From assembly GCA_000004985.1 (NCBI GenBank), contig GG738854.1: a stretch of 64,000 nt of DNA, one strand, 5' to 3'. This DNA comes from Naegleria gruberi. Taxonomy: Eukaryota. Below, piece after piece: positions 1-64,000 of this stretch (position 1 is its first letter; each line of letters opens with the position of its first letter). Both the position numbers and the translations under genes were made by a program. The notes under the pieces were generated by a model. That model was given only the letters and a program-made list of their open reading frames with translations. It was not told the origin of the DNA and searched no databases.

Positions 1-5
1 AAGAT

Positions 6-3000
6 TTGTCACAAGATTCAGAATTGGATTTGTATTTTTTAATTAGAATGGGTGCTATTCACCTTCTTTTTATAATATTTAATTATTCATCAGTGGAGGG
101 AAGAAAGTTAATAATTGATTGTGTTATTATTTATGGATTACTTTTAAATCAGTTGAAAAATTTAATAATCCAACAACAAACATCATCCCTCATTAATAAT
201 CAATCTAAACAACTAATGATCAATTTAGAATTTTTGAGAGTTTGCTCCAGTTTAAATACTGGTTCTCTTGAAAATATTTGTACATTTCTCTTGAGTAATT
301 TATTACCCCAACAAATGGTCTTGTACATAACCAACTCACAAATTGTGCTTGAGAATGAAAATGTTGAAAATTTATTCTCTATGGATCATTATTCATACTC
401 TCTGGTGTGGAATCAACAAATGAGAGATGAACTTGTTAAAGTCATTGATACAGAATTATCATTGGCAGAAGATAGATTGGATTTGATTTCCAATGAGCAC
501 CAATGGGTCTCTGTACTTAGTATTTGTAAAGATTTAAAAATTAATTATAAGAATTTGCATAGTGAAATTGAAGTGAATGGAATTTACATTGAAAGAGCAC
601 TTGAATATTTATCTCTTAATCCTGATGCAATTATTGAAAATCTACTCACCCACGAAACTTTTGATAGTTTGTATGAAAAGATGCAAATGCTCTCGAATAC
701 AGACAAAGAAGACTTGGAGTTGAAAAATAAGATACTGATAACACTTTCACGATTGAATGAGTTGGTAAAATTATTACAAATTAACTCAATGAACTCCAAA
801 CCAAATGAACAAAATGCTAATAATGAATCTGGTACATTATCAGTGCCTTCAGTGTCTGATTTAATTCCAAGAAAATCAGCAACTCCACCTCTTCACAAAA
901 TGATCTACTTGTCTAAGTTACTTTCATTGAAACATTTTAAAGATGAATACTTTTACAATACAGCAGTGCTTATATCTTCAATCTTATCAAATAAGAAGAA
1001 GATAGCAAATTATGTGGAAGATTTAGACAGAGAAGATGCTCTAACTAATATAATGATTCATTTAGCAAGAGAACAGCTTATATCATTTTACTATTCTGAT
1101 CAAGGAAATACAGTCTATATGGAAACAGAAGGACTTAGAAGAATTTTATCATTGGTTTATATTTTGGGAGAATTATTGAACTTTAAACCTAGAAGAATGT
1201 TAGATATTGTAAATAATCCAAATTTCATTAATGTGATTGTAATGAATTTAAGTCTTTCATCAAATAAGACTGAGAAGTTGGAGTTAATATGGCAATCTGT
1301 ATTTTTATTGCATACCCTTTTAGATTCTCCTCTTTACAATTCTCTCAAGTTGAGACAAACTATTCAAAAAACAGGAGTGTTTGAATATTTGCTTGTTATT
1401 ATTTTAAATATGGAAGAACATAGCACCAAATGTTTAACTGCTATTGTTAACTTTTTAAAAGCTTTCCATGTAATCCCACTATCCACAACTGATCAAAGAC
1501 AGTCATTTGAGAGTTATTCTTTCTTGAGATACTTTTTACCAAGTCAACTACTGAAATTATTAGCAAGTGATAAGGAAAGAGATGTAGATTTATTCATTTC
1601 TGCTCTTACTAAACGTGAATATAGTTCACCATTCCTGATTTGGAATGGAACACATAGGAGTATTTTGAAAAATTCTCTCTCTAAACGTTTAAAGGTATTT
1701 GATGAAAAGAGAAAAACACTTTCTAAACAAGTTGCTGAATGGCAACAAACTGAGCCAACTAAAATTGCAAAGGTAATATTCTCTTCGTCAATAACTACCA
1801 ATTACTTGTACACTTTTGAGGAGCCAGAAATTATTTCTTATCAAGATCTAGATGAAAAACTTTCTATCAATGACATATTTGTAGAAGCTTTTGTTAATTT
1901 ACAACCAGGTGGAACAGAAACAGATGAGGATGCATCTATTAATGAACTTGAATATCCTGATGTTTTCTTACTCAAATTGGTCGAAGCATTACAAAAGGAG
2001 CAAAAATATAGAAACATAGAATTAATAATTGAGGCCCAAACTAAATTATATTTGAACTTTTCATTAGGAAAATATACAACACCAAGCCAAGGTCATTCAC
2101 CTCACTTTTTGAAATATCAAGGATATCCAATACTAATTAGAAAGTATCAAGGACTTCTTGAAGATTTGTCTGATGATTCACAAAGAATCAGGTTGTTAAA
2201 TTTATTTGTTAGATTGATTGCTAGCCAGTTAGAACCTGAACCAGAAATTTCTTATAGAAACAAACTTTTATTTTTGACTTCTGGTGGTTTAATTTTCATT
2301 TCCGAATACATTATCAAGAATTCTGTTTGTAGAAATGATGAACAACTCATGATTAATACTTTGAGAGTTTTAGATTCTATAGCAGATATTTTAATGCCAC
2401 TCATATCTGAAGATGAAGAGGAAAAGTTAATTCCTATTAACTTCTTTGATATATTTGTACCTCTCCTCGACACGAAGTACATTGAAAGTCGTACTGAAGT
2501 TTCACTAAGAACCATCCATTGCATAAGAAAATACGTAAGGCATTTACAAAATGATAATAATCCAATGGAAAAGGTAACACTAGATCCAAAGATTGAACAT
2601 TCTGTCAAACTCATACATAACAGATGGCCACTTATACTTCAATTAATTAATGTTGGTTTCATTTTCAAATATAACGGTAATAGTAATACAACAGAAAATG
2701 ATGACCATACCTTTATCAAAACAATATGTATTACAGCTTTAGAGATTATTCACAATTTGCTTTCTCTTAAGATAAGGTCATCATTTGAAACTTTATTGGA
2801 AAAGTTGTTATTGAAGAATATGATTGAAACTTTAATGCAAATTGGAAAGAGAGGAGAATTGCCAATATTTGACAAGATTAAAACATTTGATGATTTTTAT
2901 AACTTGACAAGATCAGAAACTAATCATATCCTATTGGTTTGGAATGAAAATTTACGCAGTGAATTGCTTGAATTTATTGATTTAAACATTCATAAGAACA

Positions 3001-4958
3001 ATAAGGAATTAACAGGTCATATTGAAAAATTCTCCTATACTTGTCTCAAATCTGAAGGCATGTTTAAATTGCTAGATACAAATTTAGATATTTATCCTAC
3101 TTGCTTGATTAGTACATGGAAGGAAAGTAACTTGTTGAGTCTTTCTGAATTCTTGCAGAGTATTGTTGATCCTGCAATTTTAAATTCCACCAATTTGATT
3201 CAAAGTTTAATTACAAGTTTGCACTCCTTACTTGTTGTTGAATACCAACAAAAGATGATTACCAAGGAAACTCTCAGACCACTCGCTCAACAAATTACAC
3301 TTCTCAAGTTGATTGTTTGTCAAGACAGTTCAAAAAATCTTTCCTCAGAAACATCTGAACAAACTTTGATTTTCCTTAACACATCCTATCAACAAGTTAT
3401 TCTTCATATTTATCATTTACTAATTGGATATTTAGCTAATTTGACAAAAGATGAGGAGTTTATGGTAGAATCTGTTAATGATATTCTTGAAATTATTATT
3501 CGTATTTCAAAATTCTTCTCAAAATATTCTAACAAGATTGGAGAGGACAAGACCAAAGAATTTTATCAATTTATGGTTGCAACTATGCACAAGTTTATAA
3601 TTTACTATTATAAGGGATGTAATAATGATAATTCCTTGAAGGAGGAAGCATTATTGTTAAATATTTTTGATCATTTAATTACCTTCTTTAAAACACTAAC
3701 TGTTGGTACTACTCCAAATATTCAAACATATTGTGTCGGAAATGGATTATTACTCTCAGTATTACATGCATCTATCAAGGGAGGTATCCATCAAGTTCAA
3801 GCAGTTAGATTGAAATCAAGTTTATTGTTATCCACTCTGGTTAAACTTTCCATTCCTTCAGTTAATGAAGTTTTGGATCAAATGCTCTTCCCTTCATTTG
3901 CTTCATTGCTTGGTCAAGGACAATTAGAAGAATTTATCAAGCAATTTGATGAAGATGTTGTTAATCCTGAAGTTTGGTGGGATGGAAGAGACAGAGATTT
4001 GGTCAGAGAATATCTATCCGAACATATTAATCTTGCATCTGATTATTTCTTTATGGGAACACATTTAGAAGATTTTGCTTCCAATACTCAAAGCAAATTC
4101 AACGCAAACACAGAAAAGGGTTACAAACTTGGTAGTATTTATTTAACCAAGTTGAATGAAATGCCAACTTATCAATTTACTTTAATAACCAATCATCAAT
4201 TTATTGAAATGGTTGTTGAAAAACTTTCATCCCTTTGTGCTAAATATGAGGAAAGTAATATTAATAATACTGAAGAAAGAAAAACAATTTGGAAAACTGC
4301 CTATGCATTCATTCAAAATCATTCACTTTACAAGGATGTTAATTCAACAGAATTATCTTTAGAAGTTGAACAATCACTTCTTCTCCTACTTGAATTATTC
4401 TGCAGAGAATTAGTATACATTACTCAATCAGAGGAAAAGCATGACATGTTCGTGATTAATTTACTTTGTTTCTTGACTACTTTTGTTAAAAAGTATCCAA
4501 GTTCTTTCATTCAATTTTTGAATAATTTCTCTGATTTTACAACAATACTACTTCGTGTTGCTAATAACTATAGAAGTATTTTGAGATCTGTTATTCAAGT
4601 TATTTTGGATACTGTTGGAATTTTAACAAAAGAAAAAACAGGAATGTCCCAAGCACTCTATGAAAGTATTTTGGAACAAGTTGGTTCAGAGTTGAATATT
4701 GCCTATTTATTCTTATTTATTATGAATAAGGTTCAAGCTTCTCAATGTGTGGAAGTACTTATTTCAATTTCAAAGATTGATGATAATTTAGTTCCATATT
4801 TGAAAGAGAGTTGGTTCATTCCTGAAACATTCTTCACCTCATCAGAACATCTTTTAGAAAGTTTGGCAAATGTAAATGATGAATTTTGGAATGATGAAAA
4901 ACGAACCACTCTAACACAGAAATCTGAAGAAATTATTAAAAAGTTTGAAGCAAATTAA
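6..4958 (+). CDS. C-terminal 1650 aa of a very large alpha-helical repeat protein (5' end outside window); contains several I/V-W-N motifs reminiscent of RME-8/DNAJC13 IWN repeats, but no J-domain (no HPD motif) is seen in the window
   Basis: Single uninterrupted ORF running off the 5' edge of the window. Motifs SLVWNQQMRDEL, FLIWNGTHRSIL and LLVWNENLRSEL spaced about 400 aa apart. Predicted helical, leucine-rich composition. Stop at 4956-4958. Confidence 0.5.
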   Translation: MSQDSELDLYFLIRMGAIHLLFIIFNYSSVEGRKLIIDCVIIYGLLLNQLKNLIIQQQTSSLINNQSKQLMINLEFLRVCSSLNTGSLENICTFLLSNLLPQQMVLYITNSQIVLENENVENLFSMDHYSYSLVWNQQMRDELVKVIDTELSLAEDRLDLISNEHQWVSVLSICKDLKINYKNLHSEIEVNGIYIERALEYLSLNPDAIIENLLTHETFDSLYEKMQMLSNTDKEDLELKNKILITLSRLNELVKLLQINSMNSKPNEQNANNESGTLSVPSVSDLIPRKSATPPLHKMIYLSKLLSLKHFKDEYFYNTAVLISSILSNKKKIANYVEDLDREDALTNIMIHLAREQLISFYYSDQGNTVYMETEGLRRILSLVYILGELLNFKPRRMLDIVNNPNFINVIVMNLSLSSNKTEKLELIWQSVFLLHTLLDSPLYNSLKLRQTIQKTGVFEYLLVIILNMEEHSTKCLTAIVNFLKAFHVIPLSTTDQRQSFESYSFLRYFLPSQLLKLLASDKERDVDLFISALTKREYSSPFLIWNGTHRSILKNSLSKRLKVFDEKRKTLSKQVAEWQQTEPTKIAKVIFSSSITTNYLYTFEEPEIISYQDLDEKLSINDIFVEAFVNLQPGGTETDEDASINELEYPDVFLLKLVEALQKEQKYRNIELIIEAQTKLYLNFSLGKYTTPSQGHSPHFLKYQGYPILIRKYQGLLEDLSDDSQRIRLLNLFVRLIASQLEPEPEISYRNKLLFLTSGGLIFISEYIIKNSVCRNDEQLMINTLRVLDSIADILMPLISEDEEEKLIPINFFDIFVPLLDTKYIESRTEVSLRTIHCIRKYVRHLQNDNNPMEKVTLDPKIEHSVKLIHNRWPLILQLINVGFIFKYNGNSNTTENDDHTFIKTICITALEIIHNLLSLKIRSSFETLLEKLLLKNMIETLMQIGKRGELPIFDKIKTFDDFYNLTRSETNHILLVWNENLRSELLEFIDLNIHKNNKELTGHIEKFSYTCLKSEGMFKLLDTNLDIYPTCLISTWKESNLLSLSEFLQSIVDPAILNSTNLIQSLITSLHSLLVVEYQQKMITKETLRPLAQQITLLKLIVCQDSSKNLSSETSEQTLIFLNTSYQQVILHIYHLLIGYLANLTKDEEFMVESVNDILEIIIRISKFFSKYSNKIGEDKTKEFYQFMVATMHKFIIYYYKGCNNDNSLKEEALLLNIFDHLITFFKTLTVGTTPNIQTYCVGNGLLLSVLHASIKGGIHQVQAVRLKSSLLLSTLVKLSIPSVNEVLDQMLFPSFASLLGQGQLEEFIKQFDEDVVNPEVWWDGRDRDLVREYLSEHINLASDYFFMGTHLEDFASNTQSKFNANTEKGYKLGSIYLTKLNEMPTYQFTLITNHQFIEMVVEKLSSLCAKYEESNINNTEERKTIWKTAYAFIQNHSLYKDVNSTELSLEVEQSLLLLLELFCRELVYITQSEEKHDMFVINLLCFLTTFVKKYPSSFIQFLNNFSDFTTILLRVANNYRSILRSVIQVILDTVGILTKEKTGMSQALYESILEQVGSELNIAYLFLFIMNKVQASQCVEVLISISKIDDNLVPYLKESWFIPETFFTSSEHLLESLANVNDEFWNDEKRTTLTQKSEEIIKKFEAN

Positions 4959-4998
4959 ATAAATATTCAATTTTATTTCATCTACTCTTGTTATCAAC

Positions 4999-6237
4999 TT
5001 AGTTTCTTAATAAATATATAAGCTTTCCAATAAATATTAATGTAATTGGGGAAAGAGCTAAATAGGAGAAATGTCCACAACTTATCAATGCTAAACTCAT
5101 TCCAAATGCCAGTTGAATAAACAACTCAGTCCTGTCTTTTGATTTACTATTTGATATTAAATTTGAAATAGATAGAACTGATAAACTGATAGAAAGTGGA
5201 ATAAAAGAAAGTAAATGCCCACTAAGCTTGAAAAGAGAAAGACTAAGAAAGGCACCAAACATTGGATCCGAAACTTTCTCAGTAATCGTGTAGAGACCAA
5301 ATACTGTATTAGATCCAGAAATGCCCAAGAATGCTAAAAAAGGATAAAATGAATAATAAATTACTGAGCTAGCAATTGATTCCCACTTTGTAAGTTCCAG
5401 CCCAATTATTTCATAAACGAAACTCCTCACAAATAGTAGAATAATTCTCCAAATGAATGCATATATCAAATAAATACAACTACTAAAAATGGATATGTCA
5501 ATTCTTCTTTTAGGTTCAATAATTATAAATCTCATTATCTTGATAGATTTGAAAATCATTAACAATACCATAATTACAATAAATCCTATAATTAATCCTT
5601 CCACTGGCCAAAATCCATAAGGCAACCACCACAAACCCATATCTAATGACCTTTGATCTTGTGGTGTGGAAGAAACCTTTCCAACAATTAATTGAGCACT
5701 CAATGAAAAGATTATGGCAATTGCAAATACCAATTTTTCACGATGGTAAGTGTAGAATCTATATTCCCAACTATGTATTTTCAAAATACTGTCAATTGGA
5801 TCCCATTGGGAATATTCTAAACATTCGACAAGTTTCTGTTTGGAATTTACATTTTCTCTCACCTCTTCAAAACCATCTGAAGTTCCTTCGTTGTTGTCTG
5901 CTATTTTTCTCCTATTAAATAGTGTCAAAAATAGTAACTGGCTCAGTAATGACATACTATTCGAAAGTGGATTTTTCCAAAACTTTCCAATCAAGTATCC
6001 TTTCCTAATTAATTCATCATCTGAATTAAATTTAATGAGTGAAGAGAAGAAATTTGGTGGTGTGGAATTCAACACCATCTCCATTCTCTTATTAATGTGA
6101 GATAGTTTAATAATTGAAAGAGGTGAATTAGTAGTGTAGGATATGATATGGAGTAGTAATTCATCGGGAAGTTGATCAACAAATAATTGTTGTTGATCGC
6201 CATTACATGAATGGACTGCTGTTAATGGTTGTAACAT
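4999..6237 (-). CDS. F-box-like N-terminus (LPDELLLHIISY...LSIIKLSHINKRM) followed by a polytopic membrane domain (about 6 hydrophobic helices); membrane-anchored F-box protein
   Basis: ORF 4999..6309 on the minus strand. In-frame ATG at 6237 (the track start at 6309 is a non-ATG codon). F-box consensus L-P-x-E-[IL]-L-x-x-I at residues about 45-85 of the ORF; multiple 20-25 aa hydrophobic stretches in the C-terminal half. Confidence 0.5.
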   Translation of the reverse strand: MLQPLTAVHSCNGDQQQLFVDQLPDELLLHIISYTTNSPLSIIKLSHINKRMEMVLNSTPPNFFSSLIKFNSDDELIRKGYLIGKFWKNPLSNSMSLLSQLLFLTLFNRRKIADNNEGTSDGFEEVRENVNSKQKLVECLEYSQWDPIDSILKIHSWEYRFYTYHREKLVFAIAIIFSLSAQLIVGKVSSTPQDQRSLDMGLWWLPYGFWPVEGLIIGFIVIMVLLMIFKSIKIMRFIIIEPKRRIDISIFSSCIYLIYAFIWRIILLFVRSFVYEIIGLELTKWESIASSVIYYSFYPFLAFLGISGSNTVFGLYTITEKVSDPMFGAFLSLSLFKLSGHLLSFIPLSISLSVLSISNLISNSKSKDRTELFIQLAFGMSLALISCGHFSYLALSPITLIFIGKLIYLLRN

Positions 6238-6369
6238 TTTTTTAAAGTGAACTTTGAGGCAATCAATCTGATATAGATTTTGTAAATTGCATTTTGTAAC
6301 AATTAACATTTTTGTTGTACGTGTTGATATTGTTTACAATAAAATCCAACATAAAAAAAAAGGAATTAA

Positions 6370-6721
6370 ATGGGCCTATTCCAACAGAAGGAAGTTAAAA
6401 TTCTCTTCCTTGGTTAGGACGGTGCTGGTAAAACAACTGCCCTTTACAAGCTTAAATTAGACGAATCAATGGAAACAATTCCAACAACCATCGGATTCAA
6501 TGCCGAACTGATTCAATATAATAGAGATAAATTCACAATATTTGATGTTGGTTATATGGGCTAACAAACAAGATTTACCAAATGCAGTTGTTGATGTGGA
6601 TGAATTGACCAAAATTCTACAATTAAATTCCATTAAACAAACTTCATATATTCAACCATGCAGTGCTGTGCGTGGAACTGGTTTATATGAAGGACTCGAA
6701 TGGATATCCAACAATTTGTAA
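6370..6721 (+). pseudogene. ARF-family small GTPase pseudogene: in-frame TAG inside the P-loop (LG*DGAGKTT), about 60-codon internal deletion between the DVGG motif and the ANKQDLPNA (NKxD) motif with a frame change, and W-to-F at WDVGG
   Basis: Translation from ATG 6370: [63 protein letters not shown]. The C-terminal part continues in another frame: [56 protein letters not shown] at 6415-6417. No GT..AG intron can explain the deletion (only about 7 nt lie between the two segments). Not in the ORF track because of the stop. Confidence 0.72.
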
Positions 6722-6769
6722 TAAACTTTTGTAATAAAAACAAGCAACTTTGTGGCATAAAATTACAAC

Positions 6770-6842
6770 CGCCCCACGTGGGGCTCGAACCCACGACCGT
6801 TGGATTAAAAGTCCAACGCTCTACCGACTGAGCTAGCAGGGC
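6770..6842 (-). tRNA. tRNA-Lys (anticodon UUU), 73 nt
   Basis: Reverse complement folds as a canonical cloverleaf: acceptor GCCCUGC/GUGGGGC, D-arm GCUC-AGUCGGUA-GAGC, anticodon stem UUGGA/UCCAA with loop CUUUUAA, T-arm GUGGG-UUCGAGC-CCCAC, discriminator G. One nt differs from the copy at 49297..49369 (acceptor position 5 U vs C). Upstream 5' flank AATGAGCA is shared with the second copy. Confidence 0.9.
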
Positions 6843-7272
6843 TGCTCATTAATTACCACAACAAGTCAAATTTCCCATGCCAGATACTGTCACCTGCACT
6901 ATAAGATAAACATGGCTAGAAACCACAACCACTCCAATCTTTGAGGTAGTAACAATACCAGATAATAAAACAATTCCTGTTCCTTACAAAAACTACTAAT
7001 CTTTAGAAAATGTAAAAACAAGTCATGTTACAATTTCAATATGAATTCTTCTATTAAAGAGTATTAACTTCTAATAAAGTGTTAACACTCTTCTTTGACT
7101 AATTTCCTCATACTCAAAATCACTTCTAAAATGTTCGAGTCAATGTCAACCTGTCAAATAATTAAAATGAGCAACAAAGAACCAATCGGAACAATCTCAA
7201 ACATCCAATTTTAAACCAAAATCAAAAAAACATCTCAACATTGACCTTCTTCTCCTTCATCTAAAATACAAA

Positions 7273-8199
7273 ATGTCAAGTGGAATTAAAAAACTAGCAA
7301 ATTTTAGTCGTGTCAATGACATTGCAACAGATGTCAATGAATTTTTAACATTTTCATCAGGAAAATCATCATCCGATTCACAAAATCATAATTCAGTTAA
7401 TAATGATTGTAGAATATTGTTAAGAATTACATCATTTCAATTTTTACCAATTGAATTGGCATCTGACAGCGCAACAATTTCAAATCCTTTTTGTGGAAAT
7501 TGGAGAGTTAGAATTGAGTTAATTCACAATGAAAATAATGATGTGTTTGATAGTTTTTATTTTGATTTAAATGGATCTCTAGTTCAATCTCATTCTTCTA
7601 TTGAAAATGTTTTTACAAATAATAATTCTGTCAAACCATGTAAAATTGCCCTGTCAAGTGTCAATGGATCAAATTATGAAGTTTGCTCTAATTTATTTGA
7701 TATGATTTTTGAAGAAAAAATTACTTTATCATCAACTACACAACTTTCTCCCAGAAAAGAATTATATTATGCACTTTCGTATACTTTCCCATTTCCACAC
7801 TTTCTAATAGATAATTTATTCTTTAAAATTTCAATTTACACCGTCGAAAAACCATCCACTAAAAAACAACAGCAACAGCAACAAGAATTAGGAAATTCAC
7901 TTAACAATGTTGAAAATCTAGTTGCCTATTGTAAAACTGATGTCATTTCAACAATGTATCAACCTTTAAATACTACTTTTTTAAATAAGAAAATTAGAGT
8001 GAGAGCTGTTAAAAAGAAGAATAATATAACCTCTACAAATGCTTTATCATCTTTTAATACTACTATAAATGGAAATAATAATACTACCCTATCAAGTATG
8101 AATGGAATATCAAATGTTGCAGTGAATGGAATTGTTGCTAATGAAAAGGAACAAAAACCCAGATGTAATATTCAAGTTAAAGTTGAAAAATTTGTTTAA
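7273..8199 (+). CDS. hypothetical N/S/T/Q-rich protein (308 aa), no recognisable domain
   Basis: Single ORF with ATG start. Low-complexity tracts (QQQQQQ, N/T-rich C-terminus). Flanked by AT-rich intergenic DNA. Confidence 0.4.
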   Translation: MSSGIKKLANFSRVNDIATDVNEFLTFSSGKSSSDSQNHNSVNNDCRILLRITSFQFLPIELASDSATISNPFCGNWRVRIELIHNENNDVFDSFYFDLNGSLVQSHSSIENVFTNNNSVKPCKIALSSVNGSNYEVCSNLFDMIFEEKITLSSTTQLSPRKELYYALSYTFPFPHFLIDNLFFKISIYTVEKPSTKKQQQQQQELGNSLNNVENLVAYCKTDVISTMYQPLNTTFLNKKIRVRAVKKKNNITSTNALSSFNTTINGNNNTTLSSMNGISNVAVNGIVANEKEQKPRCNIQVKVEKFV

Positions 8200-8651
8200 T
8201 TTATATTGAGAAATATTTAAATGTACATATTGTAAAATAAAAAACTGTGATGTGATCCAGTTGTGGAGTATTAAGAGAGATTTTAAAATAGAAACAAAAT
8301 AATCTATACAATAAGTACTCTATTTCAAATCTGAATTTGAATATAAATACACTTAAGGATTAAATCTGCCTTTACAGCAAATAAAAATCTAATAAACCGT
8401 TTACAAAACCAATTAAGGGCGGATATTATCACCTTAGAACTTGAACATTACGCTCGCAATTGATTGGTTTTTATGATGTAAGTGTAAGCAATTTGGTTAA
8501 ATACATTGTTCATTTAACACAGTTTTCACAATATACCAGTCATGTATTAATATGCTAAATGTGTTGAATATTGTCTGGTCGTTTGAATGAATTAATTGAT
8601 GAGCGGTATTTTGCTCATTAAATTACTGCTCCAAATATTATTAAAAAAAAT

Positions 8652-9224
8652 ATGAACAAATTCATCGCTTGTATTTTATTGCTTATTGCTGCCTTAGTCA
8701 GCGTTGAGGCTATGACCTTGAAGACTCAAGCTTCTTGTTATCAAGAGTAGGTATCATTATGATCATCACAATAACAATAATATTTATAAACTAGTTATGA
8801 TTATCCATTGTACAAACAGTGCGGACAACCTTGGAGCAACCAACTTACTGGCACTGATACTATCTGCAAGTCTGGCTGTTTGATGACCTCCATGTGTATG
8901 GCTTTGAACGGTCGTGGAAGATCATACATGAACCCAGGTGAATTTGCTAACTGGTTGAAGTCAAACGGTGGTTTCAGTGGTAATCTCTTTGTTTGGGGAA
9001 GTGTTTCTAGATTAGGTCTTTCTTATGCTGGTAAGGTTTCTGGAACTGCTGCCATTGCTGAAAAGCTCTGTTCTGGAAGTATTGTCATCCTTAACGTTCG
9101 TTATGGTGGTCACTGGGTTTTGGCAACTGGTTTCGATGGATATTCATTCGCTGTCAATGATCCAGGTTATTCCAAGATTTCATACCTTGCTTCTGAAGTT
9201 ACTCAAGCTGCTATTTACAATTAA
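8652..9224 (+). CDS. secreted papain-fold cysteine peptidase-like protein (Peptidase_C39_2 / CHAP-like Cys-His domain), 174 aa. Two exons: 8652..8746 and 8795..9224, joined across a 48-nt intron (GTAGGT...CTAG)
   Basis: Exon 1 encodes the signal peptide MNKFIACILLLIAALVSVEA. It ends in phase 2 at CAAGA|GTAGGT. Exon 2 restores the frame: ...QD YDYPLYKQCGQPWSNQL...SGCLMTSMCMAL...GGHWVLATGFDGYSFAVNDPG. The Cys (QCGQPW) and His (GHWVL) spacing is typical of C39-like/CHAP amidase-peptidase domains. Confidence 0.5.
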
Positions 9225-9242
9225 ATTCACTTGATTAATTAT

Positions 9243-11987
9243 TTATTCATAATCAATTGTGAGTTGTCCCTTTTCAACCAATTCAATTTCTTTTTCGGTC
9301 AGTTCAGAAATTCTTTCACCTCTATTTCTTTCGAATCGATAAGGAACAATTCCAAGAGTACCATCAAATCTATTCTTCTTAACTTGTAAATATTTGTAAT
9401 GCTTATTTCTTTGAATCATGATAATATTGTCGGCTTCTTGTGTTGCCTTTGCAGAACCAAACACACTGGAAATTTGTAATTGTTCCTTTTCGTCAATCTT
9501 CTTTGGATGGACAACAAGCGTCACGTGTACAGATCTTGTAGTTGCAAACTTTCTCAACTTTTCAATTGCCTTATCTTGTAATTCAAATCTATTAGTATAT
9601 GATGCATCAGAGGTTGACATCATAAATTGTAAATTATCAATCACAATATGAGCAACATCATATACATAGACTGCATAGTCCATAGCATCCAATAATTCGT
9701 CAATATCTGTTGAACCATAAAAGTTCAAAAAGTACATTGGTAATTCTGAGAATTGTTCACTAATAATTTCAAAATCCCTCTTCAATTCTTCTGGAGAATA
9801 TTGTCTAGCTGGTTGATAGGTTGATTTTGGCTTGGATTTAGATTCCTTAGCTGGCTTCTTTGGAGCTGGTGGAGCCTCTTCACCTGCATACGACATTAAA
9901 CTCATTGGATCAGCATCATAACTGTCAAACATGCTTGCATCTGATTCATCTTCTTCCTTTGTTTGCTCTTCTTGTTGCTCTTCAATTTCTTTGATTTGAA
10001 GACTTTCTTGTTTTCTTTGCTCCTTTTCAAATGAATGGTTGGTAGCTAAATCTTTACCAGCCAATTGACACATCATCTTTTTGATAAGTCTGTGATTTCT
10101 AATTTCAAATGAACCCCACAGTGTTGGTACATTACCATATTTACAATAGTCCAATGAAAGTTGTGAAAGAACTGTTGTCTTACCAATACCAGTGGCACCT
10201 GTAATGATTGTTAATTCTCCTCTTCTGTGCCCCTTTAAGATCTTGTTCAGACCTGGGAAAAAGTGAGATTGAACTCCATTCACAACTTCTGATTTGTCAA
10301 AAAGTTCTCTATATACTTGTTGTTTAAATGTGTTGAATGTTAAAATTCTTTCATGTTGAATTGGTGCAGCCTCTTCTATCAATCTGTGGAAGTCAAGACC
10401 TGCAAGCAATGCTTCATTTGCATCCTTAATTTTCTTTTCATTGGTTTGTTCTATTGGGTCACCATACTCATCAACTACTTCCTTATAATTCGAGTGGACA
10501 ATATAACATCTGCCAACACCAAGTTTTTTGGAGAAGAGTTCAGCTCCTTGTTGACCTGGAACATCGTCATCCATCCACAAGTAAATCTTATCAAAATCTT
10601 CTAGCCATTGGACGACATCAACTGGAAGTGATCGACATCCATTTGGTAATGAAACAGCTGGAATACCAGTCTTTTGATAGACAGCCATAGCATCAAACTC
10701 TCCTTCTGTAATGATAATTGTCTTCAAATCCTTTGGATTCTTCTTTCCCAAATCTCCATCATTTGCTAATGTCTTTCCTTTCACATTACTTTGTGGGTTA
10801 GTAGTAGTAGTGGTAGTAGATGGCTTTTCATTCTTAAATTTAGAAGCAATCAAGTGCCATCCAAATAAACCCCAATTATTTGTTTGAGGAGGATCCAATT
10901 TCATACATGTCTTATCTTGGATAGCTCTTATTTTATGTCTGGATAAAAGAATGCCACTTTCATGAGATTTGGTTGGTTTGAACATTGGGAATGTGAAACA
11001 AAGCTCATTAACTCTTACAAGGTTTTCTGTCTCTTGTTCTGGATTTTCGATTACCTTTGAAAATGGGAATACTCCACATCCAACACCATACATTGCTGCT
11101 ACATCCTTCTTGATTCCTCTTACCTTTTCAAGATATTGAACTGCTTCTGGGAAATCTACTCCATCAAAGTTGCTTCTGTATGTTTCAAACTCCTTCTTTG
11201 TTGGTTTATCCCTCTTCTTTGGTAAATTAGTTGCTGATGTTTCATTGTTTTGCCCTCCTGCTTTTGGTTGATTGTTGGATACTGAATCTGAGTGAAGTGT
11301 TGAAATTGGTGAATCCTTATGGAAATTCATTTTAAAATCAAACCAAGAACCCTTAGCTCCACATCTGTGACACATATAAGCTCCACTAGCTCTGTGAATA
11401 TATAATTTCCATAAATTAGTGACCTTTCCTTTAGTATCATGGCAGAAAGGACATTCTTTTACAATAATTTCATTCATTACATTTCTAAAGCCCAATCCTT
11501 TTCTTGTTAAAAACTCTTGAATATCACTTTCGTTGATCTTGTAAAAATTAGAAACAAATGTATTAAAAGCATTGGAGTGATTTTGAAGTGGGTTATTTCT
11601 ATCTTCTGGAGTTTCCTCAAGTGTGTCGTCATATTCCTCTTCAAACTCTTCCTCTTGTTGTTGTTTTATATTTCTATTCGGTGCTATTGTTGATGATGCA
11701 TTGGTCATTACTTGTTGAATTTTAGCATTAGAAGTTGTGGTAGGCTTTGATTGTGTTGATGTGCTTGTTGCTGTGGTATTATTATTGGTGGCTGCTGGGG
11801 TAATCTTTTTAATTACTTTTGTGTAACTAAATTGTTGGCAACAATTGCAATTATGATGATAACATCTGTGTTGTTGAGAGTTGTTGATATTGTGCAAGTG
11901 TTGATGATGGCCTTGTTCGGAAGGTAAATATTTGCTTCTCGATGAGACAATAGAGTTTTTGAAAGCCTTTGAAACCAACTTTCTCAT
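9243..11987 (-). CDS. Twinkle-type (phage T7 gp4-like) mitochondrial DNA primase-helicase, 914 aa. N-terminal presequence, Cys4 zinc finger, TOPRIM primase domain, DnaB-like helicase domain
   Basis: Zinc-binding motif CPFCHDTKGK...CHRCGAKG. TOPRIM IIITEGEFDAMAVYQKTGIPAVSLPNGC ... IYLWMDDDVPGQQGAE. Walker A ITGATGIGKTT. RecA/DnaB-like C-terminus (VHVTLVVHPKK...FGSAKATQEADN). Intronless ORF with ATG at 11987. An acidic low-complexity insert (EEQQEEQTKEEDESD) sits between the linker and the helicase core. Confidence 0.85.
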   Translation of the reverse strand: MRKLVSKAFKNSIVSSRSKYLPSEQGHHQHLHNINNSQQHRCYHHNCNCCQQFSYTKVIKKITPAATNNNTTATSTSTQSKPTTTSNAKIQQVMTNASSTIAPNRNIKQQQEEEFEEEYDDTLEETPEDRNNPLQNHSNAFNTFVSNFYKINESDIQEFLTRKGLGFRNVMNEIIVKECPFCHDTKGKVTNLWKLYIHRASGAYMCHRCGAKGSWFDFKMNFHKDSPISTLHSDSVSNNQPKAGGQNNETSATNLPKKRDKPTKKEFETYRSNFDGVDFPEAVQYLEKVRGIKKDVAAMYGVGCGVFPFSKVIENPEQETENLVRVNELCFTFPMFKPTKSHESGILLSRHKIRAIQDKTCMKLDPPQTNNWGLFGWHLIASKFKNEKPSTTTTTTNPQSNVKGKTLANDGDLGKKNPKDLKTIIITEGEFDAMAVYQKTGIPAVSLPNGCRSLPVDVVQWLEDFDKIYLWMDDDVPGQQGAELFSKKLGVGRCYIVHSNYKEVVDEYGDPIEQTNEKKIKDANEALLAGLDFHRLIEEAAPIQHERILTFNTFKQQVYRELFDKSEVVNGVQSHFFPGLNKILKGHRRGELTIITGATGIGKTTVLSQLSLDYCKYGNVPTLWGSFEIRNHRLIKKMMCQLAGKDLATNHSFEKEQRKQESLQIKEIEEQQEEQTKEEDESDASMFDSYDADPMSLMSYAGEEAPPAPKKPAKESKSKPKSTYQPARQYSPEELKRDFEIISEQFSELPMYFLNFYGSTDIDELLDAMDYAVYVYDVAHIVIDNLQFMMSTSDASYTNRFELQDKAIEKLRKFATTRSVHVTLVVHPKKIDEKEQLQISSVFGSAKATQEADNIIMIQRNKHYKYLQVKKNRFDGTLGIVPYRFERNRGERISELTEKEIELVEKGQLTIDYE

Positions 11988-12163
11988 TTTTTTGATTTAT
12001 TTTGATATTAACAAAATCATTCTTCTAATAGAAATCATTATCTTTTTCAAAGATATGAATGATTGAAATTTTGATTGAGGAAATATTTATGAAATTTGAA
12101 TCAGTTTTATTATAAAGTTCTATGTGTACAAGCCTCGAAAAACCTCCCTGGCTTTCAAAAGAT

Positions 12164-13231
12164 TTAACCCAAAGTAAGAATACTACCATCGAGGGAGTGC
12201 TTTGGAACTTCCATGTTCAATGGAGCTGGTCCCTTAACAATTCTACCAGAAGCATCGTAGTGAGAACCGTGGCAAGGACAGAAGAAAGCATTCATAACAC
12301 CAGCATCAGTGACTGGAACACAACCCAGATGGGTACAAATGGCCAAAATAACAGTCCATTCATCATTCTTAGTTCTATCAGAGTCTGCTTGTGGATCCTT
12401 CAAAGTAGAAAGATCAGTTTCAGCAAGTGATTTGGTTTCATCTTCAGTTCTGTGCTTGATGAATACTGGTTTACCTCTCCATGTAACAGTGATGGTCTTA
12501 CCCTTTGGAACGTTGGAAATATCAACTTCAATCTTAGAGACGGCCAAAACATCAGCAGCAGCGGACCAAGAATAAAGGAATCTCAAAACAGCTAATCTGA
12601 GACCAGCAGCAACAACAAAACGACTGCTGTTGGCAACAAAGTAAGCAAATTGACGCTTATCATAATCACCTTCCTTAAGATATTCGTTAATGTTATCACC
12701 GTGATAACCAGTCTTTGGAGCGGTTTCAACGAGTCTTTGAACAGCTTCTGGGAGTTCGTTTCTCTTCAATGTTTTTTCACTTCCAATTTGAGTAGAGTAG
12801 AATCTAACTGGTTGGGCTATATATCATCAAATATATTAAATAATATCCACATAACAATAAATTATTTACAACAACAACAAAAATTGTTTTTTGATATTAA
12901 TTCCAAAATGTTCTATCATCCAAAAATTTCGCTATAAAAACTTACCAGTCAACAAAGTCTTATGACGGAATGACTTGTTTACTGAGAATGTATTAGTGAA
13001 GATTTGTTGTGGTTTGATCTCTGGAATAGCAGTAGTCTTTGATGATGATTGGAAAATGAAGGTTGGTTCTTGATGTTCAGCAGTAACACCTGGGAAAGCT
13101 TGAATATCAAAAGCGGAGAGAGTCTTGTTGATTAAAGAAGCGCTACAAGCTTTGTGTGCAGAGAAGGAAGAACCGAGGTTCTTGATTGGGAGAGTAAGAA
13201 CGGTCTTGAGTCTGTAGCTTTGGTTGAGCAT
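12164..13231 (-). CDS. mitochondrial ubiquinol-cytochrome c reductase Rieske iron-sulfur subunit. Two exons: 13231..12946 and 12816..12164, with a 129-nt intron (GTAAGT...TATAG)
   Basis: Rieske boxes CTHLGCVP and CPCHGSHYD separated by about 15 aa. C-terminus [15 protein letters not shown]. Exon 1 encodes a long presequence ([13 protein letters not shown]...). It ends at TTGACTG|GTAAGT in phase 1 and rejoins at ATATATAG|CCCAACCAG, giving ...[16 protein letters not shown]... The AT-rich intron has consensus splice sites. Confidence 0.85.
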
Positions 13232-13771
13232 TTTTTTTAAAGGTCTTCTTGTATTTTACAACACCAGCAAAAATTTGCTCGGGCAGCAAATCTCCTTTTG
13301 GATGTAGTGCGCAAATTGGTAATTTTCAAAGCAGAAGAAACAACAAAAGATTAACTCTGCTATCAATTCACCTTATCATCATTATCACCATCATGAATGG
13401 TTTTTAAAGTGTTGATCCTCCAATTTATTTTTCTTGCTTCACGGAGTTTTGTTAAACTTGGCGTTGTATTTTAAAAAATTAATTTTAATATTTCATCACA
13501 AAGCCTTCTTCTTGTTAGAATATAAAACTATTAGCAAATTAATTATTTACTTGACCATGTACTTAACATATTATCAATAATGCAAACTTGAAGTTAGAAC
13601 ATTAGAAAATTAATTTTAATTATTTCATCATATCTTCAATATCCAAACATCAATTTTGAATGGATATGGAAATGTACTCCATGCGATTGAATCCACAACA
13701 CAATTGAACATGTATTAACCATTTCTCCTAAATGGCAATTGTACAATTTAAAAAACACTTGAAAGCATAAT

Positions 13772-15697
13772 ATGGAAAACCTCCAACAACAACAAATTGA
13801 AAAGAAGTGTTCTTCTTGTTTACTTCTTCAACAGTTGTTTAGTGTTGGTTGTTTCTTGTTGCTGTTCTTGATTGGAGAAGTTGTTTGTTCTCTTGATGCT
13901 GGTTGTAAACATAATGTTGGATTTGAGTGGAAGAGATGTGAAATTTCAAATCATCATGCTTACTTGAATTCACACGAGATGGAGTGTTCATTTGTTAGAG
14001 TTCCAATTGATTGGAGAAGATTTGATGTAATGAATGAAACAAATCATGTGAAGAGTGAATCACCAACTACTCTGGATTGGATATGTGTTCATGTAAAGAG
14101 GTTGAAATCTCTCAGTTCAGAAAAGAAGGGCCAATTGTGGATTCATAATACTCCTCTATTTGAATTTCACAAAACTGTATCTGTGGAGGTTGAGGAATTA
14201 TTCTTGAAGGAATCAATTAGATATAAAGATTATGATATTTACTTTCCAGATATTAGAGGATTAGGTAAATCAACTCCAAAATTTGTTTGTGAATTTGAGG
14301 AACAATCAGGACATGTCTTCATTTCAGAGAAGGATATTGATGCATGTCTAGCCACAAATACTAAGAATGAAAAGATAATTAGTGAAAAATATGGAGAATA
14401 TTTTCACACATATCAAATTGTTAGAGACATTTTTCACATGATTGAAATGACTAGAGTAGAGAATGGTGGAGAAAGTTATCGAATAATTCATTATGGATAT
14501 GGTTTTAATACATTTCTCATTGGTAGAATGATACAGTTAGAGAAGGAATTGAAATTATCCTTCTTGAACAAGTCATCCAAGAGCTATTTGGATATGGTTA
14601 TAGTTGATTCAGTTTTTTCAATGAATGTTTCAACAATTGACATGTTCAATTTTGATAAGAGATTTAATGAAATTGCTCTTTCATTCCTAGAGGAATGTGA
14701 TAAGGATAAATATTGCACTGAAAAATTGGATTTACTACACAAAATTAAGGGAAAAGTATCATTGAGAACATTGTTGAATGGAATCTATTTGATTCATTTG
14801 AAAAGATGTTATATTGCGAATTCTTATTTTTTCAGGGATATTTTAACTTACTTTTACTATGAGGATGATTTGAGACATTTATTGATACCGCTAATATTCA
14901 GGATTTCAAGATGTAATGAATTGGATAAGAATGTTATTCAGGACTTTTTTTATCACATTAACCATACTATGATCACTACTGAGAATTCACATACGAAATT
15001 GCAGACCTATTCAGCTTTTGAGAGAGTAATTGGATCTTTCGAGTTAATGGATCATTCATTCAAATTTTATAAGGAAGAGGAAACCGGAGCTCTTGATTTG
15101 GCTGAATATCCGTTCTATTCTGGACTCTCACTTAATATGATGAAGACTTATAGTTTGTTTTTTCATTCACCCCATTCAACAAATCATACTAATAATACTC
15201 ATAGTCATTTCACAGATTTTTCAAAACCAATGTTAATGTTACATGGCTCATTGGATCCCATTAGTTCAATCAATAATCTTATCGATTGGAAGGATTTCTA
15301 CTTGAATGAATCAAAGGCTAATTTTGAAAACCATCACGCTGTTACTTTTCCATATGTTAATCATATTACTACTTTGAAATCTTATTGTAGCTTGGAGGTC
15401 ATGCATACATTTATTCAATCACTTGGAAGGGAGTATTTCAATGAATGTCTATTGGAATCTACTGCATCAGATCAAATTAGAAGTCAACTGTTCAACGAGT
15501 CAAACTGGAGTGAGCAATTGAAAAATACTACTCTCATATACTTTGGTACGAAGGATGCTCTCGATGGTGGACTTTCAATATCTGCTTCAAATTATTATTT
15601 CCTGGTGGTTGGTATGAGTGTTTCAGGAGTTTTGCTCATTGAATTATTTGTTCTACTCATCATTTTGTTAGTCATGTCTATCAAGGAACTCAAGTAG
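13772..15697 (+). CDS. type I membrane protein (641 aa) with N-terminal signal/anchor and C-terminal TM helix. Ectodomain resembles alpha/beta-hydrolase S33 (tripeptidyl-aminopeptidase, TAP-like) fold but with the nucleophile Ser replaced (GYGFNTFLIG instead of G-x-S-Y-G-T-Y-L-G); candidate pseudo-enzyme
   Basis: Single ORF. N-terminal hydrophobic CSSCLLLQQLFSVGCFLLLFLIG. C-terminal TM LVVGMSVSGVLLIELFVLLIILLV. TAP-like blocks DIDACL, YFHTYQIVRDIFHMIEM, IIHYGYGFNTFLIGRM, MLMLHGSLDPISS. Confidence 0.4.
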   Translation: MENLQQQQIEKKCSSCLLLQQLFSVGCFLLLFLIGEVVCSLDAGCKHNVGFEWKRCEISNHHAYLNSHEMECSFVRVPIDWRRFDVMNETNHVKSESPTTLDWICVHVKRLKSLSSEKKGQLWIHNTPLFEFHKTVSVEVEELFLKESIRYKDYDIYFPDIRGLGKSTPKFVCEFEEQSGHVFISEKDIDACLATNTKNEKIISEKYGEYFHTYQIVRDIFHMIEMTRVENGGESYRIIHYGYGFNTFLIGRMIQLEKELKLSFLNKSSKSYLDMVIVDSVFSMNVSTIDMFNFDKRFNEIALSFLEECDKDKYCTEKLDLLHKIKGKVSLRTLLNGIYLIHLKRCYIANSYFFRDILTYFYYEDDLRHLLIPLIFRISRCNELDKNVIQDFFYHINHTMITTENSHTKLQTYSAFERVIGSFELMDHSFKFYKEEETGALDLAEYPFYSGLSLNMMKTYSLFFHSPHSTNHTNNTHSHFTDFSKPMLMLHGSLDPISSINNLIDWKDFYLNESKANFENHHAVTFPYVNHITTLKSYCSLEVMHTFIQSLGREYFNECLLESTASDQIRSQLFNESNWSEQLKNTTLIYFGTKDALDGGLSISASNYYFLVVGMSVSGVLLIELFVLLIILLVMSIKELK

Positions 15698-15701
15698 TTT
15701 T

Positions 15702-16936
15702 CTATTGGTCATGGGGAATGTTATTCCTTCCCTTCATTTCAAACAATCGAACTGTGGTTCTATCTTCAATCATGAATAATTGAGGCAGATCAGTGGTGGA
15801 AATTTCCTTACTCACAACCATATCACGTTTTTCCATTTCACTCACAAAATATTCAAATGTTTTCTCATTTCTCTTTGTGATGGCAAATAGAATTATCAAA
15901 TTTCTATTTCTATTAAATAATTGCTGCGTTACATCACACAATCCTGGAATAACACTACTGTCATAGGCAACGTCAGCAGCAATTAAAATATCAGTATCTT
16001 TTAAAAGCTCAATATCTTGCTCTGTGAAATTCATCCAATCCAATTTCATGACATGTAGATTGGAATTTTCATTCTTGCTTGACTTGTCTTCCTTCAAATA
16101 AATATATTCAGAGTTGTAAACTTTGTGTGGAATATTATTCAATTCACAACAGTAAGAACAATTTTCCAAAACACAATCCAAATAATCAGTCATGGTAATT
16201 CTTCCAGTTTCCTTCAAAATATTCATTAAGAACAATCCTACTAGTCCAATACCACTTCCCAACTCGACAATATTCTTTCTTTCAAATGATTCTAGATTAA
16301 AAATTAGCATTTCCAATTACGATTCATCAACATACCCAAATTAGCAATGATATATTCAATTTCAACGAGTCCATCAACCCACAATGCCAATCCAACATTT
16401 AAAAATTGAGGAAAAACTCTCACAACAATTGGGTTCTCACACAGAAAATCATAAATTCTAAAGGAGCTCTCTTTCATATCATATCCATAGAAATATCCAC
16501 CTTCAGAACAATCCATATTAACCATCTCCTTTCTATTACCACTTCCAATCAACATTTCGGAATAATCTTCAATTAAATCATCATAAACACCTTCTCCATT
16601 ATTTTCACAATTTTCAATCATTTCAATATAATTCCTCATCAAATTGATTTTAAAATTCAATGAGGGAATATTAAATTTCCTAGCCAATGAATTTTGCAAC
16701 ACATCACAATAACACAATTTCTGAATTTTCATACAAGTAACATCAAACATGTTCAATTCCTTATTTTCCGATAATTCTTTTTGAAAATAGGAGAGAAATT
16801 GTTTAGAATTCGGAAGACCATTAGAGAGAAGCATGGAAAGTGTTTTCGGAAAGGAACAAGATTGTTGATTATTAACAGTTGTAGATGATGGAGTGTTCAT
16901 TTTTTTTGTTGAATTTGTTTTTTTCACACTTGTCAA
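15702..16936 (-). CDS. class I SAM-dependent protein-lysine methyltransferase, Methyltransf_16 family, EEF2KMT/FAM86-like. Two exons: 16936..16336 and 16291..15702, with a 44-nt intron (GTATGT...CTAG)
   Basis: Two overlapping minus-strand ORFs (16304..16936 and 15702..16316) lie in different frames. Removing GTATGTTGATGAATCGTAATTGGAAATGCTAATTTTTAATCTAG gives a continuous sequence ...NVGLALWVDGLVEIEYIIANLESFERKNIVELGSGIGLVGLFLMNIL...TMTDY...DILIAADVAYD. This matches the MTase16 motif I (VLELGSGxGLxGL), post-I (TDY) and motif II (AADVxY) arrangement of eEF2-lysine methyltransferases. Confidence 0.6.
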
Positions 16937-16960
16937 TTAGCTCATGTGAAATCTTTGAAT

Positions 16961-18139
16961 TTACATGAGTAGGCACTTTTTTTGACTCTTTAGAAAGTGT
17001 TTGTCCTGTCTGGATGTTTCAGTTTTAATTAAAAATTGTGGAAAATCAGCTAAACCTTCATTTTCCTTTGCACTAACTTCCAAATATGTATAACATCCAA
17101 GTTTCTTTGCTAATTTTTCACCCAATTCAAATGAAATTGGTTTTGTTTTGGTATTGAGAAGTGTTGATCTTCTTAGGGAGGGATTAGTTTCAGCATCGGA
17201 TTTAGTTTTCATCAAGACAATATTGGGATTCTTAATGTTCTTTCTATTTTAGGTAATTTAAAATAATTCATTAGAATAGAAAAACAAACCTCACTTCAGG
17301 AATCCACTGGGTTGCAATACTTTTAAAAGATTTCACAGAAATACAACTGAAAAACACAATAACCAAATCAGTTTCTGGATAAACCTTAATAAAAATTTAC
17401 CAAATTAAGAATTTCCAACTTTCCCAACTTACCAAATGTCTAATTTTTTCGTAATCACCAACATTTGACGTATCCCTTTAAAATTTCACAATATTTCCAT
17501 TTAATTTCCATTCAATTTCCAATTTAATTCAACAACTTACCAATATCCAATTGAGTACTGATTTCTAGGAATTGAATATGAATAATTATCAAATACTTGT
17601 GGAATATATTCACTCGGAAATATTCCACTTGAAATTGTAATGAAAAAACTTGTTTTACCCACTTGATCATCTCCAACTCCAATAATTTTGAATATTTTGG
17701 ATGGATTTGAGAGAATTGGTTGATATTTCTCAATTTCTCCCTTTTCAATGTAGAAATTCTCTTTCGAATGGTCTGATTTCAATTCATCCACATACGAAAT
17801 CAAGTCATTTTCTTCTTGTTGAGCTTGTTTCATAAAAGTTTCAAGAAATTTCAATAAATTTTCTCGATAATTTTCACAAACACTTTCCAAATATTCGAAT
17901 TTCTCTTCAAATACATCATACGAATCCGATTCTTTGCTCGAATCGATATAATTCTGTATAGTTTGATAATAAATTGGTTTCCAATAAAAATCTTCATGGC
18001 AGAGTTGACAAATTCTTGCTGATTTGGATACCAAATTTAGTCTAAGCAAATCATTACTTGTTAGAAATGACAGAATTATTCTCAACATGTCATCATTTAG
18101 AAAATTGTTAATATTTAATTGACGTTTTGATCTTGACAT
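16961..18139 (-). CDS. F-box / atypical Rho-family GTPase fusion protein with C-terminal CAAX box (CLLM), about 339 aa. Four exons: 18139..17541, 17475..17433, 17384..17290, 17243..16961. Introns are 65, 48 and 46 nt
   Basis: Exon 1: F-box DDMLRIILSFLTSNDLLRLNLVSKSARICQL followed by G1 KIIGVGDDQVGKTSFFITISSGIFPSEYIPQVFDNYS. Exon 2: WDTSNVGDYEKIRHL (G3/switch II). Exon 3: VYPETDLVIVFFSCISVKSFKSIATQWIPEV. Exon 4: RKNIKNPNIVLMKTKSD...PISFELGEKLAKKLGCYTYLEVSAKENEGL...KKCLLM*. Donors GTAAGT, GTAAGT, GTTTGT; acceptors AAAG, TAAG, ATAG; phases are consistent. Relative to Rac/Rho, the G12-equivalent is D and the Q61-equivalent is V (WDTAGQ becomes WDTSNV). Confidence 0.7.
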
Positions 18140-18216
18140 TTTTTTTTAATTATTTACACAGATTACAATGAACCAATTTTGAGAGAAATTTAGGTATTTA
18201 AACTAAATAAGCTTTC

Positions 18217-19458
18217 TTATAAAATTTGTTCCAAATTAAATTTCGTATATTTGTATCTCAAATAATATTCAACAAATTCTTCCTCATTAGAACACAATTT
18301 TTGAATTTTCGAAATGTATTTCTCACGAGATTTGGCATTCATTTTGTCATCCGTTCCACTTTCTCTAAGATTCGCAAAGAGTTTCGAATATTTTTGAATG
18401 GTCAACCCAAGATTAATCAAATCAAGTCTCTGATTATGACCTTTCTTTAGTAGTTTCAAATCTTTCTTCAAAATAAATGATGTAAAAACATCCCTTTCTT
18501 TTGTATCTTTGGGTGTGAAGCTTTTGAATTGATCTGAAAGTTCTTTTGAAATTTCCTTCACCTTCTCCAAGTAATGTTTCTTTAAAAAGTGATAAATTAA
18601 ATTGTTTCGAATAAAGTTTGGAAAATAATTTGCAAAAAATCTATGAGTGGCTGAATTGATGTAATGAAAAGAATTATTTAAACGAAACTTCAATATTCGA
18701 ATATTAATTAGTAAGCAAAAGTAGGGAATAAATTGTTTTGGAGATAGTTCATAACTTTTCACAGTTGGAATGAGATACGATAAAATATGCTTCTCCAAAT
18801 ATTCAACTCCAGATATTCTGCCACCAGAATTTCTATCAATGAATTTGTAAAGAAAACATTGATTAGTTTCTTCCAATCTATTCGAAAGCTCATTTCTCAA
18901 TCCACCAGCAGAACCATAAAAAAATTCTGCATTCTTCAAATCATCACTTTCCCTAGCAACATATAGAAAATAATCACTAGCAACAGATTTACCATATCCA
19001 CTTCTTATTTTAGGAATATTCTTTCCTCTTACTATAATTGGTTCTTCAATTCCATCAATTAAAAGTTTCATTTTGTAAAATGGTACATCATTAAATGATA
19101 ATATTATCTCTGTAAAGACAATTCTTGAGAGAATGATTTTCACTAGTTGAGAGGAAAATGCATTCGGAAAAGTTTGTTTAAATTCCAATTCTAATTCTTT
19201 CGATGGTTGAGAATTCTGGGAAAGGAACATGTTGTATTTTGAATAGTGATCACTAATTGTGTGTTTCCAATATAAAGTGTCATTGTGTAAATTACTCTTC
19301 TGGAGGGAGTTGTTTGTTAATTGGTGAAAGTAGGTTTCCCATAGTGGATTGGAATTGGCAATTCGATTCCACTCTTTGCAAACTAGAGATAGATAGGAAG
19401 TGTGCGAATAATCGAGAAATGAAAAGGTATAATACAGAATATCCTCATGAAGATGCAT
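18217..19458 (-). CDS. F-box protein (413 aa), N-terminal F-box EDILYYTFSFLDYSHTSYLSLVCKEWNRIANSNPLWE; remainder has no recognised domain
   Basis: Intronless ORF with ATG at 19458. Canonical F-box spacing (LxxxxLxxIFxxL....L..VCKxW). Immediately downstream of the F-box-Rho gene on the same strand. Confidence 0.5.
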   Translation of the reverse strand: MHLHEDILYYTFSFLDYSHTSYLSLVCKEWNRIANSNPLWETYFHQLTNNSLQKSNLHNDTLYWKHTISDHYSKYNMFLSQNSQPSKELELEFKQTFPNAFSSQLVKIILSRIVFTEIILSFNDVPFYKMKLLIDGIEEPIIVRGKNIPKIRSGYGKSVASDYFLYVARESDDLKNAEFFYGSAGGLRNELSNRLEETNQCFLYKFIDRNSGGRISGVEYLEKHILSYLIPTVKSYELSPKQFIPYFCLLINIRILKFRLNNSFHYINSATHRFFANYFPNFIRNNLIYHFLKKHYLEKVKEISKELSDQFKSFTPKDTKERDVFTSFILKKDLKLLKKGHNQRLDLINLGLTIQKYSKLFANLRESGTDDKMNAKSREKYISKIQKLCSNEEEFVEYYLRYKYTKFNLEQIL

Positions 19459-19568
19459 TTTTTTTCAAGTTGATTGATATTTATTATTAGCTCAGTTTAT
19501 CTAGAGATTTACCTCAATTTCATGGCTCCTATTGAATATCAGGATATACTAAATTGTGTGAACATGAA

Positions 19569-19649
19569 GCGGTCTTGACCGAGTGGTTAAGGTGATTGAC
19601 TAGAAATCAATTGGGGCGACCCGCACAGGTTCGAATCCTGTAGACCGCG
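19569..19649 (+). tRNA. tRNA-Ser (anticodon AGA), 81 nt, with long variable arm
   Basis: Acceptor GCGGUCU/AGACCGC, D-arm ACCGAGUGGUUAAGGU, anticodon stem AUUGA/UCAAU with loop CUAGAAA, variable arm UGGGGCGACCCGCA, T-arm CAGGUUCGAAUCCUG, discriminator G. Followed by TTTTTTT (pol III terminator). Confidence 0.9.
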
Positions 19650-19983
19650 ATTTTTTTGAGTTACTTTTGAGAACGTTTAATTTAGAATAAGCAAGAAAAA
19701 ACACCAAATTCTAAGTTGAGAGGAATCTGAGATATCAGGAGGGAAACGAATCTTGTTAAGGTTATATCTGCGAAATAGCCCAAGCCAAGTAGATTCAATT
19801 TTTCACTTACTACAGTAATCAAAGGGACCCCTATTGCTGCAAAATTGCAAATTGCACATCAAATTACTGTACGGTCGAATGATACATAGAAAAAAATTGT
19901 CTACATTAATAATTGCTGCGGAGCTGTAATAATTTATTTGCGCAATTTTAGCGGTGATATCATAGTTTAAAGGCTTTGAAAAA

Positions 19984-22407
19984 ATGTCATCACAAGTGAC
20001 TCTGATTTTAGATGTTGTTGACAAAAGGGATGCAACTTTTATAGCTGAATTTTATTCCAATAATTGTAGTTATCAACAATTTGTGAAAATTATTCGTGAA
20101 GAGAGTAAGAATCGTTTGAAATTAAACGAATCCTTTGTAGAATGTTACAAATCAGTCGAGTTGATCTTCCGAGGTCATTTTCTTCCTTTTGATAGTATCA
20201 AGCAAATTACACAAGTGTTTAAATATCCATTCTTGAAGAGTTATCAAAAGATGAATCAAAGAAAGGTCAAATCCTTTTTTAGTTGGAAAGACAAACCAGA
20301 ATCTATTTGGGATAGAATGGAGAAACTAGATGAAATTGTTCGAATTCTTATTAATAATGAAACTGATTACAAATCTATGTATTATATTAATAATTTATTT
20401 AGAGATTATGAAAATCAACCGAGCTTGTTGTTTGTTATTGGATCTCATCCGAAAATGGATTGGGGGCATTTGGTTTCTGCTCTTGCAAAATCTCCCGAGT
20501 TGACCAAACACTTGTTTAACTTTAAATATTATTCATTAAATGCACTACCAGAGAAATTATTCCAAATAAGACATGTAGTTTCAGAATTAGTCAAGAAGGA
20601 CATTTTAGCATTACAATTAGCTACTAATTTTAGAAATGATAGAGAGATTGTTCTTGATGCTTGTAAACACAATCCATTGGCTTTACAATTTGCTAGCTCA
20701 GACTTGAGAAATGATAAGGAATTTGTAATGAAAGTGTTGGGAAGAAGATTTAACACACTGCACTATGTGGGAGAGTCTTTATTATCCGATTCACAAGTAT
20801 TGAGAAGAGGAATGATGTCTGAAAAAGAGTGGAGACATGAAAGATTTGATTCTATGAATACTTTTGAATTGATGGAAGAGATTTTGAAGAATAGACCACT
20901 AATGGTTCTCAAATTTTATCATTTATTGGAGGAGAGGGGTCTTGAATTTAGAATTGACTCAATTTGCAACAATTTCAAAATAATTATTGAAAAGTCTCCG
21001 TTCCAAATTCAAGAAAGCATTCTTTTGAGGAATCAAGTCAATCTTTTTAATTCAATTGAAAATCCAAATGTAGCTCTGAAATTTATTTCCATTGGATATT
21101 GTGAAAGATATCGTGCTTGTAAAGATCATTTGCTCCAGTTAACAAAATCGAAATATCCTCATTTGGAAAATCTTTCAATGGAAACAGAGGAAGAAAAGTA
21201 CATTTTAAAAAACCATTCAAATGGTCTCATTACATGTAAAGAAGAATTGAGAAATGATAAGAACTTTGTACTGAGATATTTTCAATTACACACTAATAGA
21301 AAGAGGATGATTTCCATTATTGGTGTTGGGGAGGCTTTGTTAAATGACCAAGAAATATTGAAAGAATATCTTGTCACTAACGGTATTCCTGTAGATGATG
21401 AGAATAATCTATCATCAGAACTCTTGATGAAACAAATTATTTCAGTCTACCCATTGTCCATTGTAAGATTTTACAAATTTTTACAAAATGAAATAGAGTT
21501 CAATATCACCTCTTTTAATTTCCAAGAACTTTGCAGAACAGCACCACTTATTACCGATCTACAATTTGCTTCACTATTAATATGTAAGAATTATTCTTTT
21601 TATTATAAGCTATCAGATGAACTGAGGAAAGAGACATCTTTTGTTAAGATACTGCTTTTTAAAAATGGGGTGAATATTCATTTTAAAAAACTTCCTTCTA
21701 CTTGTTACTCAGATAGAGAAATAATGACCCATATATTGACAACACCTTCATATCACTATAAGAATGAAAGTGAGTCAATTTGTTGTGCAGTTTGTAAAGC
21801 ATTCCCATTTGATATTGACCTTATGAAACAAGCAGTCAAATGGCATGGACATACACCACTTCCTTACATGCATCACGACCTGTTACTAAATAATAGGGAT
21901 TTCTGTTATTGGTTAATGGACAGTTGTGGCCATCCACAATCATACTTTAAGTATCTTCCAGAAAAAATCAGAACAGATAGGGATTTTATATTTGAATTGC
22001 TTGATGATTTGTATTGGAAAATTGGATATGTGAAAAATATTACAATGGACTTTGTGATGAAATGCATAAGGAAAAACAAAATTTGCTACAAGTATTTTGG
22101 ACAGATATTTAGAGAAAATAGACAAGTAATTGATCTGGCAATGGAAATGGGTGTTCCAATCAAGGAAATTACAGTATGTCAAGCATTTAGTGAGCATTTG
22201 TGGGATAGTTCACCAGATAATTTTGTTGATAATTTGTGCCATCCAGGTTATCAAGTGTTTCTCAATAAGGATCTACTGAGGAGAGCTATTGAAAGAAATT
22301 CTAAAGGTTTTGACAATATTGAAAAATGGAAGAATTATCCTGGATGTGAGTGTTTATCCGAGCAAGATTGGACAGATTTGAAAAAGTTAGCAAGTGCCAT
22401 GGAATAG
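19984..22407 (+). CDS. DUF4116-like repeat protein (807 aa)
   Basis: Single ORF. Repeated modules of the form DREIVLDACKHNPLALQFASSDLRNDKEFVMKVL, LRNDKNFVLRYF, TDRDFIFELL, ENRQVIDLAMEMG. These match the DUF4116 periodicity (D-x-E-hh-L-x-A-h-x-x-N-x-x-A-L-x-h-A-S-x-x-L-x-N-D-K-E-F-V). Confidence 0.5.
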   Translation: MSSQVTLILDVVDKRDATFIAEFYSNNCSYQQFVKIIREESKNRLKLNESFVECYKSVELIFRGHFLPFDSIKQITQVFKYPFLKSYQKMNQRKVKSFFSWKDKPESIWDRMEKLDEIVRILINNETDYKSMYYINNLFRDYENQPSLLFVIGSHPKMDWGHLVSALAKSPELTKHLFNFKYYSLNALPEKLFQIRHVVSELVKKDILALQLATNFRNDREIVLDACKHNPLALQFASSDLRNDKEFVMKVLGRRFNTLHYVGESLLSDSQVLRRGMMSEKEWRHERFDSMNTFELMEEILKNRPLMVLKFYHLLEERGLEFRIDSICNNFKIIIEKSPFQIQESILLRNQVNLFNSIENPNVALKFISIGYCERYRACKDHLLQLTKSKYPHLENLSMETEEEKYILKNHSNGLITCKEELRNDKNFVLRYFQLHTNRKRMISIIGVGEALLNDQEILKEYLVTNGIPVDDENNLSSELLMKQIISVYPLSIVRFYKFLQNEIEFNITSFNFQELCRTAPLITDLQFASLLICKNYSFYYKLSDELRKETSFVKILLFKNGVNIHFKKLPSTCYSDREIMTHILTTPSYHYKNESESICCAVCKAFPFDIDLMKQAVKWHGHTPLPYMHHDLLLNNRDFCYWLMDSCGHPQSYFKYLPEKIRTDRDFIFELLDDLYWKIGYVKNITMDFVMKCIRKNKICYKYFGQIFRENRQVIDLAMEMGVPIKEITVCQAFSEHLWDSSPDNFVDNLCHPGYQVFLNKDLLRRAIERNSKGFDNIEKWKNYPGCECLSEQDWTDLKKLASAME

Positions 22408-22463
22408 TAAAATTGGATGGCAAAATTGGTTTATTATACTTAGTTAAGCAATTTAGTTACTTA

Positions 22464-25400
22464 TTAGAGCTCAATACTGTTGTATCCTTTCATCTCCTCA
22501 AAGTTGAAAATCTTTTCTTTTGGAAGTGATTGTTTCTTTCTAATTAACAAGACAATAACCACGATAATGAGAACTATTACACATAATGTTAAAAAGGCAA
22601 CACATAATCCAAGACCGATTACAGTGGTTTGTTCAGAATGTGATGGTTGGGGTTTGATTGGATCTGAAGATTTTGCAACAATTACCAGATTGTACTCTTC
22701 GTGCAAAATAGTTTCAGCACAATGCAATGTGTAGAGTGAATCAGTATTGGTTATTGCACTACTTCCATAAAATATTCTTTCAGATGTGACATAAACGCAC
22801 TGAAGAGAATTTAAATCAGATATTTTGTTTCCGTATTCGTCACGTAATTTGTTTACGTCGAAAGTGAACATTCTGTCTGTGGAAATATCTGATTTAACAA
22901 TTTGCATAATTGAGAAACTCTTCACCTTAACAAAACCATCCAACCACTTGTCATCATCATCTTGGTATTTCAACATGAACCTAACACCATTATTCAATTG
23001 AGGGAATGATTTGGAGGAGAAGGAGAATTCAAAATAGGTTGATGGAGACAGTTCATACTTTAAGGATCTTTCATAATGTATAGAATAGACTTTACCAATT
23101 TCTCCAATTGGGTTGTTGTAAGCAAATACGGCGAATTTGAGTTTTTGATTGATGGATATATTGATGGATAGTTTCCACGGATCTTTTGACTGTGTGTCAT
23201 CACATTCTAACCAATTGAATTCTTGTTTCTCGTCATCAACAGAAAAAAATCGGTATGAAAATGGATCCAAGTTTCTGTTGATAGAGTTCTTTTCATAGAC
23301 TAAATCTAGCTCAGTATCAATGCTTATACTACTGTATACATTGACTTTACTGGTATCCAAGACGTAAACACCAACCAAAGATAGTGGTTGAAGCTTAGTG
23401 TTTGGAAGTGAATAATCGGAATATTTCCTATTATCAACCATTAGCATATAATTTCCTGTTGATCTGCAGTTTGGATTGAAAGAAATAGTCAATGCATCCA
23501 TAGGTAATACTTGGCTATAGAATGTATCAATATCAGTTGGTATAACAGCATTAATAGAGTTGAGATCCTTAATGTATACATTGCCAACAAATGGCTTGCC
23601 CAATAGAATGAAAGCAAATGTCTCATCTCTGATATCCTCCTGAAGGTCGATCAGTACAAGTTTTTCCTGTGCATCTGAGATTATAATTGGTTGAGATCCA
23701 CTCTCTTCAAACTTTTCAAAGTTTGATTCTTTGAATAAATACCCTCCTTTAATATCTGTAAACCTTATCTTCATAAATTTAAATATGGAAGTTTCAAAAT
23801 CAATGAGGAATTTTCTTCCCTCATCGAATCCATACGTCTCCAATCCATTTCCGTTTTGTTGTAAAAAGCTGTACAATACTGTATAATCATCCGTTCCCTT
23901 CATGTTTGTTGGATTAAAGTTGTTAATTGTAAAGTAAGGTCTGGATTCATAAAGAATTGGCGTGTAATATCTTTGTTTAAAGTAAACTGTAAGATTAATA
24001 TGGCTTCCCAAAGCATAAGAAACTTCTCTCGGATAATTAGCAAAAACAACTTCCCCAATCTCTGCCTTTGATTGTGCATAACTGAACAATCCAAAAGTTC
24101 TCTTTTTATAAACTTTTGAATTGAGTATTGGATCCAAATTGAGGCTGAAACTTGTTTGGGAGAGTCTTGGAATATCATCAGAAATCATTTCAAATAAATT
24201 TCCTTCTGAATTTAGTATGAACAATCTCAGTGAGTATGGATCGACTCCCATCTGTTGGGATGATTCAATATGTACAATGATAGCATTTTGTGAATCATAA
24301 GTTTTCTTCACATTAGTATTGATTTGAACTTGTGTAAAGTCTATATCAAAAACATTTGTGAGTGTGAGACCTGATTGTGAACTTGGGCTATGATTAACGT
24401 CTTTAAATTCCCCAATACTATTATCTATAAATGTATAACTTCCAGTTAGTTGACTATCTGGTTTAAATGAAACTTGAATTTTAGGATTGGATGAAAATTC
24501 CCTGAGTGTTTGAGGGTCAATAGAGCAAGCTGATCTAAAAGAACAAACTTGAATGGAAGGGATTTTTCCAATAACAGCCATGACATATTTTGAATCCTTC
24601 ATTATCTGGTTGCAAGTCAGTATGTATGTGGAAATTGTTCCTAGTGAATTTGAAGACGTAGGATCAATTGTTAGTTGTTTAAAATCAGAATCAGCAGTTG
24701 CGTAAGCGCATTTCAACGAGAAATGATCTACTTTCTTATTACCATATATTATTTCCAATCTGTGATGAATAGATCTAATTTCATCCAACTGGAAAATTCC
24801 CTTATTATCTTCTTCAATTGTGTATGCACCAAGAAGAACATACGAATCTGGAACAGTAACATTACTATCATAACTCGAAACAGTAACTGTAGGTGTTATG
24901 GTTTGGGATGGATCTTGTACGGATGCATTTGGATACAAGATGTGCATTTCAAATTGTTGGAGGTTGTAGAATAAATCTCTTGGGTATTTGAGAGAGACAC
25001 TCTTTGAAAGTTTCTCCTCTGTTGAGGAATAGGCAAAGAATAGCATGAGCTTGGAAATGGAAGTAGCTCCCTTAAACTCATTCAAAGAAACATTAAATTC
25101 CCATGGTCCTTGTGTTGAATTAATGCTATCTGAAGTTGGAAACATTGGAGTAAAATCGAACAGAACTGGAGTCTTGCCAGGTTCAATGGTATATGCTCTT
25201 ACTGAATAAGGGTCAATGTTAATCTTGAATGTTGGAAAAAACTTGATCGTCAGTGTTTGTTTCTTATCAGATAGTGCTGCACTTTCATTCCTTTTCAACT
25301 CCCAAAATAAGGAATATTGACAAGTCAATTGATTTTGAGTAACAATAGCAGGGACATTAATCATCTTGGGATTGGTAAGGAAAGAAAACTTTTGATTTCC

Positions 25401-25670
25401 ACTCCAGTCAAAGTCATCATGATAATGAACCTCAAAATAACCTCTAAAATGTCCCAATTCAAAGAAGTACGTCGGAATTACCTGTGTATCTACATCATGA
25501 ATACTATCCAAGTTATAAAACATGACTTGTTTTTCAAAGCTTTCCCTCACCATCACCAACACCATTATCAATACCAACACTAAACACCACCTACGGCTAT
25601 CAAACAAGTGTGCATGCGTGCGTTCAATCTTTTGCATCTTTATCAAAACGAGAGAGAGGGAATGAAACAA
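22464..25670 (-). CDS. large type I transmembrane glycoprotein (1068 aa): signal/anchor near N-terminus, long N-glycosylation-rich ectodomain, single C-terminal TM (VIGLGLCVAFLTLCVIVLIIVVIVLLI) and short cytoplasmic tail
   Basis: Single long ORF on the minus strand. Many NxS/T sites. The hydrophobic segment is followed by RKKQ stop-transfer residues. No recognisable catalytic motif. Confidence 0.45.
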   Translation of the reverse strand: MFHSLSLVLIKMQKIERTHAHLFDSRRWCLVLVLIMVLVMVRESFEKQVMFYNLDSIHDVDTQVIPTYFFELGHFRGYFEVHYHDDFDWSGNQKFSFLTNPKMINVPAIVTQNQLTCQYSLFWELKRNESAALSDKKQTLTIKFFPTFKINIDPYSVRAYTIEPGKTPVLFDFTPMFPTSDSINSTQGPWEFNVSLNEFKGATSISKLMLFFAYSSTEEKLSKSVSLKYPRDLFYNLQQFEMHILYPNASVQDPSQTITPTVTVSSYDSNVTVPDSYVLLGAYTIEEDNKGIFQLDEIRSIHHRLEIIYGNKKVDHFSLKCAYATADSDFKQLTIDPTSSNSLGTISTYILTCNQIMKDSKYVMAVIGKIPSIQVCSFRSACSIDPQTLREFSSNPKIQVSFKPDSQLTGSYTFIDNSIGEFKDVNHSPSSQSGLTLTNVFDIDFTQVQINTNVKKTYDSQNAIIVHIESSQQMGVDPYSLRLFILNSEGNLFEMISDDIPRLSQTSFSLNLDPILNSKVYKKRTFGLFSYAQSKAEIGEVVFANYPREVSYALGSHINLTVYFKQRYYTPILYESRPYFTINNFNPTNMKGTDDYTVLYSFLQQNGNGLETYGFDEGRKFLIDFETSIFKFMKIRFTDIKGGYLFKESNFEKFEESGSQPIIISDAQEKLVLIDLQEDIRDETFAFILLGKPFVGNVYIKDLNSINAVIPTDIDTFYSQVLPMDALTISFNPNCRSTGNYMLMVDNRKYSDYSLPNTKLQPLSLVGVYVLDTSKVNVYSSISIDTELDLVYEKNSINRNLDPFSYRFFSVDDEKQEFNWLECDDTQSKDPWKLSINISINQKLKFAVFAYNNPIGEIGKVYSIHYERSLKYELSPSTYFEFSFSSKSFPQLNNGVRFMLKYQDDDDKWLDGFVKVKSFSIMQIVKSDISTDRMFTFDVNKLRDEYGNKISDLNSLQCVYVTSERIFYGSSAITNTDSLYTLHCAETILHEEYNLVIVAKSSDPIKPQPSHSEQTTVIGLGLCVAFLTLCVIVLIIVVIVLLIRKKQSLPKEKIFNFEEMKGYNSIEL

Positions 25671-26094
25671 TGACGAGTCGTTGTATTTTTTTTAAGGCTA
25701 GAAAATTTTTATAATGTGGAGATTTTAGCGCGCTGTAAAAAAGATTTAAGGGTTCATTTTGAACCAGTAAATGGTTTACAATGAGTAGTTGATACCAAGT
25801 AGGGATGACTAGAAAGTATTTGTTAAAATATTCTCTCAATGGAAGTTTGCAGAGCTATTAATCTAAAATACTTCTTGTTTCTAATAACTGTTCAGCAAGT
25901 TTTGAAAAGGAAGGCCTTTGATAGAAATCTTCACACCACGAACATTGTACCATGGAAAACAATGAATCAAGAATTGTTAAATACTTTTCAAAAGGATCTT
26001 CCTGACTAATTCCTCAAGGAATGTAAAGCTCTCTGTTGTAAAAAAGGTAGTTTTGATTGTTAATGTAGAACTAGGCTGGTTGAGTAATTCTTTT

Positions 26095-27929
26095 TCAATA
26101 AGTAATACCATTCAATTCTGTTGCAGACTTTCTTTGGAACTGAAATATTTGATTTGTATCTGACAATTCAACATGTACATCAAATTCAGTCAACGATACT
26201 ATTTTCTTAACTGGCTCTTTTGCATTTTCAAATAAACCAATAATAACATTAAATGGCTTTCCAAATTCAGTTTCAAACAGTCGTGAACCAGATAATGCTA
26301 CAGAAACAAGCTCTGGAAATGTGTCATGATCTGATAAAACATCATTACCACAAAAGTTGTTCGAAAAAGATAGTTGATTATTGATTTTTGTTCCTATTGA
26401 AAACACCACCACCAAGAAATGAAGCATAACTATCTTCTATTTGTGTTTTTGATTCAATGCTAAGCTCTGTCTTGAATGTGAAAACTGCGCCACCATATTT
26501 AAGAGCCTTATTAAAAAAGAAATAGGAGCTGGAAAAATAGACCTTCGATGAATACCAGGAATCTACTGCAGCGTAAGCACCTCCATAGACAGCCGTATTG
26601 TTTTCAAAAAACTTGGAAGTTATTAGAAGGATAAAAATTTTTTTCAATACTCACGCTGTTTTGTGATAAAAATCTATGGGCATATCGAGACAGAATTGCT
26701 CCACCTATTAAGGCCGAATTTTTCAGAAATAAACAGTCATTAATTTCAAGTAAGGATTCACGTTGTAAAATTGAGCCACCACCTTCCTCATCTACTTTTT
26801 CAGCAATTGTTGTGAATATTTGCTGATTGTTTATAAACGATGTCTTAAAAATAACTAAATTGTAAATGTTTCGAATAGTGATAGCTGATCCTCCCTTAGT
26901 GTTTGAGTTTCCTTCAAAATTTGAATAGGTAATAACTGCATTTATACCAACGCCTTCCATAAAAAGAGATCCAACAGAGTTACAATCAAGAAACTTTGAT
27001 TCAACAATAATTACAGTAAGAACTGAAAGAGATGATAAATATAGGGAGTGAAATTCATCTTTGGGGACTTTGTTGGAATATCGATAAACATACGCTTTTG
27101 GAATTAAGTGTTGGAATATTTCCAATAAACAGACTGTTCAAAACTATAACTCTCTTTGCTTCTTCAATGTGTATTGTTGAGTTCATAAAACTTGAACCAG
27201 CTATTTCAAACGAAGGAACTGTCCGATCGGTCACTGTTAAATAGGCAATGGCATACTCATATAACCTGCCTTAAATCTCGAATTTCTTATTACAATATAA
27301 AACTGTTTCACAAGATTAAAATGTATCTTTGAACCAAGGTTTAGAATTGTGTTTTCACTAGTTGAAGAGTCAATTGTTTTAAGAAGGTCTAATTTTGATT
27401 GAGTTCCCACAGTTACATTGTCAAGCGTAAGTTTACCACTTATTTCATTAACAAATAATTCTTCAATAACACAATTCTGAATTTCAATTTGACCATCAAA
27501 ATACAGGTTCAACCGTAAATTCAAATTTGAAAATTTAAGAGGAACAAGATCATAATATTTAACAAAGCCTACACAAGATTTTCTTGTTGTCAAGGAAGTA
27601 ATGTGCAGGCTCATAATATTCCAATTATTATTAATAAAACCAACACACATCACATCGTCATCCATAATATTAAATTGTACTGCCAGATTAGATGTATTAG
27701 TACTATTCATCTTCATTAATAAATCAAGTGCATATTTAATTGTATTGCATGGTTTTTTAGCTGATGAACATTTTTCATTATCCAAGCCCTTTCCACTTAA
27801 ATATATTTCCCTTATTTCTTCCTGTAATGCTAAGGAGGAGGAAATTAATAGAATTATAGAAAGGATCATCACCACAATCATCCTTACCATCGAATGGTGA
27901 TGTATTGTGCTGTAGCATGAATTCCTCAT
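26095..27929 (-). CDS. Pmp-like (GGA[ILV] / FxxN repeat) predicted beta-helix secreted protein. Gene is split over four ORFs: two putative introns (about 27256..27134, 123 nt; 26654..26612, 43 nt GTGAGT...AAG) and one frameshift near 26395..26410. Possibly a pseudogene
   Basis: The N-terminal ORF (27929..27237) has a signal peptide MVRMIVVMILSIILLISSSLA. Downstream ORFs carry repeated GGA[ILV] and FxxN modules characteristic of polymorphic-membrane-protein-type beta-helices: GGSAITI, GGGSILQ, FLKNSALIGGAILS, YGGAYAAV, FFFNKALKYGGAVFTF, GGGVFN, FSNNFCGNDVL. The ORF3-to-ORF4 frame change falls in GGTGGTGGTGTTTTCAATAGGAACAAAAATC with no GT..AG solution. Confidence 0.45.
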
Positions 27930-28273
27930 CTCACAATTTTTTAAGTAAGTTTGAGGAGCAATAAGTGAAGATCAACAATTCTCCGATTATAAAGCTCCCC
28001 TTTATGTTCTCTCCCTTTTCAACTCTGAGTTATGTTTTGCAAGATATTACAAATAAATTGCAGAATATCAAGCTTAACAAATGGAACATAGCAAAGGGAT
28101 TCTTCCTTAGTATATCAGATGTACTTCTCTTAATATGGGAGTGCAGATTTAGGTTTAGTTTTAGCTAAACTCTTTTCATCATTCTTTTGAGTTTCATTAT
28201 TATTTACATTGGTTGAATTATTTAGTATATGAAGCCAGCTTGCTGTTGATTAATAGAATTCGGAGAGTAAAAA

Positions 28274-30583
28274 ATGTTTTCACGAGATTGCCCACAAAAT
28301 AAGCAACATAATTCCTCCGAAGAAATTCTTCTTCAACAAGCACAAGATGATGATGAAGATTTAATGATTAACTTTTGTGATTTTGAATTCAATTTAAATT
28401 TACAAAGTCAAATTCAAGACTTGGCACAGATTCGTGAATTTGCAAAAACAATTTCATATTATAAACATCATGATAATAATCGGAATAGTTATGATTTATG
28501 TAATGACGACTGGTTTATGATATTGGATTTTATTCCATTCTTTGAATTTAGCAAATTTGCATTAGTTTGTTCATCATTTGCAGAATTATTGACTTTTAAT
28601 AGAAGATATTTGGTAATGAGAAGAATTTTGAAGGGTTTTCCAATATTGCTGAAGGATCATCACTATTTACCTGTTGAATCATTGGAAATATTGGCAAATA
28701 ATGAAGCACCATCTGATGATCCATCATTTGCCAAGTCAATTTACTCGGACATGATTAATTTTCTATTCGAAAAGAGGAGATACAAAAAGAATATGTGGAA
28801 AAACATTCCTAGTACAAAGATTTTGGAAATGGATCAACAAGTATTCATTTTACCATTTAGAGATTCAATGATTAGAAAAGTATTTAGTGATTTTATTGAT
28901 ATTCCACAAGTTTTGTTGGATGATAGGGATTTTATTTTGAAGTTTTTCAAATCTTTTCCCAAAGCTCCAAGATATTTCACATTCCTCAATTCAAAATTGA
29001 TGCAAGATGAAGAGATTGCCAAGATGGCAGTGCAATCCAATGGATGGTTTATTAGATTTGTTCAAGATCCAACAAGTGAAATTCTTAATACTGCATTCTG
29101 TTCCAGAAAAAGATATATCATTTCATCAACTTCTCACCATACTTTTGAAAGATACAAAGAAAGCTTGATTGAATTTGTGAGAGAGCCATTTTATCATTTG
29201 TTGGAACAGAAATCAATTGTTAATGATTATAGAATGTCTAGAAAGGAATTATTCTTTAAAAGAAATATGATTTTCGATTCCAAATGTGGAAGTAAGAATG
29301 CAGAGTTCTTGTTGCTCTTTTCATTCTTTGAAAAATCACCTGAATTCAAGGGAGTTCTATTATATTTCTACAATGCTAAAACTTCCACTGAAAAATATGA
29401 TCACATTGATGATTTGATTACTGACCTGTTATGTGTTCCAGAGAAATTTCAACCAATTCTATCAAAACCTATGTTAGTTCCTGAAGAATTGAAATGCAAG
29501 ACAAGAGAAATTACCATGTCAACAATGTTGAAAAATATATTGGATGACAATTTCACTTTTGACAATGTAATGACTCATGACAAAAAGAAGCTTACTACAT
29601 CAAGTATTGAATATCTAAGGGAAAGATTGATCCAAAAAATGAAACCGACACCACTCTTTACAGGAATGTATTTCGGTAAGAAAGTTGAAAATATTGATTG
29701 TGAAAACGAAAGTGAAAAAATCAAATTATTGAATGAAATATCAAAATGTAGGGGATTGAATATGAAAATGTTGAAATATTACCCAAAACATTACGTACTT
29801 TTAGATGAGGAAATCAAACAGGACGAAGAGTTTAAAAGAATTGCAATGAGATGTTTAAAATTCAATGCTCAATACTTTGACTTTTCCAAAGATGATATGC
29901 TTGTATTATTACTCTCAGCTAATGTGAAGGTATCTGTTGAATATTTGAAAAAACAGTCAAACTGGAGCTCAACTTTGGAAAGAATCAATAATATTTTCAC
30001 AACAAATGGAAGAATTCGCTCAAATTGGTTAACTTGGCCACAAGTTTATTGCTTGTACAGGTTTTTACTCTGCTACTCATTCAACAGAGATAAATTATTC
30101 ACATTAGAAGATCAAGTGAAAATGATTGATTACATCCCACCTAAACACAAGAAACTCCTTTTGGAATATAGTTATGAGGAGTGCTTGATGGAAAAAATCA
30201 GATTGAAAAACCTAGTCCAGTTTGATTTCTATGATTCAAGAGTATTTCTCTTTGGATTCAGATATATGATTAGTTATAAATCAATTAATGCCATATGTAG
30301 AGTAGTTGATGGTTCATTGATAAAATTCCAACAATCAGATAGACTCCTCTCAGAAATTTTGAAAGTGACACCCAAATTTATTAAGGTATTCATGGAAAAA
30401 AGACCTAAAATTTATAGGAAAGTAATTCTCCCTCCCTATCCAGTTGAATTGGTGATAAAGCTTGCATTGGAAAATCCAAGAATTATTCACTATCTTCCAA
30501 GAAATATTCAAAGTCACCCCTTACTACTTTGTGGGTTGATGGGGATTTATAGAGGTCAACATAATTCGACCACTGGAATGTGA
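28274..30583 (+). CDS. F-box-like / DUF4116-like repeat protein (769 aa), paralogous in repeat content to 19984..22407
   Basis: N-terminal DDWFMILDFIPFFEFSKFALVCSSFAELL (F-box-like). Repeats DEEIAKMAVQSNGWFIRFVQDP, LLDDRDFILKFF, QDEEFKRIAMRCLKFNAQYFDF. Single ORF with ATG at 28274. Confidence 0.5.
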   Translation: MFSRDCPQNKQHNSSEEILLQQAQDDDEDLMINFCDFEFNLNLQSQIQDLAQIREFAKTISYYKHHDNNRNSYDLCNDDWFMILDFIPFFEFSKFALVCSSFAELLTFNRRYLVMRRILKGFPILLKDHHYLPVESLEILANNEAPSDDPSFAKSIYSDMINFLFEKRRYKKNMWKNIPSTKILEMDQQVFILPFRDSMIRKVFSDFIDIPQVLLDDRDFILKFFKSFPKAPRYFTFLNSKLMQDEEIAKMAVQSNGWFIRFVQDPTSEILNTAFCSRKRYIISSTSHHTFERYKESLIEFVREPFYHLLEQKSIVNDYRMSRKELFFKRNMIFDSKCGSKNAEFLLLFSFFEKSPEFKGVLLYFYNAKTSTEKYDHIDDLITDLLCVPEKFQPILSKPMLVPEELKCKTREITMSTMLKNILDDNFTFDNVMTHDKKKLTTSSIEYLRERLIQKMKPTPLFTGMYFGKKVENIDCENESEKIKLLNEISKCRGLNMKMLKYYPKHYVLLDEEIKQDEEFKRIAMRCLKFNAQYFDFSKDDMLVLLLSANVKVSVEYLKKQSNWSSTLERINNIFTTNGRIRSNWLTWPQVYCLYRFLLCYSFNRDKLFTLEDQVKMIDYIPPKHKKLLLEYSYEECLMEKIRLKNLVQFDFYDSRVFLFGFRYMISYKSINAICRVVDGSLIKFQQSDRLLSEILKVTPKFIKVFMEKRPKIYRKVILPPYPVELVIKLALENPRIIHYLPRNIQSHPLLLCGLMGIYRGQHNSTTGM

Positions 30584-30788
30584 AAAAGACAGTAGTTACT
30601 AATACTGATGTTTCAACATTAATGCGCACAAATTTCAGCACATCTCCGGACCTGCTTTCTCCAAGCAATACTACGCATAGGATGTCCTAAATTGTCCTCA
30701 TCTACTATTGTTCAAATGAAAACACTATTTAAACAATGATGAGCAACAGCAGTCTTTTCCACAAACAAACAATAACAAATATCAAAAA

Positions 30789-31784
30789 ATGTCTCAACAA
30801 CAAACATTGCTTTTAACTGGATCAACTGGTACTATTGGTAAATTGCTCATTCAACAATTGCATTCCACCAAGCAAGAAGCACACTTGAAACTCAAACTTC
30901 TTGTCAGAAATGTTGAAAAAGCTAAGGAATTATTCGATGCATTGCAATCTGATTCGTTCCAATTAGAATATATTCAAGGTGATTTGCCAATCAATGACAA
31001 ATCAGTTAATACTGAGTTGTTATTTGATAAGGTTGAAAAGATTTTCATTTTGGCACCTGATGTTCCTCAAAAGGTAAACCTTGAAAAGTCAATTGTCGAG
31101 AAGGCATTACAATACACCAAAGCATCAAATGGTCAATTGAAACAAGTTGTTAAATTGAGTGCATTAGGTGTTAGTAGAGATAGAGAAACCAACAATTTGC
31201 TTCGTTGGCATGCAGATTCCGAATACGAAATTTTCCAAGCATTGAATCATTACAATGAGGTCAATTCTGACAATACTGTTTCGCATGTATTTATTAGACC
31301 TGGAATGTTTATGCAAAATATCTTGGGTGGTTACGAGCACTATTATTTGATGAATCATAATATGATTGTAAGACCTGATTTGAATACTAGACACTCTTAT
31401 ACTACCTCCTTTGTTGATGTTAGAGATTTAGTTAAGATTATTTCATTAGTTTTATTGGAAACTGATGTCACTAAATATGGTGATAAAACATTTACTATCA
31501 CTGGACCATCAACAACCACCAATCAAGAATTTGTTGAAATTGTCAGTAAGGTATTGAAAAGAGATATCCATTATGAGAAAGTTTCTGAATTTACTTTTAT
31601 GAATATGTTGAAAGAAATGCAAATTCCAAATGACTATATTTGGATGTTGATAAAATTATATCAAACTGGTAAAGAGAATGGAGCCGCAAGTATTATTTAT
31701 GAAGATTTTGAAAATATTACTGGAACTTCGCCAACAACTTTTGAACAATTTTTATTGGATCATTTGAGCTATTTTAATCAATAA
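30789..31784 (+). CDS. NmrA-like family NAD(P)-binding Rossmann-fold protein (atypical SDR), 331 aa
   Basis: N-terminal GxxGxxG motif LLLTGSTGTIGKLLIQQL. Overall NmrA/HSCARG-like length and block order (…VKLSALGV…, …FIRPGMFMQN…, …TFTITGP…). Intronless. Confidence 0.6.
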   Translation: MSQQQTLLLTGSTGTIGKLLIQQLHSTKQEAHLKLKLLVRNVEKAKELFDALQSDSFQLEYIQGDLPINDKSVNTELLFDKVEKIFILAPDVPQKVNLEKSIVEKALQYTKASNGQLKQVVKLSALGVSRDRETNNLLRWHADSEYEIFQALNHYNEVNSDNTVSHVFIRPGMFMQNILGGYEHYYLMNHNMIVRPDLNTRHSYTTSFVDVRDLVKIISLVLLETDVTKYGDKTFTITGPSTTTNQEFVEIVSKVLKRDIHYEKVSEFTFMNMLKEMQIPNDYIWMLIKLYQTGKENGAASIIYEDFENITGTSPTTFEQFLLDHLSYFNQ

Positions 31785-32072
31785 TTACAAATTTGGAGCA
31801 TGGTTTTTATAAATTGTAATAAATATTATTATTTTATATGAAATATCAACTGATAAAGTGTTATTTCTTAAAAACTATTAAAACTATAAAAATGGAAATC
31901 TACGATAATAGTCAATTTCCATAAATAGAAATGGAGTTTCTTAATTTTGTGGTTCCACCATAATTATTCACCTACATAGCAGAATAAACACCTCATGTGT
32001 TGATTTTTCTAATAAAAAATTAAACAATCTTTAAAATTAGTCTCCTCAACCGATTTTTAATTTCTAATAAAA

Positions 32073-33812
32073 ATGGCAAGAGTAAATGATTATTATTCGA
32101 TGGATTGTTCTCCAGAATTTGAAATTAGCAATCATTTGAATTCTTCCTCACAGAAATGTACAACTTTCCACTCATCAACTAATCAAATTCTACCAGATGA
32201 AATTATTCAATATCAAATAATACCATTTCTTGATGTGGAAACTTTGTGTTGTAAATTTAGTTTACTTTCTTCACATTTATATAAATTGGCTGAAGACAAT
32301 TTGTTGTGGAGAGAAAGATTTTTCAATACTCTGCCAAGTTCTCAATTAGAATTCTTTCAGAACAATCCACTTTATTGGAAACAGTGCTATAATTCAAAAT
32401 CAACAAGAAACTACTTTCTCTCACTTTCTCCAACACTTCACGAAAGAATTTATCCTTCTCTTGATGCTTTCAGTGTCAATTTCAAAGATTTGTACAGAAC
32501 AACATTTGTTGAGGGCCGTTTAGAAGGAAATCGACTGCTCAACTCTGGTAATTATAAGAGAGATCAATTCTCACACCACATTACTTATTATTATCTGATT
32601 GACATTGCTCAGAATTTGAAATTGACAAATGAAGAACTTCGATTGGTTGACAAGGTTTTCGATCAATCAGTTTCTCCAACCATTGAATTTTTCAGAGGAA
32701 GAACAAGAGAGAAGGGTGCTCTAAATGATGATGAAACTCGTGAATATTATGGAGTATTTGGTATTGTAATTGGCATCTATTTTGTAATGTATCAGGAATG
32801 GATGTCCAATGATTTGAGAGCTCATGTCATTGGTAGAAAATTAACACATCGAGTGAAGGAAGTTTCCAGACATGGAGATGAAATACAGAGAGAGGGTGCG
32901 AGTGTTGAATTGAGAACTCATGATTCTGCATTCGATTACAAATACTTTTACAATGAAAAGTTGACATCCACTCCAAAAAATAATGATGATTTTGAACTCT
33001 CGAAATTTGTAAATGGTGATGAGAGTTCTTATCCACAATACTTGTATTTGAATCAATCCACAGAAGATAAATGGGATCAGAGAAGTAAGAGTCAACCAGT
33101 GAGCCTTACTATTCATGGAGTTTGGAGTGATAATAAGGAAAGATGTGGTTTGTTCACAAGTGAAAATATTGATTGGTCAACCAGTGTTTTCGATTTGGCA
33201 ACCCTAGGCAGTAAATTACATGATGTCAATTATAGAAGAGTGTACAGTGTTGATAATGAAGTTAAAATATTCTCCAAGTTGACTGCATTCAAGTATTGGA
33301 AGATGACAACACATATCAAAATAGACGCCACTCTCTCCAATTTCCAATCGACAGAATATAATGTCTCATTTGATTGTGATGCGTATGTGAGAGGAGAGGC
33401 AGCTGTTGCTATTCACCATAGTCAAAGTGGACCTTCATCCTATTCACATCAACATCATACTCATTATCAAATTGTTGGTAATGCAGTGGACAGTTACTTT
33501 TCATTCAATTTACTCAATCGAGGAGAACACATGTTCTTGGCATGGTGTATGTTTGATGATATGAAGAATGAATCCAAATTGAAGAGCGAACAAGCAATCA
33601 GAACTAAAGTTATTACTCCAAAAGAAGCTCCAATCACACCTGAAAAGGTATTGAGTGAGGAGAGAAGAAAGATGGTCCTATCATCAGACAAGTGTGGAAT
33701 GTTTCCAACCATGGACCAATTCAAACTTTCAGGAATATTGGTAGATCGTGATGGAGTGAAGGGATATGTTGAGCTAGAGCCAAGAATTCACCTCAAACAA
33801 CAACAGCAATAA
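32073..33812 (+). CDS. F-box protein (579 aa) with N-terminal F-box LPDEIIQYQIIPFLDVETLCCKFSLLSSHLYKLAEDNLLWRERFF
   Basis: Single ORF. Classic F-box consensus at residues about 40-85. C-terminal region has no recognised motif. Confidence 0.55.
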   Translation: MARVNDYYSMDCSPEFEISNHLNSSSQKCTTFHSSTNQILPDEIIQYQIIPFLDVETLCCKFSLLSSHLYKLAEDNLLWRERFFNTLPSSQLEFFQNNPLYWKQCYNSKSTRNYFLSLSPTLHERIYPSLDAFSVNFKDLYRTTFVEGRLEGNRLLNSGNYKRDQFSHHITYYYLIDIAQNLKLTNEELRLVDKVFDQSVSPTIEFFRGRTREKGALNDDETREYYGVFGIVIGIYFVMYQEWMSNDLRAHVIGRKLTHRVKEVSRHGDEIQREGASVELRTHDSAFDYKYFYNEKLTSTPKNNDDFELSKFVNGDESSYPQYLYLNQSTEDKWDQRSKSQPVSLTIHGVWSDNKERCGLFTSENIDWSTSVFDLATLGSKLHDVNYRRVYSVDNEVKIFSKLTAFKYWKMTTHIKIDATLSNFQSTEYNVSFDCDAYVRGEAAVAIHHSQSGPSSYSHQHHTHYQIVGNAVDSYFSFNLLNRGEHMFLAWCMFDDMKNESKLKSEQAIRTKVITPKEAPITPEKVLSEERRKMVLSSDKCGMFPTMDQFKLSGILVDRDGVKGYVELEPRIHLKQQQQ

Positions 33813-33927
33813 ATTTCAAAAATAAATTTCAATATCTTTCAAAATTATCCACACATTCAAAAAGTTTCATATTTCAATTTAAAAATAATTTAGTTGGCAA
33901 AATTTTGCAGCATTATTACAAATGAAC

Positions 33928-34924
33928 TTATTGTTCTCTCTTTCTTAATTCTTCTTCATCCTCAGTTTCTTCACTAATCAATTTTTGAATATCAAATGTG
34001 TACTCAGCAGAACCACTTCCGAATCCCTTAACTAACATGTTCTTTTCAATGTATTTATCAAAAGTTTCAGAAATTTCCTTATCGTTACCCTTGAGCATGA
34101 CGTACTTTTCAACAGTTTCCTTGGCCAAGAATGGCTTGACGAAAGCCCAGATCATTGAAATAGTCCAACCAGCATTGAGAACCATAGTACGAGCCAATCT
34201 TTCAGTGTAATAATTACCCAATTGCACGAATCTAAATTCAATAATTGTAAATTACATTCAATAATAATACTAAATACATACGTATCCTTCATTTCCTTGA
34301 CCAAACCCATTGAGAGTGATGAGTCCTTCAAGTCAACCAACCAAACAATATTGTTAACACCTTCTGGCATTCTCTTGATGCACTTTTCCATCATGTAGAC
34401 GAAGAGTTTGAACTTCATCTTCTTATTTTCTTCAGTATTGTCAGCAGTGTCCTTACCCAAGAGACAGTAGATAATTGGACGACCAGACTATTTTTCATCA
34501 TCATCAAATTAAAATCCATAAAGTAAAAAGCTATTTCTACTATTACAACTACTATTATACTAACCTTATCATAACCATAATGGTAGAGGAATCCTTGCTT
34601 GGCAATTGGTTCAAGATCCTTCAATCTAATATCTTGTGGACGGAATGAAGCTCTCCAATCCATAGTTTCCTTCAATTGCTTGGAGGCAACTTCCATATTC
34701 CATTGCAAACCAGAAAGATAACGGAAGAGACACATGTCATCAAGGAAGGCCTTTTGTTCTTCATCCAAATTCCAAGTTTCACTAATCTTACGAAGGTCTT
34801 CCATGAGCTTCTTTTGTTCATCAGTGAGTTTAGAGAGTGGTGAAACAACAGAAGATCTAACTTCTTCAGCTAATTTACCATAGGTTTCATCTCTTCCGGA
34901 AGGTAAGAAACTGTCTCTGACCAT
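33928..34924 (-). CDS. Sec14-like / CRAL-TRIO lipid-transfer protein, 289 aa. Three exons: 34924..34565, 34487..34282, 34231..33928. Introns are 77 nt (GTTAAGT...AATAG) and 50 nt (GTATGT...TTTAG)
   Basis: Exon 1: CRAL_TRIO_N (DEQKKLMEDLRKISETWNLDEEQKAFLDDMCLFRYLSGLQWNMEVA) ...GFLYHYGYDK. Exon 2: SGRPIIYCLLGK...FKLFVYMMEKCIKRMPEGVNNIVWLVDLKDSSLSMGLVKEMKD. Exon 3: TFVQLGNYYTERLARTMVLNAGWTISMIWAFVKPFLAKETVEKYVMLKG... This matches the Sec14 YYPERLGK...NAPW...KPFLD signature. Phases are consistent (0, 2). Confidence 0.75.
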
Positions 34925-36205
34925 TTTGATTTCTACATGAATATAATCAATATTTAAATTATTATATAACAATATATTTTCATCAAATCACATAAATTAT
35001 ACAACAAAATCAAAAACGGATAATTATTATGATGAGTAAATCATATTGATTTAAATGATCCAAAAATCACACAAGTTATAATCACCACCATTGATGCAAA
35101 TCACCATCATCAACACGTCAATCAACAATATGGAATAACAATAATTAGCCTTTGGAAAATTCCATCACACAAAAAACATACAAGTTGAGGAGAAGGTTTA
35201 AGAATTTGAGTTTTTTTTAAAAATCTAATTTGTGTGCTGGATGATGAAAGTAGATATTGCTGATGAACCAAAGGGCAGAATGCAAATAAAAGGTGAGAAT
35301 CATCATCCTAACGGTAATGTTCTTGATGAGTTTGGTGGAGGTATGGATTATTATCTTGTTTCCAAAGCGATAACTGTCATTAATATGAAATATTGTTACT
35401 TGGTGAATAAATATGTAGAAATAGTCGGCTTTGATGACCGTTACGCACTATTCCCGCTCATTAAATTTATTAATTTAAAAAAAAGTCTTTAAAGATTCTT
35501 GAATTACCTCTTGATAATCGGGTTCTTGTATCAAATCAATTGAATAATAATAATTTTATGTAGATTAAACTATTGTGCTGAACTCGAAAAGATTGTAAGC
35601 ATCAATGCATATATCTTTTGAGTTTGGAATTTCTTGCTTGTACAGAATGCCAAGCAGTGTCGATGGTTAGATTGGAAATTAGAAACAACAAAGGCAACAA
35701 CATGGATTGTCTTTTAAGTGTCGCATGTTTAATAGTAGATCCACTGTGCGCTTACTGAAAGTTGTTGTTAGTAAGATCCTCAAAGGGATGATAAACTCCA
35801 CTCACGAATGTTGCCTCTTAATTTCCAAAAGGCCCAATTCATTTCGAAAAGGAAACAACCTGTAGAGGCTTTTAACTTGTAGTACCAAGTTCAGTGAGCC
35901 AATGAAGAAAGAAACAAAGCAAGGACCTCTTTCAGTCAATAGTTTATCTTTGGATCACAATTTAATGTTGTCTTTCATTGAATACTGTTGTGATATGTTA
36001 ATGTTTGTTTGTATTTAACACATGAATGGCTAGATTAATTTATTTCGTGCATACAACTGATGTCTAAAACATTTTTGTTTGGAGTTGTCATGGCATCTAA
36101 CTCTTGATTGTGAAATACCCCATAATTGTAAGGTTTAATTCTCATTCGGACAACCCAAAATTCGAGGGACCAAAACACAATTCAAACGAAAACAAAAACA
36201 ACAAA

Positions 36206-39200
36206 ATGGTGCACCAAACTGAGTCGTCACCACTTTCCCATGGTGTTGAATCAGAAAGCTGCCGAAAGTCATCTGCGCATCACGGATTAACAACAAGAAC
36301 TCTTCCTCTCATAACGATCCTTCTATTCATTGGATATTGTTGGGTTTTTGTATCATCTTTAACTTTTTTATGGAATCACTCAACTACTAGTAATTACACA
36401 CGCAATTCGCCCAGTTTCGTCTTCATTGAAGCTGCTAATATTTGTTACACAATTTCAAGTACTGATCCAACCGTTTGCTCTGGTAATGGCACATGTATTG
36501 CTTTGAATACTTGTCAATGTTATCCAGGCTATTCAGGTAAGTTTACTTTCGAATTAACGTTGTGATAATCATTTCGTAGGAAATAAATGTACAACACTAA
36601 TAACATGTAATAACCTTGGAGTTAATGATACACAGGTTTGTTCGGGGCACGGTGTTTGTATCGCCAAAAACAATTGTACATGTACAGATGGATATTCAGG
36701 AGCTAGATGTCAAACCGCCATGCAATGTTATGGAATTGACTTTACCAACACGACCTATGTCTGTAACGGTAATGGTAATTGCACTGCTGCCAACAACTGC
36801 ACCTGTAAAGATGGATTTTCAGGTACCAGATGTCAAACAATCAGACAATGTAGTAACATTGATTTTAATGATCCAACAGTTTGTTCTGGCAAAGGATCTT
36901 GTGTTTCGAATAATAATTGTGAATGTCTAACTGGTTATACAGGTAGTCAATGCCAAAATGTCATGAAATGTTACACAATCCCATTTAATGATCCAAGCGT
37001 TTGTTCTGGAAAAGGTCAATGCATTGCTTCGAATAATTGTTCATGTATTCAAGGATTTTCTGGGACTAAATGTCAGAATGATGATTCTATATTTACGTGT
37101 TTTGGTTTTAACTCGACTAACCCTTTGGTTTGTTCTGGAAATGGAAATTGTACATCGAATGGAAATTGTACATGTAAAGAGGGATTTTCTGGGACTAAAT
37201 GTCAAAATGATGACAGCTACTTTACTTGTTATGATATTGATCCATCAAATACAACCTATGTCTGTAATGGAAATGGAAATTGCACAGCTCAAAATAATTG
37301 CACTTGTAAGGAAGGATATTCAGGAACCAGATGTCAAAACGCCATGCAATGTTATGGAATTGACTTTACCAACACGACCTATGTCTGTAACGGTAATGGT
37401 AATTGCACAGCTGCCAACAACTGCACCTGTAAAGATGGATTTTCAGGTACCAGATGTCAAACTAACAATAATTTAATTACATGTGGTGGACTACTTCCAA
37501 TTGATCCACAAGTTTGTTCTGGAAATGGAAATTGCACTGCCAAAAATAATTGTGATTGCCTTTATGGATACGTTGGTAATCAATGTGCTGATTTACTTCA
37601 ATGCTTTACAATTAATTACAGTGAAAGTTCTGTTTGTTCTGGAAATGGAATTTGCATTGAAAAAAACAACTGCTCCTGCTTTGATGGATATACAGGAAAC
37701 AAATGTCAGACATCAATTCTTCATACATGTTATGGATTAAATGAAACTGATCCACTGATATGCTCTGGAAATGGACAATGTGTTCAGAACAATAATTGCT
37801 CATGTATTTATGGATATAGTGGAAATCAATGTCAAAAAGTGTTGAAATGTCACACCATTACATTCAATGATCCATTGGTATGTTCTGGAAATGGAAATTG
37901 TTCGTTGGATGGAAATTGTACTTGTAAACAAGGTTTCAGTGGTAACAAGTGTCAAAATGATGATTCAGTTTTCTCATGTTACGGTTTTAATTCGACAGAT
38001 CCATTGGTTTGTTCTGGAAATGGTAATTGTACTGCTGACAATCAGTGCAATTGTACAGATGGCTTTAGTGGAAATAAGTGTCAGAATAATGATAATTTAT
38101 TCACATGTAATGGAATTGATTCGAATAATGCAACTGTTTGTAGTGGAAATGGAATTTGTATTTCACAGAATAATTGTTCTTGTTTTTCTGGATTTTCTGG
38201 AAACAGGTGCCAAAAGGATGACAATTTTTTCACTTGTTTTGGTATTGACCTATCAAATTCCACAGTTTGTAATGGAAATGGTATTTGCGTTTCACAAAAC
38301 AATTGCACCTGCTTTAGTGGCTATTCAGGAAACAAATGTCAAAATAATGACATGATTATCAGATGTTACGGAATTGAGTCTACTGATAGCTCAGTATGTT
38401 CTGGTCGTGGTAATTGCACCTTTGATAATACTTGTAAATGCAAAGATGGATTCAGTGGAAGTCAATGTCAAAATGATGATAATATTCTCAAATGTTATGG
38501 AGTTGAGTTCAACAGTCCATTTGTTTGCTCTGGAAATGGAAATTGTTCTTCATTTGGTAATTGCTCATGTTTTGAGGGATTTTCAGGGAAAAAATGTGAA
38601 TTTGATTTGAATTCCAATGAGACAGCATCATCTAATTATACATGTTATGGTATTAATGGTGGATTATCTACTGTTTGTTCAGGAAATGGAAATTGCATTG
38701 CAGATAATGTTTGCGAATGTTTCTATGGATTTGATGGGTCTCAGTGTCAGAAAACACTTCAATGTTATGGAATTGATTACAATAATCCAAGCGTATGTTC
38801 AGGCAATGGTATTTGTAATTCAAGAAACTCTTGTTCATGTTATGAAAATTACGTTGACACCAAATGTCAAACGTACAGAGATCCAAACGCCACCTCATTC
38901 AAATGTTATGGTGTTCAATCGAATGATTCAAGTGTTTGTTCTGGCAGAGGAAACTGCACAGCAGATAATTTCTGTGAATGTCAAACAGGCTTTAAAGGTT
39001 CCAAATGTCAAAATTTGGTCAACTATTGCTTTGGCATTGATGAATATTCCAACAATGTTTGTTCAGGAAATGGAAAATGCACAAGTCAAGATACATGTGA
39101 ATGCTCTTCCAATTATTTTGGAAACGATTGTGGTGTTTACATTCTTCCAGAAACAAGTACAATCAAGATTCTTTCCAAATATTTGTATTTGATTGATAGT

Positions 39201-42008
39201 GCAACAGAGAATAATGTGATAACAGTTAGATCACAAAGATTGGTTAATAATTATAAGGGAATGGAAAGTAGATTGAAAAGCGTGTTGATTTTGTCAACTG
39301 AGCTAGTCAATTATGAATTTTCCCAAATTGGGCTTTTTGACAAGTTACAATTGTTTTCAAATATGACTGTTGGTGAATATACAGCAAATTTGACGATTGT
39401 AGATACTGGTTACAATATTGTTGTTGGACAATCTATTGTAAAGTCACTATTTAATGTTATGACTCTCCAACAATTGAGTCAACCTGAAATTCTTTCAAAA
39501 TTAACACCTAAGGAAATTAATCAAATTACAAGAGAATTGAAAAGAATATCAAATGACCAACAAGTTGTCTCCAATATAGTTTCGAATTTCAAGGATAATG
39601 TCAATAACTATACTTTGGATGATGGTTTGGATTTGACATCTTCTTTATTAGATTTGTCAATAACTAAATTAGAATCTAAAGAAAAGATAACTATTTCAGA
39701 AACATTAACTTCTTTCACGCAGAATTTAATTGAAAGCTCGTCAAATTTCACTTCAGAACAAGTGACACCTATTGCCATCAATATTGTGTCTGTGGCTTCA
39801 AATATTCTCGACAATTCTGGCGATAATTCAGCTGGTAAATCGCAAATAATTGGAAAGTCAATCGAATCTATTGAAAAAACTATTTCTTTAATTTCAGTTG
39901 TAAACTCGACAGAAAATTTATTGATTACAACTTCAAAGATTATGGTTTTGCTAATTTCCAAGGCAGAATATAAGAATTCACACGTGATCGATAAGGATTA
40001 TTCTTTATCTCTTCCAGAACTCGATTTTGGATTTTCGTTTGGTTTAGTCAAGTATGAAAATTATTTGACAGATGACTTACAGAATACTACAGCTATTTCA
40101 GATATTCTACAAGTGAGACCATTATCAAATGGAGTATTCACACCACTCCGTAATCTTTTAACTCCATTCAACTTGACCTTCTCTATTAAGAAATACGAAA
40201 CCCCAAATAATGAAACAATCGCAACTGTTGTTTGTAAATATTGGAATGAAACAAGAAGTGAATGGTTGAAGGACGGCTGTGTAACTACAATATTATCAGA
40301 AACTCAAGTAATGTGTTCTTGCTATCACACAACCAAGTTTTCTTCATTTGTAGATTATTCGAATATTGACTTTACAACAAGAACAGCTCAATCTTCACTT
40401 GCAGTTGCTAATATTATATTTAGTTCTATATTCATTGTAATCATTATTGTAATTCTCATTCTATTAGTGGTGTTTAGAAAATCTCAACCTGTCAAATCAA
40501 GACACGTGACTCCTTACCTTGCATTGACATCCTTACTCATTGAAAACTTAGTTTCTGGAATAATTTCTAAAGGACTTTTACTTGACAAGTACAATTTCAA
40601 TATAACCATCATGACAAGCGTCTGTGCAGTCATTTCTACTGCTTTATTGACAAGCGCAGTTTGGTGTTATTTCGTCATGTCTGTTCGATTCATTATTCAT
40701 AGATATTTCTATGAATACATGATGAGAATAGTAGAAAATAGACAGCAGAAGAATAATCTATTAATCAAGATTTTGAATATTTTCAAGCAAGATAAGGTTT
40801 TGATCTTGTCAAGTGTCATGCTTGCTGTTGGATTTATTTTATATTTTGCTATTTTTGTAATTTTGAGAGGAGTTTCTGTATTTTCTGATTCACAATTTAC
40901 CTATTCAACTACTATTTCATTATTTATTTTTTTACTTTCAATGACAGCAATGATTTTTGGCATTTATATTTTAGATTTTTATTTGGATTGCACTAACAAG
41001 CAATTAAGAGATGAATTGGTTGATATTTCAGATGAAATAATGTTAGTAGAAAGTGGAGACTCCCACCTAAGCAATTTGAATTCCAGAAAATCACTCAAGA
41101 TTACAAAACCATTTATTGAGCTATTGGAACAATCTCAAGTGAAAAAGATTGTGAGCTTGTTTTATTCGAATGACAAGCTCATGTTTAGACCAGAGGCAGT
41201 TTTCTTCATGACTGGTATGCTCTTCTTTACAGTTTCGTACTGTTTAGGATTTGCAAGCGTCAATGATCGTTACTTAATCAACCCTTCAGCTGCCATAACT
41301 CAACATGTTGATGTGTTAGATGCCATATCATTCCTCTTTGACATTCTCATGACTATTTGTTTTATCATTAGTTTCGGTGGTTTCTCCGTTTGTTGGGCCA
41401 TTGTAATTGAATCCAGAAAGAAGAATTGTTTCGTTGAATCTAAACAAGTTGTTATTAAGGAACGAATTAAGTCTCAAAGATTGGAAAATCTTGCAGATAT
41501 GACCGACAAGTTTGATATTTACAAACTCATGAAAAACAAGTATTTGCTTAGATTATTCCGTCAATATTCGAAACTGGAAATGTCATTAGAAAATTATGTA
41601 ATTTGGATGAGAATTGAACATGCCAAGTCTAAATTTGCTAAATTATGGATAGAAATGGAAGGAGAACCAGAATCGATTGAGGAATGGAATTTATTGTTAC
41701 AAGAATTGGAGGAATGGTTGACAGAGCATATTTCATCAGAAGCTGAGCTATCTCTCAATGTCAGTGCTCGTTCAAAGAAGCAGTTTGTGACAGCAGTGAG
41801 AGTATTGGAAACTAAGGTTGCAAGTATTCCATCAAAGAATAGAGATTCTTTATTGAATTTGAAACAAACTGTCAGAGATGCTATTGAATCATTGACCACT
41901 GATGTTTTATATAATTTGATGGACACTTATTCAAGATTTATCATTACTAATGAATACAAAGCCATGAAGGAAGTAGAAGCAGTTACAGAAATGACAACTT
42001 TCAAATAA
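36206..42008 (+). CDS. adhesion-GPCR-like receptor (about 1919 aa): signal/anchor, about 35 tandem Dictyostelium/tenascin-type EGF repeats, spacer, GPS-like motif, seven TM helices, cytoplasmic tail. Two exons: 36206..36536 and 36580..42008, with a 43-nt intron (GTAAGT...CGTAG)
   Basis: ATG at 36206 (MVHQTESS...), followed by hydrophobic LPLITILLFIGYCWVFV. EGF unit C-x(8-12)-C-[SN]-G-x-G-x-C-x(4-5)-C-x-C-x-x-G-[FY]-x-G-x-x-C repeated about 35 times. GPS-like CKYWNETRSEWLKDGCVTTILSETQVMCSCYHTTKFSSF. Seven hydrophobic helices between about 40380 and 41400. Exon 1 ends ...CYPGYSG in phase 1 and joins to KCTTLITCNNLGVNDTQVCSGHGVC... Confidence 0.75.
36705..36838. repeat. intragenic near-identical duplication (about 134 bp, 2 mismatches) of one EGF-repeat unit; second copy at 37329..37462
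   Basis: AGATGTCAAA[C/A]CGCCATGCAATGTTATGGAATTGACTTTACCAACACGACCTATGTCTGTAACGGTAATGGTAATTGCAC[T/A]GCTGCCAACAACTGCACCTGTAAAGATGGATTTTCAGGTACCAGATGTCAAAC occurs twice, about 620 bp apart. It encodes AMQCYGIDFTNTTYVCNGNGNCTAANNCTCKDGFSGTRCQT in both copies. Confidence 0.85.
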
Positions 42009-42308
42009 CATTTTAAATAGCTGATTGTGAATAGTGATAACTAGTGTTAATATTTTATTGAATGAAAATTTCTGGTAGATTTAGTTTACAGTAACCATTG
42101 TATTACACAGATATTTACAGTTCATTGTAATTTAGGATATCCTCTTTAAATGTTTCGAATAGCTTTAATAATGACAGATGTTTTCCATCAACACAATTTT
42201 TTGTTTTTCGTAGAACACATTTATACACCAACTCGTCAAGTCACTCATTTCGAATTAGGAATTCATCATTTCCATCAGCACAACAGAAACTTAAAAACAC
42301 AAAAAAAA

Positions 42309-44342
42309 ATGCAAGATTCCATTAGCACCAGTAGCTCTGGCAGTAGTAGTAGACAATTCATCAATCCAAGCTTGTTTAAACCATACTCCGCTACACCTTC
42401 TTCTGAGCAAGGTCAACAAGACGAAACAATTTACATTTCGGATAAACCATTTCCACTATTCGAATTCGATGCTACCAAAGAGAAATGGCAGATGAATCAA
42501 GATGCCTTTGCTAAATTAGAAACTGTGAGTGGTTCTGGCTTTGTGAAAGTAATTTCTGTGGTTGGTGCCTATCGTTTAGGTAAAAGTTATTTGATGAATC
42601 AGATAATGAATGGTAAGAAAGGAGGTTTCGAATTGGGACACACCACAGAGAGTATGACTAAAGGTGTATGGGCCTGGGGTGAGGTTGTTCATGATCCACA
42701 AGTTGGCACTCATATTCTTCTCTGTTTGGATTCTGAAGGTCTTTTAGATGTCGATAGAGAGGACGAAACTTTTGACATGTCACTTTTCTGCATATTGACA
42801 ATGTTGTCAAGTTATATGATTATCAATTTGGAAAAGAGAATAAGTAGCGATGATCTTAACAAGTTGGCTTTTGCATCTGATTTTACAAATATGATTGTCA
42901 CTGATCAACAAGATGACAAGGATTACAATCATGAAGATATTCAATATTATACTCCACAATTATTATGGCTAGTAAGAGATTTTACATTGAAATTGAAAGG
43001 AACAGAGCAAGAATACTTGAATGAGATATTAAATGAAGAGGATAAAAAGAAAAAGTCAAATGTCTCTCTAATTAAGAAGAATATTAAGAAGTATTTTGGT
43101 GACAAGATGGAGCTCAAGACTTTACCATGTCCAAGCAGTGATGAAGATGTATTGACAACCATTGAAGAGAGTGGTGATCAATTATCTGAGAAATTTGTTA
43201 ATGGAATGAAATCTTTGGTCAACCACATTAGAACAACAGCTTCCCTTAAAAAGATACTTTCTCCAAAGAGTAATCGTGAAATGTATCTCGACACAATGGG
43301 ATTTTACTATTATTGTAGAAAATTAGTGGAACAATTGAATGAAAATGCCAAACAAATTCAAATTCCAAACACATTCGAATCAGTCTTGACACAACAACTT
43401 GAATCTATTCTAAACGAAACGTTGGAGAATTATGATAAGAAGATTCAAAGCTTTATTGCTAAATTCCCAATTGAGGAAGATTCCCTCTTGGATATTCATA
43501 GTGAAGTTTCCAATTTTTATATGCAGAAAGCTCTCAATAGAGTTCCACATTTCAAGAGAGAAGAATTCCATGAAACTTTGTTGATTTCCCTTGGAGAAGT
43601 TTCGTTTAAGGATAATCCAGAAGAAGTTCAATTGAATTCTAGTTCCAAACTATACAATCTTCTTGAGAGAAACAGGGACGAATCTGAAAGATATTGTGAA
43701 CAAATCTATATTAAGGAAATTAATTCTGTCAAGTCAAAGATGTACTCTGTTGTTGAACAATGCAGAAGTGATTTGGAATTTGTTAGAGCTAATCTTCTTC
43801 AACAATTGATGGGTCCAGCTGCCAACAAGTACATGACTAAATTCTTCAGTGAATCCCAAGAAATAATGAAACAAACTATTCTCTGTCAAAAGATTGATCA
43901 AGCAGAGAAGGAAAAGGAGGTTTTAAAGGAGGAGATTTATAATATGAAAGAACAAAGAAAGCAACTGGTTGAGCTCATTCAAAAAGAACGAACACAAACA
44001 AACTCTGCCATGCAACAATTGCAGAGTCAACAACAAGCTCTCGAACAGCAAATTCAATTAGAAAAACAATCAGCCTCAAGTCAGATCAGTAACTTGAAAA
44101 ATCAATTGGAAAATATACCAAAGGCCACACCAACAGTCATTTACCAAACTGTTTCAGAGCCAAGCAAAAGTACTTGTAGTAGTAGTAGAAGTAGTAGATA
44201 TTACTCTAGCTCAGATGATGATGATTATTATTCAAGAGGTAGTAGAAGAAGCAGTGGTGGTAGAAGTGGAAAAACATTTTACAAAGGTGGCCAGTTTATT
44301 CCAGGTGGTGGAAGAGCTCCAAAAGGAGGCGTTTGGATGTAA
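42309..44342 (+). CDS. guanylate-binding-protein (GBP)-like large GTPase of the dynamin superfamily, with C-terminal coiled-coil and Ser/Arg/Gly-rich tail (about 677 aa from ATG 42309)
   Basis: GBP-type G-domain VISVVGAYRLGKSYLMNQIMNGKKGGFELGHTTESMTKGVWAWGE...ILLCLDSEGLLD...LSSYMIINL. Helical/coiled-coil region (QQLQSQQQALEQQIQLEKQ). Tail SSRSSRYYSSSDDDDYYSRGSRRSSGGRSGK. The track ORF starts further upstream (42150) at a non-ATG codon. Confidence 0.7.
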   Translation: MQDSISTSSSGSSSRQFINPSLFKPYSATPSSEQGQQDETIYISDKPFPLFEFDATKEKWQMNQDAFAKLETVSGSGFVKVISVVGAYRLGKSYLMNQIMNGKKGGFELGHTTESMTKGVWAWGEVVHDPQVGTHILLCLDSEGLLDVDREDETFDMSLFCILTMLSSYMIINLEKRISSDDLNKLAFASDFTNMIVTDQQDDKDYNHEDIQYYTPQLLWLVRDFTLKLKGTEQEYLNEILNEEDKKKKSNVSLIKKNIKKYFGDKMELKTLPCPSSDEDVLTTIEESGDQLSEKFVNGMKSLVNHIRTTASLKKILSPKSNREMYLDTMGFYYYCRKLVEQLNENAKQIQIPNTFESVLTQQLESILNETLENYDKKIQSFIAKFPIEEDSLLDIHSEVSNFYMQKALNRVPHFKREEFHETLLISLGEVSFKDNPEEVQLNSSSKLYNLLERNRDESERYCEQIYIKEINSVKSKMYSVVEQCRSDLEFVRANLLQQLMGPAANKYMTKFFSESQEIMKQTILCQKIDQAEKEKEVLKEEIYNMKEQRKQLVELIQKERTQTNSAMQQLQSQQQALEQQIQLEKQSASSQISNLKNQLENIPKATPTVIYQTVSEPSKSTCSSSRSSRYYSSSDDDDYYSRGSRRSSGGRSGKTFYKGGQFIPGGGRAPKGGVWM

Positions 44343-44709
44343 ATATTACTGTACATATATTAAGGTGTAAATAACAATAATTGAATGAAATACAAAGCAA
44401 TCGAAATCGAATAACAACTGTAAACTCCTCATTGTCTAAATATTCAACTATAAACAATTCCAAATTATCATAATGTTAATTAAAAAGTCTTGCAGTTCCT
44501 TTATTTAGATGTTGAAAATTTAGACTCTTCATTCCATGGACATCGAATTATTTGAATTTAGAGAGATTAGTGAATTCAGCAATTCTCAAGAACAAAAGCC
44601 AACTGTGGTATATCACAATTTGACATTGTTCTTTCGTTAAGACTCACTTGATCAGTTTGAAATTCAAACTAATTAGGGATGTCATGATTATGAGAGTTCA
44701 TTTTCTTAG

Positions 44710-45060
44710 TTAGCCAGCATTTTCTCTAATTCTAGAGGAAACGCAAGGAGTAGGTTGAGGAAATAGCCAGACTAAACAAGAAAGAAGGGCACATACTAAA
44801 ACTGTGATGACAATAATTGAAAAGGCACCTTTAGCGAATGGTAGCCAAACCTCTCTGTAGATAATTTTACCTATGAGGATTCCAATATCTTCCTTTGGAA
44901 TCTGAAAGAAAACTGTCTGATTATTATTGTTGATTACAGTGATGATATTGGTGGCAGTAGTTTGATTATTGATTATTATCGGATGATGGTTGTGTTCGGT
45001 TGTATGTACAAGAACAGTAAAAATGAAAAGTAAAGTAAAGAGTAGATTTACAGGCATTTT
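44710..45060 (-). CDS. small type I membrane protein (about 115 aa): signal peptide, short N/T-rich ectodomain, one TM, tail
   Basis: From the internal Met MPVNLLFTLLFIFTVLVHT (signal) ... TM AFSIIVITVLVCALLSCLVWLF. The ORF track lists a longer upstream extension (to 45165). Confidence 0.3.
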   Translation of the reverse strand, partial: KMPVNLLFTLLFIFTVLVHTTEHNHHPIIINNQTTATNIITVINNNNQTVFFQIPKEDIGILIGKIIYREVWLPFAKGAFSIIVITVLVCALLSCLVWLFPQPTPCVSSRIRENAG

Positions 45061-48000
45061 TTTGTGATAAAGATACCAGTAACTGTTTGATAACCGATAT
45101 TTAATACCAAAATGGTGAGGTGGGCACTTGGATACAAGAAATAATTTGGAAGCCTTGGTATCCACCTTTTGTTCAAAACAAATTGAATAAATGAAAAATA
45201 CTATTGTAAAGTTTTGAAGAAATCAAACTAAATAGTTTGTGTGGGAAAATGGTAAAATCAATTTTGTAAGCCAATATTGTCTATCACATCCAAGTACTGT
45301 TGGTTGAACATGAAGAATACTAAAAACAAGTTGTGGATGTTCACACATTAGTTTATTAAATTGAGATGTTTTAAACACACTTGCTTAAAACCGTTCGAGA
45401 CCGTACAAGTCCATTGTTGTATAGTTAGCCCAAGAATCACAATTGGAAACATTATCTATAGTCGTCGTCATTGGAATAGTCTCAGGAAATGAATTAGTTG
45501 ACAGCTGGAATGATTGATTCATTCTAATGGTTTGCAAAAATTCAATGAAAGAATCACTCATATTAATCTTTAGCTCACCTTGGCAACATTCTATTTTACA
45601 ATCTTCTTGCTCATCTGTTTTTGGTAACCTATTACAGTTGCCATTTAGCATGATTTCCTCTTTTGTATTGAAACCATCTGAGGAAAGTGATTGTAAAGTA
45701 GTAGTACCTGTCGTTGTCGTCGTACTCTGGGAAAGAGGAGAATTTGGATTGCTATTCACGGTATTAATTGGAAACAAAACAGCTTGTTCGTAATTGACCC
45801 CACTTGATGTGTTAAAATTGTTTGTTGAGGAGCATGTATTATCATGATTACAATATTGATGCCTACAGTCAAGAGGATATTGTTGATGGAGATGATGAAT
45901 ATTAGAGTAAGTGAGACTGCTGTTGCTATTACTACTTCTTGGTGATACACTAAAGTGGTTAAAGTAGTGTTGGTGATGGTGATTTGGAGAAATGGTGGTT
46001 GTGGAACTTATTCCACTTGGAAAGGTTGGGTGTTGTGGAGGTGTGGTTGATTGTTTCTTCGTCTTCTTTTGATGATATCTTGATGATGCTCATGAATTTT
46101 AATCGATCTTTTGTCGTTTCGTCCAGATCTTTTAGTTTAGTTTCGTGTCTGATTTTCTGTTCTCCTACTCGTAATTCAAAGTAATTTTGTCTAAAGTTTG
46201 TGTTATTGATTTCCTTCTTCAATTTTCTAATCCCTCCTTTGCAGTCAATTGGTGGTGTGAATGTTGTGGATGATGAGTCATCTGACAACACTTTCTGTTT
46301 ATTTGTCATGGCTGGTTTAGGTTTTAAAGGTTTTTTTTTAACAGTCCAAATGTGAAATTCACTTGTACGGTTTCGTCTAAATACTTTCGGCAGCACCGGC
46401 GCAAACAAAGGAAACCCTCAAAAAACATGGATGAATGATGGCAAACCTGGAAGGGTACTTTGTGTAGATCAACAAGAATATGAGCCACCAAACAAGTTTG
46501 CAAAGCAATACGTTTCTACTGCAAGCTCAGCAAAATAATCTGCAACACATAAATTATTCGATATTACCTCTGCATATGATCATTTCGTTACATTCCCAAA
46601 CTCAAACCTTACCAAATCACAAAGTAGAAAAAGCAATTTTGGGTTGTGAAATTGGTCTCTTGCCATTTTTCCCGAATTTGTGATATCATAAACATCAGAG
46701 AACATTAACAAACTGCAATGATATCAATATTAATTCTTTCTTTGCATTGTCCTTTGGGTCTCTTCTTACGCGCACAATCTGCATTGACTCTTCGTATTTG
46801 CTTTAGTCAAAAACAGATTTTTCTATTCTTGTTAATAGGACCAAAATAACCTCATTAAGGATTAATATATCACTAACTGAGTGCCTAATCAAGTCGGTAC
46901 TTGAACGGTTTTTTGTCCTTACTGAGAGGTTGAGCAAATTGAATGTGTATGACTCATTATTTTGTTCCATTAAATTAGCTTGATGTTTTTTCTTCCCACA
47001 TGTTAAATGATTTAATTAAGTTATGGTGATGATGATGAATTTGACCAGCTGATAGAGTCATTTTCATGATCAAATACATCCCGATTCATTCCTTTCTATA
47101 CATATAATTTCATTACCACAACAAACAATAAATTCATAAAGTGGCAAAGTCAATATTTTCCTAATTGCTTGCCAAATTCCAATATTGGAGAAATACATAG
47201 ATGATAATCGCCATGATGTTATTATTACCAGGGTTCTCCACAGGGTTAATAATTAAAAAGGAAAAGCTGGTTTTGTATTGAGCTTGTATTTTTTTGGAAC
47301 AGGTAAATAGAATTGTTTTGGATTGTGTGTTTATTGAAAATTTTGTTGGGATGAAGTGGGTGTTTTCACCGGAGCAGCAGTTTGCATGTCCGCACAAGCA
47401 AACGCCAGCGTGAAGGTCTGGTTCTTGGTAGCTGTGTGCTGATAACACCATCCAATCAACAGCTATGATACATCATCGTGCAAATGAAAATTTGAAATTT
47501 TCAACATTACGTCAATTGACTACTAAAATTATTATTTGTCTATGTTGATGATATTTGTATTAATTGATATGATTCAATAATATTACTCATTCCGAAGCTT
47601 TACATCACAGTACAAGTAGCCACGTAACAAAACTGCATCCACAACAAATTCATTTTTTATATTTGCAACGGCTAGCGATGGCGGTACGCAACTAAAACAG
47701 AACTATAACGAAAAGCTTGATACCAATCGGCAGCAAACTGCTGCTCCTGTGGAGAACCCTGATTATTACTCTGTCCAGATCTAAAAAAGGGTAAGTAACG
47801 TCAAGATTATATTATTATTTTCCACTTGCGATTTACTAGTAGGAACAAATGCAAAAGTGGCCCTGAGGGTACATCCCATTAAGAACATTGATTACAATCT
47901 TTGCATCCGTAGTTGAAGAAGGTGGGAAGTCGAGTCTTTTTGTTTTATTAAAAATAAATTATTAATAATTTAATTTTTAAATGCTATAATAGAGAGCAAA

Positions 48001-48099
48001 ACGATTAAGGTTCAATTAGAGGAGAAGATTAAAGAGGAATTTTAAGAAATAACAATATTCACCACGGTGATAAAAATATATTTCAAATTTTACAAAAAA

Positions 48100-49247
48100 A
48101 TGTTTAAATTGCAAAATGTACTTTTTCTTCGGAATAATTTATTTGGATTGAAATTAGCAAGAATTAATGCACAACAACAACATCAAATGCATACAAAATG
48201 TTCTCAACAAGCTTATACATGGAAATCGGAAATATTAGCAAATGAATTTTCACTATTGACTGATGAAAAGATGAATTCTGCTCCCTTCCGATTTATTCAA
48301 CCCTTGTTGAGACACTTTTCGGAAAGAGTTAATAATATGGAGAATGTTGGAGGTTTTAAAGAACCAATACCTGTTCAATATTTAAATGATTTGAGTTGTT
48401 CAATGATGAAGAATATTCAATTTTCAACAAGCATGACTGATGATAGTGAATGGTTTAGGAAATTAAAATTTGTGGATCAGGACTTTATTATGGCCAATGT
48501 ATCGTCCGAAAAATTGGAAGAAGGGTTTTGGTATGAGAGGCATATTTGTGAAACGAGTCAAGTTCCTACTCGATTCAATAATTTGCACGATTTTTATGGG
48601 TTTCTGATATGGATGACCTTTCCAAAGACAAAGAGATTGTTCAATTTGTTGCATAATCAAAACATGTTGGAGAGGGATAATCCACATTGTAAGAAGAGAT
48701 CACCCACACAAAATTTCCTTACACTTTTTGATGAGTGTGGTGTGTTGGTGTGTATTGAGGAAAATCATTTCGAGGAGTTGAAGAGTTTGCTATACAACAT
48801 GGAATTTAAAGAACTATTTTGGAAGAGGAGAGAGGTAGTGGAGGAAAACATGCTGTTTATCAATTTTGGACATTCAATATTGGAAATGCTTACAATGAGA
48901 CCTTACATTGGATATACCACAAAGTTTACAGCCGTACCTGTTAATTCTGAAACATGTAAGTCTTTAATCGCCAACTTTTGTTCACAGAGATAGTTAGGAA
49001 TATTCACTCAAACATTACAAATAGCCCCTCAAAGGAAATTGATAACCTTGTGGAGTGTTACAAAACTTTAGATAATATTGCATTGGATTTATTTCAAAAT
49101 CAGAAAACATACGACATTGATATTCAAAACACAAAATCTTTACGCCCATTACCTGTCCTAGGAATACCTCAATGGTGGCCAAACCAAAACGAAGATTTCT
49201 ACAACAATCAACAATATTTCAGAAGGAAGCCAGAATTAAACACATAA
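48100..49247 (+). CDS. hypothetical conserved-looking protein (about 370 aa). Proposed two exons 48100..48955 and 48994..49247, joined by a 38-nt intron (GTAAGT...GATAG). C-terminal motif LPVLGIPQWWPNQNEDFYNNQQYF
   Basis: ORF 48067..48993 (first ATG at 48100) is followed in another frame by ORF 48978..49247. Splicing at ACAT|GTAAGT ... GAGATAG|TT keeps the frame (phase 1), giving ...AVPVNSETFRNIHSNITNSPSKE... The alternative reading is that the gene simply ends at the TAG at 48991. Confidence 0.35.
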
Positions 49248-49296
49248 ATAAGGCAATATGACGCGAAATTTGCCTTTCGGGAGTATAGAATGAGCA

Positions 49297-49369
49297 GCCC
49301 CGCTAGCTCAGTCGGTAGAGCGTTGGACTTTTAATCCAACGGTCGTGGGTTCGAGCCCCACGTGGGGCG
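49297..49369 (+). tRNA. tRNA-Lys (anticodon UUU), 73 nt, second copy
   Basis: GCCCCGCUAGCUCAGUCGGUAGAGCGUUGGACUUUUAAUCCAACGGUCGUGGGUUCGAGCCCCACGUGGGGCG. Canonical cloverleaf followed by a T10 run (pol III terminator). Shares 5' flank AATGAGCA and 3' flank GTTG[TC]AATTTT with the copy at 6770..6842. Confidence 0.9.
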
Positions 49370-49639
49370 GTTGCAATTTTTTTTTTGCGCCTTAACGTTT
49401 TTTTGAGAGTTCTAGCATTTGTTGAAACTCTATTAAGAAAAAATAAGACAACATCTTGTTCTAAGGAACCTGCTGTTATTAAGAAATCCGCTCTGCAATT
49501 AATACCCTTGTTAATTACAGAGAAATCACACAATACAATAGAATCAAATTGGTTAAATTGTGATTAAGCTCCATCACCATTTCGAATTATATTCAATTCT
49601 ATATAATATTATTATTCAATCCTAACCACTCGGAAGAAC

Positions 49640-50947
49640 ATGGTCACTCTCAGATTTTGTCTCTACGATTTTGCTTCATCCCTCGATGAATTGAATATGA
49701 AGCACAGAATGTTAAGCCTAATTAATCATTCTCAATTTTCTGATATTTCCCTCCAATGTCAATCCCTTAAAAGCACTGATGAAGAAATTCGGTTTGAATT
49801 TCCGAAACTCTTCACCACCAGAGACTGGACAACAAGAAGAGAAACAATTATATGGACAAACTTTGGTGAAAGCCTGGTACTCATTGCTCAAATCCATAGA
49901 AAATCATTTCCTCTCTACTCGATTATCATTTCCCAAATTTTAAAGCAATATGAAATGTTTACCAATTCAAAAGATCTTTGTGTCCATTTCAATCCGTGGT
50001 TACATTCGGATAAGATTGTTGATATTGATATTCCTAGATACCTTCCATTGAGCAATCCATTCCTTTCCTATTCAAAATTTAATAAGGAAAGATTTCAGAA
50101 ATTGTTTGGTTGTGTATTTGGAGATGATGTATCATTCATGCCTGAATCTGTGCAACAATTACTTAGTTCAAAGAGAAATATCTTTAATGCAAGTCCTATT
50201 TCAATAGGAAACCTCCATCAGAGAACAACAGTTCTCTCCAAGCTTATTACCCTTCCTCATTATGATCCAATTATGGAAGATTTGATTGAGTTTTTATATG
50301 AAATGTGTTATGATTTGAGTCCATTATCGTTTGTGGTTGGAACGTCTGCTAATCATGATTTGGCTTTAATGGAAAGAGATGTTTTTCAATTATTGGTTGA
50401 TCTGGAAAGTCCTGTTCTAGGTTTTGGAGATACCAATAATCCAAAATTTAGGAATAGATTATCAACCATTCTTAGATTATTAGAAAATGAAGATGATTTT
50501 AATTATTACTTTACTTCAAAAAGAAGAAAACATGTAGAAACTCCAATAGATAATAGTGATATTTATTATCTTTCTCAAATTTCTCAATATATTGAGATGC
50601 CTTCCAGATTACATACCCCAACTCTGAGGACGAATCAAGAAGAAAAGTATTTAGAAGCAAGTTACAAGTTAAAAACTGAAGTTGAGAATAATGACAGATT
50701 TGTAAATGCTCCTCTCTTAAATTATAGAAGAAAGGTTGCAGAAAATGTTAAAAAACTGAGAACAACAACCTTTAGCGAATATCCTAAAGTAATCAAACTT
50801 GCCCTTAAGACATCAATTGCTAGTAGTTACAGACGTGACCATTTAGTTGGATTAGGAACTCATTATGGCACCACAATATTAGAGGTAACCAATAGACGTA
50901 AATTAGAGTATAGAATTTACCAACTCAGAAAGTTTTTGGGTTTTTGA
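49640..50947 (+). CDS. hypothetical protein (435 aa), no recognisable domain
   Basis: Single ORF with ATG at 49640, typical codon usage, ends 3 nt before the convergent 7TM-RGS gene. Confidence 0.4.
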   Translation: MVTLRFCLYDFASSLDELNMKHRMLSLINHSQFSDISLQCQSLKSTDEEIRFEFPKLFTTRDWTTRRETIIWTNFGESLVLIAQIHRKSFPLYSIIISQILKQYEMFTNSKDLCVHFNPWLHSDKIVDIDIPRYLPLSNPFLSYSKFNKERFQKLFGCVFGDDVSFMPESVQQLLSSKRNIFNASPISIGNLHQRTTVLSKLITLPHYDPIMEDLIEFLYEMCYDLSPLSFVVGTSANHDLALMERDVFQLLVDLESPVLGFGDTNNPKFRNRLSTILRLLENEDDFNYYFTSKRRKHVETPIDNSDIYYLSQISQYIEMPSRLHTPTLRTNQEEKYLEASYKLKTEVENNDRFVNAPLLNYRRKVAENVKKLRTTTFSEYPKVIKLALKTSIASSYRRDHLVGLGTHYGTTILEVTNRRKLEYRIYQLRKFLGF

Positions 50948-50949
50948 GA

Positions 50950-53061
50950 TTACAAATCGTCAACTCCATTCACTATAACTGCTTCTTTCTTGTGGAGGTC
51001 ATAGATATGCTTCCACTCTGTGTATTGTTTAGTTCTCCTCAATCTAGAGAATGTATCATAAATGTTCAGAGCAAGCTCTGGTAGTAAAATATTGAGAATA
51101 TCTTGTCTATTGAGAATGTACTCATCTGGTAAATTCTGTTGATCCATTTCAATACAGAATTGAAGATAGGCCTTCCTAGATCTAGCACTTATGTTGACCT
51201 CAAATTTGGCATAACTTTTGATGAAGGTGTGGAATATATCTTTCATTCCAGCAACTGATACCTGTTTAGAATAGTCAGCAATCATTAGTTTTTCAAAAAG
51301 GAGGTAATTTTCATAGGAGCTTTCATTAATAGAGTACTCTTTGAAAAGCTCTCTTACATCCTTATTCGCAACTAAAATCCTTTCAATAGCCGTAATATCT
51401 TTCGATTCTGTACTGTTGTGCTTTGAATTGGAACCTCTTCTCCTTACGAAACCTCTTATTGAATAATAAATCTCAATAATCATTGCATTACCACCATAGA
51501 AGAAGAACATTACGAGCGCAATCGCTATTCTCACTGCCAAATTTACTGAAGTAGCCGATGATGAATTATTTGGTGTAATAATAATGAAAATAACCAGCAA
51601 GATCACAATGGCTAAGAAAACCATGAGGTCAATTCTGATATAAGCTGGATCATCAAAGAGTAAAAACTTTGCCAATCCTCCCTCCTTAATATTCTTCCTA
51701 TTGATTATCATATCAATTGCAATGCACAATAGAGCAAAGAAACATCCAATCAGAGTAATAATGAAAATATACAAGGTGAATGAAATGAATATCTTGTAAG
51801 GATCCAATACAATGATAATTACAATTGGTATCAGCAAAATCACAGCAAATATCACTGAAAATAAGAGAACCAACACAACTCCAACTGTACTCGATGCAAG
51901 TCTCCTCAGCACCTGAGTATATCTTCCATTCAGTTTCCTGATGAGAACATATAAATTTCTCAAATAAATCCATCTCACAATACTGAGAGCATACACCAAA
52001 CACATTATATTGAACACAAACAATGATGCCAATGAGCTAGCAGTCGCACAATTCACTCTAAACGGAGCTGTCCACAAATTGGTATAGAGAAATGCACAAG
52101 CTGGACATAAATACGGAATCAACAATCTTCTCTTCAGTGAAGGTCTCTTAAACATTCCAAATAGAAAGAAAACCACGTAAAATGAAACATAAACAAAGAA
52201 CATGGTATAATTGGAGAAATCTAGTGGAGTAAAATCGGAATAACTCATACATGCACTTGTGGAACAGTCAGAACAGGTTGCATTCCACAGGATCATTTCA
52301 GATTGATGACTTTGTATGAATTCTGAAATATTCCTTTCGTATAATAATACTTGATTGACAATATTCCAATCAGGTGTTAATCGAATAGATCGAATTCTTT
52401 CAATTTTAGAAATATCCTCTGTTGAGAAATTCAGAAAATTTCTTCCTCTATCCAAAACTATCATGTCATGTAAATTCGAAACTTTACAATCATTCGAATA
52501 TAAAATCAAATTCGTCCTCGTATCCACCTCCTTCTTTAAAATTGAAACTTTCTGATCTAATCCCCCAGAATCAACAATTAACTGCGAAGGAAATATTGGA
52601 AACATTACAAAATCCGAAATTTCATAACCCTCCTTTCGAATACTTTTCTTGGGCGAAATATAACGATTCCTTCTCACTGCAAATGTAAAAACACTAGAAG
52701 GTGCCAAAATTCCATCATAATTATCAAAGAAATGTCCAATAAAACAATCCGAATAGAAATAATCAACTTGTACAAGTGACATTTTGAAACTGGACGAAAC
52801 TTCATTCCAAATCTGAGAACAAGGTTGCGAATTTTGACAAGCTATTCGAAGGTTTGTGTGATTTGCAATTCTATCATTTAGAATAAACAAGGAGAATGTA
52901 TCAAATGCTCCAATAATTTTAGAATTATTTAAAAGATTCGAATAGAATATTGTACTGTTTTCTTGGCCGAAAGTAAAATATTTCATCAACACAGTGATTG
53001 TGATAATCGTCAGAAATGCGTCAAATTTGATGGGCCTAGTCGGTATTAGTATTAGATTCAT
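50950..53061 (-). CDS. 7TM-RGS protein: signal peptide, about 290-aa Cys/N-glyco-rich ectodomain, seven TM helices, C-terminal RGS domain (about 703 aa from ATG 53061)
   Basis: Seven hydrophobic helices (MFFVYVSFYVVFFLFGMF ... AVRIAIALVMFFFYGGNAMIIEIY). C-terminal RGS box ...DVRELFKEYSINESSYENYLLFEKLMIADY...IFHTFIKSYAKFEVNISARSRKAY..., which matches the RGS consensus (F-x-x-F-L-x-x-E-F-S-x-E-N-L-x-F-W ... E-V-N-[IL]-D-x-x-T-R). The track start at 53094 is TTG; the first ATG is at 53061 (MNLILIPT...). Confidence 0.65.
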   Translation of the reverse strand: MNLILIPTRPIKFDAFLTIITITVLMKYFTFGQENSTIFYSNLLNNSKIIGAFDTFSLFILNDRIANHTNLRIACQNSQPCSQIWNEVSSSFKMSLVQVDYFYSDCFIGHFFDNYDGILAPSSVFTFAVRRNRYISPKKSIRKEGYEISDFVMFPIFPSQLIVDSGGLDQKVSILKKEVDTRTNLILYSNDCKVSNLHDMIVLDRGRNFLNFSTEDISKIERIRSIRLTPDWNIVNQVLLYERNISEFIQSHQSEMILWNATCSDCSTSACMSYSDFTPLDFSNYTMFFVYVSFYVVFFLFGMFKRPSLKRRLLIPYLCPACAFLYTNLWTAPFRVNCATASSLASLFVFNIMCLVYALSIVRWIYLRNLYVLIRKLNGRYTQVLRRLASSTVGVVLVLLFSVIFAVILLIPIVIIIVLDPYKIFISFTLYIFIITLIGCFFALLCIAIDMIINRKNIKEGGLAKFLLFDDPAYIRIDLMVFLAIVILLVIFIIITPNNSSSATSVNLAVRIAIALVMFFFYGGNAMIIEIYYSIRGFVRRRGSNSKHNSTESKDITAIERILVANKDVRELFKEYSINESSYENYLLFEKLMIADYSKQVSVAGMKDIFHTFIKSYAKFEVNISARSRKAYLQFCIEMDQQNLPDEYILNRQDILNILLPELALNIYDTFSRLRRTKQYTEWKHIYDLHKKEAVIVNGVDDL

Positions 53062-53801
53062 TTTTTTTTTCTGTTGAAATCTGTCAGTGCTCAAGATTAG
53101 TGAAATCTCCTTTTGACATTTTGACGACAGGATAGTAAAAGGAAGCGAATTAACGATTGTGCTTTTTCAAGAAAGAATCTGGATAAGCAAGTTAGTCTGT
53201 AATAGAGAACATGTTTACAATACATATTCATTATTCGAAACTTGTTGTAAACTAAATATGTTTTTCTCAAACACAAATGTAACATTAAGGTTTCTAAACA
53301 AGATCACAAAGGAAATTCGAAGGCTAAATTCCCCTGTCTTTCGAATAAAAATATGCGGTTTGGTTGACCACTTCACATTTAGTAATTTTTCTGAGCTACA
53401 TATTTGGAAATTTTATTGCATATTCGAAATATTGGTTCGGCTTTTCAATTTTTAAAAAAACTTCTTTTGAAAAAAACTGTCGCAAACTTGCAACTGAAAT
53501 TCGTCCAGTTTCGAATTGGACTTTTTTTACACATTTTGAAAACAAACTAATCTTAGTTTGTAGAACTTATTCGCATTTAGAAACTAGTTCCAGAAGTTGA
53601 TAAAAAGAAGTCAACCACATCGTATCTGTGATATTCGAAACCTGTCAATTCAATTAGCAATACAAAAAAAAAATCTAATTAGTCCACCATCAACGACAAT
53701 TGACACTTCATCATCTGGATAACCCAACATACTAATATTATTACTTTATACAAATTTTGTTACTACTCCATCCAAGTTTCGAATAACGTTTTTCAAAAAG
53801 A

Positions 53802-56531
53802 ATGGGTTTCTTCTCCAATTTATTTCATCATCACAATAAGAATGATCCTAAACACCAATCCGTTTCCGTTTCTTCCACTGCTCCTTCACTAACCTCTCCA
53901 CACACAATAGACGAAACCTCCCATGCCGACCAAGCTCTCGATCAATCCTTTCGTTCAACTGTCAGTTCAACTCACATCAATTCCAATACCTCATCCAGTC
54001 GTTTATCCATCGACTCAATGGCTTCCTCCTTCTCCAATGCCACACAATACAACTCAACTCATAAACATTCAATGAGTAATCCATTTCATTTCCTTCACAC
54101 TCACACTTCACATCATAATCCACAGAGAATGAGTGTTCGTGATTTTGCTCGACAATATTTGGAAGTTTTGGAGAGTGAAAAGAGGAGAGAATTGTTGAAG
54201 AGTGTTTCAATGATACAGACAAACTATTCGAATGGTGGTTGTGTGAGTGCGAATCAGTCGTTGCATGCAATTGTTGGTGGTGCTGCTGCTGCTACAGTAG
54301 TGGGTGATAATGTGAATTCGAATAATGAGAATTTGGTGAGTGAGGAGGCAACTGTTTCGAATGGAATTGCAGAGGTGAATACAGAGTCAACGACACTGGT
54401 GACAGCTGTTGATAATTCAAACACTTCCAATGAGGATGTTGCAGTTAGTAATGAAAATAATCGTCTCAGTATTGAAAATTCACAACTTATCAGAAATATC
54501 AAGAAACAACATGTAAATAATGAGGAGAAACAAACTTTTAAAAAGTTTATTATTGAAAATGAAAAGTATATTCAAACACTCGATGAAATTTATCAAGTTT
54601 GCATTTATGGACAAGTTGAAAGATTGAAGGAACTTGTCTCTGCACATAGTGAAAAATCCGGAAGAAAATTTTCACTCACAATGGCAAGTTTGAGAATGAC
54701 TGGTTCTGTAATTGATATGAGTGGTGATGCAGAACATAAGAATGTAAAGAAACAATCGTGGAGTCATTGTACTCTGGTTCACTTGGCTGCACGTTTCAAT
54801 CAGGTCGATGTTTTAGACATGCTCTTGAAAGAATTTACCAATGAAGATAATCTTTCAGATGTGCTGAATTGTGAGGATGATATTCATGCAACTCCATTGT
54901 TCCATGCTGTGACTGCTGGAGCCATTGAGGCAACTACATTTTTATGCAGTTTCACTCAACAAATCAAAATTAATGTAAAGGACATGTTTGAATGCAGTCC
55001 ACTTTGGTATGCTCTCAATAGAAAAGACTTTGAAATGGCCAATATTTTATTGACATTTGGTGCTGACATGTTCTTTAAAATTCATGGTGGAGAATCCTAT
55101 CTCCATAGAGCTTGTGACAATAATGATATTGCCATGGTTAAGTATATTCTTCTAGGTATTGGAGTGGACGATGAGATTGATTTGACCAATCAAAAGACTT
55201 TACAAATATTCGAGGAGAGACAGAACTTATTTTTGAGAAGTGATCAAAGACATCAAACACCTCTCTTCAATTCTATCAAATCCTATCAGGATAATATGAA
55301 GAAACGTAAATCTGATACTCTTCCATCTCCAAATGAAGCTCCAAATCCACAAAAGGAACAAGTGATGGACTTTTTATTAAGCTTTTTCAATGAACATGCC
55401 CCAGTGTTATTGCAGAAAGCTTTAGATCAAACGAATCACTATGGACACAATGTATTCCACTTCTGCGCTGAGCAAGATGCATTCCAGCAATTGCTCAAAT
55501 TAATCAAATATTTTGAAACTGATGAAAAGCTCAAGTTTGCCCTAAATCTCAAAGACAAAATTCTAGGTAACACCCCACTCCATATTTCTATAATGACAAG
55601 TCATTATGATATTTTTAAACTATTTATTAATTGTAGTGAAGTTGAGTTGAATATTCCAAACCAACAACTAGATTTACCACTCCATGTAGCCCTAAGACAA
55701 CACAAGTTGAGAATGTGTCAATATCTCTATATTCACTATAGTCAACAAGATTTAGAAGTTAAGAATGCTCAAAGATACTCCTCACTGAAATTGGCCAAGA
55801 GATTGGACATTAACATGAAAAAGCTTGCAGAGGGTTCAACAGAAGAATTTGAAAAGAAGAAGATCGTCAAGAACACTTCTGAAAAGAAATGGTGGCACAT
55901 TTTCAAGATTCACAAGCAAAACAATCAACAAGATTCCAGAAAGAGCATGGTTGAAAAGGGCCATACAACACCTCTCGAAGAAATTTCTCAAAATGAAAGC
56001 GAGTTCACCTCATCAACTGATGCCTCTTCCTCTGATTTATCGGCTCAAAGAACAACCTTCCCTCTGGTTATTTGGACTAAGGAGCTGACATTGGGAGTTG
56101 ATATTATTGACACTCAACACCATGCCCTTGTTGACATTATCAACAAGTTGATCAAATTATTGTTTGGAGAAGATAATGCTTTTATTCCTGACAGATCAGC
56201 AGATGAATGGATTCTGGGTTATATAATTGGCAATCTACTCGAATACACTGAATTCCATTTTGAAACCGAGGAGAAAATTATGTCCAAATATCAGAAAATA
56301 CTTCCAGATGGTTATTTAGATGAACATCATCAAGAACATGTCGAATTCACATCGAAAATTCACAAATTGCATCAAGAATACCTTGAAAGTCACTCCACTC
56401 TATCCTTCCTCAATGTGGATTTGTTGAATTATTTACTGAACTGGCTAGTTACTCACATCATGGGAAGTGATCATATTTTGGTTTCTCATCTTAACAAGGG
56501 TATGAAGGAGGGCCAAAAAATCGAATTGTAA
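53802..56531 (+). CDS. ankyrin-repeat protein with C-terminal hemerythrin-like (HHE cation-binding) domain (909 aa); N-terminal Ser/Thr/His-rich low-complexity region
   Basis: ANK repeats (…TLVHLAARFNQVDVLDMLL…, …TPLFHAVTAGAIEATTFLC…, …SPLWYALNRKDFEMANILLTFGAD…, …YLHRACDNNDIAMVKYIL…, …TPLHISIMTSHYDIFKLFI…). C-terminal FPLVIWTKELTLGVDIIDTQHHALVDIINKL ... ILGYIIGNLLEYTEFHFETEEKIMSKYQ ... YLDEHHQEHVEFTSKIHKL. This matches the bacteriohemerythrin pattern W-x-x-x-[LF]-x-[VL]-G-x-x-x-[IL]-D-x-[EQ]-H-x-x-L ... Y-x-x-x-H-F-x-x-E-E ... H-x-x-E-H. Confidence 0.65.
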   Translation: MGFFSNLFHHHNKNDPKHQSVSVSSTAPSLTSPHTIDETSHADQALDQSFRSTVSSTHINSNTSSSRLSIDSMASSFSNATQYNSTHKHSMSNPFHFLHTHTSHHNPQRMSVRDFARQYLEVLESEKRRELLKSVSMIQTNYSNGGCVSANQSLHAIVGGAAAATVVGDNVNSNNENLVSEEATVSNGIAEVNTESTTLVTAVDNSNTSNEDVAVSNENNRLSIENSQLIRNIKKQHVNNEEKQTFKKFIIENEKYIQTLDEIYQVCIYGQVERLKELVSAHSEKSGRKFSLTMASLRMTGSVIDMSGDAEHKNVKKQSWSHCTLVHLAARFNQVDVLDMLLKEFTNEDNLSDVLNCEDDIHATPLFHAVTAGAIEATTFLCSFTQQIKINVKDMFECSPLWYALNRKDFEMANILLTFGADMFFKIHGGESYLHRACDNNDIAMVKYILLGIGVDDEIDLTNQKTLQIFEERQNLFLRSDQRHQTPLFNSIKSYQDNMKKRKSDTLPSPNEAPNPQKEQVMDFLLSFFNEHAPVLLQKALDQTNHYGHNVFHFCAEQDAFQQLLKLIKYFETDEKLKFALNLKDKILGNTPLHISIMTSHYDIFKLFINCSEVELNIPNQQLDLPLHVALRQHKLRMCQYLYIHYSQQDLEVKNAQRYSSLKLAKRLDINMKKLAEGSTEEFEKKKIVKNTSEKKWWHIFKIHKQNNQQDSRKSMVEKGHTTPLEEISQNESEFTSSTDASSSDLSAQRTTFPLVIWTKELTLGVDIIDTQHHALVDIINKLIKLLFGEDNAFIPDRSADEWILGYIIGNLLEYTEFHFETEEKIMSKYQKILPDGYLDEHHQEHVEFTSKIHKLHQEYLESHSTLSFLNVDLLNYLLNWLVTHIMGSDHILVSHLNKGMKEGQKIEL

Positions 56532-56634
56532 ATAAAAATTTAATCCAAACTGTATCAATAATTTTAGAAATAATCTATTAATTATTTATCTTATGTTTTT
56601 CCACACATTTCAATTAAAATAATATTTTGTACAA

Positions 56635-57567
56635 TTAATCCTTCTTTGATTTCTTTCCAGACTCTGTTTGTTTGGCATCCTTCTTTTCCTTCTTTTGTTT
56701 TGGTTCTGTAGTGGAAGGTGAAGCTGGCTTAGCAACTGGTTTTTTAGATGGAGTAGACCACCAAGCACTGACAGCATCAGCAGCGTCCAAAATAAGTGGG
56801 AATGTAACAAACACTACCATAATGATATAAACTGAATTATAAGCAATGAGATATAAAACAGTAGATTTGGCTCCCTCATCTCCAACAACACTTTCCAAAT
56901 AATAATAACTCAAAGCATAGAAAACAGAGCAAACAAATGGCATTTTCAATCTCCAAGATGGATTTGCCAAAAAGGTACTAATTCCATAATCTGCCTTTTT
57001 AAGAACCAAATGAGCTTCAATAACATTCATTATTAAACTTCCACCAACAGCACTAAGATAACCCAAAAGGGCAGGGAAAAAGATGGTAGAAGAATGATTT
57101 TCACTTCTAGCCAACTTTAAAAAGAACAAAGTGCTAGCACACAATGCACAAGCACGTCTAAATTCGTTTGGCAAAGTCAAAACATATTTGAGAATTGGAT
57201 GAGCGAACCAGGAAGAGAAGCTTTCCTTTGCTCCCTTTGAACGGAAGAGAATATAGGAACAGACAGACCATACCCCCAATCCACACCACAACCTAAAATC
57301 ATTAAAGATGAAAGGAGCTGGTTTTCCGACGAGAATTCTAGAAATAGTTCCACCTCCTTCTCCCATCACAATAATATATACCATAGCCATGACGATATTC
57401 ATCTTGGTTGAATCATATCCAGCAGCAGCATAATATCTCTTAATGATGAGCAAGTGCTTGAGAACATACAATACCTGAAACAAGGTAATTGCGATCCAAA
57501 CATTTTCGAACAATCGGAACGAGTTGAGATCAAACTCTTGTATGAGAGAAAGAACAACTTTGGACAT
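56635..57567 (-). CDS. polytopic membrane protein, TRIC (TMEM38)-type intracellular cation channel-like (310 aa) with Lys-rich C-terminal tail
   Basis: About 7 hydrophobic helices. Two glycine-rich intramembrane motifs (IVMGEGGGTISRILVG and LSAVGGSLIMNVIEAH), as in TRIC TM2/TM5 kinks. Polybasic C-terminus PKQKKEKKDAKQTESGKKSKKD. ATG at 57567. Confidence 0.45.
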   Translation of the reverse strand: MSKVVLSLIQEFDLNSFRLFENVWIAITLFQVLYVLKHLLIIKRYYAAAGYDSTKMNIVMAMVYIIVMGEGGGTISRILVGKPAPFIFNDFRLWCGLGVWSVCSYILFRSKGAKESFSSWFAHPILKYVLTLPNEFRRACALCASTLFFLKLARSENHSSTIFFPALLGYLSAVGGSLIMNVIEAHLVLKKADYGISTFLANPSWRLKMPFVCSVFYALSYYYLESVVGDEGAKSTVLYLIAYNSVYIIMVVFVTFPLILDAADAVSAWWSTPSKKPVAKPASPSTTEPKQKKEKKDAKQTESGKKSKKD

Positions 57568-58438
57568 TTTTAATTTATTAATTTTAATAACAATAATAAT
57601 TTTAATGATGTGACGAGGGAGTGTAAAATTTATGATGACCTTTTTTATCTTCTCTCGTTTTAGTAAAATTAAATCGATATGGCTTAGTGAGATGCATCGA
57701 TAGTAGATAGCAAATTATATCATTAGAGTTGGGTGGAAGAAATTTATTGGAATTGAATATGGAGAGTCATCATTGTGTTGATTAGAACGGAGCTCACAAT
57801 TAATTGAAGACCTTGGGTCGTCAAATTGTCTTATCAACTTCTTCAAATTACCTTTCTAATTGGCTCTTCTCCAAGTTTCTCATTATTGCCTCAATAATGA
57901 ATTGTCAGATTTGTCATCTTTGTGGCTTCTTTAAAAATGTAGTATTATCGTCAAGAAGTATGAAAATCAAGTTTAAACTTGTGACCAATTTTTGCTTCTG
58001 AAGAGTCAATAGTCATGGCATTGGTGTATCGACATTATGATTTTGGCTACAGTTGTGCTGTATTGGTAGAACGGCAAATGAAACTCTTGGTTTTTGCTTC
58101 TTTCTTTGCTGATCCATGTTGTTAACCTCCTTCCGATGATGGTTGCACCATGATTTTACCATGATTTTGGGTAAGTGAGAAGAAGGATAGGAGTTTCAAT
58201 GAACTTGAAAGAGAAATTACCAGATTGAATGAAATTACATGACGAATTTGTTTGGTGTTGTTGTGTGGGCTTTGTATTGTTGGATGAGGTTTTTTTTACT
58301 GCGTTCAACCTCCAAAACATTTCATTGTAAAATTCTAGTCACCCGTTAATGATAGAAAATTTGTTGAAAAAAAAAATCGCAAGGTGAGTAACCTCATAAC
58401 GTTATAGTTTTTTCTTACAATTATTATCAGAATTCAAA

Positions 58439-58924
58439 ATGCCACACAGCTTCGGTTATAGAGCCAGAACCAGACACACCTTCGCCAGAGGTTTCAGAGC
58501 CCACGGTATTCTCTCATCAAAGTTCTTCTTGACCAACTTCAAGCTTGGTGATTTCGTTACCGTCAAGGTTAACAGTAACGAACACAAGGGTATGCCACAC
58601 AGAATTTACCACGGTAAGACTGGTAGAGTCTGGAACGTTACCCCAAGAGCTGTTGGTGTTGAAATCACTAAGCAAGTCAGAGGTAGAATCATCAACAAGA
58701 GATTCCACGTCAGAATTGAACACGTCGTGAAGAGCAAGTGTAGACAAGACTTCTTGGAAAGATGTAAGCTTAACAACAAGATTGCTCTTGAAAATAAGGA
58801 TAAGCCAGTTGAACAAAGAAAGAAGTTCGTCAAGAGACTCCCAGCTCAACCAAGACCATCTTTCACTTTGAAGGTTGAAAATGTTGTTGATGTCATTCCA
58901 CCAGAATTCGTTGAAACTGCTTAA
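58439..58924 (+). CDS. rpl21: 60S ribosomal protein L21e (161 aa)
   Basis: MPHSFGYRARTRHTFARGFRAHG...GDFVTVKVNSNEHKGMPHRIYHGKTGRVWNVTPRAVGVEITKQVRGRIINKRFHVRIEHV... matches the eukaryotic L21e family throughout. Probable 47-nt 5'-UTR intron at 58384..58430 (GTGAGT...TATCAG). Confidence 0.9.
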   Translation: MPHSFGYRARTRHTFARGFRAHGILSSKFFLTNFKLGDFVTVKVNSNEHKGMPHRIYHGKTGRVWNVTPRAVGVEITKQVRGRIINKRFHVRIEHVVKSKCRQDFLERCKLNNKIALENKDKPVEQRKKFVKRLPAQPRPSFTLKVENVVDVIPPEFVETA

Positions 58925-59202
58925 ATTTCATAATAAATTAATCATAAAAATTCAAAAACATTTAATTTTCTATTAAATATCATCATTAAATTTTCATACT
59001 TGCCGTATTTTCATTCAACGTTTTCCATCATGTGATTAGATAAATTTTTGTTTGATGCCTCTTGCTTGCAATCCATCAAATTACCAATTTTTAACGGTTG
59101 CAATGTTCAAATATTACTTGTACAGTTTGAAAAAAATAACGAATCACCACATAGCAATCCCTTTCGCTTGATCATCAAGTTGTACAAGCAAAAGATTTAA
59201 AA

Positions 59203-62200
59203 ATGCAAGAATCCATTATGAGTGCTGAGACTCTAGAAGAGGGTGATGCTAACGCTTTAAATTTAATAAATAGTTTAGTAACTGCGGAAGAGGAACAACA
59301 ACTTCAACATCATCATGCTCACCACCAACATCATGATTTTACAGAACTGACAGATAATCATTTTCTTGGTGACCATCATTCTGCTACCACTCCAACCCTT
59401 TCCGATTCTAAAATTCATCATGACAATGAGATACATTCCGTTACGGATGAAGAACATTTATTCAATTTTAATTTAGGTAGTGGAACAACTCCAACTAATC
59501 AACCACACCGAGATGACGATTCATCCTCTCATCATCTTGTTGGTAATTTTGATTCAACAACCTCTACTCCAATAGTACAAACAAACACAGGTCAGCCTTT
59601 GGATGATAGGGATCGATTATTAAAACGAATTAATGAATTAGAAGAACAAGTAAGAGCTTTGATAGAAGACAACAAACAAAAGACTGATGCATTTAATGTT
59701 ATCACACAACATAATATTGATTTATCATATCAATTACAAATTATTCAATATTACCATCCCGAATTAATATCAGCAATTCCTCCACCAAGTGCTGCTAATC
59801 CAACACCAAATTCTCCTCTCATGTTATCACCAAATAATCACCACCAGCAACATATTGCAACTACATCACCATTCTTTTCAAATCCAACAGGTATTACGCC
59901 ATCTTCTCACTTTTCAACTTCTCCAGGCGTATTATCAAATATTACATCACCAATGACCTCTCCTTCTGCTAATACTCCCAACATGTCAAATAATATTAAT
60001 GGAATTTCACCAAATCTTCAACCTTCATTGGTTCCAAATAATCCAGCAGGTTATTACCCACTTCATCATCCACATTTAATGCAACCAACTCCTCTCATTC
60101 CACAACAACCAAAGAATGGAACAAAAAAGAAGAAGAAAAAAGGAGAATCACCTGCAGTTAATTCTTCATCATTTCAATCACCAATTTCCTCTGTAACATC
60201 TCCAACTTCCTCTGTACCATTAAATAAGAAACAGACTAAAAAGAAGAGAAAACATGAAAGTGATGGAGAGGAAACTTCCGAGTCTGAAGATGAAACACCT
60301 GAAAATGCCACTTCTACCCCTTCAAACCTTCCACCTGTTAATACTCATTTACCACCACCACCTTCATCAAATCTTCCACCAAAACCTAAAGTAACACTTC
60401 CACCTCAACCATCTAAGCATTTGCCAAAGCTTCCACCAAGATCTCTACTTCCTGGTATGGATCCTTTTGCTATGCACGCTACAACACCTTTTCCATTTCC
60501 ACCTCCTTCTGGTTTACCTCATCCACCATTGGGAATGAGTGAACATCCTTTAATGATGGATCCATCACTTCTTCAACATCATATGGCTCATCATTCTTCA
60601 GAAGCTCCTTCTCCAGGTGCCTTCTCACCAATGGGAACAACAGCTGAAACTCCAGGTGCATCAAATCAACGAAGAAGAAGTAAAAAGGGTGAAGGAATTG
60701 AGAATAGTGATAGTAGTGAGACATTAAATCCATCCAATGCTGAATTAGAAATTAGAAAATTATTTGGAAAAGTTAACAATGGAGGAAAACGAGGTATTTT
60801 AGCTGTTCATGCAGGTGATGGTTTGGAAGCTGTTAAAGAAATTATCAGACAAACTCTGGATCAGGTAGAATTACTAAAGAATCGATCTGTTACAGAGTAT
60901 AATTCTAGGAAAGAAAACAATGCTATGAATTGCATTAACAAGGCTTTGGATTTATTACACCAAGCAACACGTGGAATAGTTGGAGGTTTATTACAATTAT
61001 TAGAGTCGAGTATTTCTCAACTTTTAGATGGTACAAGAGATAATTGGGGTTTAGAAATAGCTAAAATGATGGAAAAGAGTTGGTTAGATTTATTCTCAGT
61101 TATATTTGTAGAATCTGAAATCACCAGCTATACACAATTAGGTACTCTTGTTGATCCTATACAAATGCAAAGTTGTCTTGAAGAACTTCAATCATTTGGA
61201 AAATCTCTTTCTTACTTTAAATTTGACCATCTGACTAGAGTGTTCAATATCATGTTTGGTTACATGAAGAAGAATAACTCTGTAGAGTGGTATCTGGGCT
61301 TTTGTTTACAAATCAGATATTACAAAGAGTATTGTGCCAAAATGATTGAACTTTATCACTATGAAGATTGTTTTAACAATATTGTAAATAATATTCTCAC
61401 AGGAAATGCTCACTCTGAAAGAACAGGAGATTATAAGGATGAAGATAAGACATATCTTGTCGAGTATGCTGTTTTATGTCTCACTAAAATTTATGATCAA
61501 TCTGTAGAAATTGTCAGACAAGAATATATTGATAACCACATTGAAGATAGTATGCCAATCAACTTGTCAAATACTCAATATTCAGAAATGTTGGAAAAGA
61601 TAATGGGTAGCTGTGTAAATATTCAAAATATTGTTTTATACCCAAGAGAATTAGTCCCTCTACTCAAATTTTTGTTAAAGGTTTTCCCAAGTGATGAAGC
61701 TTTTATAGATGGAGGAGGTTTGGGAGAAACAAGACAAGATATTAGACATTTAACATTTATTGCAGATCTTTTATTTATTATGAGTAGATTTATTGTTGAA
61801 TTAGATGAATATAACGAAACCATTGATTCTGTCAAAGCAGTAGGAAGAAAGATTGTACTAGAATGTACAGACAACCTCCTTCAAAAGCTGATTAAGATTA
61901 GATTTGAAGGTGCTGCAACACATTTGAAGGAAATTTTGGAAACAAATGACCTTTTCAAGATGAGTATTGCTCAAATTTGTGAGAAGGCTGTTTGGATACC
62001 AATTCATCAAGAGGAGAAGGATTATAACTGGAAGTCTCTCCATGACTATAATGAAACTCTGCAGATCAAACAAGATGAAGCTGCTGTTACTGTTAGAGGA
62101 AAACTTTTGGAACATTTGAAAATACTATTACCTGGTGCATCTCAATATTTATCAGTAATGATTGATTGTATTAATTATGCACTTGGTTGTAAAATTGAAA

Positions 62201-62790
62201 ACAGAAGTAATACCAGTTATGAACAATTTTTCAATGTCATGAAGAGAATTGGCGTTCACTATTTACAAAGTCATAGAGAAGCCCAATGGGAAGAACTACT
62301 TGCAAAGATTTACTTTATTCACTCTAGGAAAGTTAAACTGAAGAAAATGTTAAAACAATGGAATACAGAATTTAAGGGCAAGATGGAAACCAATGTCAAC
62401 TGGTATGATCAATTATTAGGAGAGAATTATGTAGAGACAGAACCTCTTGTTTTGCTACCAAAAGTTGAAGAAAAACCTCCAGTTCCAATATCTGCTCTGC
62501 AGCCACAACCTGTCCTTAATCCAGCCACCACAATCACTTCAAATACACCAGTCACAAGCACTACCAACGCAGTCACACCTACAACAATTACTCCAGTGAC
62601 TTCTACCACTTCCTCAACACCCTCCTCTGGTGGTCTAACCACACAAACCCTTAAAAGAAGAAAAACTAAACTGGTCAAAGTAGAGGAAGTTTCCTCAAAT
62701 GGAAACAATTCATCTTATCCAAACTCTACAAACGCCTCAACTACCACCACAACTACAGCAGCAGAGGATGATATGGAAGAGGACGAATAA
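59203..62790 (+). CDS. large low-complexity (His/Gln/Pro/Ser/Thr-rich) protein, 1195 aa, with a conserved-looking globular C-terminal half; function unknown, probably nuclear
   Basis: Single ORF with ATG at 59203. HHHAHHQHH, poly-P/S/T tracts, KKKKKKGESP basic patch, short coiled-coil (RLLKRINELEEQVRALIEDNKQK). C-terminal about 650 aa free of low complexity. Confidence 0.45.
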   Translation: MQESIMSAETLEEGDANALNLINSLVTAEEEQQLQHHHAHHQHHDFTELTDNHFLGDHHSATTPTLSDSKIHHDNEIHSVTDEEHLFNFNLGSGTTPTNQPHRDDDSSSHHLVGNFDSTTSTPIVQTNTGQPLDDRDRLLKRINELEEQVRALIEDNKQKTDAFNVITQHNIDLSYQLQIIQYYHPELISAIPPPSAANPTPNSPLMLSPNNHHQQHIATTSPFFSNPTGITPSSHFSTSPGVLSNITSPMTSPSANTPNMSNNINGISPNLQPSLVPNNPAGYYPLHHPHLMQPTPLIPQQPKNGTKKKKKKGESPAVNSSSFQSPISSVTSPTSSVPLNKKQTKKKRKHESDGEETSESEDETPENATSTPSNLPPVNTHLPPPPSSNLPPKPKVTLPPQPSKHLPKLPPRSLLPGMDPFAMHATTPFPFPPPSGLPHPPLGMSEHPLMMDPSLLQHHMAHHSSEAPSPGAFSPMGTTAETPGASNQRRRSKKGEGIENSDSSETLNPSNAELEIRKLFGKVNNGGKRGILAVHAGDGLEAVKEIIRQTLDQVELLKNRSVTEYNSRKENNAMNCINKALDLLHQATRGIVGGLLQLLESSISQLLDGTRDNWGLEIAKMMEKSWLDLFSVIFVESEITSYTQLGTLVDPIQMQSCLEELQSFGKSLSYFKFDHLTRVFNIMFGYMKKNNSVEWYLGFCLQIRYYKEYCAKMIELYHYEDCFNNIVNNILTGNAHSERTGDYKDEDKTYLVEYAVLCLTKIYDQSVEIVRQEYIDNHIEDSMPINLSNTQYSEMLEKIMGSCVNIQNIVLYPRELVPLLKFLLKVFPSDEAFIDGGGLGETRQDIRHLTFIADLLFIMSRFIVELDEYNETIDSVKAVGRKIVLECTDNLLQKLIKIRFEGAATHLKEILETNDLFKMSIAQICEKAVWIPIHQEEKDYNWKSLHDYNETLQIKQDEAAVTVRGKLLEHLKILLPGASQYLSVMIDCINYALGCKIENRSNTSYEQFFNVMKRIGVHYLQSHREAQWEELLAKIYFIHSRKVKLKKMLKQWNTEFKGKMETNVNWYDQLLGENYVETEPLVLLPKVEEKPPVPISALQPQPVLNPATTITSNTPVTSTTNAVTPTTITPVTSTTSSTPSSGGLTTQTLKRRKTKLVKVEEVSSNGNNSSYPNSTNASTTTTTTAAEDDMEEDE

Positions 62791-63071
62791 ATGCTTTGCC
62801 ACTTATTGAGAGATATAACATGGAGAGAAAATCTTGTGAACAGTTTGATTCTGTCTCTGTAAGGAAGTCGATTAAGGGATATTAAGGGATCACTTCCTTT
62901 AAAAAAAATTGTACATGACCAATGATAACAAGAAGCACCACAACTACCGACAGGCACGGTCATCACTTCTCCTCACCACCGCACTCATTGTTGTTGTCAT
63001 CTGGATCATGTCCTCCTCGACCCTTACTACAAAAACAACAGTACTGTTCAAATGTAATAATAAGATTAATA

Positions 63072-64000
63072 ATGGCGGTTGGGTTCCTAGTGTTGTTAAC
63101 AACAATATCTTGCCAAATTCAGTCCGATGATTTTATATCTACTGCTCCATTAGAAATACCAAACCTTCTGCCTTCCACTTCATCATTTGTAACATATGTG
63201 TATTTGATAGATGAGGAGTTATATAAGGAGTGTACCAATATTACCACATCAACAGGTTTGTAATTTAAAGATCAATTATCCTTAGTCTTTTTTCATAGTT
63301 AAAAGGTTTTCGTGTCCGAGTATTTACAAATCCATTATGCATTTGAATAAGGAAGTAGGTGGTGAAATTATGATGAGAGATATAAAGTTAGTTCTCAAAA
63401 TTGGACGAGTAACAAGTTGTGAGGTTGCTCCTCTCATGGTTCAGACTTTCATTACAATAATTATTGAAAATTTAGAAGAGGATTCATACGGAACAATATC
63501 ATGTTCTTCGAGTAGAAATCCATCATCTATTATTCCTGATGAAACTCTCCTCCAATTCGTCATTTTGAAAAACATGAGGATGGAATATGTGGAAATTGGA
63601 CTATCCTTTCCATCAGAGGTTAGAATACGTCATTGTTACTTTATTAATTCAAAAATAAGTATTAGGAAGGATGAAAGAATGATGTTTTATGATACTCTTA
63701 AAGTGGAAATAAGTGGAGTAACTTCTCTGCAGAGTTATTTCACATTTTTTAAAGTGGACAAACTTCATTTGAGTAATGTTGCTATTGTTAAAGGAAAAAC
63801 AGATACATTTTCTGTTACCAAAAATGGATGGGATTTCAAAGGAGTTAAGGATGTTCTTCTTGAGGATTGTGTAATTAAGGATGTATTGAGAGTTTTGGAG
63901 GGAACAAATACAAATATTACAACTTCATCATTTGAGGGAGACTCATCACTCTATATTTCTCAATCTGACAATCTATTTATTTCCCAAACATTATTCTCTG
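63072..64000 (+). CDS. secreted protein, partial (3' end beyond window). Exon 1 63072..63255 (signal peptide MAVGFLVLLTTISCQIQS), 43-nt intron (GTTTGT...CATAG), exon 2 63299..>64000. Not in the supplied ORF track
   Basis: Exon 1 ends ACAG|GTTTGT in phase 1. Exon 2 begins TT AAA AGG and the frame stays open for more than 230 codons to the window edge (VKRFSCPSIYKSIMHLNKEVGGEIMMRDIKLVLKIG...SLYISQSDNLFISQTLFS). The track ORF 62922..63263 covers exon 1 only. Confidence 0.4.

What the first reader, a model, noticed from the sequence alone, without database searches (positions are those of the whole stretch)
53802..56531. Ankyrin-repeat protein carrying a bacteriohemerythrin-like HHE domain
The C-terminal about 150 aa show the His/Glu ligand pattern of hemerythrin-like di-iron domains (W..LGV..ID.QH..L ... 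Y.EFHF..EE ... H..EH). They are fused to at least five ankyrin repeats. Hemerythrin domains are rare in eukaryotes; the best-known case is the iron/oxygen-sensing F-box protein FBXL5. An ankyrin-hemerythrin combination suggests an O2-, NO- or iron-responsive scaffold. The window is also rich in F-box genes, which may be coincidence.
Basis: partly seen in the sequence, partly recalled or inferred. Interest (0 to 1): 0.65.

Follow-up and report, generated by a model that had tools for sequence, protein, structure and literature searches.

The report
Ankyrin-hemerythrin fusion protein of Naegleria
This Naegleria gruberi gene encodes a 909-residue protein that joins about eight ankyrin protein-binding repeats to an intact bacterial-type di-iron hemerythrin domain; the combination is conserved in related amoebae, including the brain-eating N. 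fowleri, has not been studied, and probably links oxygen/redox (or iron/NO) sensing to protein-protein interactions.

Summary
Window 53802..56531 (+) is one uninterrupted 909-codon ORF, identical to Naegleria gruberi XP_002680248.1 / D2V6U1 ("predicted protein"). Pfam finds ankyrin repeats (E 4e-24) and Hemerythrin PF01814 (E 3.6e-12, aa 765-895). NCBIfam TIGR02481 scores 81 bits, above its cutoff. All seven di-iron ligands are present in the canonical H-HxxxE-HxxxH-HxxxxD spacing: H773, H819, E823, H842, H846, H885, D890. They align on the ligands of DcrH-Hr and Methylococcus bacteriohemerythrin. They are conserved in every relative found, except one contig that breaks off at an assembly gap.

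An AlphaFold2 model of the domain (pLDDT 90) is a four-helix bundle closest to DcrH-Hr (TM 0.84). FBXL5 is far (TM 0.47). The fusion is a small family in Heterolobosea: orthologues in N. lovaniensis, N. fowleri and Willaertia magna, plus a shorter paralogue subfamily. No prokaryotic or viral Ank+Hr match was found, and no paper describes it.

Best reading: a eukaryotic counterpart of the bacterial hemerythrin-domain O2/redox sensors whose output is an ankyrin scaffold rather than an enzyme. That function is inferred, not shown. It is a new variant of a known kind, of moderate interest. The nearby F-box gene is coincidental.

The parts
53802..56531 (+). Complete single-exon CDS (909 aa + stop) of the ankyrin-hemerythrin protein, N. 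gruberi NAEGRDRAFT_47128
   Evidence: ORF list. It is 100% identical to XP_002680248.1/D2V6U1. The start is supported by the conserved MGFFS N-terminus in orthologues.
53802..54536 (+). N-terminal region aa 1-245: Ser/Asn/Thr/His-rich, poorly conserved, predicted disordered apart from two predicted helices (aa 112-141 and from aa 216 into the ankyrin region)
   Evidence: Composition S 17%, N 12%. Only 27-38% identity to orthologues, against 54-69% (Ank) and 59-72% (Hr). AF2 pLDDT is about 21-45. Strain variant P0007 differs from the window protein by indels only in this region.
54084..54122 (+). His-rich tract FHFLHTHTSHHNP (aa 95-107)
   Evidence: The same position holds a run of 10 His in N. 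lovaniensis/N. fowleri and HHNHSHHHHQKH in Willaertia. Its function is unknown; metal binding is a guess.
54126..54203 (+). Conserved helix R[VM]S[IV]RDFAxQYLE... (aa 109-134)
   Evidence: Conserved in all long orthologues and recognisable in paralogues P0018/P0030. Predicted helix 112-141.
54537..55841 (+). Ankyrin-repeat solenoid, aa 246-680: N-cap, about eight repeats (starting near aa 320, 361, 396, 429, 482, 546, 588, 622; the fifth is split by an insertion) and a C-cap
   Evidence: Pfam Ank_2 4.1e-24, Ank 2.1e-18, Ank_3 6.3e-16, Ank_4, Ank_5. Helix pairs in the AF2 model. Repeat register read from the sequence. 54-69% identity to orthologues.
55842..56057 (+). Linker aa 681-752, Ser/Lys/Glu-rich, poorly conserved, predicted mostly disordered
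   Evidence: Composition. 28-45% identity to orthologues. pLDDT below 50.
55884..55916 (+). Conserved basic-aromatic motif KKWWHIFKIHK (aa 695-705) inside the linker
   Evidence: K696 W697 W698 I700 F701 K702 H704 K705 are invariant among Naegleria orthologues. Paralogues have FWSSLFG at this position, and F701 is invariant across the family.
56058..56528 (+). C-terminal hemerythrin domain aa 753-909: N-terminal loop FPLVIWTKELTLGVDIID followed by four helices (aa 767-788, 798-829, 838-863, 868-900)
   Evidence: PF01814 and TIGR02481. PDB sequence hits. AF2 model pLDDT 89.9, pTM 0.84. Foldseek best match is DcrH-Hr, TM 0.84 normalised to the target.
56118..56120 (+). Codon of ligand H773 (aligns with His22 of McHr / His23 of DcrH by my count in the printed alignment)
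   Evidence: invariant in the family.
56256..56270 (+). HxxxE: ligands H819 and E823 (bridging carboxylate)
   Evidence: invariant.
56325..56339 (+). HxxxH: ligands H842 and H846
   Evidence: invariant.
56442..56471 (+). WLVTHIMGSD: ligands H885 and D890 (HxxxxD), with L882 and I886 next to the O2 site
   Evidence: Aligns with WLVNHIMKED of DcrH and WLVNHIPKVD of McHr. Conserved in all full-length family members. It is also present, in another reading frame after an NN gap, in the contig of P0004.
56166..56210 (+). Family-specific insertion GEDNAFIPDRSADEW (aa 789-803) in the loop between helices A and B
   Evidence: Absent from McHr and DcrH in the alignments. Conserved in the long subfamily and shorter in the paralogues. 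Lower pLDDT, about 70.

Best explanation
The gene encodes a cytosolic multidomain protein. A C-terminal, fully liganded DcrH/bacteriohemerythrin-type di-iron domain is tethered by a roughly 70-residue flexible linker to an eight-repeat ankyrin solenoid. A disordered His/Ser/Asn-rich N-terminal region comes first.

Shown here: the architecture, the intact ligand set, the four-helix fold, and conservation of the whole arrangement in at least two genera and two paralogue lineages of Heterolobosea.

Inferred: the di-iron site binds O2 (possibly also NO) and switches between diferrous and diferric states. As proposed for DcrH, this redox/ligand change would alter the N-terminal loop of the hemerythrin domain, which here leads directly into the linker. 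That in turn would change what the ankyrin groove binds, or whether the hemerythrin domain or linker motif occupies it. On this reading the protein is an O2/redox-responsive scaffold: a eukaryotic, non-enzymatic-output counterpart of the bacterial hemerythrin-domain sensors. The partner and the physiological output are unknown.
For: - Single ORF identical to the deposited N. gruberi protein.
- Ank and Hemerythrin families both above curated cutoffs.
- Seven ligands H773/H819/E823/H842/H846/H885/D890 in the H-HxxxE-HxxxH-HxxxxD spacing that defines O2-binding hemerythrins and the bacterial sensors (PMC9388753). They align on the DcrH and McHr ligands.
- The ligands are invariant in all eight family members wherever sequence is available. 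They are invariant or at least 90% conserved in a 71-sequence alignment.
- AF2 domain model has pLDDT 89.9. Its best structural match is the sensor domain DcrH-Hr (TM 0.84), ahead of McHr (0.70) and invertebrate Hr (0.68).
- A profile of the alignment ranks DcrH 4e-33 > McHr 5e-29 > myohemerythrin 1.5e-16, and FBXL5 is not hit. That profile is mostly bacterial sequences, but the window domain alone gives the same order.
- The nearest non-family relatives in 1.84 billion representatives are signalling proteins: MCP-Hr and HAMP-GAF-PAS-Hr x2-3.
- The Hr domain is C-terminal to its partner module, as in DcrH.
- The Ank and Hr domains are conserved (54-72% identity) while the N-terminal region and linker drift (27-45%).
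- The fusion is collinear in N. lovaniensis, N. fowleri, Willaertia magna and a paralogue subfamily. The Hr domains of all of them form one clade in an NJ tree of 207 Hr domains.
Against: - No experiment exists. Iron binding, O2/NO binding and any signalling are all untested.
- The ankyrin domain is not a catalytic output, so 'sensor' cannot be read from the architecture as it can for MCP or GGDEF fusions.
- The long, poorly conserved linker argues against tight allosteric coupling. It fits a 'tethered hemerythrin' (local O2/NO buffering or delivery) equally well.
- The full-length AF2 model is poor (pLDDT 43) and gives no evidence of an Ank-Hr contact.
- Substrate-tunnel size and autoxidation rate, which distinguish the sensors from the carriers (PMC9388753), could not be assessed.
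- A possible orthologue in N. fowleri iron-deficiency proteomes ('methyl-accepting chemotaxis sensory transducer' NF0030540) did not respond to iron (fold change -1.19, p 0.11). The identity of that entry could not be verified.
Confidence: 0.5

Rival explanations
1. Tethered hemerythrin. The di-iron domain works as the single-domain Naegleria/bacterial hemerythrins do: O2 storage or delivery, or NO/ROS scavenging. The ankyrin repeats merely localise it to a particular enzyme, organelle surface or cytoskeletal site. No signal is transduced.
For: - The canonical O2-binding ligand set and pocket residues L882/I886 are the same as in carrier-type McHr and DcrH.
- N. fowleri single-domain hemerythrin binds O2 and consumes about 3 NO per protein (PMC11964265).
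- The long flexible linker suits a tether better than an allosteric relay.
Against: - By per-domain score, the closest hits outside the family include single-domain hemerythrins (P0027, 82 bits) as well as domains of signalling proteins. The signalling proteins lead only on whole-protein score. Relatedness therefore favours neither reading clearly.
- Naegleria already has several abundant single-domain hemerythrins for bulk buffering.
- A stoichiometric scavenger fixed on a 900-residue scaffold would have little capacity.
Confidence: 0.25
2. Iron sensor by conditional stability, working like FBXL5 or plant BTS/HRZ. With iron the hemerythrin domain folds and the protein is stable. Without iron the domain unfolds and the protein is degraded, or its ankyrin domain is unmasked. 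Protein abundance or activity would thus report cellular iron.
For:
- A conserved His-rich tract (aa 95-107; 10xHis in orthologues) could add metal binding.
- In N. fowleri the single-domain hemerythrin is the most iron-responsive protein, and an 'ankyrin repeat protein' NF0002550 falls 5.5-fold in iron deficiency. Its identity is unverified.
Against: - The domain is not of the FBXL5 type: no sequence hit, TM 0.39-0.47.
- There is no F-box, RING or other ubiquitin-system domain.
- The candidate orthologue NF0030540 is unchanged in iron deficiency (unverified).
- The canonical five-His O2-binding site suggests a gas/redox function.
Confidence: 0.15
3. Artefact: a mis-joined gene model or bacterial contamination, i.e. 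an ankyrin gene and a bacterial hemerythrin gene that are not really one protein.
For: The hemerythrin domain's nearest non-family relatives have prokaryote-type architectures or lie in prokaryotic genomes.
Against: - One uninterrupted ORF in raw genomic DNA, with G+C like its surroundings, on a 665-kb eukaryotic contig.
- The same collinear fusion occurs in N. lovaniensis, N. fowleri, W. magna, a second N. gruberi strain (P0007) and environmental contigs.
- RPL21e lies downstream in both N. gruberi and N. lovaniensis.
- No prokaryotic genome matched the ankyrin part.
Confidence: 0.02

Closest known systems
DcrH of Desulfovibrio vulgaris (MCP with a C-terminal hemerythrin domain; PDB 2avk/2awc/3waq) and the other bacterial hemerythrin-domain O2/redox sensors (Bhr-DGC, Bhr-HD-GYP)
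   Same: [quoted passage not shown]
- Same N-terminal loop motif (W..L..G...ID.QH).
- WLV.HIM..D identical around the last two ligands.
- Best sequence and structure match.
- The hemerythrin domain is C-terminal to the partner module, as in DcrH.
- Fusion within a single polypeptide.
   Different: - The host is a eukaryote.
- The partner module is an ankyrin scaffold, not a chemoreceptor or a c-di-GMP enzyme, so there is no readable catalytic output.
- A 15-residue insertion in the A-B loop (aa 789-803).
- A roughly 70-residue disordered linker and a 245-residue disordered N-terminus.
- Only 22-25% sequence identity to DcrH-Hr/McHr in the structural alignments.
- Tunnel size, autoxidation and redox-dependent output are untested.
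Single-domain bacteriohemerythrin (Methylococcus capsulatus McHr, PDB 4xpx) and Naegleria single-domain hemerythrins (Nfa1 and paralogues)
   Same: Same fold and di-iron site. The Naegleria single-domain proteins are shown to bind O2 and NO (PMC11964265).
   Different: - Those are roughly 120-135-residue stand-alone proteins.
- The window domain scores poorly on the invertebrate-type model TIGR00058 (16.8 bits) but 81 bits on TIGR02481. Published phylogenies place the Naegleria single-domain hemerythrins with the metazoan ones (PMC2556348). This suggests the window domain belongs to a different sub-lineage. No Nfa1-type sequence was compared directly here.
- NCBIfam bact_hemeryth NF033749 scores 77.4 bits, below its cutoff of 84.
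FBXL5 (mammalian iron/O2-sensing F-box protein) and plant BTS/HRZ hemerythrin E3 ligases
   Same: Eukaryotic multidomain proteins in which a hemerythrin-like domain is joined to protein-interaction repeats. They offer a conceptual model of a metal/O2-dependent switch.
   Different: - FBXL5's domain is a divergent hemerythrin-like fold with a different ligand set. There is no sequence hit, and TM is 0.39-0.47.
- The window protein has no F-box, LRR, RING or zinc-finger domain.
- The domain order is reversed (Hr is N-terminal in FBXL5).

Membership tests
Hemerythrin / HHE cation-binding domain (Pfam PF01814; NCBIfam TIGR02481) | Profile match above the curated cutoff | tested here: met
   PF01814: 47.3 bits against 25.3, E 3.6e-12, positions 2-125 of 127. 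TIGR02481: 81.4 bits against 51.75.
O2-binding hemerythrin (canonical di-iron site) | Signature H-HxxxE-HxxxH-HxxxxD with five His, one Glu and one Asp at homologous positions (PMC9388753; PMC4919030) | tested here: met
   H773; H819xxxE823; H842xxxH846; H885xxxxD890. They align on the ligands of 4xpx and 2avk and are conserved in all family members.
O2-binding hemerythrin (canonical di-iron site) | [quoted passage not shown] | tested here: met
   AF2 model pLDDT 89.9: helices 767-788, 798-829, 838-863, 868-900. TM (normalised to the target) is 0.84 to DcrH-Hr, 0.70 to McHr and 0.68 to P. gouldii Hr. This is a prediction, not a solved structure.
O2-binding hemerythrin (canonical di-iron site) | Binds two iron atoms and reversibly binds O2 | not testable with these tools
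   Needs recombinant protein: iron analysis, UV-vis bands at 330/380/500 nm, EPR.
NCBIfam 'bacteriohemerythrin' (NF033749 subfamily_domain; PRK00808 equivalog) | Score above the curated cutoff | tested here: not met
   NF033749: 77.4 bits against a cutoff of 84. PRK00808: 59.3 against 109. The domain is bacteriohemerythrin-like but is not a member by NCBI's thresholds.
Invertebrate-type hemerythrin (TIGR00058) | Score above the curated cutoff | tested here: not met
   16.8 bits against a cutoff of 131.85.
Hemerythrin-domain O2/redox sensors (criteria of Kitanishi 2022, PMC9388753) | 1) conserved iron ligand residues | tested here: met
Hemerythrin-domain O2/redox sensors (criteria of Kitanishi 2022, PMC9388753) | 2) fusion with an N- or C-terminal functional domain in one polypeptide | tested here: met
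   The ankyrin solenoid lies N-terminal to Hr in a single ORF. However, the partner is a binding module, not a catalytic or signalling domain, and the family as defined is bacterial.
Hemerythrin-domain O2/redox sensors (criteria of Kitanishi 2022, PMC9388753) | 3) enlarged substrate tunnel | not tested
   Model coordinates could not be analysed with the tools. The only observation is that the residues flanking the last ligands (WLV.HIM) are identical to those of DcrH.
Hemerythrin-domain O2/redox sensors (criteria of Kitanishi 2022, PMC9388753) | 4) rapid autoxidation; 5) O2- or redox-dependent output | not testable with these tools
   These are biochemical properties.
FBXL5-type hemerythrin-like iron sensor | Homology to the FBXL5 Hr-like domain and linkage to an F-box/LRR ubiquitin-ligase module | tested here: not met
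   No FBXL5 chain at E<=1 with the single sequence or the profile. Foldseek TM 0.39-0.47, E>0.4. No F-box or LRR in Pfam.
Ankyrin-repeat proteins (Pfam clan Ank) | Tandem 33-residue helix-turn-helix repeats matching the Ank profiles | tested here: met
   Ank_2 85.4 bits, Ank 65.8, Ank_3 57.1, Ank_4 43.6, Ank_5 38.9, all above their cutoffs. About eight repeats.

The most novel reading that the evidence does not exclude
The Ank-Hr proteins are a heterolobosean invention: a eukaryotic O2/redox (or NO) sensing pathway built from a bacterial-type chemoreceptor sensor domain. The domain's origin by transfer from bacteria is not shown here. The di-iron state would gate an ankyrin scaffold that controls a cytoskeletal or membrane partner. 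This would give amoebae such as Naegleria, including N. fowleri in host tissue, a direct protein-level means to steer behaviour such as motility, encystment, amoeba-flagellate switching or metabolic mode along oxygen/NO gradients. It would be an amoeboid analogue of DcrH-mediated aerotaxis.
Probability: 0.12. Interest if true: 0.8.

Novelty: new variant of a known kind. Interest (0 to 1): 0.42.

Why it matters
Hemerythrin-domain sensors have so far been characterised only in bacteria (MCP, GGDEF, HD-GYP and P-type ATPase fusions). In eukaryotes the known examples are the divergent FBXL5/BTS ubiquitin ligases.

A canonical, DcrH-like di-iron domain fused to an ankyrin scaffold, conserved across Naegleria and Willaertia in two paralogue lineages, would be a different way of wiring O2/redox/NO perception into eukaryotic protein networks. 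Naegleria moves between oxic water, hypoxic sediments and, for N. fowleri, NO-producing host tissue. Its single-domain hemerythrins are already implicated in iron economy, oxidative stress and virulence.

The protein is small enough in its parts to test directly: recombinant domain spectroscopy, and pull-downs with the ankyrin domain. If the function turns out to be simple tethered buffering, the finding is a modest addition to the catalogue of hemerythrin architectures.

Tried and rejected
- Full-length AF2 with a 5-sequence alignment gave pLDDT 43. It is unusable for interdomain contacts or for a fold search of the ankyrin part.
- The search for homologous proteins with the 163-aa Hr domain alone returned a single hit and not even the self protein, an index limitation. 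The exhaustive representative search was used instead.
- A profile search with the C-terminal family alignment added no new named family members, only generic ankyrin proteins and small hemerythrins.
- The look-up of encoding contigs found no record for the window protein itself.
- No paper mentions the accessions or the locus tag. No paper links ankyrin and hemerythrin in one protein. Malych 2022 and Alvarez-Carreno 2018 are not held. The held supplement of PMC4919030 does not list the architecture.
- Viral contigs: no relative.
- Prokaryotic genomes: only Hr-part matches, so no donor and no bacterial Ank-Hr was identified.
- N-myristoylation of the conserved MGFFS N-terminus was considered and rejected, because F3 violates the PROSITE PS00008 pattern (own knowledge of the pattern).
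- Operon-style reading of the neighbours was rejected. The flanking ORFs (714-aa and 310-aa membrane-like proteins with no Pfam hit; RPL21e, GBP-like GTPase, DUF3025) are functionally unrelated, and the neighbours differ in N. lovaniensis apart from RPL21e.
- No tRNA or Rfam family overlaps the locus.
- NCBIfam hits to Legionella AnkX/AnkY/AnkH are generic ankyrin-repeat similarity far below cutoff.
- The weak 4HB_MCP_1 and MazG-like Pfam hits are below cutoff and were ignored.


Full report
**What is there.** The window has 30-36% G+C throughout. At 53802..56531 on the + strand it carries one uninterrupted ORF of 909 codons. The translation is identical over its full length to Naegleria gruberi EFC47504.1 / XP_002680248.1 / UniProt D2V6U1 (NAEGRDRAFT_47128), named only 'predicted protein', on a 665-kb contig. 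A 910-residue variant, P0007, probably from another N. gruberi strain, differs by a few substitutions and by indels confined to the N-terminal region. The window is therefore N. gruberi nuclear DNA, and the deposited gene model equals the raw ORF, with no intron needed.

**Domain content.** Pfam reports five ankyrin-repeat families above cutoff (Ank_2 E 4.1e-24) and Hemerythrin PF01814 at aa 765-895 (E 3.6e-12, 47 bits against a cutoff of 25, nearly full profile length).
- NCBIfam TIGR02481 'hemerythrin domain' scores 81 bits (cutoff 52).
- The stricter 'bacteriohemerythrin' models fall just short (NF033749, 77 against 84).
- The invertebrate-type model TIGR00058 is far below cutoff (17 against 132).
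- The hits to Legionella AnkX/Y/H models are generic ankyrin similarity.

From sequence, conservation and the secondary structure of an AF2 model, I divide the protein as follows:
- aa 1-245: disordered Ser/Asn/Thr/His-rich region.
- aa 246-680: ankyrin solenoid, with an N-cap, about eight repeats and a C-cap.
- aa 681-752: Ser/Lys/Glu-rich linker.
- aa 753-909: hemerythrin domain.

**The metal site.** phmmer against PDB sequences finds Methylococcus bacteriohemerythrin (4xpx, E 6e-5) and the hemerythrin domain of the Desulfovibrio chemoreceptor DcrH (2avk, E 6.5e-5). Myohemerythrin is marginal. In those alignments, H773, H819, E823, H842, H846, H885 and D890 fall on the seven ligand positions. 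Their spacing is H-(45)-HxxxE-(18)-HxxxH-(38)-HxxxxD. This is the signature that defines O2-binding hemerythrins and the bacterial hemerythrin sensors (PMC9388753; PMC4919030). The stretch around the last two ligands, WLVTHIMGSD, is nearly identical to DcrH's WLVNHIMKED.

**Structure.** A full-length AF2 run on five sequences was poor (pLDDT 43). The domain alone (aa 745-909), with a 71-sequence alignment, gave pLDDT 89.9 and pTM 0.84. It shows four long helices and an N-terminal loop. The Foldseek results against the PDB, with TM normalised to the target, were:
- DcrH-Hr: 0.84
- McHr: 0.70
- Phascolopsis hemerythrin: 0.68
- FBXL5: 0.39-0.47, at non-significant E-values

A profile of the alignment gives the same order by sequence and does not hit FBXL5 at all. 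That profile is dominated by bacterial sequences, but the single-sequence search agrees. So the domain is of the DcrH/bacteriohemerythrin kind, and FBXL5 is not a close comparator.

**Relatives.** Orthologues with the same architecture exist in several species:
- N. lovaniensis: C9374_008111, 1021 aa, 55% identity.
- N. fowleri: 1009 aa, 54% identity.
- Willaertia magna: KAL9641939.1, 928 aa.
- A metagenomic contig (P0004). Its apparent truncation is an NN gap, and the last helix with its H and D ligands is present in another reading frame.

The exhaustive HMMER search of 1.84 billion representatives with the Hr domain found 7966 hits at E<=1e-3. Among the best 150, six carry ankyrin repeats: the window protein itself, the Willaertia orthologue P0009, the fragment P0004, and three shorter proteins. 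The three shorter ones are N. lovaniensis XP_044541561.1 (439 aa, probably a truncated gene model) and the unnamed P0018 (673 aa) and P0030 (691 aa, on a 2.3-kb contig that looks like a transcript). These three align collinearly with the window protein from the ankyrin region to the C-terminus and keep all seven ligands.

In a rough NJ tree of 207 Hr domains, the Ank-linked domains plus one 176-residue protein that shares the family's loop insertion form a single clade. This is consistent with one fusion event followed by duplication.

Conservation is concentrated in the two folded modules: Ank 54-69% and Hr 59-72% identity, against 27-45% in the N-terminal region and linker. RPL21e lies downstream of the gene in both N. 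gruberi and N. lovaniensis, which supports orthology. The other neighbours differ and have no evident functional link.

**Outside the family.** The highest whole-protein scores outside the family belong to proteins with two or three hemerythrin domains and prokaryote-type signalling architectures: MCP-Hr, HAMP-GAF-PAS-Hr x2-3, and tandem Hr. Per domain, single-domain hemerythrins score just as well. One named hit is a Sideroxyarcus bacteriohemerythrin.

A scan of one genome per prokaryotic species found 53 loci in many phyla at 24-37% identity. All of them match only the Hr part of the query. The viral collection held nothing. I therefore found no prokaryotic or viral Ank-Hr and no obvious donor. 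The scan was seeded with a single peptide pattern, so absence is not proven.

**Literature.** No held paper names this protein or an ankyrin-hemerythrin fusion. Surveys report five single-domain hemerythrins in N. gruberi (PMC2556348). [quoted passage not shown] Automatic annotation already flags the domains: UniRef names the N. lovaniensis proteins 'Hemerythrin-like domain-containing protein', and the collection's precomputed Pfam list gives PF01814 plus the Ank families. The architecture is thus catalogued but has not been studied.

**How it most likely works.**
- Shown: architecture, ligand set, fold and conservation.
- From established knowledge: DcrH-Hr binds O2 tightly, autoxidises in minutes and orders or disorders its N-terminal loop with redox state. 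[quoted passage not shown] N. fowleri single-domain hemerythrin binds O2 and NO (PMC9388753; PMC11964265).
- Inferred: in the Ank-Hr protein the di-iron state is relayed through the conserved N-terminal loop (aa 753-770) and the linker, which carries an invariant KKWWHIFKxHK motif. The relay reaches the ankyrin groove and gates a protein-protein interaction.

I give the sensor-scaffold reading about 0.5. A passive 'tethered hemerythrin' gets about 0.25; the long flexible linker is its best argument. An FBXL5-like iron-dependent stability switch gets about 0.15. An artefact is effectively excluded.

**Verdict.** This is a new variant of a known kind, a hemerythrin sensor-type domain with an ankyrin scaffold as partner, so far seen only in heterolobosean amoebae. 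Interest is moderate. The architecture is conserved, it occurs in a lethal pathogen's genus and it is directly testable. Against that, hemerythrin fusions are numerous, the domains are already auto-annotated, and no functional evidence exists.

Noticed in passing
window 53234-53783 (intergenic region upstream of the gene): There are seven copies of the palindromic hexamer TTCGAA within about 550 bp: at 53234, 53316, 53340, 53423, 53510, 53634 and 53778. Base composition predicts about 0.2-0.25 for this stretch. The whole window has 45 against about 22 expected, with further clusters at 17.7-19.6 kb and 41.1-43.4 kb. The cluster is not conserved upstream of the N. lovaniensis orthologue. It could be a promoter element or a repeat remnant; this is unexplained.
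   Followed up: partly
window 54084-54203 (aa 95-134): A His-rich tract sits here: FHFLHTHTSHHNP in N. gruberi, a run of 10 His in N. lovaniensis/N. fowleri, and HHNHSHHHHQKH in Willaertia. It is followed at once by a conserved helix R[VM]S[IV]RDFAxQYLE that is recognisable even in the short paralogues. It might be a metal-binding or regulatory element.
   Followed up: no
window 55884-55916 (aa 695-705): The basic-aromatic motif KKWWHIFKIHK is invariant in an otherwise poorly conserved linker (FWSSLFG in the paralogues). It is a candidate intramolecular ligand of the ankyrin groove, or a membrane- or partner-binding helix.
   Followed up: no
window 53802-53834: The N-terminus MGFFSNLFH is conserved (MGLLSFLH in Willaertia). 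It has Gly2 but does not fit the PROSITE N-myristoylation pattern.
   Followed up: partly
window 58439-58924 (+) and L001 22157-22636: The ribosomal protein L21e gene lies downstream of the Ank-Hr gene in both N. gruberi (1.9 kb away) and N. lovaniensis (9 kb away). The other neighbours differ. In N. lovaniensis they include an RdRP gene upstream and a WD40 protein with a weak 2OG-Fe(II) oxygenase hit downstream.
   Followed up: partly
window 49297-49369 (+): tRNA-Lys(UUU) gene.
   Followed up: no
window 36720-42008, 42150-44342, 48067-48993, 32073-33812: Other genes in the window: a 1762-aa protein with many teneurin-like EGF repeats plus weak MFS and RGS hits; a guanylate-binding-protein-like GTPase; a DUF3025 protein; and an ORF with an F-box-like hit just below the Pfam cutoff (23.3 against 24.3 bits).
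   Followed up: no
window 50950-53094 (-) and 56635-57567 (-): The two ORFs flanking the gene (714 aa and 310 aa) look like multi-pass membrane proteins from their hydrophobic stretches, but they have no Pfam family at E<=0.01.
   Followed up: partly
supplements of PMC7326272 (N. fowleri proteomes): One N. fowleri gene, NF0030540, is annotated 'methyl-accepting chemotaxis sensory transducer'. A eukaryotic protein most plausibly gets that name through similarity to bacterial MCP-hemerythrin proteins, so it may be the Ank-Hr orthologue or its paralogue. It is unchanged in iron deficiency (fold change -1.19, p 0.11). An 'ankyrin repeat protein', NF0002550, drops 5.5-fold. The identities could not be checked.
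   Followed up: partly
L003 (JGI 3300002220 contig, 2470-2620): The environmental orthologue P0004 looks truncated only because of an NN gap and frame shift in the contig. The last helix, with its His and Asp ligands, follows in another frame.
   Followed up: yes
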